A stretch of 57,617 nucleotides of DNA. Source: a virus. Positions 1-57,617 of this stretch are shown here, one piece after another. The position numbers were made by a program, and so were the translations under genes. The DNA is taken from IMG/VR virus record IMGVR_UViG_3300029192_000002; one strand, written 5' to 3'. Every line of letters starts with the position of its first letter. The first letter of the stretch is position 1. Under the pieces are notes generated by a model. The model worked only from the letters and a program-made list of their open reading frames with translations, did no database searches and was not told the origin of the DNA.

Positions 1-198
1 ATAAGGGAGCTGGAACAACTGCAAACATGGAAAGCTGATTCGGACGGTAAACTAAAGTTGAAGCCCAAAGAAGAAATCAAGATGGATATTGGTTGTTCCC
101 CGGACTGGAGGGATATGTTTCTGATGCGAGCATGGTTTGACTATAACGAGTATGACATACCCGATGATATAGAACGTAGATTAGGTATAACCGCTTAA
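1..198 (+). CDS. terL: Terminase large subunit, C-terminal 65 codons (continuation of 56286..57617 across the circular junction)
   Basis: Frame 1 is open from nt 1 to TAA at 196-198. Nt 1-99 are identical to 57519-57617 and in phase with the ORF starting at 56286. Confidence 0.85.
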   Translation: MRELEQLQTWKADSDGKLKLKPKEEIKMDIGCSPDWRDMFLMRAWFDYNEYDIPDDIERRLGITA

Positions 199-213
199 AA
201 ACACAATAAAGCA

Positions 214-1638
214 ATGGGATTATTAAACATTATTTCTAACGAGGTAAAGGCGGCTATTGGCTATCAACAAGGCTTTGCCGACCTTTTAGCGGCTAAGGAT
301 GTTACACGTGCGCTTTCTATGATGAAAAGCCATGCGGAAGAAGCCGCTAACAATTTACGTGAGTATGAGGTTAGCACTCACAAAGTGATGGAGCGTAAAG
401 ATAGGGCTGTTTACGACAAGAAAGGGAACTTTCTTCGTTGGAGTAAGCGGTGGAAAATTCCTATTCCCTACCCTCAGTTTATTAATGAAATTTCGTTGGT
501 TTTCCTCTATGGCAGACCTGTAAAATGGCAACAACTTTCGGAGAATACAGACGATGCGTTTAAGAACTACAAAGATTGGTTGGATAAGATACACTTCAAC
601 GCTAAGGTAAGGGAAGCTAAACGTGTGGCTGGCTCTGAGGGTATATCTGCAATCCTGTATCACGTGTATAGGGATGCAGAGGGTAAACCGTCCCTTTTAT
701 TGAATGTGTTGAGCCGGAAGAACAATGATGATATTTATACAGTGCGTGACCAATACAGGCGAATTACCGCCTTTGCGTGGGGATATTATCTAACAGAGGT
801 GGGGAACAATACCGTTTACCATGTGGATATATATACCGACACTACTGTATATCGTGCAAAGCGTGGTAAAATGGGGTGGGAAGTTCTGATTAAGGATAAT
901 CCTATAGGCAAAATACCTATGTTGCTTTTTGAGCAAACACCCGAACACAAGGAAGTGCAACCGATGATTGAACGCTCTGAAATGATGGAAAGCACTGATG
1001 CAGACACTAACGACCGCTTTGCAAATCCGGCTATGGTGGCAACCTCTGAAATCCTCAATAGCCTACCCAAGTCAGAAGAAGAAGCAAAGCTGTTTATCCT
1101 CAAAAATGGCGGCAATGTCAGCTATCTTACTTGGAATGAGGCGAGCGAAAGTAAGAAGAATGAGTTTGAACGACTGGATAAGCACATTCTTTCAAAGTCC
1201 TTTACCCCAAATATTGATTTTGACAACATGAAATCATTGGGCAATCTTTCGGCTAAGGCAATCCGTAAAGTTATGCTGCTTGCTGTTATCAAGGCAGAGC
1301 GACACAAGGAAAAGCACGATGATTACATGAAGCGACACGCTAACCTTATGAAGGCTATTTTGGGCAATGTGCTTGACTATCGTAACAAGTCACAATATGA
1401 GGCTTTGATGATGGAGCATAAATTTCAAGAGCCATTCGGGGAAGATGTTAGCGAAACGCTTGCTGATGTGTCTAAACAATACAATGATGGTGCTATGAGC
1501 CGAGAAACCTATATTGAATTGTCTTACCTCATTAAGGATGGTAAGCTGGAGTTGGAACGCTTGAAGCAAGAAGAAGCGGAGCGTATCGAGCAACAAAAGG
1601 AGTTGAACAAATTAGACGTTTTCGGAGGGGCTGAATAA
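214..1638 (+). CDS. Portal protein (SPP1 gp6-like size and position)
   Basis: 474-aa ORF directly after terL and before a Mu F-type head morphogenesis gene. The call rests on synteny and size only; no diagnostic motif was seen by eye. Confidence 0.72.
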   Translation: MGLLNIISNEVKAAIGYQQGFADLLAAKDVTRALSMMKSHAEEAANNLREYEVSTHKVMERKDRAVYDKKGNFLRWSKRWKIPIPYPQFINEISLVFLYGRPVKWQQLSENTDDAFKNYKDWLDKIHFNAKVREAKRVAGSEGISAILYHVYRDAEGKPSLLLNVLSRKNNDDIYTVRDQYRRITAFAWGYYLTEVGNNTVYHVDIYTDTTVYRAKRGKMGWEVLIKDNPIGKIPMLLFEQTPEHKEVQPMIERSEMMESTDADTNDRFANPAMVATSEILNSLPKSEEEAKLFILKNGGNVSYLTWNEASESKKNEFERLDKHILSKSFTPNIDFDNMKSLGNLSAKAIRKVMLLAVIKAERHKEKHDDYMKRHANLMKAILGNVLDYRNKSQYEALMMEHKFQEPFGEDVSETLADVSKQYNDGAMSRETYIELSYLIKDGKLELERLKQEEAERIEQQKELNKLDVFGGAE

Positions 1639-1928
1639 TGGAAATACAGACGAAATATAATATTGGTGATAAGGTTTGGATTATGCGCAATGACAAACCG
1701 GAGCAAATACTGATTAGCAACATTGAAGTTGAAATAATTGGAGGAACAATTACAGGGACAGGGGGGATGCTGTCTGGCAAGTGCTATACTCACATTTATT
1801 ACATAGAGATACAGCGTAAAGAGTATAGGAATTTTGGCGATAAAGAACCTATATACAGGCATAACGAATGTGACTGTTTCCCAACAAAGAAAGATTTGTT
1901 AAATAGTTTTCTTGAAGATGAAGAATAA
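1638..1928 (+). CDS. Hypothetical protein (96 aa)
   Basis: ATGA start/stop overlap with the portal gene, same strand, fills the gap. Confidence 0.5.
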   Translation: MEIQTKYNIGDKVWIMRNDKPEQILISNIEVEIIGGTITGTGGMLSGKCYTHIYYIEIQRKEYRNFGDKEPIYRHNECDCFPTKKDLLNSFLEDEE

Positions 1929-2101
1929 TGGCAAAGAAGATTCAACAGAAAGGGACACAATACCATTGTAGGGACTGCAAACACGCTTTTGATTTTCACG
2001 AACTGGACTACAAAGGCGAACCGTTTTTGTGTAAATGCCCATTCCATAAATTCAGCAAGTTTTTGAATAAGGACTATTGCACGAACTTCAAACTAAAGTA
2101 G
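1928..2101 (+). CDS. Small Cys-rich (zinc-ribbon-like) protein, 57 aa, below the ORF-track cutoff
   Basis: My translation is MAKKIQQKGTQYHCRDCKHAFDFHELDYKGEPFLCKCPFHKFSKFLNKDYCTNFKLK. It has CxxC...CxC spacing, a TAATG overlap with the upstream stop, and fills an otherwise empty 177-nt gap. Confidence 0.35.
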   Translation: MAKKIQQKGTQYHCRDCKHAFDFHELDYKGEPFLCKCPFHKFSKFLNKDYCTNFKLK

Positions 2102-2105
2102 TGGC

Positions 2106-4715
2106 ATGGCAAAGAAAAAGTACATAGACTACAAAAAGATGCAAGCGGAGCTTTTCAATAGGACAGAGGGCTACGCTGCCAATGTTCGTATCATATACCA
2201 ACAAGCATTTGAGCAAATAATTAACTTGGTAAAGGGTACGGAATTGGAGGATGGAAAACCTTTCTCCTTTGCCGACTATGGATATAGCGAGGAAGTTACA
2301 GCCATTTTGAGGAATATGTACAGCCGTGTTTACCAAACTATCCGGGGTGGAGTTGAAAAAGAGTGGATAACCTCTAATGAGAACAACGATACTTTGGTAA
2401 AAAGTGTGTTTGGTGAACAATCTATAGAGGATAACCACTTTGCCCGTTTCTTCAAGCGCAACAAAGAGGCTATGGATGCTTTCTTTGCCCGTAAGAGTGG
2501 TGACGGTGGTTTGAATCTCTCTCAAAAGGTTTGGCGATATACGGGTATGTTCCGTGATGAACTGGAAAACACTTTGGATTTGGCGATTGGTGAGGGTGTT
2601 CCAGCTAATCGTTTGGCGGCTCAGATAAAGAAGTACCTACAAGACCCCGATAAGTTCTACAGGCGTTTCCGTATCAAGGTGGGGGAAGATGAGAACGGGC
2701 AACCTATCTATGGCAGAAAGTGGAAACGCAAGGTTTGGGACAAAGAAGCCAATTCTTACAAATGGGTGGATGATAACCCGAAGCACTTGCACCCGGGACG
2801 TGGCGTATATCGTTCGTCCACTCGTAATGCACAAAGACTGGCACGTACAGAAACGAATATAGCTTATCGCACAGCCGATTTTGAGCGTTGGGCGCAACTT
2901 GACTTTGTGGTAGGCATTGAAATCAAACTATCCAACAATCATCCCGTATCTGATATTTGCGATGATTTGAAAGGTGTGTACCCTAAAACATTCCGTTGGA
3001 AAGGGTGGCACCCGAATTGCCGTTGTTATCAAGTCCCAGTACTGGCAAAGCAAGAAGAATTGGACGAAATGCTGGATAAGATTTTGGACGGGGATAATCC
3101 GGCAACGGTGGAATGTGAGGAAAAGGTAAAAGAGCAGCCATTCCAATTTACCGAGTGGATGCAAGACAATGAGCAGCGTATCAAGGATGCAACGGAGAAA
3201 GGCACTTTGCCATACTTCCTACGGGACAATGAAAAGGTTATCTATCCACCGACTGCAAAAGAGATAGCGAAAGCCCGGCACGAAGCCCGGACGGAAGTGG
3301 AAGCAAATGCCATCCGGCAGCGGTGGAATGTGAGGAAAGCGACCTATCACTATGGAAATAATATGCTCCGTGTTATGGGTGGTATTTCTGACGTTGATAC
3401 TACGGCTTTGACTGAGGCTCTAAAGCACTCTGATTTGTCCGCTATCATGTTGGAAGCCCGTAAGCTGAAAACCATTGGTAAGGAGGTTTATTCACTGGGT
3501 TACATAGACAATCCTATGGAGGTTGCTAAAAAGTTCTCTTTAGCCGATGCAAAAGCCGTAAACAAGGCGGTTGCTGATAAGCTGGCACAATGGGATAGCC
3601 TTTCTTTGGAACAACAATTAAAGAAACTGAATTTTGAAGCATACGACTTTTTAGGAGGTAACTATCACAATGTACAACAGAAGTACCCAACGTGGCAGGT
3701 GTCACAACAAGCCTATGTTAAACAGATTGGCATTGTTCAAGATAAGATAGATTGGAAAGCTATTAAGGATAGCTATACCGACTTATCTAAGTTCTCTACT
3801 AAGTCCAAGCCTTACCAATCGCTCATTGTACAGCTTGAAAATGCAATCAATAGCAATGATAAAGCAATGGCACAACAAACCATTGCGGAACTCAATGCAA
3901 GGAAAGAAAGCATTGAAAAAGCCGCTGCCAAGCGTAAATCAAAAGTCAAGGATGTTAAGTTTAAGGATTCCGATTTTACACAGGAAAGAAAGGATGCAGC
4001 GAAATGGTTTATTCATAGTTCGGATGCAAACGATTATTTCTTTGATAATGCCGTGGATATGTGGAAACTTGCAAGTTCCAATGAAAAGGCGGCTATGTAT
4101 CAATATACGGCTGGTAGTAGTTACATAACAGAACCTTTGCGTGCTATCAAGGGGTATTATCACTACTATGGCGGTAGATTGTCCGAAGCTGAAAAGCATA
4201 TTGCTGATATGACCCAATATATAGCCCGAAGCACATTTAAGGATGATGTTTGGGTAAAGCGTGACGAAATCAGTGCTTTTGTAAACTATCGGTTTGGGTT
4301 GCCTGATTTGGATGCTTATATATCTGACCCGTCTAAGCTGGTTGGCAAAGTTGGTACAGATGATTCCTTTATGTCGTGTGGTAATTGCCGGAATACGAAC
4401 TTTGGAAGTAAGCCCGTGTGTCTGAATATATATTGCCCGAAAGGTACACAAATGACCTACGCAGAGCCTTTCTCCGCATTTGGTTCAAGCCATGATAACG
4501 GGGACTATTGCCCGGGTAAGAAATGGAACGGAACTTCTAAGCCTACAACAACGGGGGAAAATGAAATCATCCTACAGCGTGGCACTAAATTCAGAATTAC
4601 CAAAGCCGAATACACAAATGGCAAATGGTATATAGACATGGAAGTTTTGGAACAAAGCCCGAAAGAGATAAAGGAAATGGTTTCTACTTCAATGGGATTC
4701 TATTGCAAATATTGA
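2106..4715 (+). CDS. Minor head protein: N-terminal Mu F / SPP1 gp7-type head morphogenesis domain fused to a C-terminal ADP-ribosyltransferase domain
   Basis: The Mu F hallmark ...ARTETNIAYRTADFERW...WKGWHPNCRCYQV is in the N-terminal third. The C-terminus carries an R-S-E ART triad: YQYTAGSSYITEPLRAI (Arg), DDSFMSCG (STS-like) and GENEIILQRGTKFRI (ExE). It sits directly after the portal. Confidence 0.85.
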   Translation: MAKKKYIDYKKMQAELFNRTEGYAANVRIIYQQAFEQIINLVKGTELEDGKPFSFADYGYSEEVTAILRNMYSRVYQTIRGGVEKEWITSNENNDTLVKSVFGEQSIEDNHFARFFKRNKEAMDAFFARKSGDGGLNLSQKVWRYTGMFRDELENTLDLAIGEGVPANRLAAQIKKYLQDPDKFYRRFRIKVGEDENGQPIYGRKWKRKVWDKEANSYKWVDDNPKHLHPGRGVYRSSTRNAQRLARTETNIAYRTADFERWAQLDFVVGIEIKLSNNHPVSDICDDLKGVYPKTFRWKGWHPNCRCYQVPVLAKQEELDEMLDKILDGDNPATVECEEKVKEQPFQFTEWMQDNEQRIKDATEKGTLPYFLRDNEKVIYPPTAKEIAKARHEARTEVEANAIRQRWNVRKATYHYGNNMLRVMGGISDVDTTALTEALKHSDLSAIMLEARKLKTIGKEVYSLGYIDNPMEVAKKFSLADAKAVNKAVADKLAQWDSLSLEQQLKKLNFEAYDFLGGNYHNVQQKYPTWQVSQQAYVKQIGIVQDKIDWKAIKDSYTDLSKFSTKSKPYQSLIVQLENAINSNDKAMAQQTIAELNARKESIEKAAAKRKSKVKDVKFKDSDFTQERKDAAKWFIHSSDANDYFFDNAVDMWKLASSNEKAAMYQYTAGSSYITEPLRAIKGYYHYYGGRLSEAEKHIADMTQYIARSTFKDDVWVKRDEISAFVNYRFGLPDLDAYISDPSKLVGKVGTDDSFMSCGNCRNTNFGSKPVCLNIYCPKGTQMTYAEPFSAFGSSHDNGDYCPGKKWNGTSKPTTTGENEIILQRGTKFRITKAEYTNGKWYIDMEVLEQSPKEIKEMVSTSMGFYCKY

Positions 4716-4724
4716 CAACAAAAG

Positions 4725-4752
4725 AAAGGCGCATCAATTACGGTGCGCCTTT
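4725..4752. terminator. Bidirectional hairpin between convergent genes
   Basis: AAAGGCGCA (4725-4733) pairs with TGCGCCTTT (4744-4752) around a 10-nt loop. It lies between the stop of 2106..4715 (+) and the stop of 4756..5079 (-). Confidence 0.55.
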
Positions 4753-4755
4753 ACT

Positions 4756-5079
4756 TTAACCTTTTGTGTATGTAGTCCGATACAGCTTTCTAAAGCCCTC
4801 TATATCTACCCTTTCAGCATATTTGCAGTACCGATTGAAAAGCACCGCTTTCAATGTGATAGGCACACCATCGTACAATTCAAAGCTGGATAGTCCGGCA
4901 TCGGTGTACTCCTTTAAAATAGGGGTAATGAGTTCACACCCGGCATCGGTGGCGGGTATAGTTTGCTCAGTCCACCATTTTTCACAAAGCCAAAACATTT
5001 GCTTATAGCCATCTTTGAATGGGCATTCCGCTTCCCCTTTATAGAAGCGGCAAAATGATTGTAAGGCGTTTTTATACAT
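4756..5079 (-). CDS. Hypothetical protein (107 aa), Cys/Trp-rich
   Basis: ORF convergent with the Mu F-ART gene. It overlaps the ARH gene stop by 8 nt, so the two are probably co-transcribed. Confidence 0.55.
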   Translation of the reverse strand: MYKNALQSFCRFYKGEAECPFKDGYKQMFWLCEKWWTEQTIPATDAGCELITPILKEYTDAGLSSFELYDGVPITLKAVLFNRYCKYAERVDIEGFRKLYRTTYTKG

Positions 5080-5845
5080 ATTGTTTTCTATTTAAGTTTC
5101 CGAAAAAATCACCAACTACATTGAGCATATCAGTAGGCAACAAGTCAAATGCCTTATCTGAAATTTCTTTGGGGACACCCCAAAGAGCTTCTGCCATTGA
5201 ACCTACAATAGCCCCGATTGTATCACTGTCACCACCGAAAGAAATAGCCCTGCGTATAGCATCCTCAAAAGATGTACTTACACGGATTATCTTTAGACAT
5301 AGTGGTACAGTGCCTTGACACGTTTCGTCAAATACCCCGGAAAAATATTGAGCTGTCATAAATTGAGGATAGTATGATTGCATTACATTCTCAAATATTT
5401 CTTGATTGTGTGTCTTTCTGAGGTAGTAAATAGCGTGCGCAACCGCTACAGCACCTTTCACACCCTCCGGGTGATTATGGCTTACTATAGCTGTCTTTTC
5501 AGCTTCTTCCAAAACCTTATCCAAATCATCGAAAGCCCAAGCGACCGGGGAAACACGCATTGCAGAGCCATTGCCAAAGCTGTTGTAAGGTTGTGGATTG
5601 TCTGAGGCTATCCAACGTGCAAAACTGCCTCCGTATGCGCCTTTTGGGTTAGGATATGCCCTACACCATTGGAGTAGCTTATCTCTGTAGCTTGCGCCTG
5701 TATTGATTGCATCCGCTATAGCTATGGTGCAAATGGTATCATCCGTGAATGTACTTTCTTTTGCGAACATCTGAAAGTCATACTTATCTGTATTGTTAAA
5801 CTCAAATCGTGAGCCTACAATATCGCCTATTATTGCTCCTATCAT
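5072..5845 (-). CDS. ADP-ribosylglycohydrolase family protein (DraG/ARH-like)
   Basis: Motifs MIGAIIGDIVGSRFEF, GNGSAMRVSP and GGDSDTIGAIVGSMAEALWG are typical of the ARH fold. Start is placed at the internal ATG 5845, which abuts the upstream stop at 5847; the ORF-track start at 5899 would overlap the upstream gene. Confidence 0.85.
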   Translation of the reverse strand: MIGAIIGDIVGSRFEFNNTDKYDFQMFAKESTFTDDTICTIAIADAINTGASYRDKLLQWCRAYPNPKGAYGGSFARWIASDNPQPYNSFGNGSAMRVSPVAWAFDDLDKVLEEAEKTAIVSHNHPEGVKGAVAVAHAIYYLRKTHNQEIFENVMQSYYPQFMTAQYFSGVFDETCQGTVPLCLKIIRVSTSFEDAIRRAISFGGDSDTIGAIVGSMAEALWGVPKEISDKAFDLLPTDMLNVVGDFFGNLNRKQYV

Positions 5846-5846
5846 T

Positions 5847-6089
5847 TTAGACCTCCTTTTTAATTCCTCTATTTGATTGTTTTGTATGGAGTGTGCCATG
5901 TCGTATAATGGCTTTCCTGCCTATGTGTTCACCATTTTTTAGAACATTCCAAAGCGTTTCTTTTGATATACCCACTACATCAATGGGCAACAACTCATAT
6001 ATGGCGGTTACGCTACCAAAGTAGTAGTGATGTTTACCTTTGTATGGTTCTTTTAGCTCTACATGGATAACTTTTCTTTGTTGTTTCAT
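5847..6089 (-). CDS. Hypothetical protein (80 aa)
   Basis: Tightly packed minus-strand ORF with a minus-strand TAnnTTTG box about 21 nt upstream (plus-strand CAAAATTA at 6110-6117). Confidence 0.55.
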   Translation of the reverse strand: MKQQRKVIHVELKEPYKGKHHYYFGSVTAIYELLPIDVVGISKETLWNVLKNGEHIGRKAIIRHGTLHTKQSNRGIKKEV

Positions 6090-6094
6090 ATTAA

Positions 6095-6111
6095 TGTGTT
6101 CTGTAAACGCA
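6095..6111. promoter_or_regulatory. 17-bp palindromic operator-like site TGTGTTC-TGT-AAACGCA
   Basis: Matches the recurring TGTGTTN-N3-NAACACA motif and overlaps the minus-strand -7 box at 6110-6117. Confidence 0.45.
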
Positions 6112-6171
6112 AAATTACTACAATATATTTAATAAAACAAATGTTTACTGAGTTTATTCCGCTAAATAAGG

Positions 6172-6405
6172 CTAATGTCTTCTTATCATATCATCTAAGG
6201 TGTATTTATCCTTTTTATCCTCTATGGCTTTTATCCTTTGTTTTATATACCAAAAGAATGTTGAATCATTATCCGATATATTCCATCTGAAATTGGGCAC
6301 TTTAAGCCATGTTGGATTAGGGGCTGCTTCCTCAAAAGTGAATACAGCCCACTGGTCTGCAAAGAGTATTTGCCATATAGCTTTTAATTTTCTCATATCT
6401 TGCAC
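6172..6405 (-). CDS. Hypothetical protein (77 aa)
   Basis: Minus-strand ORF overlapping the stop of the upstream gene by 13 nt, in the leftward accessory operon. Confidence 0.5.
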   Translation of the reverse strand: MQDMRKLKAIWQILFADQWAVFTFEEAAPNPTWLKVPNFRWNISDNDSTFFWYIKQRIKAIEDKKDKYTLDDMIRRH

Positions 6406-6863
6406 CCTTTAGGTTTTACAATCGGTTTCCAATGTGTTATTTTCCATTCTTTGCAATTTCGTTTGAAGTATTCTAAATTATCTTCCGTCCATCCAAATGT
6501 ACCCCAACTGGATGTTACATAGCCTGTGTAATTTTCACCGTCTAATTGGTACTCTATACGAAGAATACAATAAGAGTTGACTTCCGGCACATCTTCCGTA
6601 TCATCTTTGCACTCGTGCCATTCGTTTGACTGAAATTCATTCCAACGCATTGCAATTTCCTCACAAAGTATATTTGAACTTTCTACATCGCCCAAATGGA
6701 TTTCGGCTATTTGGAAATTCATCCCGTCCTCTATACAAAGTTCTGCATCCAATTCATCCGCACCAAACAAGCGTTTCCCTCGTGCTGGTAGGCAAATAAG
6801 TTTCAAGGTATCAGTGTCTAACTCACCTTTGGCGTATGCCCAATTCAATTTTATCTTAGTCAT
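6393..6863 (-). CDS. Hypothetical acidic protein (156 aa) with a DUF551-like C-terminus
   Basis: The C-terminal ...WKITHWKPIVKP resembles the THWxPLP ending I recall for DUF551 phage proteins. Similarity was judged by eye only. Confidence 0.55.
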   Translation of the reverse strand: MTKIKLNWAYAKGELDTDTLKLICLPARGKRLFGADELDAELCIEDGMNFQIAEIHLGDVESSNILCEEIAMRWNEFQSNEWHECKDDTEDVPEVNSYCILRIEYQLDGENYTGYVTSSWGTFGWTEDNLEYFKRNCKEWKITHWKPIVKPKGCKI

Positions 6864-6874
6864 AGCTATTTCTC

Positions 6875-7075
6875 CTATTCTAATCTCATTATATTAAGTG
6901 TAACACCTTTTGCTTCCCACTTTGCAAGCAATTCATCCAGTGTTCCTTTCTTGTTTAACTTATCTCTATTGACATAATCGGGACAATATGATTCATCTTT
7001 CGTTTCAACTGATTGCATAAAGCATACTCCATCCTTATGCCACCAACAATTTTGACAATATCCATGATTAGCCAT
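6875..7075 (-). CDS. Hypothetical Cys-rich protein (66 aa)
   Basis: CQNCWWHKDGVC...YCPDY suggests a small metal-binding protein. Packed in the operon. Confidence 0.5.
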   Translation of the reverse strand: MANHGYCQNCWWHKDGVCFMQSVETKDESYCPDYVNRDKLNKKGTLDELLAKWEAKGVTLNIMRLE

Positions 7076-7095
7076 ATCCTTAATTTAAATATTGG

Positions 7096-7289
7096 TTACA
7101 AATCTTTCTGCTGCTGTTGCAACCATTTTACACCTTTCTTGAATCCCTCTATAAACGCATCGGAGCAAACCCGTTGTACTTCGGGCATACATACCCCTCT
7201 ATTCCGTTTGATAGGACACGTGGCGCAAGCCCGGCTTTTCCCGTTGGCTTGCTTTGCTGCTGTTGTAATACCTTTCATATTGCTTCTGA

Positions 7290-7308
<19 letters not shown>
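7096..7308 (-). CDS. Hypothetical basic protein (70 aa)
   Basis: The track ORF 7096..7392 is trimmed to the internal ATG at 7308 (MAIKTII...). This leaves only a 19-nt overlap with the methyltransferase stop. Confidence 0.45.
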
Positions 7309-8364
<1,056 letters not shown>

Positions 8365-8372
<8 letters not shown>

Positions 8373-9126
8373 TCTTGCTAATATTTACCCCAGCACCGAA
8401 AAGCGCAAAATCCCCTAATGCCGGGTCTGTAGGGAATATGCTTTTGAAATATTCTGTTATCTCTTTGGCTGTTACCATGTCGGGGCTTATCCGCTTTGTT
8501 ATCCCCATTGCAATAGCCAGCTTGTGAACGTGCGTATCAAGTGGAATTATAAGCTGTGAGGGGCTTATGCGCTTCCATATACCCATATCTACAATGCCAT
8601 CATTGCGCACCATCCAACGGAGAAACATACAAAGCCGCTTGCAAGCAGAACCTTTATCGTAATCAGGTATGCCATTGATACCGTTGAAATAGCCGGATAA
8701 GGCTTGTAACGGAGTTTTGCACGGGTCGGCTATAATCATATCCTCCATCCTGTTAAAGTCGTTGTACAGCCTATTCAAGCGTTCCCCAAGCCTATACAAA
8801 TCATCGTATGAGAGGAAACGGTAAAACTTCCGGCTATCCTTGTAGTAGAAGTTGTATTGCTTGGTCATTACCCAACAATAAGGGTCTTTGCAAAAATCTT
8901 TATCCAACCAATCTGCCGCCTTAATGATAGCCTTACGATTCCCGAAAGAAAGCCAAGACGTAATGAAGCCGCTTATTTCGGCTCGTTTACCCATGTACTT
9001 TTTAGGGAATTGGATTGGGTCTGATTTTATAAATTCCGGGTTGTTATAAACTTTAGCCCAGTCTTTCAGTACCATTTGAATTGCATCCTTTTTGCTGATG
9101 CTTATTTGGAATGTGATAGCTGCCAT
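8365..9126 (-). CDS. DUF2400 / TIGR02757-like protein (function unknown)
   Basis: ...PEFIKSDPIQFPKKYMGKRAEISGFITSWLSFGNRKAII... resembles the conserved N-terminal block I recall for the TIGR02757 family. It overlaps the MTase start by 8 nt, suggesting translational coupling. Confidence 0.55.
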
Positions 9127-9401
9127 TATAGTACCTCCCTATCTTTACACATAACAACATCGCCACAAATATAATCCCAACCAAAGATAGCATTGTGTTT
9201 ATGCGCTATTTCCGTAGCTGTTTCGTTGGAATCTAAAACGTCTTTCCCATTATCATTGATTACGAGAATATCCCCATTGTGTAGGTTTATAATTTCAATG
9301 TAACCATCTACGAACTTTTGCAGTTCATCCAATTGGAAGTCCAGCCCGTTTTGAGGTTGGATTTCCAATTTACTTCCGTCTGTCTTTATCAGTGTTGCCA
9401 T
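9126..9401 (-). CDS. DUF3846-like protein (91 aa)
   Basis: MATLIKTDGSKLEIQPQNGLDFQLDELQKFVDGYIEII...LVINDNG resembles DUF3846 proteins of phages and conjugative elements. Start is trimmed to the ATG at 9401. Confidence 0.5.
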   Translation of the reverse strand: MATLIKTDGSKLEIQPQNGLDFQLDELQKFVDGYIEIINLHNGDILVINDNGKDVLDSNETATEIAHKHNAIFGWDYICGDVVMCKDREVL

Positions 9402-9402
9402 C

Positions 9403-9585
9403 TTATTTTGCCTCCTTTCTTGCCTTGTGAACGCCTTTAGTATAGTTACGTTCAACACGTCTAACGTCATTGTACTTTGCTTGCGCTGTAGATTCTATCA
9501 TGTGGGGCTTTTCGTTTCCCACCCAATGAGCATCCGGGTGTTCCTGCTGTATTGCCGCTAAAATTGCATCTTTCAATATTCCCAT
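9403..9585 (-). CDS. Hypothetical protein (60 aa)
   Basis: Packed minus-strand ORF whose stop abuts the next start. Confidence 0.45.
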   Translation of the reverse strand: MGILKDAILAAIQQEHPDAHWVGNEKPHMIESTAQAKYNDVRRVERNYTKGVHKARKEAK

Positions 9586-9617
9586 ATCCTTAAAGTCTTA
9601 CTGGTTGATACACACAC

Positions 9618-9827
9618 TTATTGGAACGAGTAATTATAAGTCGCCCCGTTGGGAAAGCCATCTTTAATGGCTTCTTTTATTTCTTTTGCGGATGGTACGC
9701 TGTTGCGCACTCCAAACTCAATCTTTCCCAAACGTCTGCCGTTATGGTCGAAAACGATGTAAGTATATTCATTCATAATTCCGAAATTTACTTGGTTACT
9801 ACTGTTATAAACTGACACTTTGCCCAA
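9618..9827 (-). CDS. Hypothetical protein (start uncertain)
   Basis: The track start is a TTG. An internal ATG at 9776 and an alternative 46-aa ORF (9788..9928, minus) are equally possible. Confidence 0.35.
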   Translation of the reverse strand: MGKVSVYNSSNQVNFGIMNEYTYIVFDHNGRRLGKIEFGVRNSVPSAKEIKEAIKDGFPNGATYNYSFQ

Positions 9828-9943
9828 TACGTAAAATCATTGCTACTTATGTACTTCTGATTTTGGGCTTCAATAGCTTTAGCTTGCTTTTCGCTAATCT
9901 CTTTGCCTTGCAAATAATATTTTTTCATACGGTGTTGCATTGC

Positions 9944-9962
9944 GTAGGGGATTGCCCCCTAC
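9944..9962 (-). terminator. GC-rich hairpin downstream of 9969..10334 (attenuator or terminator candidate)
   Basis: GTAGGGG (9944-9950) pairs with CCCCTAC (9956-9962) around a 5-nt loop. There is no clear U-tract. Confidence 0.3.
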
Positions 9963-9968
9963 TGGTTA

Positions 9969-10334
9969 TTACTTTCTTAAAATTTCGTCTAATAGTTCTT
10001 TGTCTAATTCCCAAAGGTTGTACCCTTTTGCTAATTTTCTTCTGAGGTATTCACGCTCTCCAATCATGGTTATTGCTTTTTCTCTAAGGTCTGACGCACT
10101 CCATTTTTCGGCTTGGTCTATGAGAAAATTTGAAAGACACTTTCTTTCTTCGTAAAGTTCACGCACTAACACCGTCTTTCGCTCTATCTCTTTTAGGGCG
10201 GTTGGATTCTTTACCCACAACTCGCAAAAAGTGTCTTTGTCAAGGTCTGTATTCATGTAGCATTCTTCTACTTCTTTGTACCCATCTTCTGTGAGTTTAA
10301 GCCCTGTTCTTTCTTCAAATTCTATTTTTAGCAT
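9969..10334 (-). CDS. Hypothetical protein (121 aa), first gene of the leftward early operon
   Basis: ORF starts about 50 nt downstream of a consensus minus-strand promoter. Confidence 0.6.
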   Translation of the reverse strand: MLKIEFEERTGLKLTEDGYKEVEECYMNTDLDKDTFCELWVKNPTALKEIERKTVLVRELYEERKCLSNFLIDQAEKWSASDLREKAITMIGEREYLRRKLAKGYNLWELDKELLDEILRK

Positions 10335-10376
10335 GATTCTGAAATTTTAATGTTGCACATTCTTTGTTCGTAACTA

Positions 10377-10429
10377 ATTTAATTACGATGCAAATATAGG
10401 CTATATATTTAATATAACAAAACTTTTGG
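10377..10429 (-). promoter_or_regulatory. Early-left promoter element (Bacteroides-type -33 TTTG / -7 TAnnTTTG on the minus strand)
   Basis: Plus-strand CAAATATA at 10391-10398 gives the minus-strand -7 box TATATTTG. Plus-strand CAAA at 10418-10421 gives the minus-strand -33 TTTG, with a 19-nt spacer. The 53-bp element is about 85 percent identical to the reverse complement of 40044-40098. Confidence 0.55.
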
Positions 10430-10439
10430 ATGTATTTTC

Positions 10440-10586
10440 GGATATATTTTTGAAAATCCCTATATATCGGTCTTTCTCAATGAGTTTTTAGTGGATGTTT
10501 TATTTGTTTAAGATGAAATGGAATACTTGAAAGGATATATTTACTGCAAAATGGGATATATTTGCATCTTTTCTGAGGATATATTT
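10440..10586 (+). repeat. Four perfect GGATATATTT decamers in the 475-bp control region
   Basis: Copies lie at 10440-10449, 10533-10542, 10554-10563 and 10577-10586, the last three 21 and 23 bp apart. Degenerate copies (GGATGTATTT, TGGATGTTTT) are nearby. A reverse copy lies at 40036-40045 and an 8/10 copy at 40065-40074. Confidence 0.6.
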
Positions 10587-10613
10587 CTATTGAGTGAAAA
10601 ATATTATCACACT

Positions 10614-10630
10614 TGTGTTATTCAAACACA
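10614..10630. promoter_or_regulatory. 17-bp palindromic site TGTGTTA-TTC-AAACACA
   Basis: Instance of the recurring TGTGTTN-N3-NAACACA motif, in the intergenic control region. Confidence 0.45.
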
Positions 10631-10728
10631 TATTTATTATATTAAATACAGCAAATAAAAAACCACTTTTATGTCTTGTTTTTAAGCATAAACTACTAAT
10701 AGGCAAGTAATTTACCGAGTAAAATATA

Positions 10729-10745
10729 TGTGTTTATTGAACGCA
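10729..10745. promoter_or_regulatory. 17-bp palindromic site TGTGTTT-ATT-GAACGCA upstream of the structural operon
   Basis: Imperfect instance of the recurring motif, 17 nt upstream of the -7-like box TATCTTTG (10763-10770) and 65 nt upstream of the ATG at 10810. Confidence 0.45.
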
Positions 10746-10762
10746 TATATGATTTTATTTCA

Positions 10763-10770
10763 TATCTTTG
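10763..10770 (+). promoter_or_regulatory. Candidate -7 box (TATCTTTG) of the structural-operon promoter
   Basis: Matches TAnnTTTG 40 nt upstream of 10810. There is no good -33 TTTG at the expected spacing, so the promoter may depend on an activator. Confidence 0.35.
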
Positions 10771-10809
10771 CTCTGTAGAAGTTCAACTTACTAAATAACA
10801 AAAGCAACA

Positions 10810-11421
10810 ATGAATAAGAAACTCTTTGAGAAAGTCAAAGGCTTGTGTAAAGACACTGGTCTTTCGGAGAAGTACCTTAAAGCGATAACCGAAAAAATGG
10901 GTGGCAGCATTGAGGATGATTCTACCGATGATGAGGCAATAGAAAGTACAGCAAATCTGATTGCGGAAGTGGCTAAGGAAAGTCAAGGTGAAGCAACCCG
11001 ATGGGCGAACAAGAACAAAGAAACCAAGACCGAAGAAGAAAAGAAAGCCGAAGAGGAGAGGAAAAAGAAAGAAGAGGAAGAACGGCTGAAAGGTAAGGTG
11101 GCTTTGGATGAAGCGACTGAAAAGAGGTTAAAGGAAATGGAGGAAAAGATTGCTGGCTACGAAGCCAAAGAAAGCAAGGAAGCCCGTGCTAAGGAAGTAG
11201 TTAATGCTATGGAAAAGCACAAAATCCCGGCTTATCTCCGTGACCGTTTGGCAAAATCAATCTCCGATGATGAAGATATTGAGGATGCCGTTTCCGCTTA
11301 CAAACAGGAGCTTATTACAAATGGGCTTGATGATGAACACTCAGGGGGTTCTAAGGCGGCAAGTGAAAAGCAAATTGATGAAGCTGCTGATAGCTTGCTG
11401 GAATCAATAACCGTAAAATAA
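10810..11421 (+). CDS. Scaffolding-like protein (203 aa)
   Basis: First gene of the rightward structural operon. It has highly charged KE-rich coiled-coil segments (KKAEEERKKKEEEERLKGK) and lies two genes upstream of the capsid gene. Confidence 0.5.
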   Translation: MNKKLFEKVKGLCKDTGLSEKYLKAITEKMGGSIEDDSTDDEAIESTANLIAEVAKESQGEATRWANKNKETKTEEEKKAEEERKKKEEEERLKGKVALDEATEKRLKEMEEKIAGYEAKESKEARAKEVVNAMEKHKIPAYLRDRLAKSISDDEDIEDAVSAYKQELITNGLDDEHSGGSKAASEKQIDEAADSLLESITVK

Positions 11422-11429
11422 AAGATGAA

Positions 11430-12077
11430 ATGAAAAGAAAGACTGCTTCATTTACTGGGATGCGACCCATTTTCACGGGTTCGCCCTCTATCGTACAAGG
11501 CGGCTTTAATCTGGACGTGGAAAACCAACATTTCGCTGTTGGCGATACCGTGCCTGCCGGAACGCTTGCTATCAAGGATGAGGTGAAAAGGACGGTGCAA
11601 GTCATCAAGACTGCAAAAGTGGTGGAAGTGGATGCGGAAAATACCAAGAAAGTAAGCCTGTACGTGGATGAGTTCTACGAGCCTTGCTTTGCCGTTGGTG
11701 ATTTGGTGCTGAAAGACGGTACAGCTGCTACAGCCATTGCCGATGTTCCCACAATTGAAAAGATTGAGCGCAACGGGAACAATTACGTTGTTGTTCTCTC
11801 TAAGGCTATTGCCGGGCTTGCAAAGGACGATGTGCTGGTAGAGGTTGTTTCAGACGGACAAGCTGCCGCAAAATCAAAGGAGCGTGGCACTTCCAACTCC
11901 GTACTGATTGCCGATGTGGAAGTAGGCGAGTTTGAAACCTCTGTAGATGTTTCTGCCGACACCATGCAATACGCAATGTACGAAAGACGAGTGCCGCCTA
12001 TCCCTGCCGGGCAAAAGGACACTACGGGCGATTACTTGAAAGGGAATCCCCACGTGAAATTAACGAAATCACACTAA
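11430..12077 (+). CDS. Hypothetical head-associated protein between the scaffold-like and capsid genes
   Basis: Position only. A decoration or head-maturation role cannot be distinguished by eye. Confidence 0.4.
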   Translation: MKRKTASFTGMRPIFTGSPSIVQGGFNLDVENQHFAVGDTVPAGTLAIKDEVKRTVQVIKTAKVVEVDAENTKKVSLYVDEFYEPCFAVGDLVLKDGTAATAIADVPTIEKIERNGNNYVVVLSKAIAGLAKDDVLVEVVSDGQAAAKSKERGTSNSVLIADVEVGEFETSVDVSADTMQYAMYERRVPPIPAGQKDTTGDYLKGNPHVKLTKSH

Positions 12078-12096
12078 CTAAAATTAGCGTAACGAC

Positions 12097-13332
12097 ATGA
12101 AATCTATTTTTTCAACATTCAAAGGGCTTCACAAGGACGGCAAACCAATTGACTTTTTGGCAACGTGGAAAAAGACTTTTGATAAGGCTTCCGAACGTGA
12201 AACAACCCTTTTTCAGAAGATGTATTGTGATAGCTGGTTTACTACCAACACACCCCAAATGTCATTGACTGCCGAGGCACTTGTAGGTAAGTACAACTTG
12301 CGTTTCATGGCTACATTGATTGGTGATGAATCACCTACACCTATGAGGCGTTCTGACGGCTTCGATGTGTGGACTAAGGAAATCCCCCGTGTGGGTCACA
12401 AGTTCCCCATGTACGCACGTGATTACCGTAAACTGATGGAGGTTTACGAAAATCCCCGTTTGAGTGAATCCGCTAAAGTGAAGCAAATTGAAAAGCTCCT
12501 TACCCACGACATGAAAGATGCTTATTTGGGCTGTAAGGACGTGATGGACTTTATCGCTCTGATGGCATTCTCTAATTGGGGTGTGGCTCAGTTCGTGCCG
12601 GAAATCAACAATCCGGGTGGACGTAAGTACGAGGTGGATTATCAAATGCCGGAAACAAACAAGCTGGTATCAGCTTTCTTGTGGAACTCTGCCAATACCA
12701 AAGCTGGCAAGTTGTCCCCCGTCCTGATGTTGTCGGCTATCTGTAGTGACCTGCGTAACCGTGGCATTGAGCCGGGCGAAATCCTTATGAGCCAAGACCT
12801 CTATTTTTGGCTGCGTATGGATGAAACGACCCGTTTGTTGGTGCATGGTAACGATAAAAAGGCTCAGACCGTAACAACGGCTCAGATGGCAGATTTGCTT
12901 ACTGGTAATGAAATCCCCCCTGTAACGGTGATTACCCGTAAAATGGGTATGGATATGGACGGTAAGCGTAAATCGCTTGAACCGTGGAATCACAACTTTA
13001 TCTGTATCAAGCCTGCCGGGGTTATCGGTGAAATTCAGCCCGCCATTGAAGATAGCGAGTTGATAGAGGAAGAAAACGTGGACTACATGAACGCTGGCGG
13101 TGGTATTCGTATCGCCAAGTGGCGTACCGGGGAATCCACTGGTCAAGTTGCAGCCGAATATACACAAGGCTCTGGACGTTTGTTACCTCTTATCACTGAA
13201 ATTGGTGCTATCATCTGTTTACAGGTGCGTGGCTTTGAGGAAAAGGAAGTACCAGCCGATGCAAATGGAGTGGCACGTACCTATTGGACTAAATCCGAAT
13301 TTGAGAGCGCAACAACTCTTGAAGTAGGCTAA
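12097..13332 (+). CDS. Major capsid protein
   Basis: 411-aa ORF following the scaffold-like genes and preceding the connector genes. Size and synteny fit lambda gpE-like capsid proteins. Confidence 0.68.
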   Translation: MKSIFSTFKGLHKDGKPIDFLATWKKTFDKASERETTLFQKMYCDSWFTTNTPQMSLTAEALVGKYNLRFMATLIGDESPTPMRRSDGFDVWTKEIPRVGHKFPMYARDYRKLMEVYENPRLSESAKVKQIEKLLTHDMKDAYLGCKDVMDFIALMAFSNWGVAQFVPEINNPGGRKYEVDYQMPETNKLVSAFLWNSANTKAGKLSPVLMLSAICSDLRNRGIEPGEILMSQDLYFWLRMDETTRLLVHGNDKKAQTVTTAQMADLLTGNEIPPVTVITRKMGMDMDGKRKSLEPWNHNFICIKPAGVIGEIQPAIEDSELIEEENVDYMNAGGGIRIAKWRTGESTGQVAAEYTQGSGRLLPLITEIGAIICLQVRGFEEKEVPADANGVARTYWTKSEFESATTLEVG

Positions 13333-13337
13333 ACCTT

Positions 13338-13670
13338 TTGCTTATGGAACTGACAGTAAAGAAAGCGTTTATAGACAAAAACGACAAAGGCAAAATCTAC
13401 AAGGTAGGTGAAACCTTGCATTCTGATGAGCTTAACCGGGTTAATGATTTGGTGGCAAGGGGACTTTGCGTGATTACGTCCGTAGGGAGCAACCTTTCAG
13501 AAAAGGTTACTTTCCAAGACAATGAATATGATTTGAATGTGGTAAAGAATGCTTTGGAATCCATCAATGCCCCCGTTGCCAAAAATGCCGGGGTTAAGGG
13601 TGTAACCAAAGTGATTGAAGCCCTTTCAGATGAGAGTGTAACGGCTTTGAAAGAAGCCCTTGAAAAATAG
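13338..13670 (+). CDS. Hypothetical head-associated protein (110 aa)
   Basis: Packed ORF directly after the capsid gene. Confidence 0.5.
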   Translation: MLMELTVKKAFIDKNDKGKIYKVGETLHSDELNRVNDLVARGLCVITSVGSNLSEKVTFQDNEYDLNVVKNALESINAPVAKNAGVKGVTKVIEALSDESVTALKEALEK

Positions 13671-13672
13671 TA

Positions 13673-14011
13673 GTGATGGGAACTTTGACAAAATACAATG
13701 CGTTGGTGGGTGAGCTTGAACCTTATACCCCAAGCCGCCTTGCTTTGCAAAAGGCACTTGCTGATGTGAAGATAAGCGACTGGGATAGTGAGTACAATGC
13801 TGACACAGACCAACGCACGATAGCCATAGCCGCTATAAAGGTGCTAAAGCGGATGATTGTGCTTACCAATGACACGTTAGGTAAGTCCTCACAAGGCTAC
13901 AGCGTGGAGAAGTTGGAGAAGCGCATTAAAGACCTTTGCAACGAGAACGGTTTAGACGTTTCGGATTTTGTCGAAGTTTCTTCCATTACGGACGGCTCTA
14001 ATTTGTGGTGA
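13673..14011 (+). CDS. Putative head-tail connector/adaptor protein
   Basis: 112-aa ORF in the connector position. Synteny only. Confidence 0.45.
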   Translation: MMGTLTKYNALVGELEPYTPSRLALQKALADVKISDWDSEYNADTDQRTIAIAAIKVLKRMIVLTNDTLGKSSQGYSVEKLEKRIKDLCNENGLDVSDFVEVSSITDGSNLW

Positions 14012-14012
14012 T

Positions 14013-14345
14013 ATGGCACGGAATAACGGAACTTTCAGATACAGCACTTTGCCCCTTGAAGCAACGAGGGATGAAGCAACGGGATTTTACACGGACGATG
14101 ATGCGCCCGTGTGGATGAAAGGCTGTGAGTGCCAAGTGGAGAAATTCATACCTGCCAAGCAACGATTGGGAACGGACGGGCAAATGTATTCATACACCTT
14201 TGACGTGTTTTTACCATCCTACTTTGAGGGTGATTTGAGTATAGGCGCACGTGTGGAAGTTACTTTGGAGCGTGGCGGTGTGGATGAGTTCACCATTTCG
14301 GGAATAGATGATACAAACCCTAAATACATAGAGATATGGGGATAA
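14013..14345 (+). CDS. Putative head closure / head-tail joining protein
   Basis: Track ORF trimmed to the ATG at 14013 (MARNNG...), 1 nt after the upstream stop. Synteny only. Confidence 0.45.
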   Translation: MARNNGTFRYSTLPLEATRDEATGFYTDDDAPVWMKGCECQVEKFIPAKQRLGTDGQMYSYTFDVFLPSYFEGDLSIGARVEVTLERGGVDEFTISGIDDTNPKYIEIWG

Positions 14346-14806
14346 TGCCGATGTTTGACAAAGGGGCTATTTTAAACCCCGTGGCTGCTTTCCAAAAGCA
14401 ACTTGAATTAGCTTTCGTAACCTTGTTAAAATACATGGGCGAAAAGCTGGCTAAGTATGCTAAGGATAACCATAACTACCAAGACCAAACGGGCAATTTA
14501 ACCAACTCTATAGGCTATGCCGTGGTGCAAAATAAGGAAATCGTTTACTATGGTGGGACAGACCAGCCCGGAGAGGGTGCGGAAGCCATGTTGGAGGTTG
14601 CAATGAAGTATGCCGCCACGCTGCCAAACACTTTTTCCCTCATTATAGTAGCCGGAATGAATTATGCTGCCTACGTGGAAGCCAAAGGGTACAATGTGAT
14701 TCTACCTGCCGAACTGAAAGCCAAAAGCGAATTACCTGCTGAGATTAACAAGTTGGTGATGAAAGCCAATAAGAAAGCAATCGAATTATTCGGAAATGCA
14801 GCATGA
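14345..14806 (+). CDS. Putative neck/tail completion protein
   Basis: TAATG overlap with the upstream stop; ATG 14336 is also possible. Synteny only. Confidence 0.45.
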   Translation: MPMFDKGAILNPVAAFQKQLELAFVTLLKYMGEKLAKYAKDNHNYQDQTGNLTNSIGYAVVQNKEIVYYGGTDQPGEGAEAMLEVAMKYAATLPNTFSLIIVAGMNYAAYVEAKGYNVILPAELKAKSELPAEINKLVMKANKKAIELFGNAA

Positions 14807-15231
14807 TAACGACTGAGGAAATAGCAACAAGGGTTTACGCCATGCTTCAAGCAAGCGAGGTGAAAAACTTTATTTCGGGTGTGATTGATTACGAGCGTAA
14901 CGACTACACCAAAGAGGATGTGATAATTGTCCCTCATACGATAGACGGTGAAGCATCCGTGCGCTACGGTCAGATAAACGTGAATATTCATGTGCCGGAT
15001 AAGGTGATAGCCAAAGGCAAGGGAAAAGCCGTTTACAGGGTACACTTTAAGAGGCTCATAGAGATAAGGGCAAAGGTGGTTGAGGTGTTGAAAAATCATT
15101 ATGAAAGTGGAAAGGGCTATAACTGGAATATAGGTAGGTTTAATCCACCGATTAAGGAGAAAGACCAAAACGAGCATTTTGTTTCCCTTGCTTTGGAGCT
15201 TACAGTAAGAGAAAAGAGTATAAACCAATAA
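14803..15231 (+). CDS. Putative tail terminator/completion protein
   Basis: ATGA overlap with the upstream gene; last small gene before the tail tube gene. Confidence 0.45.
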   Translation: MITTEEIATRVYAMLQASEVKNFISGVIDYERNDYTKEDVIIVPHTIDGEASVRYGQINVNIHVPDKVIAKGKGKAVYRVHFKRLIEIRAKVVEVLKNHYESGKGYNWNIGRFNPPIKEKDQNEHFVSLALELTVREKSINQ

Positions 15232-15243
15232 AAAATTAAGATT

Positions 15244-15756
15244 ATGCCGATTTTAGCAACAATGGGGTTGAAAAAGATTTTTATTGCCCCCGCCATGACA
15301 GATGGAAGTATGCCCGCCAATGGTAATCAGTGGCTTGATTTGGGCGATGTATATCAGGACACGTGTTCGCTGAAAGACGATGACCCTGAAATTACGGAAC
15401 ACAAGTCGGAAACGTCAAGCAAACGTATCACGTTGGTAGGTGAAACACCGACTAACGTAGAATTGTCTTTGATGGACCCGGATTTGACACTTCTTGCCCG
15501 TTATTTTGGTGGTACTATTGCTGGTTCAGAAGGTAAGCGTAAATGGATAAGACCGAGAAAGTTGGAATACAAGGAATGGGGCTTGTGGATTCAGCCGGAA
15601 GAGGGTCTGTTCATCGGTTGCGCTAACGTGCGTGTTATCCCCAAATTCGAGATTACCTATTCTTCTAAGGGTATCTGCCTTGTTCCTATGACTATCAAAT
15701 TCCAAAGTGAATTGGAAGCCGATGAGGGAATGGAAGACCCGACAAAGGCTTCGTAA
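15244..15756 (+). CDS. Major tail (tube) protein
   Basis: 170-aa ORF immediately upstream of the chaperone/frameshift pair and tape measure, followed by a hairpin with a T-run. Confidence 0.6.
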   Translation: MPILATMGLKKIFIAPAMTDGSMPANGNQWLDLGDVYQDTCSLKDDDPEITEHKSETSSKRITLVGETPTNVELSLMDPDLTLLARYFGGTIAGSEGKRKWIRPRKLEYKEWGLWIQPEEGLFIGCANVRVIPKFEITYSSKGICLVPMTIKFQSELEADEGMEDPTKAS

Positions 15757-15785
15757 AGATGTGTGTAGAACAAGTATGAGAAATA

Positions 15786-15815
15786 AGCCTCCTATCCCCG
15801 GATGGGGGGCTTTTT
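15786..15815 (+). terminator. Partial terminator after the tail tube gene
   Basis: AGCC..CCCC GGAT GGGG GGCT is followed by TTTTT (15811-15815). Confidence 0.4.
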
Positions 15816-15829
15816 AACTTTTAAGATAA

Positions 15830-16486
15830 ATGGAACAACTGAATAATGAACGTGAATTGACCCGTGAGGAACGCTTGGAAATCGAAGAAAAGGCGATACA
15901 GGCACTTGTGAACATGGGAGTGAAATTCAATGTACCGCTTAAAATTAACCCGGTAAAACCGCCCCGTTTCATCCGTTGGTGGAATAAGCATTTTCCGAAC
16001 CATGTAAAGATGTGGCGTGACAAACGTATTCCCAAAGGCTGGGATGTGTCCGAAACAGAAGTACCCAATGCCGCTTTGCAAACTATGGAGCGTGTATATA
16101 TGCGTCACTTCCATTTGAAGCCTCTTTATTTGGGTACGATGGATTGTTTGAGGCGGTTGTATCTGAATATAGAATACGATGAGGAAAAGGTACAAGCCGA
16201 ACCCATACAGGAAAGCAAACGCCTTTTCAAGTATATTCCTCTGATGGCAGAGATTGCAGCCGTAGCCGTGCTTAACAATCCCGAGGTAGCTGACCCCTCT
16301 AAAGACAAGGAGGTGAAAGCCTTGAAAACGTTTTTCATGGAACACCTTACATCTACCCGGCTTGAAAAGCTGGCAGACGTGATAAGCCAAATGATGAATC
16401 CCGGGGGTTTTACGTCCTCTATTCGGTCAATACGGGAGATAGGAACGACCAATCCGAAGAAACTCAAAGCAAACCGAGTAGAGTAA
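15830..16486 (+). CDS. Tail assembly chaperone (gpG-like, zero-frame product)
   Basis: ORF directly upstream of the tape measure. It contains a slippery heptamer and an overlapping -1 ORF that runs to the tape measure start. Confidence 0.65.
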   Translation: MEQLNNERELTREERLEIEEKAIQALVNMGVKFNVPLKINPVKPPRFIRWWNKHFPNHVKMWRDKRIPKGWDVSETEVPNAALQTMERVYMRHFHLKPLYLGTMDCLRRLYLNIEYDEEKVQAEPIQESKRLFKYIPLMAEIAAVAVLNNPEVADPSKDKEVKALKTFFMEHLTSTRLEKLADVISQMMNPGGFTSSIRSIREIGTTNPKKLKANRVE

Positions 16487-16719
16487 TCGGGCTAAATAGC
16501 CCGTGGGGTAATCGTGGGGAAATTATCAAGTCCTTTGGTTGGACTTACGATTATCTGCTTTGGGGAATCAGTTGGCTAAACGTACAAATCATGCTGACAG
16601 ATGCGGCACGTGTGGAACAAGAGCCGGAGCAAACGGACGGAAACAAGGATGGAGGGAAGCCACCTGTACAGCTAAAGACAAAGGATGATATTAAGAATTA
16701 TCTGAAAGGAATAATGTAA
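15830..16719 (+). CDS. Tail assembly chaperone, -1 frameshift fusion product (gpGT-like)
   Basis: The -1 frame is open from 16366 to TAA 16717-16719 with no plausible start codon of its own. After the shift it reads ...SFGWTYDYLLWGISWLNVQIMLTDAARV..., which looks protein-like. Confidence 0.55.
16405..16411 (+). promoter_or_regulatory. -1 programmed ribosomal frameshift slippery heptamer G GGT TTT
   Basis: X XXY YYZ pattern in the zero frame of the chaperone gene (codons GGT TTT = G F of MNPGGFT), inside the 121-nt overlap with the -1 ORF. Confidence 0.55.
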
Positions 16720-19700
16720 TGGATAATATAAACGGAGCGTTGGCGTTCAAAGCCACCCTTGATATAAACGATTTCAACGTGTCGGCACAAGCGATGGAAA
16801 GGAGTATCAAACAAGTTTCATCCACAGCCGTATCGGAATCGTCTGTGATGGATAATTCCATTCAGAGCTTTGCGCAAAATGGGGCGAAATACATTGTTTC
16901 CTACCTCGTTGGGCAGGGTATGGGGACATTGCTTCAAAGTATCGTGCAAACACGTGGGCAGTTTCAACAGTTGGAAATTGCCTTTACAACCATGCTCAAA
17001 AGTGGTACGCAAGCAAAGGGCTTGATGGATAGGCTTATTGATACAGCCGCCAAAACTCCGTTTGACCTTTCGGGCATTGCGAGTAGTGCCAAACAGATGC
17101 TTGCTTACGGCTCAACCGTGGATAACGTGGTGGATGAGCTGATAATGCTTGGTAACGTGGCTTCGGGTGTGGGTGCGCCACTACAGGATATTGCTTACCT
17201 ATATGGAACGCTACGGACACAAGGCAGGGCGTTTACCGTGGATATTAGGCAGTTTGCTGGGCGCGGTATTCCCATCTATGAGGAACTGGCTAAAGTGCTT
17301 GGTGTAACCAAAGATGAGGTTTCTAACCTTGTAACGGAGGGTAAGGTGGGCTTTGAGGAAGTAGAAAAGGCTTTCCAAAACATGACGGGTAAAGCCGGGA
17401 CTTATTACAACCTCATGCAAGAACAAAGCAAGTCCCTAACGGGTATGATTTCCAATATGGGTGATGCGTGGGAACAATCGTTAAACAAGTTGGGTGCGGA
17501 CAATCAAGATGTTTTTGCCGGAGCTATTGAAAGTGCTACCTATATGGCAGAGCATTTGGATGATATTTTGCGTATTCTGAAAGCCGTTGCTATAGGCTAT
17601 GGAAGCGTGAAAGCCGCTATTGTGCTGAATACATTAGCCACAAAGGGATATACGGGCGTTGCCCTTTTGGATAACACAGCACGGCAAGCTAAGATTTCCT
17701 TAATGAAGCTGGAAGCCGTTGCTACCGGGCAGGTGGTAACTCAGACAAAAGCGATGATTGCAGCCCAAAACAGCCATGTCGCAGCATTGCAAGCACAACT
17801 GACGGTAGAGGAACACGCCAACATGGTAAAGCAGTTACGCATTGCTACCATTCAACAAATGCTAACCGTCCAACAAGCGGAATATCTTTCAAATTTGAAC
17901 CTAACGGTTTCTTCTGCCAATTATGAGGCGGTGGCTCTGAGTGTTCTTACCGTTGAACAAAAGCAAGCCCTAAGCAAGTTGGATTTGTCGGCTAAAAGTG
18001 CCGTGTATCGTGCCGCTTTGGAAAATGAGGTTGCCGTTAAGACACAAAACAGTGCGGCTACCTTAAATGCCATGCGAACCGATGTAAAGGCAGCAGCCGT
18101 AAAAATGGAATCGGCACGGGCTGATGCACTGGCGGCAAAGGCGGCTGTAGAACGTGCCTATTTGGAAGTGTACAGGGCACAACAGACCGGAAACGCTGAA
18201 AAGATAGCCATTGCCACTAAGAAGATGGAGGCAGCGGAGGATAACGCAGCTATCGCACGGAAGACGGCTTTAGCCACCCAATCCGATTTTTACGCAAAGA
18301 AAAAATTACTTGAAGCTACAGCCACCAAGCAATCCACAGCCGCTTCCGTGGCAGATACTACGGCAAAGACAACACAAGGAGCAGTAACTTCCGTACTGAC
18401 TGCAATCACGACAAAAGCAACGGTAGCGGTGAAAGCTCTTTGGGCTTCCATGATGAGCAATCCTATCGGCTGGGTACTGGGATTGATAGGCGCATTAGTC
18501 AGTGTTATTACTCTTTTTACGGGCAAACAAAAAGAAGCTACCACGGCAACGGGTGAATTTCAAGACACCACGAAAAAAGAAATTGATAATTTGAATTTAC
18601 TTTTTTCCGTATTGCAAAATACGGAGAAAGGAACTCAAACACATAAAAATACGATTGAAAAAATCAATACCGTATGTAAACAATATAATAAAACATTGCT
18701 TGATGAAAACGCTACACTTGATTTACAGCGTCTTAAATATGAGGAATTGACTACAGCCATTCAGCAAACTACAGCCGAAAAAATCAAGGCTAAATATACC
18801 GAACAAGCTATGCAAGAACTGGTACAAAGCCAAACGGATGCACTTGATAAGCTGAAAGAAAGTGCCGAAGATGCAACCTACAAAGAAATTCAAGAAGTTA
18901 TGGAAACCACCCCGGAGGGCGTAACCGTGATGATGAATAAGGTTATTGATGTGGCTTCAAGTTCTATTCGTGGAGCTTCGGGGGCTGTATGGGATGCAGT
19001 AGAATCTATGGCGGTAGAATCCGCAAACCAATTGAAAGGGCTAACAGGTCAAGCCTATACCGATGCGTTCAACAACTCATTGGATAGCATTGTTTCTGCC
19101 GTACAAAAGTCCACCGGGGCTACAGGCAAAGAAATGGATGCTTTCAAGGAGAATATAAAAACATATCTTGAAAGTGTCGCACAATCAGCAAAAAAGGCAG
19201 ATGAAACTATAGGCAAGGTAGATAAGCAACTTGAAAAATTCTATGGCAAAAAAGATACGACTTCTGTAACAGAGAGTACCGACTATGTGGCAATGTCGTT
19301 TAACGAGCTGGATAAGAAAATAGGTGAAACTCAGAAAAGCATTGATACCCTCAATGCTAAAAAGGTAAAGGTGGAAGCCGATAATACCCAACTGAAAGAG
19401 TTGAAAGACTTGTTGGATAAATTGAATGGTGCTGTAAACACCAAGGCTATAAACCTTAACACGGAAAAGGGAATATCAGACCGTATCAAGCAGCTTAAAG
19501 AATTGCGTGAAGCTGCCATTATCGGTAGCTCTGACTATAAGAGTTATGATACGCAAATAAAGAAGTTAGAAGCCCGGTTGCCCAAGCATACCACGGGGGA
19601 TAAAGCGGATAGTGCCGCCAAGCAACTACGTGAAAGGCAACTTGAAGCTGACCGCAAATTGGAGGCTGACCGTATTGCAGTCTTGGAAGAGGGCTACGAA

Positions 19701-22130
19701 AAACGCAAACGCACCCTTGCGCTCCAACACAAGGAGGCATTGGATAATATAGACAAAGAGGAAAAGGCTTTGGCTAAAGCCCGTAAGGATGCCGGAAAAG
19801 GTGGCTTATCCAAGTCTGAAAAGGACGGCTTCGATGAAAGGCGAACACTTGAAAACAAGAAATATGACCAAGCCCAAAACAAACTCTTTGACGGTGAAAT
19901 AGAGTACAAGAAACAGCAATATGCCTTGTATTTCCGTTGGGTACGCAACATGGGCGAAGATGTAGCCAATACCCAATTTGCCACGCTCCTAAAAGGCGGT
20001 AAATCGTACAAGGAGTATGTGGAAAATGAAATCAAGGCTCTAAAGGATAAACAACAAGCCAGAACACTCACAGAGGGAGAAAGCAACCAACTTATTTCCC
20101 TTAATATGCAATACAATGAAATCACGGGGGCAAAGTCCGCTATGGATTCTTTCAAGGAGTCCGTATCTAAGACCATTCAGCAAGCCCAAACACTTGCCGA
20201 GAAGTTGGAAGCCATAGCCGATGCAAAAGAGAAGCTGGCTAATGGAAGTTCCGGGCTTGTGGGTGCTGACGAAAAAGCGGAAGCCACTTTGTTTGTTTCA
20301 GAAGAAGATAAGAAGTTACAGGAAGAAGTACAGCAAAAGATACTTTCCTCTTACAGAACCTTTGAGGAACAAAGAAATGACATCCAAAAGGAATACGCCT
20401 TGCTTCGTGCTGCCGCTCAAAAGACGGGCGACCAAGAACGGATTAACCAAGTAAACAAGTCGGAGGCAGAAGCGTTAAGCACCCTTACCGCCAATATGCT
20501 AAAGCAATCGGATAGTTGGAAGAAGTTATTTGGCGATTTGGATAGCCTTTCTGTAGCCGAAATAGATAAGTTGGTGGCTGATATTGAAACAAAGCTAAAA
20601 GATGCGGATTTGAAACTGAATCCCGTAGATTACCGTGCTTTGATTGATAGTTTGAACCAAGCAAAGGAAACGCTTATTTCAAAGAATCCCTTTAAGGCTT
20701 TAGGCACATTCTATGATGATTACATTGAAGCCAAAAAGAAGCTGGCAGAAGCCAAAGCGAAAGTTGCTGCCGGAAAGGGTACGGATGAGGATGTGAAAAA
20801 CGCAGAGGCAGACATGAAGAAAGCCGCCAAAGGCGTAACCAAGTCCATTGAAACGATTACTGATACGGCTACCACGTGCGGCAATGCCATTGCATCCATG
20901 TTTTCCGATTTGGGACAGGATGATTTGGCAAGTGGCTTAGGCACTGCAATGGAGTTGTTCGGGCAGTTGGGCAATGCTGCCGCCTCTGTAGGTAAAATGA
21001 TGAGCGGTGACATATTGGGAGGCATTACGGGTATGGTGAGTGCTGTTACTTCGGTAGTGGGCATATTCGCCAAATTGCACGATTCCAAGTATGAGAAGAA
21101 AATCCAAAATCTGCAAAAGGAAATAGATGCGCTGGAACAATCATACAGCCGTTTGGAACGAGCTTACAATAATACTTATTGGGTATTCAATGATAGCCAA
21201 CGTGAAGCCTACGAAAAGAATATCCAACTGATTAACGACCAAATACGGGCTTTGGAACAAGAAGCCAATGTAGCAAAGAAGAATTGGGATTTTGCCCGTT
21301 ACGCTCAACTTAATAAGGAGATTAAGGAACTCAACAAGCAGTTGAAGAATGCGGAAGAAAACGGGGATATGTTTTCTATCTATGAGGCTCAGAAAAAGAA
21401 CCTCAAACAGCAACAAGAGGATTTGAGAAAGCAAATTCAAGCTGAAAATGATAAGAAGAAAACCGATAACGGAAAAATCCAACAGTGGAACGAGCAAATA
21501 GAATCCATTACCCAACAGATAGAGGATTTGGATAGGTCAATGATGGAAACGCTTGCCGGAACGGATGTGAAAACCGCCATTGATGAATTTGCCGATGCGT
21601 TGGTAGATGCTTATTGCAAAGGTGAGGATGCAGCGGAAGCATTGGGCGAAAAGACAAAAGAAGTCCTTAAAAAAGCGGTTGTGGAAGCGTTGAAACGTGA
21701 GTTTTTGGCAAAGGGAATCAATGATGCCGTTCTCTATTTGGGAGAATCCATGAAAGACGGGAAACTGACCGATGTAGAGAAGCGAGAATTTGAAAGGATG
21801 GTGAACGCTGCCGGGGATTTGTTCAATTCCGCATTGGAGGGTATTGGTGATTGGATTAAGGATGTGGAGGAAGAAACCGTACAGCAAGACCCCCTTACGG
21901 GTGCGGCTACTTCCATGAGTGAGGAAACGGGCGGTGTGATAGCCGGGCGGTTGAATGCCTTTGTCATAAACCAAAGCGACCAAACCTCTATTATGAGGCA
22001 GGCACTTGTTTACCAAGCCGAAATAGCCGCCAACACGAAGTTGAGTGCATCAGAGTTGACGGAGATTAAAAGCACTTTGAAGCGCATTGAAAATAAAGAT
22101 AGTTCACTTTTATCACAAGGAATAGCATAG
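16719..22130 (+). CDS. Tape measure protein (1803 aa)
   Basis: Very long, Ala/Lys/Glu-rich coiled-coil protein with a hydrophobic segment (NPIGWVLGLIGALVSVITLF). It follows the chaperone pair. Confidence 0.9.
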   Translation: MDNINGALAFKATLDINDFNVSAQAMERSIKQVSSTAVSESSVMDNSIQSFAQNGAKYIVSYLVGQGMGTLLQSIVQTRGQFQQLEIAFTTMLKSGTQAKGLMDRLIDTAAKTPFDLSGIASSAKQMLAYGSTVDNVVDELIMLGNVASGVGAPLQDIAYLYGTLRTQGRAFTVDIRQFAGRGIPIYEELAKVLGVTKDEVSNLVTEGKVGFEEVEKAFQNMTGKAGTYYNLMQEQSKSLTGMISNMGDAWEQSLNKLGADNQDVFAGAIESATYMAEHLDDILRILKAVAIGYGSVKAAIVLNTLATKGYTGVALLDNTARQAKISLMKLEAVATGQVVTQTKAMIAAQNSHVAALQAQLTVEEHANMVKQLRIATIQQMLTVQQAEYLSNLNLTVSSANYEAVALSVLTVEQKQALSKLDLSAKSAVYRAALENEVAVKTQNSAATLNAMRTDVKAAAVKMESARADALAAKAAVERAYLEVYRAQQTGNAEKIAIATKKMEAAEDNAAIARKTALATQSDFYAKKKLLEATATKQSTAASVADTTAKTTQGAVTSVLTAITTKATVAVKALWASMMSNPIGWVLGLIGALVSVITLFTGKQKEATTATGEFQDTTKKEIDNLNLLFSVLQNTEKGTQTHKNTIEKINTVCKQYNKTLLDENATLDLQRLKYEELTTAIQQTTAEKIKAKYTEQAMQELVQSQTDALDKLKESAEDATYKEIQEVMETTPEGVTVMMNKVIDVASSSIRGASGAVWDAVESMAVESANQLKGLTGQAYTDAFNNSLDSIVSAVQKSTGATGKEMDAFKENIKTYLESVAQSAKKADETIGKVDKQLEKFYGKKDTTSVTESTDYVAMSFNELDKKIGETQKSIDTLNAKKVKVEADNTQLKELKDLLDKLNGAVNTKAINLNTEKGISDRIKQLKELREAAIIGSSDYKSYDTQIKKLEARLPKHTTGDKADSAAKQLRERQLEADRKLEADRIAVLEEGYEKRKRTLALQHKEALDNIDKEEKALAKARKDAGKGGLSKSEKDGFDERRTLENKKYDQAQNKLFDGEIEYKKQQYALYFRWVRNMGEDVANTQFATLLKGGKSYKEYVENEIKALKDKQQARTLTEGESNQLISLNMQYNEITGAKSAMDSFKESVSKTIQQAQTLAEKLEAIADAKEKLANGSSGLVGADEKAEATLFVSEEDKKLQEEVQQKILSSYRTFEEQRNDIQKEYALLRAAAQKTGDQERINQVNKSEAEALSTLTANMLKQSDSWKKLFGDLDSLSVAEIDKLVADIETKLKDADLKLNPVDYRALIDSLNQAKETLISKNPFKALGTFYDDYIEAKKKLAEAKAKVAAGKGTDEDVKNAEADMKKAAKGVTKSIETITDTATTCGNAIASMFSDLGQDDLASGLGTAMELFGQLGNAAASVGKMMSGDILGGITGMVSAVTSVVGIFAKLHDSKYEKKIQNLQKEIDALEQSYSRLERAYNNTYWVFNDSQREAYEKNIQLINDQIRALEQEANVAKKNWDFARYAQLNKEIKELNKQLKNAEENGDMFSIYEAQKKNLKQQQEDLRKQIQAENDKKKTDNGKIQQWNEQIESITQQIEDLDRSMMETLAGTDVKTAIDEFADALVDAYCKGEDAAEALGEKTKEVLKKAVVEALKREFLAKGINDAVLYLGESMKDGKLTDVEKREFERMVNAAGDLFNSALEGIGDWIKDVEEETVQQDPLTGAATSMSEETGGVIAGRLNAFVINQSDQTSIMRQALVYQAEIAANTKLSASELTEIKSTLKRIENKDSSLLSQGIA

Positions 22131-22132
22131 TT

Positions 22133-22642
22133 ATGGAACTGGTACAACAACTTAAAGAGGATGGCAAGGCAAAGGGGCTTTGCCGGATGTGGCAAATGAA
22201 GCTAAGAACGGGGCTTGACTATGAGCAACTGATACAGCTTTACATTAAGGGCATAGATTTCTGTATATCGGAGAATTACCCCACGCTTGACTTTATACGG
22301 GAACACTTCAAAGGCAAATGCGAGGTTTACGGGGTGTTTGTGGATGATGAGGTTACGGATAAGGTGAATTTACCCGATGTGGTGCTGAATGGTGACTGCA
22401 AAGCTATGTTGGAGTATGACGGATATTCCGTTTCACGGGTATATGCACGGCATGATTCCCATAGTGCCGTAAACGTGTCGGACAATGCGATTGTTACCAT
22501 AGACGCTTTCGATAGCTCATATCTGTATGTGGCGGTAGCTGGAACGGATGCAAAGGTGCTTGTGAATCTGTATGGCAATGCCAAAGCGGATATAAAGGGA
22601 GTGGGAATAGAAGTTAGACAAATGAATAAAAATACTTACTGA
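22133..22642 (+). CDS. Hypothetical tail protein (169 aa)
   Basis: Position immediately after the tape measure. Confidence 0.45.
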   Translation: MELVQQLKEDGKAKGLCRMWQMKLRTGLDYEQLIQLYIKGIDFCISENYPTLDFIREHFKGKCEVYGVFVDDEVTDKVNLPDVVLNGDCKAMLEYDGYSVSRVYARHDSHSAVNVSDNAIVTIDAFDSSYLYVAVAGTDAKVLVNLYGNAKADIKGVGIEVRQMNKNTY

Positions 22643-22643
22643 T

Positions 22644-23828
22644 ATGGATAAGAACATGATTTTACACCTGCCTTTCGATGACCCGGACGGTAGTATAGCT
22701 TACGACTTTTCACAGTACCGCAACGATGCCACCTTATCGGAGGGTGCGAATTTTTCCAAGAAATCCAAAGTGGGTAAATCTCTTGCTTTGAATGGTACGG
22801 GCGAATGTGAAACGGCTCGTTCCATACCCTTTAGCGGTAATTTCACACTTTGTTTTTGGGTGCTGCCTGTTTCTCAAAAGTTAGGCTGGGTGCTGAATAT
22901 GCCCGGCATAGACAACTATAAAGAGCAATGGCTGGATGTAATGCCTGATGTCTGGATTTTCTTTGCTTTCGTTAAGTCCGGCAATATGTTTACCGTCTAT
23001 GAGAACACGACCCGGATATTCAGTGAAATGTTGCCAAAGACACCAACGGGGCTTTCCATCAACGACCAATCACTCTTTGGGACGAAAGCCTTGCTGGACG
23101 AAGTGAAACTGTTTGACGTGGCGAAAGAACCCCGTGAAATATTTGAGTTGCAGAAAGATGCGGATGTGGAATATTTCATAGACGGAAAGAACTTCAAGGA
23201 GTTTGGGGTATTCGTTTCCAAAAGTGCCGGATTGGTTGGACGGTTGGAGCGTAAAGAAGCCTTGCAAGTGAACTGGGATAACTACCACGGCATTGTAAGG
23301 GATAAGAAGCGACCACGCTACAAGGAGCGCAACATTACGCTGGATTGCTTTATTGAGGCTTCGGGACGTGCCGCCTATGTGGAATGGGTAAACCTTTTCT
23401 TTTCCCAATTTGATGCAGAGGGAAACCATCGTTTGCGTGTGGACTATGACGGAAAGGCAAAGCCTTTGGTATATGAAGTGGAATTGCTGGATGAGGCAGA
23501 CCCGGAAAAGAGCTGGGGACAATATAGCAATGATTTGATGGTGGGCACATTCCGCTTAAAACTGGTGGAAGATGAACCTGTGAAAAAGGTGCTTAGGTAT
23601 ATAGGTGCGACTGCAAACGGCAAGGCTACGATTACCGTTACTTCGTCCAAGTTGCTTAATATCTATTGGGGCGATGGTACGCACACTTACGATGTGTCCG
23701 GCAACGAACAAACGATAGAACACACTTACGTTACACCCGGTGAATACGAGATAATCGTTTCGGGCGTGATTGAAGACATTGAAAAATTTGAAACCAACGC
23801 TATTGTGATATGGGAACTCTTGAAATAA
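22644..23828 (+). CDS. Distal tail/baseplate protein with an N-terminal LamG-like (concanavalin-type) module
   Basis: LHLPFDDPDGSIAYDFS...GKSLALNGTGECE...FSGNFTLCFWVLP is paralogous to a block in the next gene (HLPIEANDTS...RYALNLSGGME...FGESFTLCFWMKS). Tail position. Confidence 0.55.
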   Translation: MDKNMILHLPFDDPDGSIAYDFSQYRNDATLSEGANFSKKSKVGKSLALNGTGECETARSIPFSGNFTLCFWVLPVSQKLGWVLNMPGIDNYKEQWLDVMPDVWIFFAFVKSGNMFTVYENTTRIFSEMLPKTPTGLSINDQSLFGTKALLDEVKLFDVAKEPREIFELQKDADVEYFIDGKNFKEFGVFVSKSAGLVGRLERKEALQVNWDNYHGIVRDKKRPRYKERNITLDCFIEASGRAAYVEWVNLFFSQFDAEGNHRLRVDYDGKAKPLVYEVELLDEADPEKSWGQYSNDLMVGTFRLKLVEDEPVKKVLRYIGATANGKATITVTSSKLLNIYWGDGTHTYDVSGNEQTIEHTYVTPGEYEIIVSGVIEDIEKFETNAIVIWELLK

Positions 23829-26800
23829 TCAGGCGCAACGGTGAAAAGGTACGCTTGTTTTCCAAAGAGCCGTTTTGCACGCTGAAATCAGCCGCTCAAA
23901 ACAGTTCCTTAATGGGGGATGATAACGTACAGCTTTCCATTGTTTCCTCTGAGTTGCTTAATTTAGGAAAAGGAGATAAAATCATAGTGGAGGGTGAAGA
24001 ATACACCATCCGTACTAAGGTGAACCGTGAAATGCTTTCGGACAACCATTATGTGCATGATGCCACTTTCTACGGGGTGATGTATGAGCTTATGAAAAGC
24101 CTGTACCGAAACACCGATGCAAACGGGAAATCCAGCAAAAGCACGTTTGACCTCACTTATAATATCCGGGACTTTGTAAAGGTGCTTATCTACAACGTGA
24201 GCCGTGACTATCCGGGCTTATGGGCTTTCGATGAAGCTAATTGCCCGGACACAGAACCCCGTACCATTTCCTTTGCCCGTAACAACTGCCTACAAGTTTT
24301 GCAAATGCTTTGCAGTGACCGTGAATTTGATTTGGAATTTCTCATTACTCAAAAAGACGGGGTGCGTACCATCCACATAGGGAAGTTCGGTTCAAAGGTT
24401 GTGCCCCCGGGTGGCAACGCTTTCTTTGAGTGGGGCAAAGGCAACGGCTTGTACAAGCTCAAAGAGCAAAAGGTAGATGATAAAACCATTATTACGAGGC
24501 TTTGGGTGGAGGGTGGCACGACCAACATTCGGAGTGATTACAGGGACTATTCAGAACGCCTACAGCTTCCGTTTCCAGTGCGTTTAAACAAAAAGGAACA
24601 CAAACTATGGGACGGCACAATAGTACCGCCTCAGAGCGAATATATAGGCATATCCGATGATAACAAGCGTTATTTGGAGGATGGCGATTTGAGGGATGCA
24701 CTGGGCAGTGATGAGGATGCTGTGACGTATGATAATATTTTCCCGAAACGGACGGGTACGGTTACTGCTTTGGTGGCTGATGATATAAACAGCTTCATTG
24801 ATGATACAATGGACTTTGACCTGAACGAGAAAGACGATAAGGGTACAAAGTATCTGATTAACGAGGTATCGGCAAAGATTACTTTCATTTCGGGTAAATT
24901 AGCCGGGCAACAATTTGAATTGGCGCAAAAGGGAGGGTACGACCATGCAACAAAAAGGTTTACGCTCATTCCATTTACGGACAACAGGGGGCTAACTATT
25001 CCTACCACTGAAAGCGAGGCTTACCGTATAACGGAGGGTGACACGTATAAGATTACGGATATTCACCTGCCTAAATCTTATGAAGATGATGCAGAGGAAG
25101 ATTTATGGTATGCCGGATATAACGAGTTCAAGCCACGCACACAGGCACGGGCGCAATATCAGCTTACCTTTGAACGCTCCTATTTTTTGAACGCTTTGCC
25201 AAGCGATAGCGAAACAACCGTCTTTCATGTGGGTAACTATGTACCCGTGAAAGATGAGCGTTTCGGTATTGAAAAGAATATCCGCATCCAAAAGGTGACA
25301 AAGAACCTGCTTGTGGAGCATGACTATACACTGACCCTTTCGGACATTACAGCCATTTCCCCAATCACTCAAACGGTGGTGGATGTGGGACGGCACGAAA
25401 CAATCATAGAAAACAATCGGCTTCGGGACTTGACTAAGGCACGGAGGGGCTGGCGCACAACAGAGGAATTGCGTACAATGGTATATGATACGGACGGTTA
25501 TTTTGACCCCGAAAACATCAAACCTAATTCCATTGACACCAATATGCTTACGGTAGGGTCTAAGAGCCAACAGTTTGTTTTGATTGATGTGATACTGCAA
25601 GCCAACGTAAACGGAATATCCAATCGCTTTGATGCTTCTGCCGGGGTATTGGCTCACTTGACTATTGATGATGAGATAATCAAGCATTGGAACATGGCGG
25701 CTGGCTCATTCACTCTATCAAGCCCAAAGGGGTACTATGTGTTTGCCAAATGCTCCAAGAAAAGCACGGATGGAATTTGGTATGTGACACAGGAACAACT
25801 AAAGGTTGAGCCAACCGAAGACCCGAACAACTACTATTTCCAAGTGGGCATATTAGGGTCAGTGCATTCGGATGATGATTTTAGGGACTTTACCACTACC
25901 TACGGATTTACCCGAATCAACGGTAATACCATTACCACGGGTAAAATCATTACAAGCGATAAGGAGTGCTATTTGGATTTGGATGGCAACAAGTTCCGTA
26001 TAGGTGATTCTTCAAGTTCTATTGATTGGAATGTAACGGCAAAACACCAATTAACCTTACACAACGTCCGTCTGCTTTCTGATAGTGGGGACACATCACA
26101 TATTGGGGTGTTTCGTGGTACGTATAATCCAAAGTACGTGTACTATGCCGGGGATGAGGTGTCTTATACGGTGAATGGGGAAATGTGTACCTATAGATAC
26201 ACTAACCCCATGCCAAGCATGGGCAACCCGCCTACCAATTCCGTATATTGGTCAGTAGTGGCGAAAGGTTCTACTGGGGATAAGGGAGAAAGCGGTTTGT
26301 CTGTATTCTACACTTATAATGACAGCGAAACCAAGCCTGCCACCCCTACGGGGGACGGCTCTACGGGAGGTTGGCATAGAACTTCGTCCGAAAACGTGGT
26401 TTGGATGAGTATAAAGAACGCCAAGACCGATACGGAGGGTGCGTGGGGTATTCCTTTTCGTGTGCGTGGTGCTGATGGTACTTCAATCAATATCAAAGGT
26501 TCTAAGGACAATGTTTCACAACTGCCTACCGTTGGAAATTCAGAGGGCGATGCTTATCTAATCGGGGGCAACCTCTATATTTGGGATGGCACGAACTGGA
26601 AAGATGTTGGAGCTATCAAGGGAGAAGATGGAAAGAGTAGCTATCTTCACAAGAAGTATTCCGATGATGGCGGCAAAACGTTTACTGCTGGGAACGGTGA
26701 AACACCCGGAAGATGGTTGGGCTTGTACGTGGATATGATACCTACCGATAGCGACAAACCAAGTGCTTACAAGTGGAGTGACACGAAAGGACAAGACGGA

Positions 26801-29215
26801 ACACCCGGTTTACCCGGTGAAGATGGGCGTACTCCTTACTTCCATATCAAGTATTCGGACAACGGGGGGATGTCGTTTACTGCAAACAATGGCGAAGAAC
26901 CGGGCTACTACATAGGACAATACACCGACTATGTGCAGAAAGACAGTGACAACCCGATGGATTACACTTGGGCTTTGATTAAAGGAGAATCGGGTACGGG
27001 TGGAACGGATGCCGGAGCTGGCGAATACTACGAATACCGTTACGCTAAAAACGGCTCGACTTTAGTACCGCCCGATTTGGACGTTAATTCTTCCAACCCT
27101 GCCGGGTGGAGTACGGAAATGCCGAAAGTAGGAGCGTTGGAATATATTTGGTGTACAATGGCTAAGAAGTCCGGGCTTGCAGACCGTACCAAATTTCATT
27201 TGCCCATTGAAGCTAACGACACTTCAAGCATTGCCGATATTTCGGGTAACGGTTATAATGGCGTGCTGGGAGGTGGAACGGTTGTAAAAGACGGAACGAG
27301 ATATGCCCTCAACCTGAGTGGTGGAATGGAGAGCCGTATTCCTTATGATTTACCCTTTGGGGAAAGTTTTACACTCTGTTTTTGGATGAAGTCAGACCAA
27401 AAACAAGTCAAGTGGATGTTGAACGGATATAACGGTAGGCACTATGTGGAAAAGAGTATTGCAATCACGCCTAATACGTGGTTTCACCTTGCATTCCGTT
27501 TTAATGACCGTACCGTTACGGCATTCAAAAACGGGGAGCAATTACATAGTGGCAGCGTTAATATCATGGCTGTTGGTTTTGCTATTTACGATGATGATGT
27601 ATTCGGCTCTGCCGTGTATTTCGATGATATACGTTTGTTAATGGGGGCTTTACCCGTGAATGACATTACTTCCGTAATGAATGGCAAAGCGGACTTGATG
27701 ATACAGAAATGGAGTACCCCTATCCGTGTAAATCCTTATGATGGTGAAGATGGAAAGCCGGGAACAAGTGTAACATTGGCTGATGTTGAATATGCACAAA
27801 GCACTTCTAACACTACAGCACCGACTACTGGATGGCAGACTACAGCACCGACATGGATTGACGGGCGGTATATTTGGAGTAGGACGAAAGTTTCTTATTC
27901 CGACAACACGACTACCTACACTAAGGCGGTTTGTATTACAGGCGGTAAAGGCTCTACAGGTAATAGTGGTATCGGTGTAAAGTCTATCATTGAACAATAC
28001 TACCTATCCAGTTCGGCAACCTCATTACTTAATGGCTCATGGAGTACGACACGCCCAACGTGGAAAGACAAATGGTATATATGGACACGCTCGGTTATCA
28101 CTTATACAAATGGAACGAGTGATACTACGGCTGCAATCTGTGTGACGGGAAGTAAAGGGGATAAAGGTGAAGATGGAAAGCCGGGTGATAAAGGGGAGAA
28201 AGGAGATAGTCCCGTACTTGTTTATAGGGGTATTTATGATTCTTCCAAGACTTATTACGGAAATAGCAAGCGGTTGGATGCTGTAAAATACAACAATCAA
28301 TACTATATAGCCCGTATAGATGCTGGAACTTTCACCGGGTTAGTACCGACTAACACAGGCAAATGGAATACTTTTGGAGCGCAATTTGAAACTATTGCCA
28401 CAAACTTGTTATTGGCAGAGGGGGCAAATATTGGAGATTGGTTTATTAAGGGCGGTAAGATTGTTTCCACTATGGGTAATGGTAACAGGGTAGAGTTGGA
28501 TGCTTCAATGGCTCGTATTTATATTGAATCTTCAAGTGGTGGTGGTGATTATGCGCTCGTTGATTTTGGTGCAAAAATGACAATAGATGCCAACCGTGGA
28601 ATCTTTGAAACAAGGGCTAAAAATGCACCATCTTATTCTAATGCGGTTTCCTATATGTCCCCAACGGGAATATTCTCAAATATGGCAGGTACGGACGGTA
28701 TGCCAGCAAGTAGCGGATATACACACCGTGGGGCTATTGTTGGGCTTGGCTTTGCAAATGTTCCGGCAAGAGCATGGGCTGTAAATGAAGTAGATACAAT
28801 CGTGGCAGGAGTTTATGGTCGGGCTTCTAATTCGGGGACTGCACCAGCCTTTGGCGGTTTCTTCTATGATTTATTTGCCGGAGGCTTGATTTTTGGTCGA
28901 AAGTGTATTACTGGAACGTCGAATAACACATGGTATTTGAATAGAGAAGATACCGTGGTTATAGGGTACACGTCTGCCGCATCAGTAGTGTATCTTCCAG
29001 CTTCTCCTAAAGAGGGACAGGTTATATTTGTAAAGCAGTGGTGGAGAGGCTATATGAGATTCAGACCAAGAAGCGGCTACCTAATCTATGATGATACTTC
29101 GGTAAATGACTACTACGATTTTGGGGAGGGTCAAGGTGGTATGTTTGTATATACCGTAGGATATATAGATGGAGTTAAAAAGCAAGCATGGTTAGTAAGT
29201 AGATGGAAATACTAA
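23810..29215 (+). CDS. Tail-associated hub/fibre protein (1801 aa) with collagen-like G-X-Y runs, an internal LamG-like module and repeated beta-rich domains
   Basis: G-X-Y stretches are present (GDKGESG, GQDGTPGLPGEDGRTP, GDKGEDGKPGDKGEKGDSP). A tandem repeat of about 55 aa recurs (Y.HKKYSDDGGKTFTA.../YFHIKYSDNGGMSFTA...). There are four W-containing modules (GWQTTAPTWIDGRYIWSRT / SWSTTRPTWKDKWYIWTRS...). Confidence 0.8.
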   Translation: MGTLEIIRRNGEKVRLFSKEPFCTLKSAAQNSSLMGDDNVQLSIVSSELLNLGKGDKIIVEGEEYTIRTKVNREMLSDNHYVHDATFYGVMYELMKSLYRNTDANGKSSKSTFDLTYNIRDFVKVLIYNVSRDYPGLWAFDEANCPDTEPRTISFARNNCLQVLQMLCSDREFDLEFLITQKDGVRTIHIGKFGSKVVPPGGNAFFEWGKGNGLYKLKEQKVDDKTIITRLWVEGGTTNIRSDYRDYSERLQLPFPVRLNKKEHKLWDGTIVPPQSEYIGISDDNKRYLEDGDLRDALGSDEDAVTYDNIFPKRTGTVTALVADDINSFIDDTMDFDLNEKDDKGTKYLINEVSAKITFISGKLAGQQFELAQKGGYDHATKRFTLIPFTDNRGLTIPTTESEAYRITEGDTYKITDIHLPKSYEDDAEEDLWYAGYNEFKPRTQARAQYQLTFERSYFLNALPSDSETTVFHVGNYVPVKDERFGIEKNIRIQKVTKNLLVEHDYTLTLSDITAISPITQTVVDVGRHETIIENNRLRDLTKARRGWRTTEELRTMVYDTDGYFDPENIKPNSIDTNMLTVGSKSQQFVLIDVILQANVNGISNRFDASAGVLAHLTIDDEIIKHWNMAAGSFTLSSPKGYYVFAKCSKKSTDGIWYVTQEQLKVEPTEDPNNYYFQVGILGSVHSDDDFRDFTTTYGFTRINGNTITTGKIITSDKECYLDLDGNKFRIGDSSSSIDWNVTAKHQLTLHNVRLLSDSGDTSHIGVFRGTYNPKYVYYAGDEVSYTVNGEMCTYRYTNPMPSMGNPPTNSVYWSVVAKGSTGDKGESGLSVFYTYNDSETKPATPTGDGSTGGWHRTSSENVVWMSIKNAKTDTEGAWGIPFRVRGADGTSINIKGSKDNVSQLPTVGNSEGDAYLIGGNLYIWDGTNWKDVGAIKGEDGKSSYLHKKYSDDGGKTFTAGNGETPGRWLGLYVDMIPTDSDKPSAYKWSDTKGQDGTPGLPGEDGRTPYFHIKYSDNGGMSFTANNGEEPGYYIGQYTDYVQKDSDNPMDYTWALIKGESGTGGTDAGAGEYYEYRYAKNGSTLVPPDLDVNSSNPAGWSTEMPKVGALEYIWCTMAKKSGLADRTKFHLPIEANDTSSIADISGNGYNGVLGGGTVVKDGTRYALNLSGGMESRIPYDLPFGESFTLCFWMKSDQKQVKWMLNGYNGRHYVEKSIAITPNTWFHLAFRFNDRTVTAFKNGEQLHSGSVNIMAVGFAIYDDDVFGSAVYFDDIRLLMGALPVNDITSVMNGKADLMIQKWSTPIRVNPYDGEDGKPGTSVTLADVEYAQSTSNTTAPTTGWQTTAPTWIDGRYIWSRTKVSYSDNTTTYTKAVCITGGKGSTGNSGIGVKSIIEQYYLSSSATSLLNGSWSTTRPTWKDKWYIWTRSVITYTNGTSDTTAAICVTGSKGDKGEDGKPGDKGEKGDSPVLVYRGIYDSSKTYYGNSKRLDAVKYNNQYYIARIDAGTFTGLVPTNTGKWNTFGAQFETIATNLLLAEGANIGDWFIKGGKIVSTMGNGNRVELDASMARIYIESSSGGGDYALVDFGAKMTIDANRGIFETRAKNAPSYSNAVSYMSPTGIFSNMAGTDGMPASSGYTHRGAIVGLGFANVPARAWAVNEVDTIVAGVYGRASNSGTAPAFGGFFYDLFAGGLIFGRKCITGTSNNTWYLNREDTVVIGYTSAASVVYLPASPKEGQVIFVKQWWRGYMRFRPRSGYLIYDDTSVNDYYDFGEGQGGMFVYTVGYIDGVKKQAWLVSRWKY

Positions 29216-29219
29216 AAAT

Positions 29220-29705
29220 ATGGAAGAAAGAGTATTATACGGATATATGGATGGTGACTGCCTACAATGTATAGAAATAACCCCCATTCCTCAGAAAATC
29301 AGAAATGAGAAAACGGGGGAAATAATAACACGCATGGTATCGGTTATTGAACAGGTGGCTGAACTGCCAACTATATATAAGCCTGTGGATGCAATAGATG
29401 AAAGTAAACAAAACGCCGATAAAGAGGGTTATGTTGTGCGCATTGTACCATACGATGCAGGGGACAGGATTTCATTCAGATACATAGAAGTCCCCGATTT
29501 TCAAAAGGTGGCACATGAGATTGAACGCTTAAAGGAGGTATTGGCAGGTAGCGATTATAAGATAATCAAATGCTACGAAGCCGCTCTAATAGGTTCTGAA
29601 ATGCCCTATGAGATAAAGGCTTTGCATAATGAAAGGCAGTTGTTGAGAGATAAAATCAATGAACTTGAAGCACGTTATGCCTCATTATATGGTGATACAC
29701 TTTAA
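29220..29705 (+). CDS. Hypothetical protein (161 aa), tail-fibre associated by position
   Basis: Packed ORF after the fibre gene. Confidence 0.5.
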   Translation: MEERVLYGYMDGDCLQCIEITPIPQKIRNEKTGEIITRMVSVIEQVAELPTIYKPVDAIDESKQNADKEGYVVRIVPYDAGDRISFRYIEVPDFQKVAHEIERLKEVLAGSDYKIIKCYEAALIGSEMPYEIKALHNERQLLRDKINELEARYASLYGDTL

Positions 29706-29718
29706 TTATATCTGAAAA

Positions 29719-29751
29719 TGTGTTCATTAAACACATTTATGATTATATTTG
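29719..29751 (+). promoter_or_regulatory. Palindrome TGTGTTC-ATT-AAACACA plus -7 box TATATTTG
   Basis: The motif lies at 29719-29735 and the TAnnTTTG box at 29744-29751, 37 nt before the ATG at 29788. The layout is almost the same as at 53237-53268. Confidence 0.5.
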
Positions 29752-29787
29752 CAGTTAGAAAACTTGATTTAATTTACTCAGTGAATT

Positions 29788-30078
29788 ATGGAAACAACGA
29801 TGTATAGTCTGCGGATTCTTTCCAAAGGCAAGGTTACAGACCTTACCAATGGTTTTGCTTTGGGTGGTGTTCCGTTTACCGTCTTTGTCCGACCTAAAGA
29901 GGTTACGATGGAAACAAGCACGCTGCTTAAATGCAAGCTCATTTGCGATAAGGATTTTGGAATGTTCCCCGTACCTATCGGGGATTGGACGCCCGGAGCG
30001 ATAACCGTAATATCCCCAAACGGTATCGACCTTTCGGAATATGATGTGTATTGGGGTGCTGGTGAAACTATTAAATAA
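29788..30078 (+). CDS. Hypothetical protein (96 aa) upstream of the DGR target
   Basis: ORF behind its own promoter-like element, co-oriented with the DGR target gene. Confidence 0.55.
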   Translation: METTMYSLRILSKGKVTDLTNGFALGGVPFTVFVRPKEVTMETSTLLKCKLICDKDFGMFPVPIGDWTPGAITVISPNGIDLSEYDVYWGAGETIK

Positions 30079-30087
30079 CTTATAGCT

Positions 30088-31449
30088 ATGGGATTATTAT
30101 TGGGAAGCGGAAACACGAAACCGCAATATCCTTACGACCAATGGTATGGGGTGCAAGGTGATTTCAATTCACAGGACTACAAGCTAAAGCGTGTGGGCAA
30201 TTTGGATTTGCACCGTACATTACCCATCCAAGCAAAGCTGAAACGATTTGTGGAAAACCCGGACGGTTCGGTTAAGTATTACCTTAACCAAAATGACAGC
30301 CGTAAAAAGGATTCGGGTGCAACGGCTGTGATTGACAGCACGGATGGTAATGTAATGCTTGAAAAGCCGGAATATTACTTCAAGTTGGAGATAGAGGGGA
30401 CGAAATGGATTCGTGCCTATTCCGAATATCCGTTGCCCGGCTTTATCAAGATGGAACGAAAGACGGTAAGCCCGTGGTATGCAACGGTGGATATTACCAA
30501 CTCTGTAGCCGTATCGGGTTGCTGGCTTACTTGGAATGGCAATGAGATAGCGAGAGATGCCAACGGTTTTGTTGTCCTTAAATCGAATGCCGCACAATTC
30601 AGAGGCGGTTCGGGTGCTGGTGATGCCGCTAAGGATGGCACTTACAACTCCATGTTGGGTATGCCCCGTACTTCCATTTCAAAGGCAGGTGTTCGTCCTT
30701 TCTGCAAGAACGGTACACACCACGGAGCGTACAGGGTGTACAATGAAATTGCTTGGTTGCAACGTGTGGAATACGCTTCTTTGCATTGTCAAGACACTTA
30801 CACCGAAACACTGACCGCTGACGGTTTTCATCAAGGCGGTTTGGGTAGCGGATGTGCTGTTGATGGTGGTCAGTGGAATACATGGGGCGGCTACAGACCG
30901 TTTGTCCCTTGCGGTGTTACTGCAACACTGGGAAACAACACGGGTAAGGTGTCCTACACTATCAAGGGGTGGACTGGGGGCGATAAGGTGGTGCAAGTAA
31001 CCTCTTACCGTGGCTTGGAAACTCCTTATGAATATTTGTGGTTGCTTGCCGATGATGTGCTGGTTTGGCATAAGGCAGATGTATCTATTGCCTATGTGTG
31101 TGAAGACCCGACTAAGTTCACTTCTCACTCTGACGGCGCAACTACCGTACCAACCGGATATGAAGCTATTACTGAACTCCCAAGAACTGATGGATATGTG
31201 CTTTCTATGGCTCATTCCGCTAAGGGCTATTCCTTTGCCGAAAAGGTAGGTGGAGCAAGCAACAAAGGCTATTGCGACTACTTCTATACCTGTGTAGATG
31301 ATTCAGGTTGGAGTACACCGGGATGGTATGGTGCCCTTTTGTCTGCGACTGCGGGTGTTGGTGCGGTTGCGGGTTTCGGTTGTCTGAATACGGGTAGTCG
31401 TTCCTCGTTTGCGTTTGCGTACAATGGGTTCCGCTTGTGCCGATTTTGA
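30088..31449 (+). CDS. DGR variable protein 1 (receptor-binding / tail-fibre-like; C-terminal variable region)
   Basis: 453-aa ORF at the end of the tail module. The last 40 codons (GALLSATAGVGAVAGFGCLNTGSRSSFAFAYNGFRLCRF) are the VR cognate to the TR. Confidence 0.9.
   Translation: MGLLLGSGNTKPQYPYDQWYGVQGDFNSQDYKLKRVGNLDLHRTLPIQAKLKRFVENPDGSVKYYLNQNDSRKKDSGATAVIDSTDGNVMLEKPEYYFKLEIEGTKWIRAYSEYPLPGFIKMERKTVSPWYATVDITNSVAVSGCWLTWNGNEIARDANGFVVLKSNAAQFRGGSGAGDAAKDGTYNSMLGMPRTSISKAGVRPFCKNGTHHGAYRVYNEIAWLQRVEYASLHCQDTYTETLTADGFHQGGLGSGCAVDGGQWNTWGGYRPFVPCGVTATLGNNTGKVSYTIKGWTGGDKVVQVTSYRGLETPYEYLWLLADDVLVWHKADVSIAYVCEDPTKFTSHSDGATTVPTGYEAITELPRTDGYVLSMAHSAKGYSFAEKVGGASNKGYCDYFYTCVDDSGWSTPGWYGALLSATAGVGAVAGFGCLNTGSRSSFAFAYNGFRLCRF
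31329..31436 (+). repeat. DGR variable region 1 (VR1)
   Basis: Aligns without gaps to TR 31529-31636. My hand count gives 16 mismatches, all at positions where the TR has A. Confidence 0.92.
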
Positions 31450-31467
31450 CGGACTGCAAAATTCGGC
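31439..31467 (+). promoter_or_regulatory. Hairpin immediately 3' of VR1, spanning the target stop codon
   Basis: GCCGATTTTG pairs with CAAAATTCGGC (one bulged nt) around an 8-nt loop ACGGACTG. DGR target recognition is known to use a stem-loop just downstream of the VR. Confidence 0.5.
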
Positions 31468-31528
31468 TCACGGAGCAACGAAAAAAGCGTTAGATTGAAA
31501 TATTGAAAAATTATAGGGTCGTGGCGGC

Positions 31529-31636
31529 TGGTGCCCTTTTGTCTGCGAATGCGAATAATGGTGCGAATGCGGGTTTCGGTTATCTGAATACGAATAATCG
31601 TTCCTCGAATGCGAATGCGAACAATGGGTTCCGCTT
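31529..31636 (+). repeat. DGR template repeat (TR)
   Basis: Non-coding copy of the VR. In the VR frame it reads GALLSANANNGANAGFGYLNTNNRSSNANANNGFR, with variable positions carried as AAT/AAC codons. I count 24 adenines. Confidence 0.92.
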
Positions 31637-31778
31637 TTACCGTGGTTTCAACTTATAACTGTTGCTGCCACGTCCTTACCTCACAGGAACTATCGGCACG
31701 TCTGATAGTTGGTAAAATAATACGAATTAGAACGGTGTGAGTAAGAAATTGAAAACTCTGTTTTAGAACAACGGCACA

Positions 31779-32966
31779 ATGGGCTTAGTACAAACAGAAT
31801 ATGGATTATGCTATACGGCTGATACAGGCTTTTATCAATACTCAGATTTTGATGATTGCGGTTTGTATATCGGTGATACAGGCACTCTATTTTGCTCGCA
31901 AGCAAAGAAGATAAAGAATGTCTATCACTTGATATATGAATGTTCTAACATCGTGCTGGCGCAATACAAAGCGCAAAAAGGAAAGGGTGAACGCTCAGAA
32001 ATTACAAAGTTCAATGAGAACATTTTGGAGTATTTGGACGAACTATATTGGAGTTTACGCAACGAAACATATACACCCGGAGAGTATCGGATAAAAATCA
32101 TATATGAGCCTAAAGAGAGGGTGATAATGATTGCCCCTTTCTATCCTGACAGAATTGTACACCACTGCATTATCAATGTGCTTGGGCGGTATTGGACTAA
32201 TTTCTTCATTGCGAATACATACGCTTGCATCAAAGGCAGAGGTATTCATAAGTGTATGGAAGATGTGCATACGGCTTTGGTAACAGACAGGAAAGGAACA
32301 AAATTCTGCCTGAAAATTGATATTAAGAAGTTCTATGATAATATAGACCATTCGGCATTAAAGAAGATAATCAGATATGGCATTGCAGATGAGCAATTGC
32401 TAAGGCTGTTGGATAAGATAATAGATAGTAACGGTAAAGATAAAGGGTTGCCAATAGGCAATTTCACAAGCCAATACTTCGCTAATCTCTATTTGGCATA
32501 CTTTGACCATTGGGTAAAAGAGGTGCTTTCAAAAATAGTTATGCAGCGTTTTGGTGTGAAATTCTACTTCTTCCGCTATATGGATGATATGGTAATATTG
32601 TGCGCTGACAAAGAGGCACTACATTTCATACTTGATATGATGGGGCTTTACTTGGGCGCAGAACTGAAAGTAGAGATAAAAGAAAATTGGCAGATATTCC
32701 CGGTTGATGCTCGTAGCATTGATTATGTGGGATTCAAGCAGAACCATTACGGTATATTGCTGAGAAAAGGCATATTGAAACGGTTTTACAGGAAATTCCA
32801 CCGCACCATCAAGAAATACGAAATCAATGATGAAACTGATATTAAACACCTCTTCCCGTCTGAATATGGCTGGATAATCAGATGCTCAGAGGAACATAGT
32901 AAATTCATTTTTAATAACTGTTTGAATGATGGAATCAAGTGTTTTAACTACAGGATTGCTGGCTAA
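31779..32966 (+). CDS. DGR reverse transcriptase
   Basis: RT motifs appear in order: PKERVIMIAPFYPDRIVHH, LKIDIKKFYDNIDH, GLPIGNFTSQYFANLYL (the IGxxxSQ signature typical of DGR RTs) and FRYMDDMVIL (YxDD). The conserved core begins near residue 40, so the true start may lie downstream of 31779. Confidence 0.92.
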   Translation: MGLVQTEYGLCYTADTGFYQYSDFDDCGLYIGDTGTLFCSQAKKIKNVYHLIYECSNIVLAQYKAQKGKGERSEITKFNENILEYLDELYWSLRNETYTPGEYRIKIIYEPKERVIMIAPFYPDRIVHHCIINVLGRYWTNFFIANTYACIKGRGIHKCMEDVHTALVTDRKGTKFCLKIDIKKFYDNIDHSALKKIIRYGIADEQLLRLLDKIIDSNGKDKGLPIGNFTSQYFANLYLAYFDHWVKEVLSKIVMQRFGVKFYFFRYMDDMVILCADKEALHFILDMMGLYLGAELKVEIKENWQIFPVDARSIDYVGFKQNHYGILLRKGILKRFYRKFHRTIKKYEINDETDIKHLFPSEYGWIIRCSEEHSKFIFNNCLNDGIKCFNYRIAG

Positions 32967-33357
32967 GACCAAGCCGGAAGTTATAGACAATCTTAACAAC
33001 GGTCAAGGTACGTTCCTCTATAACCATAACATTAAAGAGGTCAAGGTTATTGCTGACAAAGAGGGCGGTATTGAAATTACCACTGATGCGGAACGTGCTA
33101 CGGGCACGATGTTCCAATATGATAGCGTGAGGGTGGAATATCCAAAAACGGCTGATAATATTTTCAGTACGTTGCTTACTGCAAGATACCCGGCTAAGAC
33201 AGAAAGCAAGTTGGTAAACGAATATCAGTCTGCCATGCTGGGCTTGCTTGCCGAAAGTGCGAAAGCCCCCTATGAGGACTTTTTGAAAGACCGTTTGGCT
33301 ATCCGTGAAATGGTGGATGCCGATTGTGAAACCTATAACATACCGATGGACTTATGA
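32926..33357 (+). CDS. Hypothetical protein (143 aa)
   Basis: ORF overlapping the RT 3' end by 41 nt. It is acidic and does not look like a four-helix-bundle Avd. Confidence 0.5.
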   Translation: MMESSVLTTGLLAKTKPEVIDNLNNGQGTFLYNHNIKEVKVIADKEGGIEITTDAERATGTMFQYDSVRVEYPKTADNIFSTLLTARYPAKTESKLVNEYQSAMLGLLAESAKAPYEDFLKDRLAIREMVDADCETYNIPMDL

Positions 33358-33734
33358 ACGAAGTAATGGACTTTGAGGAAAGCGAATCCTTAAATGAAGA
33401 TATTTTCGATTGTGAATACACCTCAGTAGATGCCGTGATTAATGAGGTCACGGTGTTTACGGGGTGTAAGGAAAGACAGACAGAGAACGGAACGAGAACA
33501 CTTATCGCCTATGGCGAGGGTATCGGTGCATCCGCTTTCTATACTGATAGTAAGAAGTTGAAAGATGTTGTTTTAGACCCGAAGCGCAAATATCCGTTCC
33601 GTGCCGTTATCAAAGTGGTACGTTATGGAACTATGTACGGGTTTAAGTTCTTTCCACCGAATACTCCAATCACGCAGGAGGATAGAGATAACTTTGAGTA
33701 TTACAAGCGAAACAAGTATAAGAAAAACCGATGA
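33354..33734 (+). CDS. Hypothetical protein (126 aa)
   Basis: ATGA overlap with the upstream gene. Confidence 0.55.
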   Translation: MNEVMDFEESESLNEDIFDCEYTSVDAVINEVTVFTGCKERQTENGTRTLIAYGEGIGASAFYTDSKKLKDVVLDPKRKYPFRAVIKVVRYGTMYGFKFFPPNTPITQEDRDNFEYYKRNKYKKNR

Positions 33735-34330
33735 TGGAAGAAAGTTTGAAAGTGGCACAAGGCATAAGCGATTTTGGCTTTATGGTGATAGTGTGCGCTG
33801 TGTTCCTCTGTTTGGCGGCTGCACTTATGATAGCTTGTTTCAAGTGGTTCAAGTCTATCATTAACGGCATGATTAAAGGCAATCAGTCTATGGTAGCCGA
33901 ACTTCTGACGGAAACCAAGAATCAGAATGATATGCTTACGGATATTGCGGAGGGGTTGCGCCCGGAAACACAGCTAAGGATAAAGAATACTTCGGGTATA
34001 TACTTTGACCTTGCTATAGAAAGGGTGTGCCGGATTATTCGGAAAGTGAGAGAGGAAAACCACATAGCCGACCATGAGGCTACAAAGGCTAAGATACACA
34101 CCTTGATAATGAACTTGCACGAAGATAGGAATAGTAGGTTTGACTACTATACCTATCGGGGAAAACGCTTATCCAGCTACACGTCCCCCGAATGGATTGA
34201 GTGGGTGGAGCAATGCGTATGGAGTGAGGTATATGCTGAAAGTGTGAATAACGGCAGGGCTTATACCAATGTACAGACGGTTTATGACCGTATAAAAATA
34301 GATTTTTACCATAAATTGAATCAAGAATGA
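33731..34330 (+). CDS. Membrane protein, holin candidate (199 aa)
   Basis: Single N-terminal TM segment (FGFMVIVCAVFLCLAAALMIACF), directly upstream of and overlapping the endolysin gene. Confidence 0.4.
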   Translation: MMEESLKVAQGISDFGFMVIVCAVFLCLAAALMIACFKWFKSIINGMIKGNQSMVAELLTETKNQNDMLTDIAEGLRPETQLRIKNTSGIYFDLAIERVCRIIRKVREENHIADHEATKAKIHTLIMNLHEDRNSRFDYYTYRGKRLSSYTSPEWIEWVEQCVWSEVYAESVNNGRAYTNVQTVYDRIKIDFYHKLNQE

Positions 34331-34923
34331 AGATACTTATAGACAATGGGCATGGAGAAAATACACCGGGTAAACGCAGCCCGGATGGAACTTTCAGAGA
34401 GTATGCCTATACGAGAGAAATTGCGGATGAAGTCGTGCGTGAACTGGCTAAACGTGGCTATGTAGCGGAACGCATTGTTAAGGAGAACTTGGACGTGCCT
34501 TTGGCTGAACGTGCAAGGCGTGTGAACGAGGTTTGCGCTCGATATGGTGCTAATAACGTATTGCTTGTTTCCATCCACTGTAATGCTGCTGGGAATGGCG
34601 AATGGATGAATGCCCGTGGGTGGTCTGCCTATACCACTAAGGGCAAAACGAAAGCTGACGAACTGGCAAACAGAATGTATGATGCTGCCGCTTGCTTTAT
34701 TACTGGGCAAAAGATTAGGCGTGACTATTCGGATGGCGACCCGGATTGGGAAGAAAATTTCTACATTCTTTCCAAAACGAAATGCCCGGCTGTACTGACG
34801 GAAAATTTCTTCATGGATAACAAGGATGATATTGCTTACCTTACATCTATGGAGGGGAAACAAAACATCGTGAACACCCACGTAGAGGGTATAATCCAAT
34901 ACATCAAAGAATATGAAAAATAA
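34327..34923 (+). CDS. N-acetylmuramoyl-L-alanine amidase (endolysin)
   Basis: MKILIDNGHGENTPGKRSP, SIHCNAAGNGEW and AVLTENFFMDN match the amidase_3 (MurNAc-LAA) motif pattern. Confidence 0.88.
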   Translation: MKILIDNGHGENTPGKRSPDGTFREYAYTREIADEVVRELAKRGYVAERIVKENLDVPLAERARRVNEVCARYGANNVLLVSIHCNAAGNGEWMNARGWSAYTTKGKTKADELANRMYDAAACFITGQKIRRDYSDGDPDWEENFYILSKTKCPAVLTENFFMDNKDDIAYLTSMEGKQNIVNTHVEGIIQYIKEYEK

Positions 34924-35533
34924 AGCGTTTTTGATAATAATCGCCCTCTGTGGGCTTTTGATGGCGGCTACCTTTGGGCTATGGGCTTATTGTTCCAAGT
35001 TGAAAGCGGAAAAGGAAAGGTTGGATGGCAACCAAACCGCCTTGTTGGAGAAAGTCGAATTTTACCAAACAGAATCCGGAAAATCTGCTGCCTCTGTACA
35101 GGCTTTGACTTTATCCAAGTCTGAAGTGGAAAAGCATTGTGCCGACTTGACGAATACTGTTAAGGAACTCAACTTGAAAGTAAATAGGTTGCAAGCGGCT
35201 TCCACGACTGCAACAAAAACGGAGGTGGAGGTACAAACCATAGTTAAGGATAGCATTATATACCGAGATACTTCCTATCTTAAAATCCAAGCGATACGAT
35301 GGAAAGACCCGTGGATAAATGTTGATGGCTTAATTATGCCCGATAAGAAATTGGATTTACGCATACAATCTGTAGATACCCTATTCCAAGTAGTGCATAG
35401 AGTGCCTAAGCAATGGTTATTTTTCCGATGGGGAACAAAGGCTATTAGGCAAGAAATAGTAAGCAGTAACCCACATACTAAAGTGGTGTATTCGGAATAC
35501 ATAGAATTGAAGAAACGAAAAAAGAATAATTAG
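34913..35533 (+). CDS. Membrane-anchored coiled-coil protein, spanin-like candidate (206 aa)
   Basis: N-terminal TM segment (AFLIIIALCGLLMAATFGLWAY) followed by a coiled coil. It overlaps the endolysin stop. Confidence 0.4.
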   Translation: MKNKAFLIIIALCGLLMAATFGLWAYCSKLKAEKERLDGNQTALLEKVEFYQTESGKSAASVQALTLSKSEVEKHCADLTNTVKELNLKVNRLQAASTTATKTEVEVQTIVKDSIIYRDTSYLKIQAIRWKDPWINVDGLIMPDKKLDLRIQSVDTLFQVVHRVPKQWLFFRWGTKAIRQEIVSSNPHTKVVYSEYIELKKRKKNN

Positions 35534-35564
35534 GTGTTAGTAATAGAGTAGAACTTTTGTTCTG

Positions 35565-35597
35565 AGCCGGGTTCGCTGTGAAGTGCGCCCGGTTTTT
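35565..35597 (+). terminator. Candidate terminator of the late/lysis operon
   Basis: AGCCGGG...CCCGGTT stem followed by a T-run (35593-35597). The stem is short and imperfect. Confidence 0.35.
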
Positions 35598-35621
35598 CTT
35601 TGCCCTTTGAAATTAAAGTCA

Positions 35622-35629
35622 TATATTTG
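35622..35629 (+). promoter_or_regulatory. -7 box TATATTTG followed by GCAGT
   Basis: Matches TAnnTTTG with the same TATATTTGCAGT context as the box at 29744-29751. Two stable hairpins follow (35634-35652, 35662-35696). Confidence 0.4.
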
Positions 35630-35709
35630 CAGTACCGATTCTGAAAATCGGTGTTGCATTGTACCCCTGTGTTCTTCCTATGGAGAAGCAGGGGTATTTA
35701 CCAAAAATG

Positions 35710-35735
35710 CAAAAGTTCTACTATAGTTCTACAAA
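35710..35735 (+). repeat. 26-bp direct repeat, copy 1 (CAAAAGTTCTACTATAGTTCTACAAA)
   Basis: Identical to 36031-36056 and contains two GTTCTAC heptamers 4 nt apart. A partial inverted copy (GTAGAACTTTTG) lies at 35548-35559. Confidence 0.9.
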
Positions 35736-35882
35736 AAAATGAAATAACCTCGCAAATGGTTGATACTCAAAGTTGGGTTAGAAGTTTCCTAAACGTATGT
35801 TCTTCCAAACAGGGGCAAAAATAGTAAAATTTAGATTTATAGTAAATAAGAAAAGGAAGTTATAGCGATAACCAATACATAA

Positions 35883-35954
35883 GGCTCTGTAGTTCAACGG
35901 ATAGAACAAGAATTTCCTAAATTTTAGATAGGGGTTCGATTCCCCTCGGAGCTA
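35883..35954 (+). tRNA. tRNA-Arg (anticodon CCT)
   Basis: Hand-folded cloverleaf with a 7-bp acceptor stem (two G-T wobbles) and a D arm GTTC/GAAC. The anticodon stem is AGAAT/ATTTT with loop TTCCTAA (U33, CCT, A37). The T arm is AGGGG-TTCGATT-CCCCT and the discriminator is A. No CCA is encoded. Confidence 0.85.
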
Positions 35955-35960
35955 CTTTTC

Positions 35961-35994
35961 AAGTCCATTCCATTACGGGATGGACTTCTTTTTT
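35961..35994 (+). terminator. Rho-independent terminator after the tRNA
   Basis: AAGTCCAT pairs with ATGGACTT (8 bp, 11-nt loop), followed by CTTTTTT. Confidence 0.65.
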
Positions 35995-36018
35995 ACAGCA
36001 TTTACAGCAAAAAATAGG

Positions 36019-36026
36019 TATATTTG
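36019..36026 (+). promoter_or_regulatory. -7 box TATATTTG upstream of int
   Basis: TAnnTTTG box 35 nt before the int ATG. The predicted transcript start falls at the beginning of repeat copy 2. Confidence 0.4.
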
Positions 36027-36030
36027 CTGA

Positions 36031-36056
36031 CAAAAGTTCTACTATAGTTCTACAAA
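36031..36056 (+). repeat. 26-bp direct repeat, copy 2 (forms the int 5' leader)
   Basis: Identical to 35710-35735 and ends 4 nt before the int ATG at 36061. Confidence 0.9.
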
Positions 36057-36060
36057 GATT

Positions 36061-37383
36061 ATGGCTACATTCAAAGCAGAGGTGTACGCTCACCAAAAGA
36101 GGGCTGACGGCACATATAATATAAAGATAAGGGTTATACACCAAAAGAGGAAAAAGTACATCCCGACCACTTACTACGTGACAAAGGATGATTTGACACG
36201 CACGACTTTCAAGCTGAAAAACCAAAAGTACATAGATGCCACCGATGATATGATAAAAAAATACCGTTCCATTTGTGACCGCATGGGGGAACGGCTTAAA
36301 TCCATGACCGTTGAGCAGGTGGTAGATGCAATCACTAACGACAATGGGGAACACTTCGATTTGGATATAGTGGCTTATGCCCGTCAATATATATCGCACT
36401 TAAAGGAAACCGGGCATACAGGTAATGCGCTTTCTTACCAAGTAGCCATTAACAACCTTGTACGCTTTGTTGGCAGGGATAGCGTGAGCATAAAAGAAAT
36501 CACGGTTAAGTTTATCAATGATTGGATAAAGTGGATAAAGGAGAATCCGGCACGTTCCAAACCCGAAGCCAATCACGGAGAAAGGGCACAGAGCCTATAT
36601 ATATCCCAGCTAAGAGCCATATATAACCGGGCAAAGAAAGAGTTTAACGATGAGGATGCCGGACTGATACGCATTCCCTATTCTCCTTTTAAGAGGGTGG
36701 AAATTCCCAAAATACCCGTTACAAGGAAAAGGGCTATTTCTACGGATTTACTTCGTAAATTTTCGGAACTGCCTTATTCTTTGATTATGCAACCGGGGAC
36801 AAACAGGTACAATCTCGCAAAGGATGTCTTTCTTTTGAGCTTCTGTCTAATTGGAATGAATGCGGTAGATTTGTACACTTGTACGGATTTGAAGAAAGGA
36901 CGTATTATATACCAACGGACAAAAACCAAGAATCGGAGAGCTGACAAAGCGGAAATGTCTGTGAGGATAGAGCCGGAACTAAAAGCCCTTATGAAAAAAT
37001 ATAAAGACCAGACCGGGCAAAGGGTTTTTAATTTCTACAAGCTGTATTCAAGCGTGGATAGCTTTACGGCTGCAATCAACAAGGGCTTGAAAAAGATTGG
37101 TGATGATTTAGGAATAGATGATTTGGAGTTTTACGCAGCCCGCCATACATGGGCAACCATTGCAAGTAATGAAGCCGGAGTAGATAAGTACACCGTTCAC
37201 ACAGCCCTTAACCACGTGGACGAAAATATGAGAGTGACGGATATTTATATTGCGAAATCATGGGATAGTATAGATGCCGCCAACCGTAAAGTATTGGATT
37301 ATGTCAAGCTGTCTTTGGATGATGTAACAGAAAAGAAGTATATACCCAAAAATAAACGTGTTTTGCCTAAGCAAAATTTGTAA
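36061..37383 (+). CDS. int: Tyrosine site-specific integrase (Bacteroidota type with N-terminal arm-binding domain)
   Basis: The N-terminus MATFKAEVYAHQKRADGTYNIKIRVIHQKRKKYIPT is typical of Bacteroides-type integrases. The C-terminal catalytic region has YAARHTWATIA and ALNHVDENMRVTDIYI (H-x-x-R ... H ... Y). Confidence 0.9.
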   Translation: MATFKAEVYAHQKRADGTYNIKIRVIHQKRKKYIPTTYYVTKDDLTRTTFKLKNQKYIDATDDMIKKYRSICDRMGERLKSMTVEQVVDAITNDNGEHFDLDIVAYARQYISHLKETGHTGNALSYQVAINNLVRFVGRDSVSIKEITVKFINDWIKWIKENPARSKPEANHGERAQSLYISQLRAIYNRAKKEFNDEDAGLIRIPYSPFKRVEIPKIPVTRKRAISTDLLRKFSELPYSLIMQPGTNRYNLAKDVFLLSFCLIGMNAVDLYTCTDLKKGRIIYQRTKTKNRRADKAEMSVRIEPELKALMKKYKDQTGQRVFNFYKLYSSVDSFTAAINKGLKKIGDDLGIDDLEFYAARHTWATIASNEAGVDKYTVHTALNHVDENMRVTDIYIAKSWDSIDAANRKVLDYVKLSLDDVTEKKYIPKNKRVLPKQNL

Positions 37384-37753
37384 TATATTATATTTCAATG
37401 GATTACAAACCTATTTTTGCTTAGGCAAAATTTTAATAGGTGTTTGTCTATCCTTTAAATGCGTGTTATGATTGATAATTAGATAGTTACGAATTTTGCC
37501 TAAGCAAATTGCCTAAGCAAAATGGATTTGCCTAAGCAAAATTTATAATATACTGATAATCAATTTAATAGTATTTTATCATCGCCGAATAACGTTTTGC
37601 TTAGGCAAAAAACATAACGTATTGCATATCAATTATTTATGAGCCTATTTTTGCTTAGGCAAAAAAATAGCCTTTTTGCGTTTGCCTAAGCAAAATTTGC
37701 AATATATTATGGTTCAGTAGTTTACAATCCTATTTTTGCTTAGGCAAAATTTC
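37362..37753. repeat. Array of nine TTTGC-CTAA-GCAAA sites in both orientations, including two 73-bp direct repeats
   Basis: Forward copies start at 37362, 37495, 37509 (13/14), 37527 and 37681. Reverse copies (TTTGCTTAGGCAAA) start at 37416, 37596, 37650 and 37735. The 73-bp units 37362-37434 and 37681-37753 are about 88 percent identical, each holding a forward and a reverse copy 54 bp apart. An AT-rich TATATATA tract follows at about 37770-37800. Confidence 0.9.
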
Positions 37754-37845
37754 GTGTAAGTTATAAGGGATAATATATATACTATATATAATATTATATA
37801 GTTAATTAAGAGTAAATATATGAAATAGGGGTGTGGGGGAAGAAC

Positions 37846-37870
37846 AAAAAAAGGCACTTATGGAAGTGCC
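37846..37870 (-). terminator. Rho-independent terminator of the lipoprotein gene
   Basis: GGCACTT-ATGG-AAGTGCC hairpin (37853-37870) preceded on the plus strand by A7, which is a U-tract on the minus strand. Confidence 0.65.
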
Positions 37871-37892
37871 GTAATTTTACTTTTGGTAGATT

Positions 37893-38312
37893 CTATTTTG
37901 TTTCTACGTTAATTATGTCCGATATATCTTTATTGAAATAATAGGTACAATTAGTAATTGCATATCCCCCATAGGAGTTTTTTGCTCTATATCTATGGGA
38001 AATCTCCCAAGCTAAAGTATCGTAAGGATTTATACCATTACTTTCAAACATAGCTTTGATTTGTTCTAATTTTGAGTTAATGCTATCTGTTGGGAACTCT
38101 CCATCCGTTGCTCTTTTAACGGTTTCCGCTAATGCTTTAGACATAGGTGTAACTATTCCTATTTTCCCCATATCTATACACTCATAACTATCAGGGTCTT
38201 TTAGATTGTTCTCCAAATACCTGTTTATTAGTTTCTCAGCTTTGCATTGTGGATTGTTGCCATTACATCCTGTTATCAAAGCTATCAGGCAAAGCATTAG
38301 TAAAGTTCTCAT
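37893..38312 (-). CDS. Lipoprotein (139 aa), lysogeny-module moron
   Basis: From the ATG at 38312 it reads MRTLLMLCLIALITGCNGNN, a signal peptide with lipobox ITGC. The longer track ORF uses a TTG start and is less likely. The gene has its own terminator. Confidence 0.7.
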   Translation of the reverse strand: MRTLLMLCLIALITGCNGNNPQCKAEKLINRYLENNLKDPDSYECIDMGKIGIVTPMSKALAETVKRATDGEFPTDSINSKLEQIKAMFESNGINPYDTLAWEISHRYRAKNSYGGYAITNCTYYFNKDISDIINVETK

Positions 38313-38648
38313 AAGTGTGTATTTAACGGTTTTACTTAGCAAGCTACTGTAATACACACGAAAGCGTGGGATTACTCCGAGGATTAAGAGGTACGACCAA
38401 GCACCTAACAGCCCATACAAGAGTAATGCCCACGCAAAGCGCAGGCATTAGCAAATTGTCTGAGGGCTGTTTCTGAAATTTGGTCGTTTTCTTAATCCCT
38501 ACAACAATAGCCAATGCTATTTAGTGATATTTTAATTCAGCAACAAATATAATACATTATTTGTTATAGAAATAGTCTTGCAGTGTTATATTTATAATGA
38601 CGTATCAAAAATATATAGGTTTTTGTTTCCAAATAAGCGTGGATTTTG

Positions 38649-38656
38649 TACCTTTG
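38649..38656 (+). promoter_or_regulatory. -7 box TACCTTTG upstream of 38675
   Basis: TAnnTTTG box 19 nt before the ATG, with a TTTG at 38645-38648 region upstream. Confidence 0.35.
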
Positions 38657-38674
38657 TAGAAAATAGTAGTTTAT

Positions 38675-38920
38675 ATGGGTAATTGGAGCGAACGACAAGA
38701 AGCTAAGAAAGAAGTCAAGGAGAAAGAAAAAGCAAGTAGGGAAACGCTTGGAAAATTCTTCTACGACTTGGCTAAACTTGTATTTACGGCTATGGCTTTA
38801 GTTGGGGGCGTTTCGCTGATAGTCGATGAGCCTCAGATAAAACAAGGGGTGTTGCTCGCAACAGGAATGCTACTAACATATATATTTGCTTCTATAGGTT
38901 ATAACATTTTAAAAAGATAG
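38675..38920 (+). CDS. Small membrane protein (81 aa)
   Basis: Charged N-terminus followed by two hydrophobic segments (LAKLVFTAMALVGGVSLIV; VLLATGMLLTYIFASIGY). Confidence 0.55.
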   Translation: MGNWSERQEAKKEVKEKEKASRETLGKFFYDLAKLVFTAMALVGGVSLIVDEPQIKQGVLLATGMLLTYIFASIGYNILKR

Positions 38921-38924
38921 GAAT

Positions 38925-39029
38925 ATGGATTTTATGATTATGTTTTTCTCTATATGCTCAGTAATAGGCATTGGAATCTTAATTTGGTTTAAAACCAAAA
39001 GCGGTAAAAGATGGTTAGCTAATTTATGA
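38925..39029 (+). CDS. Possible 34-aa hydrophobic peptide (below the ORF-track cutoff)
   Basis: My translation is MDFMIMFFSICSVIGIGILIWFKTKSGKRWLANL, one TM segment plus a basic tail, 4 nt after the upstream stop and before a terminator. Confidence 0.3.
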   Translation: MDFMIMFFSICSVIGIGILIWFKTKSGKRWLANL

Positions 39030-39048
39030 TATGGAATATTTGTAAGAA

Positions 39049-39088
39049 ATAGCCCTATGCAGACTAATATTTGCATGGGGCTATTTTT
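39049..39088. terminator. Bidirectional terminator between convergent transcription units
   Basis: ATAGCCCTATGC pairs with GCATGGGGCTAT (12 bp, one mismatch, 12-nt loop) followed by TTTT. It overlaps the stop of the minus-strand gene 39081..39341. Confidence 0.5.
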
Positions 39089-39341
39089 GTTCTTCAAACA
39101 TTCTTCCCAATCCTGTAAGCAGCCATTTGGCACTTACTCCATACTCCTTAACCATAGGATGCAACCAAGATAATTGAAACCACCCACGCTCCAAGTCTTT
39201 TCTTTGCGCAATGAAATTTCTTCTATCTATGTTGTTAAGCCTACAGTATGTATTTACTCCTCTTATTTTCTTCATGGCTATAATGGCATCCAGCGCACTA
39301 TAGAACCTTTCCATTATTTGCTTGCTTATGACGGTATTCAT
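39081..39341 (-). CDS. Phage CI-repressor-type HTH protein (86 aa)
   Basis: ...GVNTYCRLNNIDRRNFIAQRK...EYGVSAKWLLTGLGRMFE ends like the Phage_CI_repr HTH domain (WLLTGxG). Confidence 0.55.
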   Translation of the reverse strand: MNTVISKQIMERFYSALDAIIAMKKIRGVNTYCRLNNIDRRNFIAQRKDLERGWFQLSWLHPMVKEYGVSAKWLLTGLGRMFEEQK

Positions 39342-39538
39342 TGCGATATATGGCTCTTCAAATTCTCTATATCGAATTTTAGCAACTCCAATTCACCTGT
39401 AGGCTCATTGGTTATTATAGCCGTAGTAATAGCGTTGGATATTTCCCTTTGCACATCTAATACCCTATCAGGGTTTACCCGGTTAATTAAAAGAACTTCT
39501 TTGTAGAGGTCTATAACCATTCTATAATACTTTTCCAT
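39338..39538 (-). CDS. Hypothetical protein (66 aa)
   Basis: ATGA overlap with the downstream gene, in the repressor operon. Confidence 0.5.
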   Translation of the reverse strand: MEKYYRMVIDLYKEVLLINRVNPDRVLDVQREISNAITTAIITNEPTGELELLKFDIENLKSHISQ

Positions 39539-39568
39539 ATCAATATTTCCTTTGCTTTAAACCAAACA

Positions 39569-40012
39569 CTATACGGCATTGGCACATTCGGCAGGATTCC
39601 CCGTTTGGGCACTTCCCTTTTTAAGTTCCTCTATTTCGTTTTGCAATCTGCCTATCAATCTATTCAACCGTTCTATTTCCTTATCTTTTTCTACTAACAT
39701 TCCATAAGGTGCAATCAGCTTGTCATTCATCATCTTTACGACTTGTCTTGAAAAAGCGTCAGCACCAGCAAACATGAAATCTTCGGGAGTGACTTCTTTT
39801 AATACCGTATTTTGTTTCGGTGATATATCCGAATAATATTTTGAAATATCACCGAATTTAGACTGCAATATATCCAATTTCTCTTTTGAGATTGGTTTTA
39901 TTCCGTTTTCTATATTTGAAATATAGTTCTGTTTGCACATTAATAGTTCTGCCAACTCCTTTTGGGTAAGTTCTCTATCAATTCTAAAACGTTTTAAATC
40001 AAATCGTTGCAT
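39569..40012 (-). CDS. XRE-family HTH repressor (CI-like)
   Basis: N-terminal HTH LTQKELAELLMCKQNYISNIENGIKPIS with a C-terminal coiled coil. It is divergent from a Cro-like gene across a 135-bp switch region. Confidence 0.8.
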   Translation of the reverse strand: MQRFDLKRFRIDRELTQKELAELLMCKQNYISNIENGIKPISKEKLDILQSKFGDISKYYSDISPKQNTVLKEVTPEDFMFAGADAFSRQVVKMMNDKLIAPYGMLVEKDKEIERLNRLIGRLQNEIEELKKGSAQTGNPAECANAV

Positions 40013-40043
40013 ACAAATAGAATATTTTTAATAGAAAATATAT

Positions 40044-40098
40044 CCAAAAAGTTTTGTTATATTCGGATATATAGCCTATATTTGTTGCGTAATTAAAT
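40044..40098 (+). promoter_or_regulatory. Early-right promoter element (-33 TTTG 40053-40056, -7 TATATTTG 40077-40084)
   Basis: Consensus boxes with a 20-nt spacer. The element is the inverted counterpart of 10377-10429. A second, minus-strand -7 box (plus-strand CAAATATA at 40110-40117) faces the repressor gene. Confidence 0.55.
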
Positions 40099-40126
40099 AA
40101 ATGACATTACAAATATAGCCAAAAAG

Positions 40127-40143
40127 CGTGTTTGTAGAACATA
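40127..40143. promoter_or_regulatory. Weak palindromic site CGTGTTT-GTA-GAACATA just upstream of the Cro-like gene
   Basis: Degenerate instance of TGTGTTN-N3-NAACACA, 4 nt before the ATG at 40148. Confidence 0.3.
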
Positions 40144-40147
40144 TAAA

Positions 40148-40402
40148 TTGGAGAAAATGAAAAAAGTAACCCGAAAAGACTATCAGTCTTTTATTCAGAT
40201 TTACAAAGGATTGCCCGGAAGAAGTGCCGTAAAAGCTCCAAAGACAGAGTTTGTGGAGGAAATAGCGGCTCTGTGTATGTGTAGTACCAAGACGGTGCGA
40301 ATGTGGATTCATGGCGTGCAAAAGCCGGATGCTCTCAAACAAAAGATGATTAGTGATAAACTGGGCGTTCCAGCCGATATTTTATTTCCTGTTACGGCAT
40401 GA
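40148..40402 (+). CDS. Cro-like / small HTH regulator (84 aa)
   Basis: First rightward gene of the switch. ...EIAALCMCSTKTVRMWIHGVQKPD looks like an HTH. Confidence 0.5.
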   Translation: MEKMKKVTRKDYQSFIQIYKGLPGRSAVKAPKTEFVEEIAALCMCSTKTVRMWIHGVQKPDALKQKMISDKLGVPADILFPVTA

Positions 40403-40950
40403 AAGCTATAGAGTTCTACACGACTCCGGAGGGTGAAGTTACTATGCGCCCTATCGGAGAAGCCGAAAGACAGTTGAAAGAAACTGATACCGACTTTATC
40501 CAAGCATTCTTGTCTATACTAAGGGAGTTTTACCCCGAAGCATACGATGCGCTTATGGATAGATACTCTAAAAGTTCAAACAACAAGAGGTATCGGGATT
40601 TTATAGCGGTTCGCAGATTCATTAAATGCAACTTCGGTCTATATGACAACATGATTGATGTAGATGAGAATTGGAACTTTAATTTTGAGTTTGTGGGTTG
40701 TCCGTTACGTGGAGAATGCAAATATGACAAAGTAATTTGCGCCCCTAAATTTAATTCCAAGTTGTCAGACAGACAAATAGAAGTTATGCGAATGCTCTAT
40801 GATGGGAAAAACGATTCTGAAATAGCCGAAAAGCTGTTTATCTCTTTAAATACCGTGAACAACCATAGAAAAAACAGTTTCCGAAAGGTTGGCGTACATT
40901 CAATGGCTGAATTTATGCGGTATGCTATGACTAACAATCTTTTTAAATAA
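40399..40950 (+). CDS. LuxR/FixJ-type C-terminal HTH transcription regulator
   Basis: LSDRQIEVMRMLYDGKNDSEIAEKLFISLNTVNNHRKNSFRKVGV is a canonical LuxR-type HTH. Confidence 0.75.
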   Translation: MKAIEFYTTPEGEVTMRPIGEAERQLKETDTDFIQAFLSILREFYPEAYDALMDRYSKSSNNKRYRDFIAVRRFIKCNFGLYDNMIDVDENWNFNFEFVGCPLRGECKYDKVICAPKFNSKLSDRQIEVMRMLYDGKNDSEIAEKLFISLNTVNNHRKNSFRKVGVHSMAEFMRYAMTNNLFK

Positions 40951-40964
40951 TAAATGCAACACCG

Positions 40965-41177
40965 ATGAAAGGAGAAACTTTAGCAAACCTTATCCAATGT
41001 GGCGTTACGCTACTTCTTGGCATTGTCGCCCTTGTTGGGGCATTGTTCTGTGATGCCTCATTCCATTTCTGTACTGCTATAGCTTGTTTTTGGTTGGCAT
41101 GGGTTTTCTATACCGACAATGAGTATGGGATAGTAAGTGTTAGAGAATATTTTAAGAACCGCTATAAAAAGGACTGA
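40965..41177 (+). CDS. Small membrane protein (70 aa)
   Basis: Two hydrophobic segments (CGVTLLLGIVALVGALF; FCTAIACFWLAWVFY). Confidence 0.5.
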   Translation: MKGETLANLIQCGVTLLLGIVALVGALFCDASFHFCTAIACFWLAWVFYTDNEYGIVSVREYFKNRYKKD

Positions 41178-41180
41178 CCT

Positions 41181-41465
41181 ATGGCAATTCAGATGGAACT
41201 ATACGAGTTAAAGAACCTCTGTATGGAAATGGCTTCTTTGGGTGCTGCCAACTATGTAAAACAGACTGCCCCGGCAAAAGACCTCATTTCACAACGTGAA
41301 GCATACAGACTGTTTCAAGAGTGCCGGGTGAAACGCTGGCAGAAAGACGGCAGGGTTTCCACTATCCGGGGCGGTAGCTCTATACATTCCAAAGTGCTGT
41401 ATTCACGTGCCGAACTTTTGGCGGTAGATAAATCAGAAAAAATCAATTCTATAATTAACAAGTAA
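41181..41465 (+). CDS. Hypothetical protein, possible excisionase-type HTH (94 aa)
   Basis: ISQREAYRLFQECRVKRWQKDGRV resembles MerR/excisionase-type HTH proteins. Weak evidence. Confidence 0.4.
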   Translation: MAIQMELYELKNLCMEMASLGAANYVKQTAPAKDLISQREAYRLFQECRVKRWQKDGRVSTIRGGSSIHSKVLYSRAELLAVDKSEKINSIINK

Positions 41466-41466
41466 T

Positions 41467-43428
41467 ATGCGTACAATCAAATTAAAATCATTATCCCTTA
41501 TCAACTTTAAGGGTGTCAGAAGCCTAAATATCGGTTTCTCCGATGCGGAAACGCTGGTTGCCGGAGATAACGGTACAGGAAAAACAACAGTGTTTGATTC
41601 GTTCCTTTGGTTGCTCTTTGGTAAAGACAGTACAGGACGTTCGGACAGTAATTTCAACATTAAGACGTTGGATGCGGACGGAAAGCCTATTTTGCATCTT
41701 GAACACTCCGTTACGGGTGTGCTTTCGGTGGATGGCAAGACGGTAACACTGCAACGCTGCTATGTGGAAAACTGGGTGAAGCCCCGTGGAACTACGGAAG
41801 AAAGCCTAAAGAACCATGCTACAGAGTTCTATTTGAATGGTGTGAAGCTGGCTACCAAAAAGGAGTATGACAGTGAAGTTGCTGCCATCATCCCGGAAGA
41901 TGTTTTCCGAATGATAACCAACCCTTTCTACTTTACATCAATGAAGCCGGAAGTGCAAAAAGAAATCCTTTTGGATATGGTAGGAACGCTTACCGACCAA
42001 GACGTAGCACAGACCAAGCCCGAATATTTGGAGTTGCTGGCTCAGTTGTCCGGCAGGAGCATCGCCCAATACGCTAAAGAGGTAGCCGCCAAGAAAAAGG
42101 CTTGCAAAGATGAATTGTCGGTTATTCCCTCTCAGATAGAAACGGCTCGTAAACTTATGCCGGACGAAGAGGATTGGGTAGCCATTGATAGCGAGATTAC
42201 GGATAAAAATGCCCGTATTCGGCAGATTGATGAACAAATTACTGACAAATCAAAGCTGAATGAGCAGGAATACCAAAGAAAGGCTAATATCCAAAAGCAG
42301 ATTGGGGAAAAACGCTTGCAACTTACCAACAGAGAAAATGCCATCCATACGGAAGCGAATAAGGGGCGCAGTGAGGCTTCTTTCAAGTTAAATGAATTGG
42401 AATATACCCTACGCACCGAAAATGGAAATTTGAACCGTAAAAAGGACGATGTGGCGGCTATTGATACGGAAATAAATGCGCTTAACACCAAGTTATCCGC
42501 TTTGCGTGGAGAATTTGCCTCAATCAGTACGGAAGAACTAACCTATGATAATGGAGAATTTATTTGCCCCACTTGCAAACGTTCTTTAGAAATTGAGGAT
42601 ATAGAAGCCAAGCAGCGTGAAATGCAAGCCAACTTCAACGCTAATAAGGCGGCACGTCTGAAAGCGAATAAAGAGGCTGGCATGGCTAAAAAGCAACGGC
42701 TTGAAGAAGTGCAAGGGCTTAAAGACCGTACCAATGCCGAAATCGTGGAGCTGGAACAAAAGATAGAGCGTATCAATGCCGATATTCAACAAGCAAAGGC
42801 TTCTATCCCCGAAGTTCAAAACGTGGAAGCAATGATAGCATCCGACCAAACTTGCATTGACATCAAGAACGAGATTGTCGAACTTGAAAATCAGCTCAAA
42901 GTGGATGCAAAGATTGTGGACGTGTCGGAACTGCAATCGGAGAAAAGAACTTTGAATGAAGCCGTGCAAGGCTTATACAAGCGTTTGGCAAACCGTGAAC
43001 AAATCGGCAGGGCTGAAAAGGAAATCGCCTCTTTGGAAGAAAAGCGCATTGCCAACAATCAAAAGTTGGCAGACCTTGAAAAATGGGAGTTTACGGCACT
43101 CCAATTCCAAAAGGATAAGGATGCGGAGCTGTTGAAACGCATTAACGGAATGTTCAGGTATGTATCATTCTCCTTTGTGAATGAACAACTGAACGGAGGC
43201 GAAAAGCTGACGTGTGTATGTACCGTGAACGGTACGCCTTTCCTTGACGTGAACAATGCCGGACAAATCAATGCCGGAATAGATATAATCAATGCCATTT
43301 GCACGACAAAGGGGGTATCTGCACCGATTTTCGTTGATAATGCGGAAAGCGTGAACCAAATTATCCCATCACTGAGCCAAATTATCCGGCTGGTGGTAAC
43401 TACAGACAAAGAACTAACCATTAAATAA
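41467..43428 (+). CDS. AAA/SMC-like (SbcC/Rad50-type) ATPase
   Basis: N-terminal Walker A GDNGTGKTT, a long central coiled coil with a CxxC hook-like motif (FICPTCKRS), and a C-terminal PIFVDNAES Walker B-like block. Confidence 0.75.
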   Translation: MRTIKLKSLSLINFKGVRSLNIGFSDAETLVAGDNGTGKTTVFDSFLWLLFGKDSTGRSDSNFNIKTLDADGKPILHLEHSVTGVLSVDGKTVTLQRCYVENWVKPRGTTEESLKNHATEFYLNGVKLATKKEYDSEVAAIIPEDVFRMITNPFYFTSMKPEVQKEILLDMVGTLTDQDVAQTKPEYLELLAQLSGRSIAQYAKEVAAKKKACKDELSVIPSQIETARKLMPDEEDWVAIDSEITDKNARIRQIDEQITDKSKLNEQEYQRKANIQKQIGEKRLQLTNRENAIHTEANKGRSEASFKLNELEYTLRTENGNLNRKKDDVAAIDTEINALNTKLSALRGEFASISTEELTYDNGEFICPTCKRSLEIEDIEAKQREMQANFNANKAARLKANKEAGMAKKQRLEEVQGLKDRTNAEIVELEQKIERINADIQQAKASIPEVQNVEAMIASDQTCIDIKNEIVELENQLKVDAKIVDVSELQSEKRTLNEAVQGLYKRLANREQIGRAEKEIASLEEKRIANNQKLADLEKWEFTALQFQKDKDAELLKRINGMFRYVSFSFVNEQLNGGEKLTCVCTVNGTPFLDVNNAGQINAGIDIINAICTTKGVSAPIFVDNAESVNQIIPSLSQIIRLVVTTDKELTIK

Positions 43429-43436
43429 TTACGATT

Positions 43437-44390
43437 ATGACACAGCAAGCGAGTACGGCAGTACAACAGACTGCAAACGGGGGGCAGGTCGCCACCCAAA
43501 GAAAGCCTGTAGATATTCTTAAAAGCATGATGAGTGCCGAAAGCGTACAAGAACAATTCAAAAATGCGCTTGGTAAAAATTCGGCAACATTCGTAGCCTC
43601 TGTAATTGACCTATACAACGGAGATAGTAATCTGCAACTCTGTAATCCTAAACAGGTGGTAATGGAAGCACTCAAAGCCGCCACGTTACATTTGCCAATA
43701 AACAAGGCTTTGGGCTATGCTTTCATTATCCCGTTCAAAAACTCCAAAAAGGATGAAAAGGGCAACTGGATTAAAGTGTATGAGCCGACTTTTCAAATGG
43801 GCTATAAGGGTTATATTCAACTTGCCATGCGCACGGGGCAATACCGTACCATCAATGCGGATGTGGTGTATGATGGTGAGTTGCGCAAGGTAAACAAACT
43901 GACCGGGGAAATAGCCTTTGACGGTGAAAGGAAAAGCGATAAGGTGATAGGCTATTTCTGTTACTTTGAACTTATGAACGGCTTTAGCAAGACTTTGTAC
44001 ATGACAGTGGAGCAAATGGCAAACCACGCAAAGCGATATAGTAAAGCCATCACAAGCGATAAGGATGTAACGGTAGAAAAGTTGCTGAATTTGGCAAATT
44101 TGCCCGTTTCTCCCGATAGCAACAAGGTTGGCTGGATGGGTAACTTTCACGGAATGGCACAAAAAACCGTTATCCGTAATTTACTGAGTAAATACGGCTA
44201 TTTGTCCGTAGAAATGCAAAATGCCATCACTAACGACTACGAGGGTGACGAAACTTCACAGCGTGATATATTGACCGACAATTACGCAAACAAACAATTG
44301 ATTGATGCGGAAGATGTGAGCTTTGAAAGCGTGTCTGAACACCATACGGGAAGCGAGCAACAAACGGCAACTATTGACCCCGGATATTGA
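43437..44390 (+). CDS. recT: RecT-family single-strand annealing recombinase
   Basis: ...LPINKALGYAFIIPFKN...FQMGYKGYIQLAMRTGQYRTINADVVYDGE... matches the RecT core pattern. Confidence 0.82.
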   Translation: MTQQASTAVQQTANGGQVATQRKPVDILKSMMSAESVQEQFKNALGKNSATFVASVIDLYNGDSNLQLCNPKQVVMEALKAATLHLPINKALGYAFIIPFKNSKKDEKGNWIKVYEPTFQMGYKGYIQLAMRTGQYRTINADVVYDGELRKVNKLTGEIAFDGERKSDKVIGYFCYFELMNGFSKTLYMTVEQMANHAKRYSKAITSDKDVTVEKLLNLANLPVSPDSNKVGWMGNFHGMAQKTVIRNLLSKYGYLSVEMQNAITNDYEGDETSQRDILTDNYANKQLIDAEDVSFESVSEHHTGSEQQTATIDPGY

Positions 44391-44396
44391 TAGCGT

Positions 44397-45125
44397 ATGA
44401 AACTGATAGTTCTTGGTTCAAGTAGTAATGGCAACTGTTACATTTTGGATAACGGTAATGAAGCTCTGATTATAGAGGCTGGAATCCGTTTCCAAGAAGT
44501 CAAGAAAGCATTGGATTTCAATCTGAGAAAGGTTGTAGGGTGTGTGGTGACACACGCCCACAACGACCACGCCAAATATATCAAGGCAATGGTGGATAGT
44601 GGATTTTACACGTTGGCATTGCGGGAGGTATGGACTGCAAAGAGTGTTTGGGATTCTCGTTCTTTAGTGGTTAAAGAGGGCAAAGGCTATAAGATGGGTA
44701 ATTTTAAGGTACTTCCTTTTCCAGCTTGCCATGATGTGCCATGTGTCGGCTATCTGATAGACCACCCCGATATGGGAAAGATGGTATTTCTTACCGATAG
44801 CTGTATGTGCGAATATCAGTTCAAGGGGCTTAACCATGTTCTGATAGAGTGCAATTACTCTGATAAGAAGCTCATCGAGGCGATTACAGCCGGGCGCACG
44901 TTGCCCTCACAGCGTGAACGCCTGCTTACCTCACACATGGAGCTTACTACGTGCAAGGGCTTTTTGGAAGCAAACGACTTATCCCATGTTTCAGAAATCG
45001 TGCTTTTGCACCTTTCCGAGAATAATAGCGATGAGCCTTACTTCATATCGGAAGTGGAAAGGCATACTGGGAAAGTGGTTTATGCGGCAAAGCCGGGTTT
45101 AATGATTGATTTAGATAAGACATAA
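44397..45125 (+). CDS. Metallo-beta-lactamase-fold hydrolase (probable nuclease partner of RecT)
   Basis: HxHxDH motif (VVTHAHNDHAKY), directly downstream of recT. Confidence 0.78.
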   Translation: MKLIVLGSSSNGNCYILDNGNEALIIEAGIRFQEVKKALDFNLRKVVGCVVTHAHNDHAKYIKAMVDSGFYTLALREVWTAKSVWDSRSLVVKEGKGYKMGNFKVLPFPACHDVPCVGYLIDHPDMGKMVFLTDSCMCEYQFKGLNHVLIECNYSDKKLIEAITAGRTLPSQRERLLTSHMELTTCKGFLEANDLSHVSEIVLLHLSENNSDEPYFISEVERHTGKVVYAAKPGLMIDLDKT

Positions 45126-45128
45126 GAA

Positions 45129-45560
45129 ATGGCTAAACTCCAAGTAGAAAAAAGGAACGGGTTATTTGATTTGAAGCCTCTGTATGAGTGGATGCGTAAC
45201 GCTTTGGATGGTATCTATAGGATAGAGGTTAAAAAGGTTAGAAAACCACGTTCTTTAGACCAAAACGGGTGGTTGTTCGGGTGTATTTACCCTATCCTTT
45301 TAGACGCTCTTTTGGAAGCTGGTTGGGAGTTTGTTTCGGTGGAACAAGTACATGAGTTTTTTAAGGCTCAAATGACTGCCGACAAAGTAGTAAACAAGCA
45401 CACTGGGGAAATTATAGAGTTTCCACGTTCAACCGCTACGATGAACACTGTTACATTCTCAACCTATTGTGAAAAGCTGAGGGAGTATGCCAAAGAGTTT
45501 TTGAATGTAGATATTCCCGACCCGGATAAATACTGGAGAAGCCATGAAAAGAATACCTAA
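45129..45560 (+). CDS. NinB-like recombination protein
   Basis: PRSLDQNGWLFGCIYPIL resembles the RSLDQNRKLWA block of lambda NinB. By eye only. Confidence 0.45.
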   Translation: MAKLQVEKRNGLFDLKPLYEWMRNALDGIYRIEVKKVRKPRSLDQNGWLFGCIYPILLDALLEAGWEFVSVEQVHEFFKAQMTADKVVNKHTGEIIEFPRSTATMNTVTFSTYCEKLREYAKEFLNVDIPDPDKYWRSHEKNT

Positions 45561-45691
45561 CAGCGTGGTATCTGAACTGATACGCTTAGTGCCCATTTTG
45601 ATAGCAAATATTCCACCCGGACAAAGTACGAGAGTGGATAACGCAATAAGATTAACAAAAAAGATTATTAACAAATTAAAAACATTGAAAG

Positions 45692-46324
45692 ATGAAAGTA
45701 GAAATTGAAGAAAGCAAGTTGCAAACAGCTTATGCAAACGCTTGTGACGGAGTTAAGGATTTTATGGAAAGCCTGTTTGGGAAAAAGGTGTTTGAGGCTG
45801 CAAAGCCCACGTTGGACGATTACAAGACTATCCGCACGTATGAGGATGCTTGTGAGGCATTGGGAGAAACGCCAATCCTTTCTGAAAACAGAAAAAAAGT
45901 TCTTTGTGCAAAGTTTCCAGACCACTACGATTTTCGGCAAAATATGCCTAATCACATAATAGCCCTTATGAAGTTGGAAACTATTAGCCGGGCTTTGTGG
46001 GGTAGAAATTTCCAACCAAAGCCGGATGGAGAGGGAAGCAAAGTATATTGGTATCCGTGGTTTGCCTTATGGACTAAGAAAGAGGTTGAGGATATGAATC
46101 CCGAACAAAGAGGTGCCCTTTTGTCTGCGAATGCGTTTTTTGGTGCGAGTGCGGGTTTCGGTTATCTGCATACGTATTATCGTTCCTCGTATGCGTCTGC
46201 GTACGGTGGGTTCCGCTTGTGCCAAGAAACGGAAGAAAAGGCTAAGTATTTCGGGCAGCAATTCATTGAACTTTGGGCTGAATATTTGAAATTCAACTTT
46301 TCCGTTGGAAATCGTTTGAAATAA
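45692..46324 (+). CDS. DGR variable protein 2 (210 aa, no signal peptide, in the early module)
   Basis: Residues ...GALLSANAFFGASAGFGYLHTYYRSSYASAYGGFRLCQ... are encoded by a second copy of the TR sequence in the same codon phase. They are followed by a 35-aa C-terminal tail. Confidence 0.85.
   Translation: MKVEIEESKLQTAYANACDGVKDFMESLFGKKVFEAAKPTLDDYKTIRTYEDACEALGETPILSENRKKVLCAKFPDHYDFRQNMPNHIIALMKLETISRALWGRNFQPKPDGEGSKVYWYPWFALWTKKEVEDMNPEQRGALLSANAFFGASAGFGYLHTYYRSSYASAYGGFRLCQETEEKAKYFGQQFIELWAEYLKFNFSVGNRLK
46112..46218 (+). repeat. DGR variable region 2 (VR2), remote from the RT/TR
   Basis: Aligns without gaps to TR 31530-31636. My hand count gives 14 mismatches, all at TR adenines. 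It shares the VR-type 3' junction CCGCTT-GTGCC with VR1; the TR has CCGCTT-TTACC. Confidence 0.9.
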
Positions 46325-46327
46325 AAG

Positions 46328-46344
46328 TGTGTTTGCTAAACATA
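46328..46344. promoter_or_regulatory. 17-bp palindromic site TGTGTTT-GCT-AAACATA
   Basis: Instance of the recurring motif in the 43-nt gap between the VR2 gene and 46368. Confidence 0.4.
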
Positions 46345-46367
46345 TTATTAACTAAAAACAAGGTGAA

Positions 46368-46802
46368 ATGAAAGACATTATGTTAGCCGATACCCCGGTG
46401 GAACAAAGGGCACAGATTCTACGTGATAGCTGCGACCAAATTGTAGAGCGTAGCTATACACGCAAATTCGACCAAGAAGAAATCAACGAAAGGAGGGCAG
46501 ACCTCGCTAACGTGGCGATTCAAAAGGCGGATTTGGAACAATCATTAGCGGAAATCAGAGCCGATTACAAAGGCAAAATCAAGCCTTTGGAAGAACGCAT
46601 AATTAAACTTCGTGACGAACTGAAAGCCGGGGGTGATTGGATTAAGGGCGACTGTTTCAAGTTTGTAGATGAGGATGAGAAAATGGTTGGCTTCTATAGC
46701 CCGGAGGGTTATTTGCTGGAACAACGCCCCATGACACAAGACGAAAGGCAACGTAACGTGTTCCGTGCTATCCGTTCGGATAAAACGGGTACTGACGATT
46801 AA
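46368..46802 (+). CDS. Hypothetical protein (144 aa)
   Basis: Co-oriented early ORF with a coiled-coil middle region. Confidence 0.55.
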   Translation: MKDIMLADTPVEQRAQILRDSCDQIVERSYTRKFDQEEINERRADLANVAIQKADLEQSLAEIRADYKGKIKPLEERIIKLRDELKAGGDWIKGDCFKFVDEDEKMVGFYSPEGYLLEQRPMTQDERQRNVFRAIRSDKTGTDD

Positions 46803-46827
46803 GTATTAATAATTAAAACATTTCAAA

Positions 46828-47586
46828 ATGGAAAATCAAGAAAAAGGATTAACCGTGAACATCGGTGAGTACAAGGGTGAAAAACCTATCGAAGTAGTGT
46901 ACAGGATTGGTAATGCTTCTAAGGCATTAGACGAATTGCCCATTAAGCAACCGGAAAGTATTTCTGTTTCAGGTGTCATCAGAACTCCGTTGGATTGGTT
47001 GGAAAAGCGTATTGACACCATCGACCAAAAGCGTGCGAATGTTAAGGTAAACCGTGAGAAAATGAGTATCACACTTACCGTGAATGAGGATGATTATTAC
47101 ACCAAAAATACTTTTGTAGGTACGGTGGAACTATCGGAAGTCTTTTCAAAATTCGGTATCAATGATGGAGAACGTGGCTGGAATCCGGCTAAATTGGGGC
47201 AGTTCTTGCGTTTGAATCGTGGTGTATTCATGCAAAAAGAAGATTGTATGAAACTCGTTTCAGTGTTAAAGAACTTCACGGCAAATGCCAAGACTGAAAT
47301 TCAGAAACAACGTGACCCGTCCGGTTCTATGGCTGAGGTGTACCGTTCACAGGTAGAAAGCAATTTGCCCAAGAGTTTCACGATTAATATTGCTATTTTC
47401 AAGGGAACTGCAAAAACACCTATTGAAGTTGAGTTTGACCACTATCTTTCTAATGGTGATGTGTTGTTGCAACTTGTTTCGCCCGGTGCTAACGAACTGG
47501 CAGAGGACTACAGAGATAAGTGTATTGATGAGGTGTTGGATGGTATTCGTGCCATTGCCCCGGACATTGCTATTCTTGAAATCTAA
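46828..47586 (+). CDS. Hypothetical protein (252 aa)
   Basis: Co-oriented early ORF followed by a GC-rich hairpin. Confidence 0.55.
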   Translation: MENQEKGLTVNIGEYKGEKPIEVVYRIGNASKALDELPIKQPESISVSGVIRTPLDWLEKRIDTIDQKRANVKVNREKMSITLTVNEDDYYTKNTFVGTVELSEVFSKFGINDGERGWNPAKLGQFLRLNRGVFMQKEDCMKLVSVLKNFTANAKTEIQKQRDPSGSMAEVYRSQVESNLPKSFTINIAIFKGTAKTPIEVEFDHYLSNGDVLLQLVSPGANELAEDYRDKCIDEVLDGIRAIAPDIAILEI

Positions 47587-47596
47587 ATACTATATC

Positions 47597-47616
47597 GTGG
47601 GGGAGCAATCCCCCAC
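47597..47616 (+). terminator. GC-rich hairpin after 46828..47586
   Basis: GTGGGGG-AGCAAT-CCCCCAC. The following T-tract is weak. Confidence 0.3.
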
Positions 47617-47633
47617 TTATAACAGCTCATAAT

Positions 47634-48449
47634 ATGGCTAATAAGAAAATCATACCGCCTATGCCTTTCGATGCTACCGCTTGGTTATCCAACAATGCGG
47701 CTATGAGGTTGTCATTCGCTTGTAAGGGTTTGTGGCTGGATATGCTTTGCTGTATGTGGGTGAGTATAGAGCGTGGGGTTATGCTGAAACCTATTGGCGG
47801 TGCATACACGGTTGATGAATTGGAAGCCCTTTACGGAAGTGGAACAAAGGAGCTGATAGAATCATTGATTAACGCTGAATTATTGTCTGTAAGACATGAT
47901 GGGGCTTTGTACAACGCTGATATGGTTAAGATGGAATCAATACGGATAAAACGGTCTGAGGCTGGGAAAAAAGGTGGTGTAACGATGGGAAAACGGATAT
48001 TAGCCAAAGTTGATGCGCTTGTGGAAACGCCACCGATAGAAACGCCACATACACCGTCCCCAACGGCTGAAACGCAACAAGGGGCGCAAGCAGACCTATT
48101 CCCCGATGATTTGCCGGAGAATCCACCGCCACTGACTGATGAACAACAGCGGAAGATTAAAAAAGCCAAGAAGTACAATTATGCTGATTACGTTACTTTG
48201 ACACGTGATGAATATGCAAAATTATGTACCGAATATGGCGAAGAAGCCGCTAAAGCGATGATTGATATTCTCAACAATTACAAAGGTTCTAAGGGTAAGA
48301 AGTATAAATCCGATTACCTGACTATTAGGGGCTGGGTAAAAGATAAGTATTACGAAAATATGAATAGATATGGACAACAAACTGGTACAACGGCTGCAAC
48401 AGATATTGGCAAACCAAGCGCAAAGAGGACTTTTAGGGACACGCTTTAA
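47634..48449 (+). CDS. Replication-associated protein (DUF1376/YdaU-like N-terminus)
   Basis: MPFDATAWLSNNAAMRLSFACKGLWLDMLCCMW resembles the DUF1376 opening block. It sits directly upstream of a DnaC-like loader. Confidence 0.45.
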   Translation: MANKKIIPPMPFDATAWLSNNAAMRLSFACKGLWLDMLCCMWVSIERGVMLKPIGGAYTVDELEALYGSGTKELIESLINAELLSVRHDGALYNADMVKMESIRIKRSEAGKKGGVTMGKRILAKVDALVETPPIETPHTPSPTAETQQGAQADLFPDDLPENPPPLTDEQQRKIKKAKKYNYADYVTLTRDEYAKLCTEYGEEAAKAMIDILNNYKGSKGKKYKSDYLTIRGWVKDKYYENMNRYGQQTGTTAATDIGKPSAKRTFRDTL

Positions 48450-49029
48450 GATTGAGAAGTTTCCCGAACAGGACATAGCGGAAATGCTAAGGATGTGTTA
48501 TCAGTCAGAAGTTGAGCGCAGAAACATGAAGTATGTTTCGGATGAAGCCACGTTGGAAAAGATAGGCAAAGCGGCTAAGTTCCTTTGCGGAAACGGAAAG
48601 TTCGGCTTGCTTCTGTATGGTACGGTAGGGAGTGGTAAAACCACGCTTGCAAAGGCGATATGCAACATTATAGGTATCTTGTACAATAGTGATTTATCTT
48701 CCGAAAGAAAGGGAGTGTACCGCATATCAGCTCTGAACCTTGCCAAGTCAATAGCCGATGACCCGACTTATTTCAACAAGCTAAAGAATCAAGAACTTTT
48801 GTTTATTGATGATGTGGGCACTGAACCAGCAAGCGTGAAAAGTTGGGGCAACGAGTTTTCACCGGTTACTGAATTAATCTATGCCCGATATGACAGGCAG
48901 CTATTCACTATAGCCACTTCCAATTTGGCAGATGAGGAATTTGGCGACAGATACGGAGAGCGTATTGCTGATAGGATGGAAGAAATGTTTGAACGGCTGC
49001 ACTACAGTCAAAAAAGCTATCGGAAATGA
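48370..49029 (+). CDS. DnaC/IstB-like AAA+ helicase loader
   Basis: Walker A LLLYGTVGSGKTT and Walker B LLFIDDVG. The start may lie downstream of 48370, which overlaps the previous gene by 80 nt. Confidence 0.75.
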   Translation: MDNKLVQRLQQILANQAQRGLLGTRFKIEKFPEQDIAEMLRMCYQSEVERRNMKYVSDEATLEKIGKAAKFLCGNGKFGLLLYGTVGSGKTTLAKAICNIIGILYNSDLSSERKGVYRISALNLAKSIADDPTYFNKLKNQELLFIDDVGTEPASVKSWGNEFSPVTELIYARYDRQLFTIATSNLADEEFGDRYGERIADRMEEMFERLHYSQKSYRK

Positions 49030-49289
49030 GATTTGCGCTCAGAAACAAAACAAAGCTCATTAATGCTTTCGGTGAAGCGTATTACAACGAACTTATTGCA
49101 AGCATTAATAGCTTTCAATCTAACTACACGCCCGATTGCCATTATTGGAACGAGGCGATACAAAAAGAAATGCTGGATATGCCAAGTAGTACCCACCCGG
49201 ATAAGACATTTTCGTTTGCCATTGTGAGCGAAATGTGGGATGTGATAACGCTTGCTTATTATTCAGCAAGTAATACACCAAGTAAATAA
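49026..49289 (+). CDS. Hypothetical protein (87 aa)
   Basis: ATGA overlap with the upstream gene. Confidence 0.5.
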   Translation: MRFALRNKTKLINAFGEAYYNELIASINSFQSNYTPDCHYWNEAIQKEMLDMPSSTHPDKTFSFAIVSEMWDVITLAYYSASNTPSK

Positions 49290-49296
49290 TAAAACT

Positions 49297-49767
49297 ATGC
49301 AACACCAAAAATCAGAAAAGAAAAAAGTGGTTGTGACCTTATGCCGTGCATTCCCAGTTACACATTCTTTGGCTGGAAAGCCTACAGAGTTTGAGGGTAA
49401 ACTAAAAGAGCATAAGAAGATACATACTATACGCTACAATAAAAATGGCGTGTGGGATAAGAGATATAAAGATATAGCATCCGGCAAAAAATATCTTTCA
49501 GTGCGTGAATGGACGGGAAGACCGTACAACTCAGAGCAACGGGAATTTGCCCGGTATGAGAAGATAGGTTTACAGCATATTACTATGACCTATGGAAGCG
49601 ATGATACCGTACCCCAAGTATGGATTGACAATAAGAAAGTCCCCGTTGAAGTTGTGGCAAAGAATGACGGTTTGAGCGTTGAAAACTTTGTAGAGTGGTT
49701 CTTTGGCAACTCCAAAAGTAATGTATTTGAGGGTGTGGTAGTGCATTTTACTTCATTCAAATATTGA
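49297..49767 (+). CDS. Hypothetical protein (156 aa)
   Basis: Track ORF trimmed to the ATG at 49297 (MQHQKSEKKK...), which removes the overlap with 49026..49289. Confidence 0.5.
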   Translation: MQHQKSEKKKVVVTLCRAFPVTHSLAGKPTEFEGKLKEHKKIHTIRYNKNGVWDKRYKDIASGKKYLSVREWTGRPYNSEQREFARYEKIGLQHITMTYGSDDTVPQVWIDNKKVPVEVVAKNDGLSVENFVEWFFGNSKSNVFEGVVVHFTSFKY

Positions 49768-49771
49768 TAGT

Positions 49772-50587
49772 ATGGAAACGAATAAAACAAAGAATACAGA
49801 CCTATTTTTGATTGACCCCCGTAATATCGTGGTTGTGGACGGTTTCAATGTAAGACGTGATTTTGACCTTGACGAACTGAAAGAGCAAATAAAGGCAAAA
49901 GGTGTCTTAAATCCTCTGACGGTTATAGCCTTTAAAGATGATGAGGGTAACGAGAAATACAAATTGGTGGATGGTGAACGCAGATATAGGGCTACCATGT
50001 TGGCTATATCCGAGGGTGCGGATATTCCTTATGTTCGTGCCATGAAAGCCCGAAAGGACGCTTCTACTGAAGAATTGTATATTCAACAGATGATGCGTAA
50101 CGAGGGTAAGAAATTTACCGAATACGAGTGCGCTATCATGTTCAGACGTTTCAAAGAAGAGTTTGGATATAGCCAAGTTGAGATAGCGGATAAGTTCAAG
50201 AAAAGCCCGGCTTTCATAAGCAAATGCCTTTCCTTACTGGATTTGCCCCCGTATATTCAAGAAAGGATTATGAAAGGGGAATTGTCGGTTAAGGCAGCTA
50301 AGGAGATTGCCGCCAATTATGGTAGTGAGAAAGAACAGGTAAAGGCTGCAAAGTCGGCTGTGGATAACGCCAAAGAAAACGGTAGGGCTACAGCTACCAA
50401 TAAGGAGGTTCTTAATTCTCTGAAAGATTCCAAAGAAGCAAAAGCCATTGCGGAAGCTCTGAGAAAAGTTTGGGCTTATTTGGATGGTGAGGTTATCGTG
50501 GACGTGGATAAGCTGGCAAAGCTGCTGGATAGGACGGAAAGCCTTAGCCAAGCGATGAGGGAATACAAGAAAGGAGGTGCAAAATGA
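49772..50587 (+). CDS. ParB-like nuclease/partition-domain protein
   Basis: N-terminal ParB box (LIDPRNIVVVDGFNVRRDF ... KLVDGERRYRA) followed by an HTH-like segment (YSQVEIADKFKKSPAFISKCL). Confidence 0.75.
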   Translation: METNKTKNTDLFLIDPRNIVVVDGFNVRRDFDLDELKEQIKAKGVLNPLTVIAFKDDEGNEKYKLVDGERRYRATMLAISEGADIPYVRAMKARKDASTEELYIQQMMRNEGKKFTEYECAIMFRRFKEEFGYSQVEIADKFKKSPAFISKCLSLLDLPPYIQERIMKGELSVKAAKEIAANYGSEKEQVKAAKSAVDNAKENGRATATNKEVLNSLKDSKEAKAIAEALRKVWAYLDGEVIVDVDKLAKLLDRTESLSQAMREYKKGGAK

Positions 50588-50745
50588 AACTAAGGAAAGC
50601 AAAGAAGCAAATACCTGCGGACTTTCGCCAAAAGATGTATGAAAGCTATAAAGCCAATATGATTTTCTACGGCAAACCGATAAGTCCATATAAACAATGG
50701 CTAAAAGATGTGTTTAATACCAAATGTCCGTGTCATGGTAGATAG
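50584..50745 (+). CDS. Possible small basic protein (53 aa, below the ORF-track cutoff)
   Basis: ATGA overlap with the parB-like stop. My translation is MKLRKAKKQIPADFRQKMYESYKANMIFYGKPISPYKQWLKDVFNTKCPCHGR. Confidence 0.3.
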   Translation: MKLRKAKKQIPADFRQKMYESYKANMIFYGKPISPYKQWLKDVFNTKCPCHGR

Positions 50746-50923
50746 AGAGGCTCTAAAAGAAGATATGGGCGATGTTCTTTGTGGGTGTTGTCCGTGGCGT
50801 AAGGGCGAAATAGAGCATACGACAGATAGTCTATGTGAGGGTGTATATTGCGATGAGGCTTTGGATGCTTTTTTAGACGAAAACGAAGAATATTTAGATG
50901 AGGATGAAAACGTTGATGATTGA
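50735..50923 (+). CDS. Hypothetical acidic Cys-rich protein
   Basis: Track ORF trimmed to the ATG at 50735 (MVDREALKED...). Contains a CGCCPW...CEGVYC pattern. Confidence 0.4.
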   Translation: MVDREALKEDMGDVLCGCCPWRKGEIEHTTDSLCEGVYCDEALDAFLDENEEYLDEDENVDD

Positions 50924-51080
50924 TATAATGCTGAATGACCGTTTTTATGCGGCTTTCAGATATAAGTATTGTCCGGCTTTCAAATTCGACATTGAGGATA
51001 TGGCTAACAAGGTTTATGAGCGATACCCCACCTTGCGAAAAAGGGCTATGAATGGCGAAAAAGTAGTATTTGCATTTTAA
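50898..51080 (+). CDS. Hypothetical protein (60 aa)
   Basis: Co-oriented ORF filling the gap before the radical SAM gene. Confidence 0.4.
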   Translation: MRMKTLMIDIMLNDRFYAAFRYKYCPAFKFDIEDMANKVYERYPTLRKRAMNGEKVVFAF

Positions 51081-51092
51081 TGATTTGAAAAT

Positions 51093-52100
51093 ATGAAAAT
51101 TAAAAAGAAGATAGTAGTACCTACAGGCGAAATATATACCGCTATGGGTGAAAAGGGACTGTTGGAGTTCCTTACGGTTGGAGATTATGGCAAGAACGCT
51201 AATATCAAAGCGGACTTCTTGGGGATTACCCGTGATTTGAACGGTGTACCCAATGGCGAGCCAATGCCTCTTACTGAAAAATGGGTGATTACCATTTCCA
51301 CACAGTACGGTTGTTCTATGGGCTGCAAGTTCTGCGATGTTCCCAAAGTGGGTATTGGGAGAAATGCCACTTTTAATGATTTGAAAGAAGAAGCATTAAC
51401 GGCTATCAAGCAACACCCGGAAGTGAAGCACACGAAACGCCTAAACATCCATTATGCACGTATGGGAGAGCCTACATGGAACGCAAATGTACTACTTCAT
51501 GCAATCTGTATAAAGAAAGACATAGAGCCGTTTATAGGCGATTCTTTGGTACACCCGGTTATAAGCACAATGTTGCCAAAGAGAAATAAGAAGCTGGTTG
51601 AGTTCTTGCATAAGTGGTGTTACATAAAGAACGAGTTTTATAAGGGTGATGCCGGACTTCAATTCTCCATCAATACAACGAATGATGAAGAAAGAAATTA
51701 TCTGTTTTCTGGAAGTTCGCTTTCACTTGGTGAAGTTTCAGAAATTGGGAAGTCGCTGCCTATGCCTGTTGGCAGAAAATACGCTTTAAACTTTGCTTTG
51801 GCAGATGATACACATATAGACGGAAAGCGTTTGAGAGAGCTTTTCAACCCCGATAAATTTATGTGTAAGATTACCCCATTGCACCGGACAAATAGCTGTG
51901 ATGAGAACGATTTGCATACAAGCGGAGGCTATGAGCTGTTTACCCCATACAAAGCCGTGGAGGAAGATTTAAAAGACAACGGATTCGATGTTATTGTGTT
52001 TGTTCCCTCTTATGATGAAGATAACGGGCTTATCACGTGTGGGAACGCTATCCTATCCGGGAAAGTTCCTACTTCAAGTTATCAAGAAACAACATATTAA
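51093..52100 (+). CDS. Radical SAM enzyme, RlmN/Cfr-like
   Basis: CxxxCxxC cluster motif in the context ISTQYGCSMGCKFCDVPKVGIGRNATFNDL (compare RlmN VSSQVGCALECKFC...GFNRNL). Also ARMGEP, LQFSINTT, CKITPLH and the C-terminal ITCGNA (compare RlmN AACGQL). Confidence 0.82.
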   Translation: MKIKKKIVVPTGEIYTAMGEKGLLEFLTVGDYGKNANIKADFLGITRDLNGVPNGEPMPLTEKWVITISTQYGCSMGCKFCDVPKVGIGRNATFNDLKEEALTAIKQHPEVKHTKRLNIHYARMGEPTWNANVLLHAICIKKDIEPFIGDSLVHPVISTMLPKRNKKLVEFLHKWCYIKNEFYKGDAGLQFSINTTNDEERNYLFSGSSLSLGEVSEIGKSLPMPVGRKYALNFALADDTHIDGKRLRELFNPDKFMCKITPLHRTNSCDENDLHTSGGYELFTPYKAVEEDLKDNGFDVIVFVPSYDEDNGLITCGNAILSGKVPTSSYQETTY

Positions 52101-52101
52101 T

Positions 52102-52362
52102 ATGGCTAAGATTGTAGATAATCCGAAAGGGTTTAAAGTAGTAGAAGCAAGCAGAATGGAGTTGGCTTGTAAATTGGGTGGCTTTGGCATTTGCGATAAT
52201 TGCAATATGGCTTCTAATATTGGTTACTATGTAGCTGTATTGAACCGATGGTTTTGCCCAAAATGCTATAATGAGTGGTACGAATACGCTACTCATTACC
52301 CGGAAGATGCGAGAATTGAAAATAAGAATTTTGAACACTTTAAAATAATGATGGATATATGA
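52102..52362 (+). CDS. Hypothetical zinc-binding protein (86 aa)
   Basis: Track ORF trimmed to the ATG at 52102, 1 nt after the radical SAM stop. Contains CDNC...CPKC. Confidence 0.5.
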   Translation: MAKIVDNPKGFKVVEASRMELACKLGGFGICDNCNMASNIGYYVAVLNRWFCPKCYNEWYEYATHYPEDARIENKNFEHFKIMMDI

Positions 52363-52775
52363 ATAAAGAAGAATTACAAGCAAAGCTGGCGAAAGCCAAC
52401 GCAGAGAACAAAGGCATGGTGGTTTATCCCGAATACTTCAAGAAGAAAAAGAAGCGTATGCGCCCCGACTTCATAATAAAGCTGGAAGAAACTGCAAAAG
52501 CGGATTTTACCGATGTGGATGATTACGGTGTGTATAAAGTTGGTTCTTTCCTCTATAAGAATGCCTTTGTAACCATATCTAAAGAGGATGGGCTATGGAC
52601 GTTGCACGTGATAAGTGAAGCCCCGATAGGGTTGCCGCTCATTAAAGAAGTGAGGTACAAGTATCTGCCTAATAACCTTATGATGGCTCAGATTTTCGGG
52701 GATAGAGCCGAAGCAAACGAGATTAAGGGCGTTATTCTGTATCAGATTCCCAATGGAGAAATGGAGGCTGAATAA
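52359..52775 (+). CDS. Hypothetical protein (138 aa)
   Basis: ATGA overlap with the upstream gene. Confidence 0.55.
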   Translation: MNKEELQAKLAKANAENKGMVVYPEYFKKKKKRMRPDFIIKLEETAKADFTDVDDYGVYKVGSFLYKNAFVTISKEDGLWTLHVISEAPIGLPLIKEVRYKYLPNNLMMAQIFGDRAEANEIKGVILYQIPNGEMEAE

Positions 52776-53215
52776 TGATTTATGTAGGGATTGATACGGG
52801 TGTAAATACCGGGTTCGCTGTTTGGGATAGCAAGCAGCGTTCCCTACTTCAAGTATGCTCTTTGCCTATACATAAAGCGATGGAGCGTGTACGTTCCTTG
52901 TACAATGAGTATAAGGCTGGTGTAGGTGACAAAGTGATTGTAAGGGTGGAAGACCCCCGGCAAAGAACATGGTTCGGAACGGAGCGTATGAGCCGTGAAA
53001 TGGAACGTAAGAAGTTGCAAGGTGTAGGCTCTGTGAAACGGGATGCCTCTATATGGGATGATTATCTGAGAGAGTTGGGCGTGGAGTATGAAATGGTTGC
53101 CCCGAAACGCAATGTAACCAAGCTGACACAAGAACGGTTTAAGGCTCTGACTGGATGGCAAAAACAGACAAATGAGCATGGACGTGATGGTGCAATGTTG
53201 GTTTATGGCTTTTAG
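52775..53215 (+). CDS. RuvC-like Holliday junction resolvase candidate
   Basis: The N-terminus MIYVGIDTGVNTGFAVWD matches the first RNase H-fold strand and catalytic Asp pattern of RuvC-type resolvases. By eye only. Confidence 0.45.
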   Translation: MIYVGIDTGVNTGFAVWDSKQRSLLQVCSLPIHKAMERVRSLYNEYKAGVGDKVIVRVEDPRQRTWFGTERMSREMERKKLQGVGSVKRDASIWDDYLRELGVEYEMVAPKRNVTKLTQERFKALTGWQKQTNEHGRDGAMLVYGF

Positions 53216-53231
53216 TATTCTTTTTATGGTT

Positions 53232-53268
53232 AAATATGTGTTTATTAAACACATATTTAGTATATTTG
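53232..53268 (+). promoter_or_regulatory. Perfect 27-bp palindrome (core TGTGTTT-ATT-AAACACA) plus -7 box TATATTTG
   Basis: AAATATGTGTTTA-T-TAAACACATATTT at 53232-53258 has perfect 13-bp arms. The TAnnTTTG box lies at 53261-53268, just before 53273. Confidence 0.55.
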
Positions 53269-53272
53269 CAAT

Positions 53273-53737
53273 ATGATTCACCAAGTAAATGATAAAGCTA
53301 TGGGTATGTATATTTTTATCGGATTAACGCTGTTTTTTTTAGCCTTGTTGCTCATGTCTGAGTATATAGGTAGGAACTTTTGGAGGTTTGCCCCAAAAGA
53401 GCATTTGAAGCAAGGGGAAAAGATACACGTTTATGTCAATGGCAAATACGATAGGCACGCAACCATTACGAGTGTGTCCGATGATTCAGTTAGTATCTAT
53501 GGTGCGGTGGCATTGCCCGTTGATTACCGGGGTTCTTTCTATGCCATTGGCAAAGATTCCGTAGGTGCAAAGCTGGTATATGTGAAGTATCGCAGGCGTT
53601 ACCGCTTTGTGAAGCTCTGTGAGCTTCTTAGAAAGGGCTTCTGTGTAGAAGATGATGAGGAACAATTAATGCCGGATTCCCATTCTTCGGAGAATGCCGA
53701 AACCAAAGACGAAACGGAGGTTGAGGATGAAATGTAG
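53273..53737 (+). CDS. Membrane-anchored hypothetical protein (154 aa; start may be 53300 or 53306)
   Basis: N-terminal TM segment (MYIFIGLTLFFLALLLMSEYI). ATG 53273 lies only 5 nt from the -7 box, so an internal Met may be the real start. Confidence 0.45.
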   Translation: MIHQVNDKAMGMYIFIGLTLFFLALLLMSEYIGRNFWRFAPKEHLKQGEKIHVYVNGKYDRHATITSVSDDSVSIYGAVALPVDYRGSFYAIGKDSVGAKLVYVKYRRRYRFVKLCELLRKGFCVEDDEEQLMPDSHSSENAETKDETEVEDEM

Positions 53738-54842
53738 TGAGATTACATACAAGAAAGTTTCGGAGCTGGTTTTGTTGCCTGAAAATCCCCGTACCATTAC
53801 AAAGAATGACTTTGAAAGGTTGGTGGATTCCATAAAGATAAACGGCTTTTGGAAACACCGACCTTTGGCGGTTATGGAGCGTGACGGTAAACTGGTGGTA
53901 TTGGCAGGAAACCAACGTTTAAAGGCTGCAAGGAAGCTGAAACTTGCCGATGTGCCCGTTATCCTTTATTCGGAACTGACCCCGGATGAGGAAAAGGATA
54001 TTATTCTGAGGGATAATATCAACAATGGCGATTGGGATTGCAATGCCTTACAAATGGATGAGTTTTGGAAAGATGTAGATTTTGGCTTTATTGGGCTTGA
54101 TTTTCCATCCGATGATGAGAAGCCCGGAAAGGGTAAGAAGAAAGCGGCTAAAGAGATAGAGGAAACGGAAGCCGAGCAAAACGCAAAGGAAGAAACGGAC
54201 GATGAGGAACAAAGCGAGGAAGAAGCCGAAAAGGAATCTTTCTACCGTTCCATGTTTAAGGACGTTCTTTATGAAAGCGATAACGTCTTTGAGATTCCAA
54301 ACCTCTTACTGGATATGCAAGCCGGGAAAGTAGAATTGCCTTTGTCCCCGTGGGGTGCTAACAGCCGTTTGCGTAAAGATGTGGCAACGTATCATTTCTA
54401 TGTGGATGATTATCGCTTTGAGACTCTTTTCAAAGACCCGATAAATTTGCTCACAAGCGGATGCAAGGCAGTGGTAGAGCCGAATTGTAGCTGCCACGAC
54501 CAAACACCTGTAGCGTGGGGCATTCAGCTTATCTACAAGAAACGCTGGCTTTCCCGTTACTTCCAAGAATGCGGAATCAAGGTTTATGCTGACTTGAATG
54601 TTTCTCACAAGTTTATTGAGTACAACAAAATGGGTATTCCCAAAGGATATAATGCTTTCTTTACCCGTGGGCTGGACGGTTGGATGGAAAGCCTTAAATC
54701 TGATTTGCAAGTAGCCCAAGAAATAAGCGGGCTTGAAAAACCAAACCTTATCGTTTACGGTGGGGGTACGGAAATTCAGAAGTTCTGCCGTGAACATGGG
54801 CTGTTGTACGTCACAGATTTTATTAACGCAAAAAAGAAGTAA
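53727..54842 (+). CDS. ParB N-terminal domain protein fused to a DUF4417-like domain
   Basis: LLPENPRTITKNDFERLVDSI...VLAGNQRLKAARKL is a ParB/Srx-like box. The C-terminal half has ATYHFYVDDYRFETLFKDP, as I recall for DUF4417. Start is trimmed to the ATG at 53727. Confidence 0.6.
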   Translation: MKCSEITYKKVSELVLLPENPRTITKNDFERLVDSIKINGFWKHRPLAVMERDGKLVVLAGNQRLKAARKLKLADVPVILYSELTPDEEKDIILRDNINNGDWDCNALQMDEFWKDVDFGFIGLDFPSDDEKPGKGKKKAAKEIEETEAEQNAKEETDDEEQSEEEAEKESFYRSMFKDVLYESDNVFEIPNLLLDMQAGKVELPLSPWGANSRLRKDVATYHFYVDDYRFETLFKDPINLLTSGCKAVVEPNCSCHDQTPVAWGIQLIYKKRWLSRYFQECGIKVYADLNVSHKFIEYNKMGIPKGYNAFFTRGLDGWMESLKSDLQVAQEISGLEKPNLIVYGGGTEIQKFCREHGLLYVTDFINAKKK

Positions 54843-54848
54843 AGTATT

Positions 54849-55454
54849 ATGGGACGAAATTCAAGCGGAACACGTGGAGGACTGCAACCGGGTGATGCAA
54901 CATATAAAGGTTCTGTTGGTAAGCCTGAGCCTTTGGTAAACATGAAAGACCCGGCTCTGTATAAGGCAACCAAAGAAGCTATTTCACGCTATCATGCCGT
55001 ACTTGGTGTAAGGCAAAGGAATGTAAAGTTGGCAGAGCTATCGGCTGGCACTTATGGCGTACACGTTACGGCTAATGGGAAGTCTGAGGGCGTTTACCTT
55101 AACAAAAAGCATTTCATGCAAACGAAAAAAGCGGTGGAAGCCTCACACAAGAAAGGCTATGCAAGCGGATGGAGTACAAAGACCAACAAGGCGGTAGCCC
55201 ATACTGTAACGCACGAGCTGGCGCACGCTACATGGAATGCCCACATGACAGGGGCAAACCAAAAAGCGGCTGGAAAGGAAGTGAAAAAGTTATTTAATTC
55301 TTGGAAGAAAGACAAGAAGAAATCCGGGTATGGAAAGTATGCGGAAACCAATGTGTCGGAATTTTGGGCTGAAACCGTTACCAAAGCGGTACATGGTAAA
55401 AGTGATAAATATACTAAGAAAGTAAAGGAAATCTGCAAGAAATACAAACTATAG
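54849..55454 (+). CDS. HExxH zinc metallopeptidase-like protein
   Basis: VTHELAHATWNAH followed about 45 residues later by EFWAETVTKA. The HExxH...E(F/Y)(W/F)AE arrangement resembles anthrax lethal factor-like (ATLF) domains. Confidence 0.5.
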   Translation: MGRNSSGTRGGLQPGDATYKGSVGKPEPLVNMKDPALYKATKEAISRYHAVLGVRQRNVKLAELSAGTYGVHVTANGKSEGVYLNKKHFMQTKKAVEASHKKGYASGWSTKTNKAVAHTVTHELAHATWNAHMTGANQKAAGKEVKKLFNSWKKDKKKSGYGKYAETNVSEFWAETVTKAVHGKSDKYTKKVKEICKKYKL

Positions 55455-55486
55455 AGGTATTTTTGCTTAAACTAATTCAATGTAAT

Positions 55487-55726
55487 ATGAATAAGATAGA
55501 ATTAACCGCTGATGAGATTAAAGTAATCAAGCAGCAATTAAACGGTGAGATTGAGGTTTGGAATGCTGACGATTATCAGCAAAAGCATCTCACTTCGGTA
55601 ATTGATAAGGCAGACGCTCTTTTGGAGGAATTGGATGCCTACGATGAAATGATAGACGAAAAGGACGGTGATACCATTCTTTGGTTTTGGGATAAGTACA
55701 AGGCGCAAGAGGGTATCATAGAATAA
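55487..55726 (+). CDS. Hypothetical acidic protein (79 aa)
   Basis: Track ORF (TTG start) trimmed to the ATG at 55487. Confidence 0.5.
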   Translation: MNKIELTADEIKVIKQQLNGEIEVWNADDYQQKHLTSVIDKADALLEELDAYDEMIDEKDGDTILWFWDKYKAQEGIIE

Positions 55727-55742
55727 TTAACCGGGTAAAGAG

Positions 55743-55775
55743 AATCGGACGGTATTGTGCTATCCGATTTTCTTT
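55743..55775 (+). terminator. Hairpin plus T-rich tract before the packaging genes
   Basis: AATCGGA pairs with TCCGATT (7 bp, 13-nt loop), followed by TTCTTT. Confidence 0.4.
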
Positions 55776-55785
55776 GCTCTTATAG

Positions 55786-55802
55786 TGTGTTTAACAAACA
55801 CA
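55786..55802. promoter_or_regulatory. Perfect 17-bp palindromic site TGTGTTT-AAC-AAACACA upstream of terS
   Basis: Instance of the recurring motif, 24 nt before the ATG at 55826. Confidence 0.5.
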
Positions 55803-55825
55803 GAAATCAATACGAAAACAATAGA

Positions 55826-56299
55826 ATGGCTTTTGAAAAAGGACATAAATTTGGTAACAGATTCACAAGCGAGAACCAACCGAAAAATCCCGGTCGGAAG
55901 CCCTCTATATATAAATACGTCAAGGATATAACGGGTAAGAAGATTGCGCCCGAAATGAGTAAAGAGGATTACCACAAGGTTATCCGCTTTTTGATGGAAA
56001 GCACCCCCGAAATATTGGAGGGGCTTGTAAAGAACCCGGACGGAACACCCAATAAGAAAACACCTGTTTGGGTTCTGAATGTCGTATCTGCCATTAACGC
56101 AGATATTCGCTATGGTAGGACTTATACGGTGGATAGTCTGTTTGATAGGGTTTTCGGGAAGCCCACACAACAGATAGAGAGCGAAGTAAACGCACAAGTA
56201 ACCAACAACAGCATGGATTTGTCGGCTCTTACTACGGATGAGTTGTTACAATACAATTCCTTGCTGGAAAAAATAAAGGCAGGCAATGGCACGAAGTAA
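55826..56299 (+). CDS. terS: Terminase small subunit candidate
   Basis: 157-aa ORF (track ORF trimmed to the ATG at 55826) overlapping the terL start by 14 nt. The basic N-terminus KGHKFGNRFTSENQPKNPGRKPS is typical of small terminase/DUF5681-like proteins. Confidence 0.55.
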   Translation: MAFEKGHKFGNRFTSENQPKNPGRKPSIYKYVKDITGKKIAPEMSKEDYHKVIRFLMESTPEILEGLVKNPDGTPNKKTPVWVLNVVSAINADIRYGRTYTVDSLFDRVFGKPTQQIESEVNAQVTNNSMDLSALTTDELLQYNSLLEKIKAGNGTK

Positions 56300-57617
56300 G
56301 GTTACAGACGTGCCGATGGCACTTGCAGTGAAGATTGAGCTTTTCAAGCGTGGTTGTTTCGACTTCATTACCGTAAAGGATGGTTTGAAGCATGAGAAGC
56401 AAGAACACGCTTTGAAGATACTTACCGACAATGAACACGTTGAACTTTTGTACGGAGGTGCTGCCGGGGGTGCAAAATCATGGACGGGGGCGGTGTGGCT
56501 TCTGTTTATGTGCCTCTGTTATCCCGGTTCAAAGTGGTTTATCGGACGTGCCGAGTTAAAGCGTATCACACAATCTACACTTATCACATTTTACAAGGTT
56601 TGCAATCAGTATGGGGTTGATGACACCTTGTATAAGTATAACGGGCAATACAATTATATCGAATTTTTCAATGGTTCACGTATTGACTTGCTGGACTTGC
56701 AATATAAGCCGGGCGACCCTCTGTATGAGCGTTACGGCTCAATCGAATATACAGGTGGATGGATTGAAGAGGGTGGCGAAGTGAACTTCGGTGCATACGA
56801 CACCCTTAAAACCCGTATCGGGCGACACCTTAACAATGAATTGGGGTTGAGGCGAAAACTATTCATTACTTGCAATCCTAAAAAGAACTGGATGTACGAT
56901 ACATTCTACAAGCCGGATAAGAAAGGGGAATTACCCGAATATATGTACTACCTTGCTTGCCTTGTACAAGAAAACCCATTCATAGACCCCGATTATATAG
57001 AGGGTTTGAAAACTACAAAGGATAAGGTAAAGCGTGAACGTCTTTTGAAAGGTAATTGGGAGTATGACGATAACCCCAACGCCCTTTGCTCACATGATGC
57101 AATCTGTGAGATATTCGGGAATAAGATTTCAATCAAGACAGGTACAAACTATATCACGGGGGACGTTGCACGTTTTGGAGCTGACTATGCCCGTCTTGCC
57201 GTTTGGGATGGTTGGCATATCATAGAGCTACAATGTTTCCCCGTGTCTAAGACTACCGACATTCAGACGTGGATAATCAACAAGCAAAAGAAGTACAGAA
57301 TACCCAACCATAAATGTATCGTTGATGAGGACGGTGTAGGCGGTGGTGTGGTGGATAATTGCGACATTCAGGGCTTCGTGAACAACTCTACGCCTTTCAA
57401 TGGTGAGAACTACCAAAACCTACAGACCCAATGCGGCTACAAGCTGGCAGACCGCATAAACGCTACGGAAGTGGGGATAGATGAGGATTTGATAAGCACT
57501 GCCGATAAGGAAGAAATCATAAGGGAGCTGGAACAACTGCAAACATGGAAAGCTGATTCGGACGGTAAACTAAAGTTGAAGCCCAAAGAAGAAATCAAGA
57601 TGGATATTGGTTGTTCC
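56286..57617 (+). CDS. terL: Terminase large subunit (N-terminal 444 codons; continues at nt 1-198)
   Basis: My translation from the ATG at 56286 is MARSKVTDVPMALAVKIELFKRG...ELLYGGAAGGAKSWTG, with a Walker A. The ORF is open to the end of the window and in phase with nt 1-198. It is absent from the ORF track because there is no stop in the window. Confidence 0.9.
   Translation, partial: MARSKVTDVPMALAVKIELFKRGCFDFITVKDGLKHEKQEHALKILTDNEHVELLYGGAAGGAKSWTGAVWLLFMCLCYPGSKWFIGRAELKRITQSTLITFYKVCNQYGVDDTLYKYNGQYNYIEFFNGSRIDLLDLQYKPGDPLYERYGSIEYTGGWIEEGGEVNFGAYDTLKTRIGRHLNNELGLRRKLFITCNPKKNWMYDTFYKPDKKGELPEYMYYLACLVQENPFIDPDYIEGLKTTKDKVKRERLLKGNWEYDDNPNALCSHDAICEIFGNKISIKTGTNYITGDVARFGADYARLAVWDGWHIIELQCFPVSKTTDIQTWIINKQKKYRIPNHKCIVDEDGVGGGVVDNCDIQGFVNNSTPFNGENYQNLQTQCGYKLADRINATEVGIDEDLISTADKEEIIRELEQLQTWKADSDGKLKLKPKEEIKMDIGCS
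57519..57617 (+). repeat. 99-bp terminal overlap with nt 1-99 (circular closure of the contig)
   Basis: Exact identity by inspection, lying inside and in frame with terL. Confidence 0.95.

Follow-up and report, generated by a model that had tools for sequence, protein, structure and literature searches.

A probably functional, accessory-gene-less diversity-generating retroelement with two targets in a temperate Bacteroides phage

The stretch of DNA analysed here (the window; IMG/VR record IMGVR_UViG_3300029192_000002, 57,617 nucleotides) represents the whole genome of a temperate Bacteroides phage. At the end of its tail module, the gene for a tail-module protein (target gene 1) is followed on the same strand by a non-coding template repeat (TR), a spacer and a gene for a reverse transcriptase (RT), and a second gene carrying a variable copy of the same repeat (target gene 2) is found in the early recombination/replication operon (table 1). 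This is the layout of a diversity-generating retroelement (DGR), with variable repeats (VRs) inside coding targets, a TR beside the RT gene and TR adenines in AAY codons.

Table 1. Features of the retroelement and of its two target genes in the window (position 1 is the first nucleotide of the window).
Feature	Position	Strand	Basis or remark
Target gene 1, 453 aa, final tail-module gene	30088..31449	+	ORF; PHROG 5302 'tail protein', E 2e-122
VR1, variable repeat	31329..31436	+	gapless TR match at offset 200
IMH-like 3' boundary of VR1, TTGTGCCGAT	31435..31444	+	8 nt at its start fully complementary to the primer strand
Possible DNA hairpin after VR1, GCCGATTTTG...CAAAATTCGGC	31439..31467	+	DNA fold, -10.1 kcal/mol
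Upstream strand of long-range RNA duplex, cPRT-Stop-like	31516..31528	+	RNAduplex
TR, template repeat	31529..31636	+	24 A, 22 of them in 11 AAY codons
IMH*-like TR flank, TTTTACCGTG	31635..31644	+	template strand of predicted template:primer duplex
Spacer RNA, TR to RT	31645..31778	+	covariation alignment
Spacer elements: duplex strand; hairpin; helix	31663-31677; 31677-31714; 31727-31738/31755-31766	+	
Predicted primer strand, AACGGCACAA	31770..31779	+	final A begins the ATG of the RT gene
DGR reverse transcriptase, 395 aa	31779..32966	+	IGNFTSQ and YMDD; Pfam RVT_1, 5e-17
Target gene 2, 210 aa, early recombination/replication operon	45692..46324	+	ORF; PHROG 11581, E 4e-79
VR2, second variable repeat	46112..46218	+	14 mismatches to TR, all at adenines
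IMH-like boundary of VR2, TTGTGCC	46217..46223	+	7 nt complementary to primer strand

VR1, which makes up the final ~40 codons of target gene 1, and the TR were recovered by a direct-repeat search of the window as one single, gap-free repeat (31329-31442 and 31529-31642) with a spacing of 200, which reproduces the gapless alignment and the position of the TR 200 bp downstream that a first-pass annotation of this DNA had described. Within the core of the repeat (31529-31636 for the TR), all 16 mismatches are located at TR adenines, of which there are 24 in total, and in these numbers our recount is identical to that of the first-pass annotation (hypergeometric P=1.7e-13 for all mismatches being on A). 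Eight mismatches are A>G, seven A>T and one A>C, and 16/16 occupy codon positions 1 or 2 of the ORF 30088-31449. In the VR frame the TR translates into GALLSANANNGANAGFGYLNTNNRSSNANANNGFR, and 22 of its 24 adenines belong to 11 AAT or AAC codons, i.e. the variable codons are those that had been noticed before; codon position 3 contains none. In each target, up to 12-13 residues are randomised, and stop codons are impossible. The second copy, VR2, is situated 14.6 kb from the TR and is internal to its gene, with 35 codons following it; its mismatches are likewise confined to TR adenines (P=1.6e-11). A mismatch spectrum without adenine specificity had been named beforehand as a finding that would refute the DGR reading; the spectrum is adenine-specific, and the figures are 16/16 for VR1, 14/14 for VR2 and 555/580 for the family of 44 related TR/VR pairs. 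A 51-aa ORF with a TTG start that runs over the TR (31503-31658) was also considered as a gene, but is unsupported and amounts to no more than a VR-frame translation of the TR.

With adenines accounting for 555 of 580 mismatches in this family, and with 43 different sequences among 45 VRs, the lineage is, at the population level, active in nature. Entropy in the VRs is about 1.6-1.97 bits at 19 of the 24 TR-A columns and near zero at most others, while the same adenine columns among 22 distinct TRs show an entropy of at most 1 bit, mostly below 0.6. One relative is the Bacteroides phage Versailles (ON453897.1), a prophage of B. caecimuris I48 (OMM12 consortium) that undergoes spontaneous induction; it is of the same phage type, about 93% identical to the window and identical in its DGR layout including VR2. 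The VR contents of the two phages are wholly different, and their TRs are distinguished by three substitutions at non-adenine positions (17, 60 and 94), each of which has been copied into the two VRs of its own phage. On comparison of these sequences, TR-to-VR transfer took place after the two lineages had diverged. Could such hypervariability also arise from diversifying selection together with inter-phage recombination, i.e. without reverse transcription? Tail-fibre tips are often recombination hot spots, but here the variation is restricted to positions at which a non-coding template, at a distance of 200 bp, has an adenine. Moreover, two unrelated genes display the same pattern and both have received copies of TR polymorphisms, and we assign hardly any probability to this explanation.

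The ORF downstream of the TR indeed contains the RT motifs that had been pointed out in it. Its IGNFTSQ aligns with the IGSLTSQ of Brt, the RT of the DGR of Bordetella phage BPP-1, and YMDD is present in both proteins, in line with the (I/L/V)GxxxSQ and YxDD motifs of DGR-clade RTs. A check on the grouping of the RT had been proposed as well, and it came out in favour of Brt, which is the best match among solved structures (PDB 8ub7_A, E 1.4e-31), whereas group II intron and retron-type RT structures reach E 7e-9; in tblastn, Brt matches the RT with 33% identity (E 1.5e-34). Weak generic matches in NCBIfam and PADLOC, to models for group II, Drt and retron RTs, could be taken to mean that the RT stems from a different type of retroelement or from a defence system (group II intron, retron or DRT) and that the repeats are an unrelated duplication. 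The scores, however, are far under the curated cut-offs, with 108 versus 300 bits for the group II model TIGR04416, 64 versus 390 bits for the NCBIfam Drt2 model and 51 versus 235 bits for the NCBIfam retron model. PADLOC produced generic RT matches only, an Rfam scan of the whole window found only a tRNA, and neither a group II intron nor a retron RNA, and none of these systems accounts for strictly adenine-specific repeats. With Brt as the best match, such an origin of the RT is effectively refuted and its probability is negligible. The DGR-type RT features an N-terminal extension of ~40 aa, which is coding and includes the motif DF(E/D)DCGxYxGDTG. Comparison with the RT of Versailles revealed 102 synonymous and 35 non-synonymous changes, i.e. 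purifying selection.

Beyond the core of the repeat (31436 and 31636), similarity between VR1 and TR extends for another 6 nt, interrupted by two fixed differences (T>G at 31637 and A>G at 31639). Across the family, this boundary reads GTGCC in every VR and T(T/A)TACC in every TR. Because the two differences are common to every VR-vs-TR comparison in the family, they are not noise but constitute a boundary of the IMH/IMH* type. The sequence AACGGCAC is invariant in 28 of 28 distinct spacers, and its reverse complement, TTGTGCCGTT, is the VR flank, with contiguous complementarity over 8 nt at VR1, 10 nt in Versailles and 7 nt at VR2. Complementarity between spacer and VR flank has already been proposed for BPP-1 (Naorem 2017). 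With the TR flank (31635-31644), the predicted primer strand (31770-31779) is paired at 7 of 10 positions, with two fixed mismatches, and its pairing with the VR flank is the better of the two in all 21 configurations of the family except VR2 of the window. As judged from the sequence, the locus thus has a putatively direction-setting boundary, with a primer that would be more complementary to IMH than to IMH*. The core of the template:primer helix, CCGU:ACGG, is invariant in 28 sequences; the helix is picked by RNAalifold and, because of this invariance, is beyond the reach of covariation. The possible DNA hairpin that follows VR1 has a z of -3.3 in the window, and the corresponding sites at VR1 of Versailles and at VR2 of both phages are not significant.

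The remainder of the spacer does show covariation. In an alignment of 28 distinct spacer sequences with 31 base pairs, 97% of the cells are paired, in comparison to 24-53% when the alignment is slid, and 11 pairs have changed on both sides (0 of 500 shuffles). In addition, a segment upstream of the TR, separated from it by 0-3 nt, forms a duplex with the early spacer (31516-28 : 31663-77), and RNAduplex finds this duplex in nearly all family members, with differing sequences and compensating changes. A scan of genomes with the spacer motif was abandoned as a finding aid, as 3 of its 8 matches were due to chance (Formosa, L088) and spacers of the Versailles type were missed by the pattern. A scan for sigma-70 promoters and terminators around the TR was uninformative, the sigma-70 model being ill-suited to Bacteroides promoters.

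Overall, we consider it very probable that this is a functional DGR of the accessory-gene-less type (target-TR-RT) with two targets; the mechanism proposed for it is as follows. Transcription would yield an RNA that begins near 31516 and reaches 31779 or beyond, in which the duplex of 31516-28 with the early spacer (31663-77) would close the TR into a loop. The 3' flank of the TR (31635-44) would pair imperfectly with the final 10 nt of the spacer (31770-79), and this imperfect pairing would prime cDNA synthesis by the RT, with a start near C31634. Copying of the TR would be faithful save at adenines, where any base may be inserted. The RNA-linked cDNA could then pair perfectly with the GTGCC flank of both VRs, which would set the direction of transfer, and it would replace VR1 in the tail-module protein as well as VR2 in the 210-aa early-operon protein. 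Within this scheme, we infer both the priming nucleotide and the integration step by analogy with BPP-1.

Much of this arrangement is also found in the prototype DGR of BPP-1 (mtd-avd-TR-brt), where the VR is likewise located at the 3' end of a tail gene and the TR upstream of the RT gene. The two systems share adenine-specific mutagenesis at AAY codons, homologous RTs, an IMH/IMH* boundary, a duplex between an upstream segment and the spacer, and a spacer segment that pairs imperfectly with the TR flank (7/10 canonical pairs) and better with the VR flank. They differ in the order of their RNA elements and in the location of the primer strand, which in BPP-1 is Sp47-56 of 144, whereas here it is the 3' end of the spacer abutting the ATG of the RT. 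Moreover, the present DGR has the ~40-aa extension of its RT, two targets and no clear GC-rich cruciform after its VRs, and in contrast to BPP-1, which has avd, none was found in this phage.

Accessory proteins (Avd, HRDC, MSL or CH1) are common in DGRs, yet 29% of DGRs are without one. Avd_like and HRDC were absent among the 25 listed of the 35 Pfam families that 44 small ORFs of the phage matched (the 35 extending to E 0.016), and tblastn with Avd of BPP-1 revealed no homolog (E>2). Both targets and five neighbouring ORFs returned only RVT_1, on the RT, when compared with Pfam and NCBIfam, and for the neighbouring ORFs Pfam, NCBIfam and PDB gave no match. A 143-aa ORF that overlaps the 3' end of the RT gene was considered as an accessory candidate, but with no match in PDB, Pfam or PADLOC and a sequence unlike a helical bundle it is left without an assignment. 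A very divergent accessory protein may be present; the DGR is probably independent of Avd, and these results fit the Avd-less lineage described below. The lack of Avd and HRDC among these matches, together with the eroded TRs of some relatives, which have only 10 adenines, would also be expected for a relic, i.e. an element that records past activity but no longer retrohomes in this copy, for instance after loss of an accessory factor. Yet the RT ORF is intact, with its catalytic motifs and under the purifying selection described above, the TR retains 24 A, the RNA elements are all conserved, phages that have diverged by ~7% contain wholly different VRs to which TR polymorphisms have been propagated, and the signature is identical across the whole Avd-less lineage. 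A relic is therefore quite improbable in our view.

DGRs without accessory genes have precedents in Architecture A and in the Bacteroides Lineage 3 / 3A, which is devoid of Avd (Wu et al. 2018, PMC5758913); they resemble the present element in having the order target-TR-RT without avd, HRDC or MSL, a Bacteroides-associated host and a non-adjacent second target within the same prophage. By architecture and host, the RT described here would belong to Lineage 3.

What is being diversified? Target gene 1 closes the tail module, where the first-pass annotation had placed it, and its Versailles homolog, annotated as 'tail protein', follows the tape measure and tail genes. An AF2 model of target 1 (pTM 0.79) matches a crAss-like tail fibre (TM 0.81, E 9e-33), and its BFVD matches include tail fibres and a TvpA-labelled protein. 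A C-type lectin-type fold, which would display the variable residues, did not emerge from the model, whose pLDDT in the VR region is about 30. Against PDB, the model produced no Foldseek match with E<0.07, and family HMM profiles of both targets gave only chance-level matches to PDB sequences. It seems reasonable to regard target 1 as a putative receptor-binding protein diversified by the phage. The first-pass view of the phage as a receptor-binding-protein diversifier agrees with this assignment but is incomplete, since the same TR also feeds target 2, whose gene is not among the structural ones, and since no Avd was found.

Target gene 2 has NinB on one side and a replisome organizer on the other, and this context is conserved. 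Residues 73-178 of its product align with residues 342-452 of target 1 (probability 98.3%). Its relatives make up a broad family of unannotated proteins of ~200 aa, with 517 representatives at 50% identity and no match in Pfam or PDB; a signal peptide is not apparent by eye, and the AF2 model, obtained from a shallow alignment, is too low in confidence to be used (pLDDT 42). The VR2 protein is very strongly diversified in nature, with 3,388 clusters at 90% identity, and in the best 98 of these (all 210 aa, 92-96% identical) variation is confined to TR-adenine codons. As there are good catalogues of the DGRs of Bacteroides phages from the gut, the element itself is unsurprising, and its sole unusual point is this early-gene second target. 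One TR with two targets, one of them distant from the cassette, is also found in the Bacuni phages of B. uniformis (PMC8143477) and in the tentaclin phages nd4/nd12 (PMC10743442), but their cassettes encode Avd and their targets are read as adhesion or receptor-binding proteins, whereas here the second target is small and part of an early operon. Target 2 might be a cytoplasmic, early-expressed hypermutated binder, i.e. neither a virion nor a receptor-binding protein, which we consider rather unlikely; if true, its diversification could, for example, serve to keep up with changing targets in host defence or host takeover. Just as conceivable, and more conservative, would be a tail or decoration protein whose gene lies apart from the structural module, or a superinfection-exclusion factor.

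In GenBank the DGR of Versailles is unannotated, with only 'tail protein' and 'reverse transcriptase' as labels, and the searchable literature contains no mention of it. Versailles in the widely used gnotobiotic OMM12 mouse model thus offers a tractable in vivo system for a probably Avd-independent phage DGR with two targets, which could address how priming and processivity of a DGR RT are achieved in the absence of Avd and what a phage gains from diversifying a small protein of the early operon besides a tail protein. The covariation-supported map of the RNA provides targets for mutagenesis, i.e. the stop-like duplex, the hairpin and the primer strand abutting the ATG of the RT.

Our data show that the window carries a diversity-generating retroelement (DGR) of an already known kind, i.e. 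a Bacteroides-phage DGR with two targets and apparently without the accessory protein Avd, from a lineage active in nature. The reading as a DGR had been put forward in the first-pass annotation and is correct, since both the repeat pattern and the identity of the reverse transcriptase (RT) agree. A repeat search recovered 31329-31442 and 31529-31642 as a single long direct repeat, gapless and spaced by 200, and thus the variable repeat VR1 and the template repeat TR at the claimed positions without indels. Within the TR core, VR1 has the 16 mismatches originally counted (8 A>G, 7 A>T, 1 A>C), all of them at TR adenines (hypergeometric P=1.7e-13), with 24 adenines in TR versus 8 in VR1. All 16 fall on codon position 1 or 2 of target 1, the ORF carrying VR1, and 22 of the 24 TR adenines lie in 11 codons of the AAT/AAC type that had been read from the sequence, with none at a third codon position. 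A query taken from the conserved 5' end uncovered a third copy of the repeat, VR2, whose 14 mismatches to TR are likewise all at adenines (P=1.6e-11), so that the computed spectrum is adenine-only for both variable repeats. VR1 and VR2 differ from each other at 16 positions and were thus written independently.

Positions of the DGR components and of neighbouring features in the phage genome
Feature	Position	Description
Minus-strand gene block	4756-10334	about a dozen small genes
161-aa ORF	29220-29705	PHROG 17180, unknown function
Target 1	30088-31449	453-aa ORF carrying VR1
VR1	31329-31436	
Long-range duplex	31516-28 : 31663-77	13 nt just upstream of TR : spacer
TR	31529-31636	
Spacer hairpin	31677-31714	RNAalifold, 28 distinct spacers
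Spacer helix	31727-38 / 31755-66	RNAalifold, 28 distinct spacers
Primer strand (predicted)	31770-31779	spacer 3' end
RT	31779-32966	395 aa, Pfam RVT_1
RT N-terminal extension	31779-31904	about 40 residues
143-aa ORF	32926-33357	PHROG 11557, unknown function
tRNA	35883-35954	Rfam, 63 bits
Integrase gene	36061-37383	
Metallo-beta-lactamase-fold protein	44397-45125	early operon
Target 2	45692-46324	210-aa ORF enclosing VR2
VR2	46112-46218	

The motifs IGNFTSQ and YMDD noticed in the downstream ORF line up with IGSLTSQ and YMDD in the DGR RT of Bordetella. The best solved-structure match (8ub7_A, E 1.4e-31, residues 43-348) is a chain that we verified as Brt, the RT of BPP-1, which shares 33% identity with the window RT (tblastn, E 1.5e-34). 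An RT of group II intron or retron type, which would have spoken against a DGR, matches far more weakly (E 7e-9 or worse), and no intron or retron RNA was found with Rfam. Group II, Drt and retron RT identities were also rejected on NCBIfam scores, all far below the cut-offs; PADLOC gave generic RT matches only. Unlike Brt, the window RT has an N-terminal extension, which by its 12 synonymous and 9 non-synonymous changes relative to the related phage Versailles evolves as coding sequence. Its motif DF(E/D)DCGxYxGDTG is kept throughout the lineage, even in relatives of about 70% identity, and the extension is a candidate for an Avd-replacing or RNA-binding function. Among the 25 listed of 35 Pfam families matched by 44 small ORFs (down to E 0.016), there was no Avd_like or HRDC domain, tblastn with BPP-1 Avd found nothing, and the ORFs flanking the cassette had no informative match. 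The absence of Avd agrees with Architecture A, i.e. the 29% of DGRs with no accessory gene, and with the Avd-less Lineage 3, whose sublineage 3A occurs only in Bacteroides and relatives (Wu et al. 2018, PMC5758913); the window DGR fits this type, its lineage placement being inferred from architecture and host. The 143-aa ORF, which shares 41 nt with the 3' end of the RT gene and for which Pfam, PDB and PADLOC searches gave no match, might conceivably be an unrecognised accessory gene.

At the level of the DGR RNA, the 3' boundary reads ...CCGCTT-GTGCC in all VRs of the family (IMH-like) and ...CCGCTT-T(T/A)TACC in all TRs (IMH*-like). An invariant AACGGCAC(A)A closes the spacer between TR and RT, its final A doubling as the first base of the RT start codon, and the reverse complement of this predicted primer strand, TTGTGCCGTT, is the VR flank. 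The contiguous match to the VR flank extends over 8 nt for window VR1, 10 for Versailles and 7 for VR2, whereas with the TR flank no more than 7 of 10 positions pair. In BPP-1, 7 canonical pairs and 3 non-standard ones join TR117-129 to Sp47-56, and cDNA synthesis is primed by Sp A56; in its sequence, the VR IMH agrees with the reverse complement of Sp47-56 at 9 of 10 positions and the TR IMH* at only 6 of 10, and such a better spacer match to the VR flank has been proposed as the basis of homing directionality (Naorem et al. 2017). The window DGR thus follows this known logic, with the primer strand shifted to the spacer 3' end. By analogy, cDNA synthesis would be primed at a spacer nucleotide and start near C31634, and an integration step would complete the cycle. 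Across 28 distinct spacers, RNAalifold chose an invariant CCGU:ACGG core of the template:primer duplex; 97% of cells in the spacer structure are paired versus 24-53% with slid partners, and in 11 pairs both partners change, a number reached in 0 of 500 shuffles. The long-range duplex lies where Bordetella has its 'cPRT Stop' duplex and recurs across the family with differing, compensating sequences, e.g. GGGTTGTGGTGTTCA:TGAACACCACAACC and GGTTTCAGGGATCA:TGATCCCTGAGACC in the related loci L042 and L077, respectively.

Target 1 matches PHROG 5302 'tail protein' and closes the tail module, following the tape measure, a tail protein and an 1801-aa protein; downstream of the RT, three small ORFs precede the endolysin. 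Structural matches of the target 1 AF2 model (pTM 0.79) include crAss-like tail-fibre proteins (TM 0.81, E 9e-33), along with many 'tail collar fiber' proteins and a small one annotated as Treponema variable protein-like. For the VR domain a C-type lectin fold is only likely, because the VR region of the model is of low confidence and a Foldseek search against the PDB found nothing. Target 2 shares the C-terminal variable domain (hhalign, 98.3%) and belongs to a broad family of proteins of about 200 aa (517 representatives at 50% identity) for which Pfam and PDB searches gave no match. The protein forms 3,388 clusters at 90% identity, and 98 aligned representatives vary only in TR-adenine codons, with non-VR columns invariant or nearly so. 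According to the Versailles annotation and one independent contig, the early operon runs repressor | regulator, SbcC-like, RecT, metallo-beta-lactamase, NinB, target 2, two unknowns, replisome organizer, helicase loader and ParB. Two-target phage DGRs have been described in Bacuni phages (PMC8143477) and tentaclin phages (PMC10743442), the latter study calling the role of mutating two different genes unclear; our literature search found no described DGR with a second target in an early operon. The metallo-beta-lactamase-fold protein, two genes upstream of target 2, may be an anti-defence nuclease or merely the usual recombination-module hydrolase; its counterpart on the related contig L084 has a faint precomputed match to the Anti-Pycsar Apyc1 family.

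Evidence of activity in nature comes from relatives. Bacteroides phage Versailles (ON453897.1) has the same layout of TR, VR1 and VR2, and its 11 and 14 mismatches are likewise confined to adenines. Its TR core differs from that of the window at three positions (17 G/T, 60 A/G, 94 A/T), and here both VRs of each phage match their own TR allele, except where the TR adenine itself was mutated, e.g. position 94 of window VR2; therefore, information has flowed from TR to VR after the two phages diverged. IMG/VR holds 333 relatives of the RT, of which 80 loci were fetched for family statistics. TR adenines account for 555 of the 580 mismatches in 44 TR/VR pairs (A>T 194, A>C 186, A>G 175), and 43 of 45 VRs are distinct. 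Column entropy among the VRs lies at about 1.6-1.97 bits for 19 of the 24 TR-adenine columns and near zero for most others, with TR columns conserved where VR columns vary. The lineage is also present in Prevotella MAGs, presumably in prophages. Public MAG bins under the names Oribacterium, Clostridiales and Lachnospiraceae contain three lineage-bearing contigs (L086, L090, L092), which are probably phage DNA placed in the wrong bin. In three other loci (L005:748-862, identical in L007, and L039:3751-3865), the RT-proximal repeat with its TR-type flank has 10 adenines instead of the usual 22-24; 12 of 13 in-register differences between the L005/L007 repeat and the Versailles TR are at canonical adenine positions. 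Here TR looks as if it had itself undergone adenine mutagenesis or been overwritten by VR, the alternative being a metagenome assembly chimera of the two repeats, which are 200 bp apart.

The window spans what is essentially the whole genome of a temperate phage, with about 93% identity to Versailles but in a circularly permuted arrangement. Versailles itself is a prophage that can be induced from B. caecimuris I48 of the OMM12 mouse consortium. GenBank labels the element in Versailles just 'tail protein' and 'reverse transcriptase', and we found no mention of a DGR in this phage in the searchable literature. That the same element sits unannotated in an OMM12 model prophage is of modest interest, as are the complete, covariation-supported DGR RNA map and the location of the second target in the early operon. 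The 161-aa ORF, between the 1801-aa tail protein and a 96-aa ORF preceding target 1, is apparently without a Versailles counterpart, the corresponding gap there being only about 170 nt. The minus-strand block separates the portal region from the head genes and so interrupts the plus-strand structural module; in Versailles an ADP-ribosylglycohydrolase and a DNA methyltransferase are among its genes, and it resembles a cargo or moron island. The tRNA (tRNA-Arg in Versailles) directly before the integrase gene probably belongs to the attachment-site region, marking the prophage ends.

Follow-up and report, generated by a model that had tools for sequence, protein, structure and literature searches.

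The window analysed here, a stretch of 57,617 nucleotides of viral DNA deposited as IMG/VR record IMGVR_UViG_3300029192_000002, contains at a distance from its DGR cassette a gene that is very probably a real, active and non-structural target of the single DGR of this gut Bacteroides phage. One mutagenic RT system would hence rewrite a tail protein plus a small conserved protein encoded amid recombination and replication genes, the latter through a second variable region, VR2. Remote DGR targets in gut phages are already known; the present case differs from them in its phage lineage and its gene neighbourhood. Added here are the recognition of distal targets as one large conserved family and the direct observation of concerted transfer from the template repeat (TR) to VR2.

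The template repeat and its two variable copies

The 107-nt TR (31530-31636), used as an ungapped query against the whole window on both strands, retrieves two copies besides itself, at 46112 (93/107 identical positions) and at 31330 (91/107), with 48/107 for the next best placement (Table 1). Tabulation of the mismatches of the two copies, neither of which requires a gap, assigns 14/14 in VR2 and 16/16 in VR1 to adenines of the TR, in which 24 A are found per 107 nt; upon random placement, the 14 mismatches of VR2 would all fall on A with P=1.6e-11. In these respects a first-pass annotation, made without database searches, is borne out. It had proposed a gap-free TR copy at 46112-46218 with all 14 mismatches on adenines, had listed the individual substitutions, each of which is correct, and had regarded mismatches at non-adenine positions as incompatible with its reading, of which none is found in either VR. 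Both VRs stand in phase 0 of their ORFs, so that the substitutions reside in positions 1-2 of AAY codons, and both are followed by the 3′ junction CCGCTT-GTGCC, where the TR has CCGCTT-TTACC; the codon phase common to VR1 and VR2 and the VR-type rather than TR-type junction of VR2, equally noticed before, hold as well. The GTGCC junction is kept in 35/35 VR2 alleles of other contigs.

The RT gene adjoins the TR, and its product carries IGxxxSQ-type and YMDD motifs, which are marks of DGR RTs. NCBIfam contains no model specific for DGR RTs, and the best matches of the RT therein (group II intron, Drt) remain under their cut-offs. Equally, no Avd/HRDC accessory gene was recognized by Pfam, PHROG function or NCBIfam matches in the ORFs flanking the cassette (29.2 to 34.3 kb), and the nearest small ORFs beside the cassette are acidic (pI 4.7-5.6). 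The host protein of VR1 matches the phrog_5302 'tail protein' family with E=2e-122. The stretch with the hairpin of VR1 (31425-31500) folds as DNA with -13.4 kcal/mol (z=-1.95); for the equivalent stretch downstream of VR2, the fold does not surpass that of shuffled sequences (z=+0.17) and no inverted repeat is found, and because VR2 is devoid of a downstream hairpin its homing efficiency may differ from that of VR1.

The ends of the window share a 99-nt terminal repeat, which identifies the window as a circular genome. On this circle, TR and VR2 are spaced by 14.6 kb along one arc and by 43 kb along the other, with the 43-kb arc lying between them in the integrated prophage. The remoteness of VR2 proposed at first pass thus stands with 14.6 kb from the TR for one arc of a circle and has to be qualified for the prophage, in which the distance is 43 kb.

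Table 1. Features of the window that constitute the DGR cassette, the remote target gene and its surroundings
Feature	Position	Strand	Description
VR1	31330..31436	+	3′ end of the gene (30088-31449) for a 453-aa tail-module protein
Imperfect hairpin GCCGATTTTG...CAAAATTCGGC	31439..31467	+	directly 3′ of VR1; no VR2 counterpart
Template repeat (TR)	31530..31636	+	A-rich master copy, AAY codons; 142 nt 5′ of RT gene
DGR reverse transcriptase (RT) gene	31779..32966	+	Pfam RVT_1 E=5e-17; IGNFTSQ and YMDD motifs
RecT	43437-44390	+	upstream of target gene 2
MBL-fold hydrolase	44397-45125	+	upstream of target gene 2
NinB/Orf	45129-45560	+	upstream of target gene 2
Target gene 2	45692..46324	+	210-aa soluble protein; full-length member of phrog_11581
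VR2	46112..46218	+	codons 141-176 of the 210-aa ORF; 93/107 identical to TR, gap-free
VR-type 3′ junction GTGCC	46219..46223	+	candidate end of a putative homing (IMH-like) element
phrog_12688	46368-46802	+	downstream of target gene 2; PHROG, Pfam
phrog_11501/DUF2303-like	46828-47586	+	downstream of target gene 2; PHROG, Pfam
Replisome organizer	47634-48449	+	further downstream; PHROG, Pfam
DnaC-like loader	48370-49029	+	further downstream; PHROG, Pfam

Variation of VR2 among related genomes

Bacteroides phage Versailles (ON453897.1), which resides in B. caecimuris as an inducible prophage, shares 94% identity with the window; its description does not mention a DGR (PMC10197239). The two VRs of Versailles differ from the Versailles TR at adenines in 14/14 and 11/11 mismatches. 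Over the 3′ two-thirds of the gene, the Versailles ortholog of the target is ~99% identical to the window outside the VR, and 18/107 positions differ within VR2. Three positions separate the Versailles TR from the window TR (G>T, A>G, A>T). Each of these Versailles bases recurs in the two VRs of that phage, and the G of the window at the single non-adenine difference is present in both window VRs. In the aligned repeats, this pattern marks a directional transfer of TR sequence to both VR sites, later than the divergence of the phages.

A protein search with the 210-aa product yielded 3388 clusters when grouped at 90% identity; each of the best 120 has a length of 210 aa and matches the window protein with 92-96% identity. 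In the resulting 121 aligned proteins, the high-entropy residues (147, 149, 150, 153, 158, 160, 162, 163, 167, 169, 171 and 172), with 6-15 residue types each, map exactly onto AAT/AAC/TAT codons of the TR; two alleles occur at residue 161, and almost all other positions are invariant. On the DNA level, VR2 alleles extracted from IMG/VR and GTDB contigs are distinct in 35/35 cases, and the VR2 of close relatives differs from the TR at A sites, besides a polymorphism of the TR at index 17, which is seen again in the VR2 of related contigs, and few isolated changes. Variation between genomes at the A-derived codons, which the first-pass annotation had made a touchstone of its reading, is hence present among 121 proteins and 35 DNA alleles. 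As far as the alleles tell, transfer to both the VR1 and the VR2 site is shown to be repeated and recent, and the comparison supports VR2 as a true second VR that the same DGR actively uses.

In each of three subfamilies, which share 68%, 46% and 35% of their residues with the window protein, hypervariability is confined to the VR-equivalent segment, which argues that DGR targeting is a property of the family, apparent throughout the phrog_11581 relatives of the window protein. The diversity of VR1 equals that of VR2, with 36,228 member sequences in one 90% cluster of the 453-aa protein. The VR1 protein fragment as a query gave 31 matches, all of them fragmentary, and the full-length clusters are too coarse to provide many VR1 alleles; in the 18 VR1 alleles that could be compared, the residue spectrum appears similar to that of VR2 and does not hint at a separate class of ligand.

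The target family, its gene neighbourhood and its fold

The 210-aa product matches phrog_11581, a PHROG family of unknown function, end-to-end (E=4e-79, residues 2-208), and finds no sequence counterpart in Pfam, NCBIfam or the PDB. The size of the ORF and the lack of a signal peptide and TM segment were read correctly before, as neither a hydrophobic N-terminus nor a TM segment is found in the product, the maximum Kyte-Doolittle 19-residue mean being 1.09 and located within the VR. VR2 ends with residue 176 and is followed by a tail, as had been described, with a length by residue count of 34 instead of 35 residues. An exhaustive HMMER search of 1.84 billion representatives delineated 517 family clusters at 50% identity. 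Of the 150 representatives listed, the majority measure 185-215 aa and can be aligned with most of the query, at 30-60% identity. In its alignment, the family displays the conserved motifs R-I-K-T-F-E-D-A-C..LG, IAY.KLRII.AALNEGW.P.F and YPWF.LYT, a roughly 35-residue segment rich in A/G/S/Y/N, G-S-R-L-C and a conserved helical tail (ELA.Y.GKQFI.LWADY).

Assignment of the upstream neighbours is based on Pfam RecT (E=9e-40), Lactamase_B and phrog_72 NinB. In ~65 IMG/VR loci, the target gene is preceded by genes for an SbcC-like ATPase, RecT, the MBL hydrolase and NinB, and succeeded by phrog_12688, the DUF2303-like gene, the replisome organizer and the DnaC-like loader, an order that holds even with the neighbours diverged to 45-75% identity. 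Throughout the loci examined, the target gene shares the strand of the recombination and replication block and is never located in the structural module, in agreement with the placement between RecT/MBL/NinB and the replication genes, and not in the tail module, given at first pass. No locus has an RT within 10 kb of the target with the exception of few contigs that are VR2-to-TR chimeras (L033, L034, L036 and L070). Equally, more distant family members have no RT within 10 kb and are neighboured by genes for a helicase, MazG, RtcB and DNA methyltransferases. For the family member P0192, the encoding contig found is 907 bp only. Related prophages reside in Bacteroides, Phocaeicola, Parabacteroides, Alistipes, Segatella and rumen Bacteroidales. 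A Bacteroides-type -7 motif (TAnnTTTG) is not found in 45000-46400, which weakly fits co-transcription of the target within an operon.

Among GenBank phages, tblastn detects homologs in Versailles and in the LoVEphage group only (MW660583.1 and relatives, BI-TP1, PV4-TP1), with 33-35% identity of the LoVEphage-group homologs to the window protein over residues 2-199. The repeat of the LoVEphage homolog QVQ57199.1 occurs in three copies in the LoVEphage genome, namely as an A-rich TR beside a split RT, as a VR in a 'tail collar fiber' gene and as a VR in the homolog, the gene of which is on the opposite strand, and every difference falls on adenines of the TR. The neighbours of QVQ57199.1, a C5 methyltransferase, Dam methyltransferases, RtcB and an MmcB-like nuclease, are exactly those given for the distal non-structural second DGR target that has been described in Quimbyvirus (Benler et al., 2021; PMC8008677), and Quimbyvirus and LoVEphage both align ~95% to one B. 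dorei prophage, CP011531.1. Repeats, neighbourhood and the shared alignment to CP011531.1 thus identify the window protein as a homolog of the published Quimbyvirus target. Quimbyvirus/LoVEphage and the window phage alike are temperate gut Bacteroidales phages in which one TR serves a C-terminal VR of the target and a VR1 in the tail module, the differences being restricted to adenines, and the target, homologous over ~195 aa, is situated in a non-structural region >10 kb from the RT. The genome of LoVEphage/Quimbyvirus has, however, ~71-75 kb and an RT split over several frames, whereas the window phage has 57.5 kb and an intact RT; the TR sequences differ; and the LoVEphage target is on the strand opposite to the cassette among methyltransferases, RtcB and nuclease genes, while the window target is on the same strand amid NinB and replication genes.

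Two AlphaFold2 models, built on alignments of 78 and 100 sequences, reach a pLDDT of 77.5 for the window protein and of 84.2 for P0192, with >90 for its scaffold. Both predict a mostly helical scaffold with a VR of pLDDT <50, such that a quarter of the domain is unmodelled. Foldseek of both models against the PDB gave no match (best E about 3), and a single Foldseek run against BFVD gave matches to uncharacterised phage proteins only, crAss-like ones included. Searches of PDB sequences with the family HMM and of the PDB by phmmer returned nothing usable; neither a lectin nor an FGE Pfam match is found among 78 family members, and the longer fusion members yielded nothing usable either. The motifs R-I-K-T-x-E-D-A, YPWF and GxRLC are, we presume, reminiscent of FGE-type lectin domains, which serves as a lead only. 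A C-type lectin domain has been assigned to the Quimbyvirus homolog (Benler et al., 2021; PMC8008677) and is not reproduced for the window family by the models and searches above. By these motifs and by analogy to this homolog, a C-type lectin (or FGE-like) fold that displays VR2 is a lead to be followed; on the other hand, the predicted helical scaffold devoid of a PDB match opens the possibility that the family displays its variable residues on a DGR fold other than C-type lectin or Ig.

Mode of action, alternatives and known systems

According to the established DGR pathway, the TR would be transcribed and copied into cDNA by the adjacent RT with misincorporation opposite adenines, and the cDNA would replace homologous sequence at two sites with the common VR-type 3′ junction, the tail-module gene beside the cassette and the 210-aa gene at a distance of 14.6 kb (43 kb in the prophage). 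The scaffold of the 210-aa protein stays constant, with about 13 residues randomised within a roughly 35-residue C-terminal segment. From the position of the gene and the missing signal peptide, we infer early expression and cytoplasmic action of the protein, and the location of the target in the recombination and replication block of many Bacteroidales phages, and never in the structural module, makes intracellular action most likely. That the protein is a variable ligand-binding protein inside the infected cell is close to an even proposition. Candidate ligands would be host factors or defence proteins of the host, as hypothesised at first pass, or else a competing element; the ligand-binding surface is taken by analogy, as the VR-bearing domain has no assigned fold. 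Tentatively, the family as a whole may be a DGR-randomised intracellular recognition module, comparable to a small cytoplasmic antibody, that is diversified in concert with the tail receptor-binding protein.

It is unlikely that the 210-aa protein is instead a virion-associated accessory adhesin or tail decoration that is encoded outside of the structural module and co-diversified for adsorption, even if receptor-binding proteins make up most of the known DGR targets of phages (PMC8144416) and the 18 VR1 alleles resemble VR2 in their residue spectrum. The sole similarity of the 210-aa product to an annotated protein, which is to the tail-module target phrog_5302 (E=5e-8), covers residues 131-178 only, that is the common VR and nothing more, and this shared VR equally accounts for the 'tail protein' label of the Versailles ortholog in GenBank. 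Homology to structural families is not found, the target of ~65 loci belongs to a same-strand recombination and replication block, other lineages have their targets among DNA-metabolism and counter-defence genes, and the LoVEphage target is on the strand opposite to the structural genes. With the shared VR as the only tail-like feature and a consistently non-structural synteny, a place in the virion is rated low.

Highly unlikely is an origin of VR2 as a fragment of the VR1 gene end in an unrelated early gene, a tolerated off-target or relic that is passively overwritten and has no selected function. By BLASTP, the 210-aa product and the VR1 protein are indeed alike in the repeat only, with unrelated flanks, and VR2 has no downstream hairpin. 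On the other hand, the VR-bearing architecture is kept across the 517 clusters, among them lineages whose TR differs, as in LoVEphage; reading frame and AAY phasing are maintained, and the ORF is intact in every relative found and every locus examined. Furthermore, dN/dS outside the VR is 0.09-0.2, indicative of purifying selection on the scaffold that extends to the 34-residue tail after the VR, so that the target gene does not represent a copy of the VR1 gene end in decay, a scenario which the first-pass annotation had considered fatal to its reading and which is rejected on the VR-confined similarity together with the selection on the rest of the gene. The probability that VR2 is an assembly artefact or a chance similarity is virtually nil, as, even though assemblers do jump through the repeat (the four chimeric contigs above), the same VR2 is found in the same gene of the isolate-derived Versailles genome and in dozens of independent contigs and bacterial genomes, and the adenine-only pattern has a P of about 1e-11.

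The window phage resembles the Bordetella prototype BPP-1 (Mtd/Avd/TR/Brt) in the TR-to-VR adenine mutagenesis, the VR in the 3′ part of the target ORF, the AAY codon design, the 3′ junction that distinguishes VR from TR and the hairpin after VR1. BPP-1, however, has an Avd and a single target, the tail-fibre tip protein adjoining the cassette; unlike BPP-1, the window phage has a second, non-structural target, no recognisable Avd and a VR2 without hairpin. One TR for two different target genes is also a feature of the tentaclin two-target DGRs of gut phages (PMC10743442), but both tentaclin targets are located in the cassette, have C-type lectin domains and are read as receptor-binding, and are neither remote nor part of an early block. 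The sensors of cyanobacteria and multicellular bacteria, which are cellular DGR targets, equally lack an export signal and are presumed to be intracellular (cited in PMC8008677, refs 119-120, and PMC12629997, ref 37); they are large multidomain kinase or NTPase fusions, while the window protein is a stand-alone protein of ~200 aa with no recognisable effector domain.

In four gut prophage species, a second VR distal to the RT has been reported (Dahlman et al., 2025; PMC12629997, Extended Data Fig. 3c, Table S3). The window shares with these inducible Bacteroidota prophages the presence of two VRs, the second one far from the RT, and compared with them has its VR2 gene in the immediate neighbourhood of recombination and replication genes. 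Among them, 'Bacteroides phage Shia' is tabulated with 56.7-58.0 kb, 2 VRs, RT and integrase, and with no Avd listed (PMC12629997, Table S3). The tabulated size and gene content match the window, and by these the two phages probably are of the same lineage. The claim that such a target would be unusual was thus overstated at first pass, being preceded by Quimbyvirus (PMC8008677) and the four gut prophage species (PMC12629997). As the target is always remote from the RT, it is missed by large RT-adjacent surveys; the global DGR survey was unable to detect remote targets (Roux et al., 2021; PMC8144416).

The target family is extremely diverse in metagenomes and is shared by no fewer than two lineages of gut phages that are unrelated to each other and highly prevalent, the Versailles-like phages and LoVEphage/Quimbyvirus. 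The question of the ligand is testable, with Versailles inducible from Bacteroides caecimuris in the OMM12 model community and BI-TP1 and PV4-TP1 available in culture. Phage DGRs are usually explained as receptor-switching tools. A constantly rewritten non-virion target implies another phage-host interface that is under the same rapid, frequency-dependent pressure. If the family indeed is an intracellular recognition module, one mutagenic system would adapt adsorption and in addition an intracellular step, for example the neutralisation of a defence protein or the capture of a host replication or recombination factor, and the module would help to explain the replication of DGR phages across Bacteroides species and genera.

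Genome form and variation of the target gene

The window represents a phage genome of about 57.5 kb closed into a circle, with an exact terminal direct repeat of 99 nt, and its gene order is a permuted version of that of Versailles, a Bacteroides caecimuris prophage. As the tRNA-Arg(CCT) gene is located just upstream of the tyrosine integrase gene, an attP overlapping the tRNA gene and integration of the phage into a host tRNA-Arg gene are suggested.

Within the target gene, the first approximately 85 codons show strong divergence and indels between the window and Versailles (window 45692-45960 versus the compared locus L001 7678-7900; alignment columns 136-400), while the remainder of the gene and its flanks are 97-99% identical. 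This sharp mosaic boundary suggests that N-terminal modules have been exchanged. Among the IMG/VR relatives L003-L011, overall identity to the target protein of the window is just 77-84%. The family members P0255, P0261, P0259, P0208 and P0128 carry N-terminal extensions, for which a Pfam match is absent, and in P0162 (305 aa) and P0266 (286 aa) the core domain is duplicated in tandem with a much shorter YPWF-to-GSRLC segment. The Versailles ortholog WAK79127.1 (ON453897.1 10181-10762) has been annotated as 'tail protein', a label which is probably an artefact, because the sole similarity to tail proteins is the 35-residue variable region common to both targets through the DGR.

Coordinates of features in the window and in IMG/VR contigs with a hybrid repeat
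Feature	Sequence	Coordinates	Strand	Remark
Terminal direct repeat	window	1-99 and 57519-57617		exact, 99 nt
tRNA-Arg(CCT) gene	window	35883-35955	+	just upstream of integrase gene
Tyrosine integrase gene	window	36061-37383		Phage_int_SAM_5 / Phage_integrase domains
Radical-SAM protein gene and ParB_N + DUF4417 protein gene	window	51093-52100 and 53694-54842		early region
Hybrid VR2/TR repeat	L033	6614-6720		IMG/VR contig
Hybrid VR2/TR repeat	L034	5485-5591		IMG/VR contig
Hybrid VR2/TR repeat	L036	1147-1253		IMG/VR contig
Hybrid VR2/TR repeat	L070	137-243		IMG/VR contig

The DGR cassette and hybrid repeats

In the region of the DGR cassette (window 29220-34330), none of the ORFs could be recognised as an Avd-like accessory gene, and the small flanking ORFs are acidic and have PHROG matches of unknown function only; likewise, no Avd is listed for the similar Bacteroides phage Shia in Table S3 of Dahlman et al. 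(PMC12629997). An imperfect hairpin of 10-11 bp directly follows VR1 (window 31439-31467). Despite no comparable hairpin having been found after VR2 (window 46219-46282), VR2 is diversified to the same degree as VR1. In IMG/VR contigs from several samples, the 5' part of the target gene leads through a hybrid VR2/TR repeat into the 3' flank of TR and the RT gene, an arrangement that most likely reflects the assembler jumping through the repeat, with genuine VR2-TR recombinants as the less probable origin.

Gene neighbourhood of the target family

A few kb away from the target gene, the radical-SAM protein and the ParB_N + DUF4417 protein, the latter a 'nuclease' in the Versailles annotation, are encoded, with DNA modification or counter-defence as possible functions. 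In one distant lineage (L115, 9998-11771), MazG is located directly upstream and the RtcB tRNA ligase directly downstream of the family member, and in LoVEphage, a gut Bacteroidales phage, RtcB is found approximately 5 kb from the target homolog. The target family is repeatedly associated with tRNA-repair and nucleotide-signalling genes.
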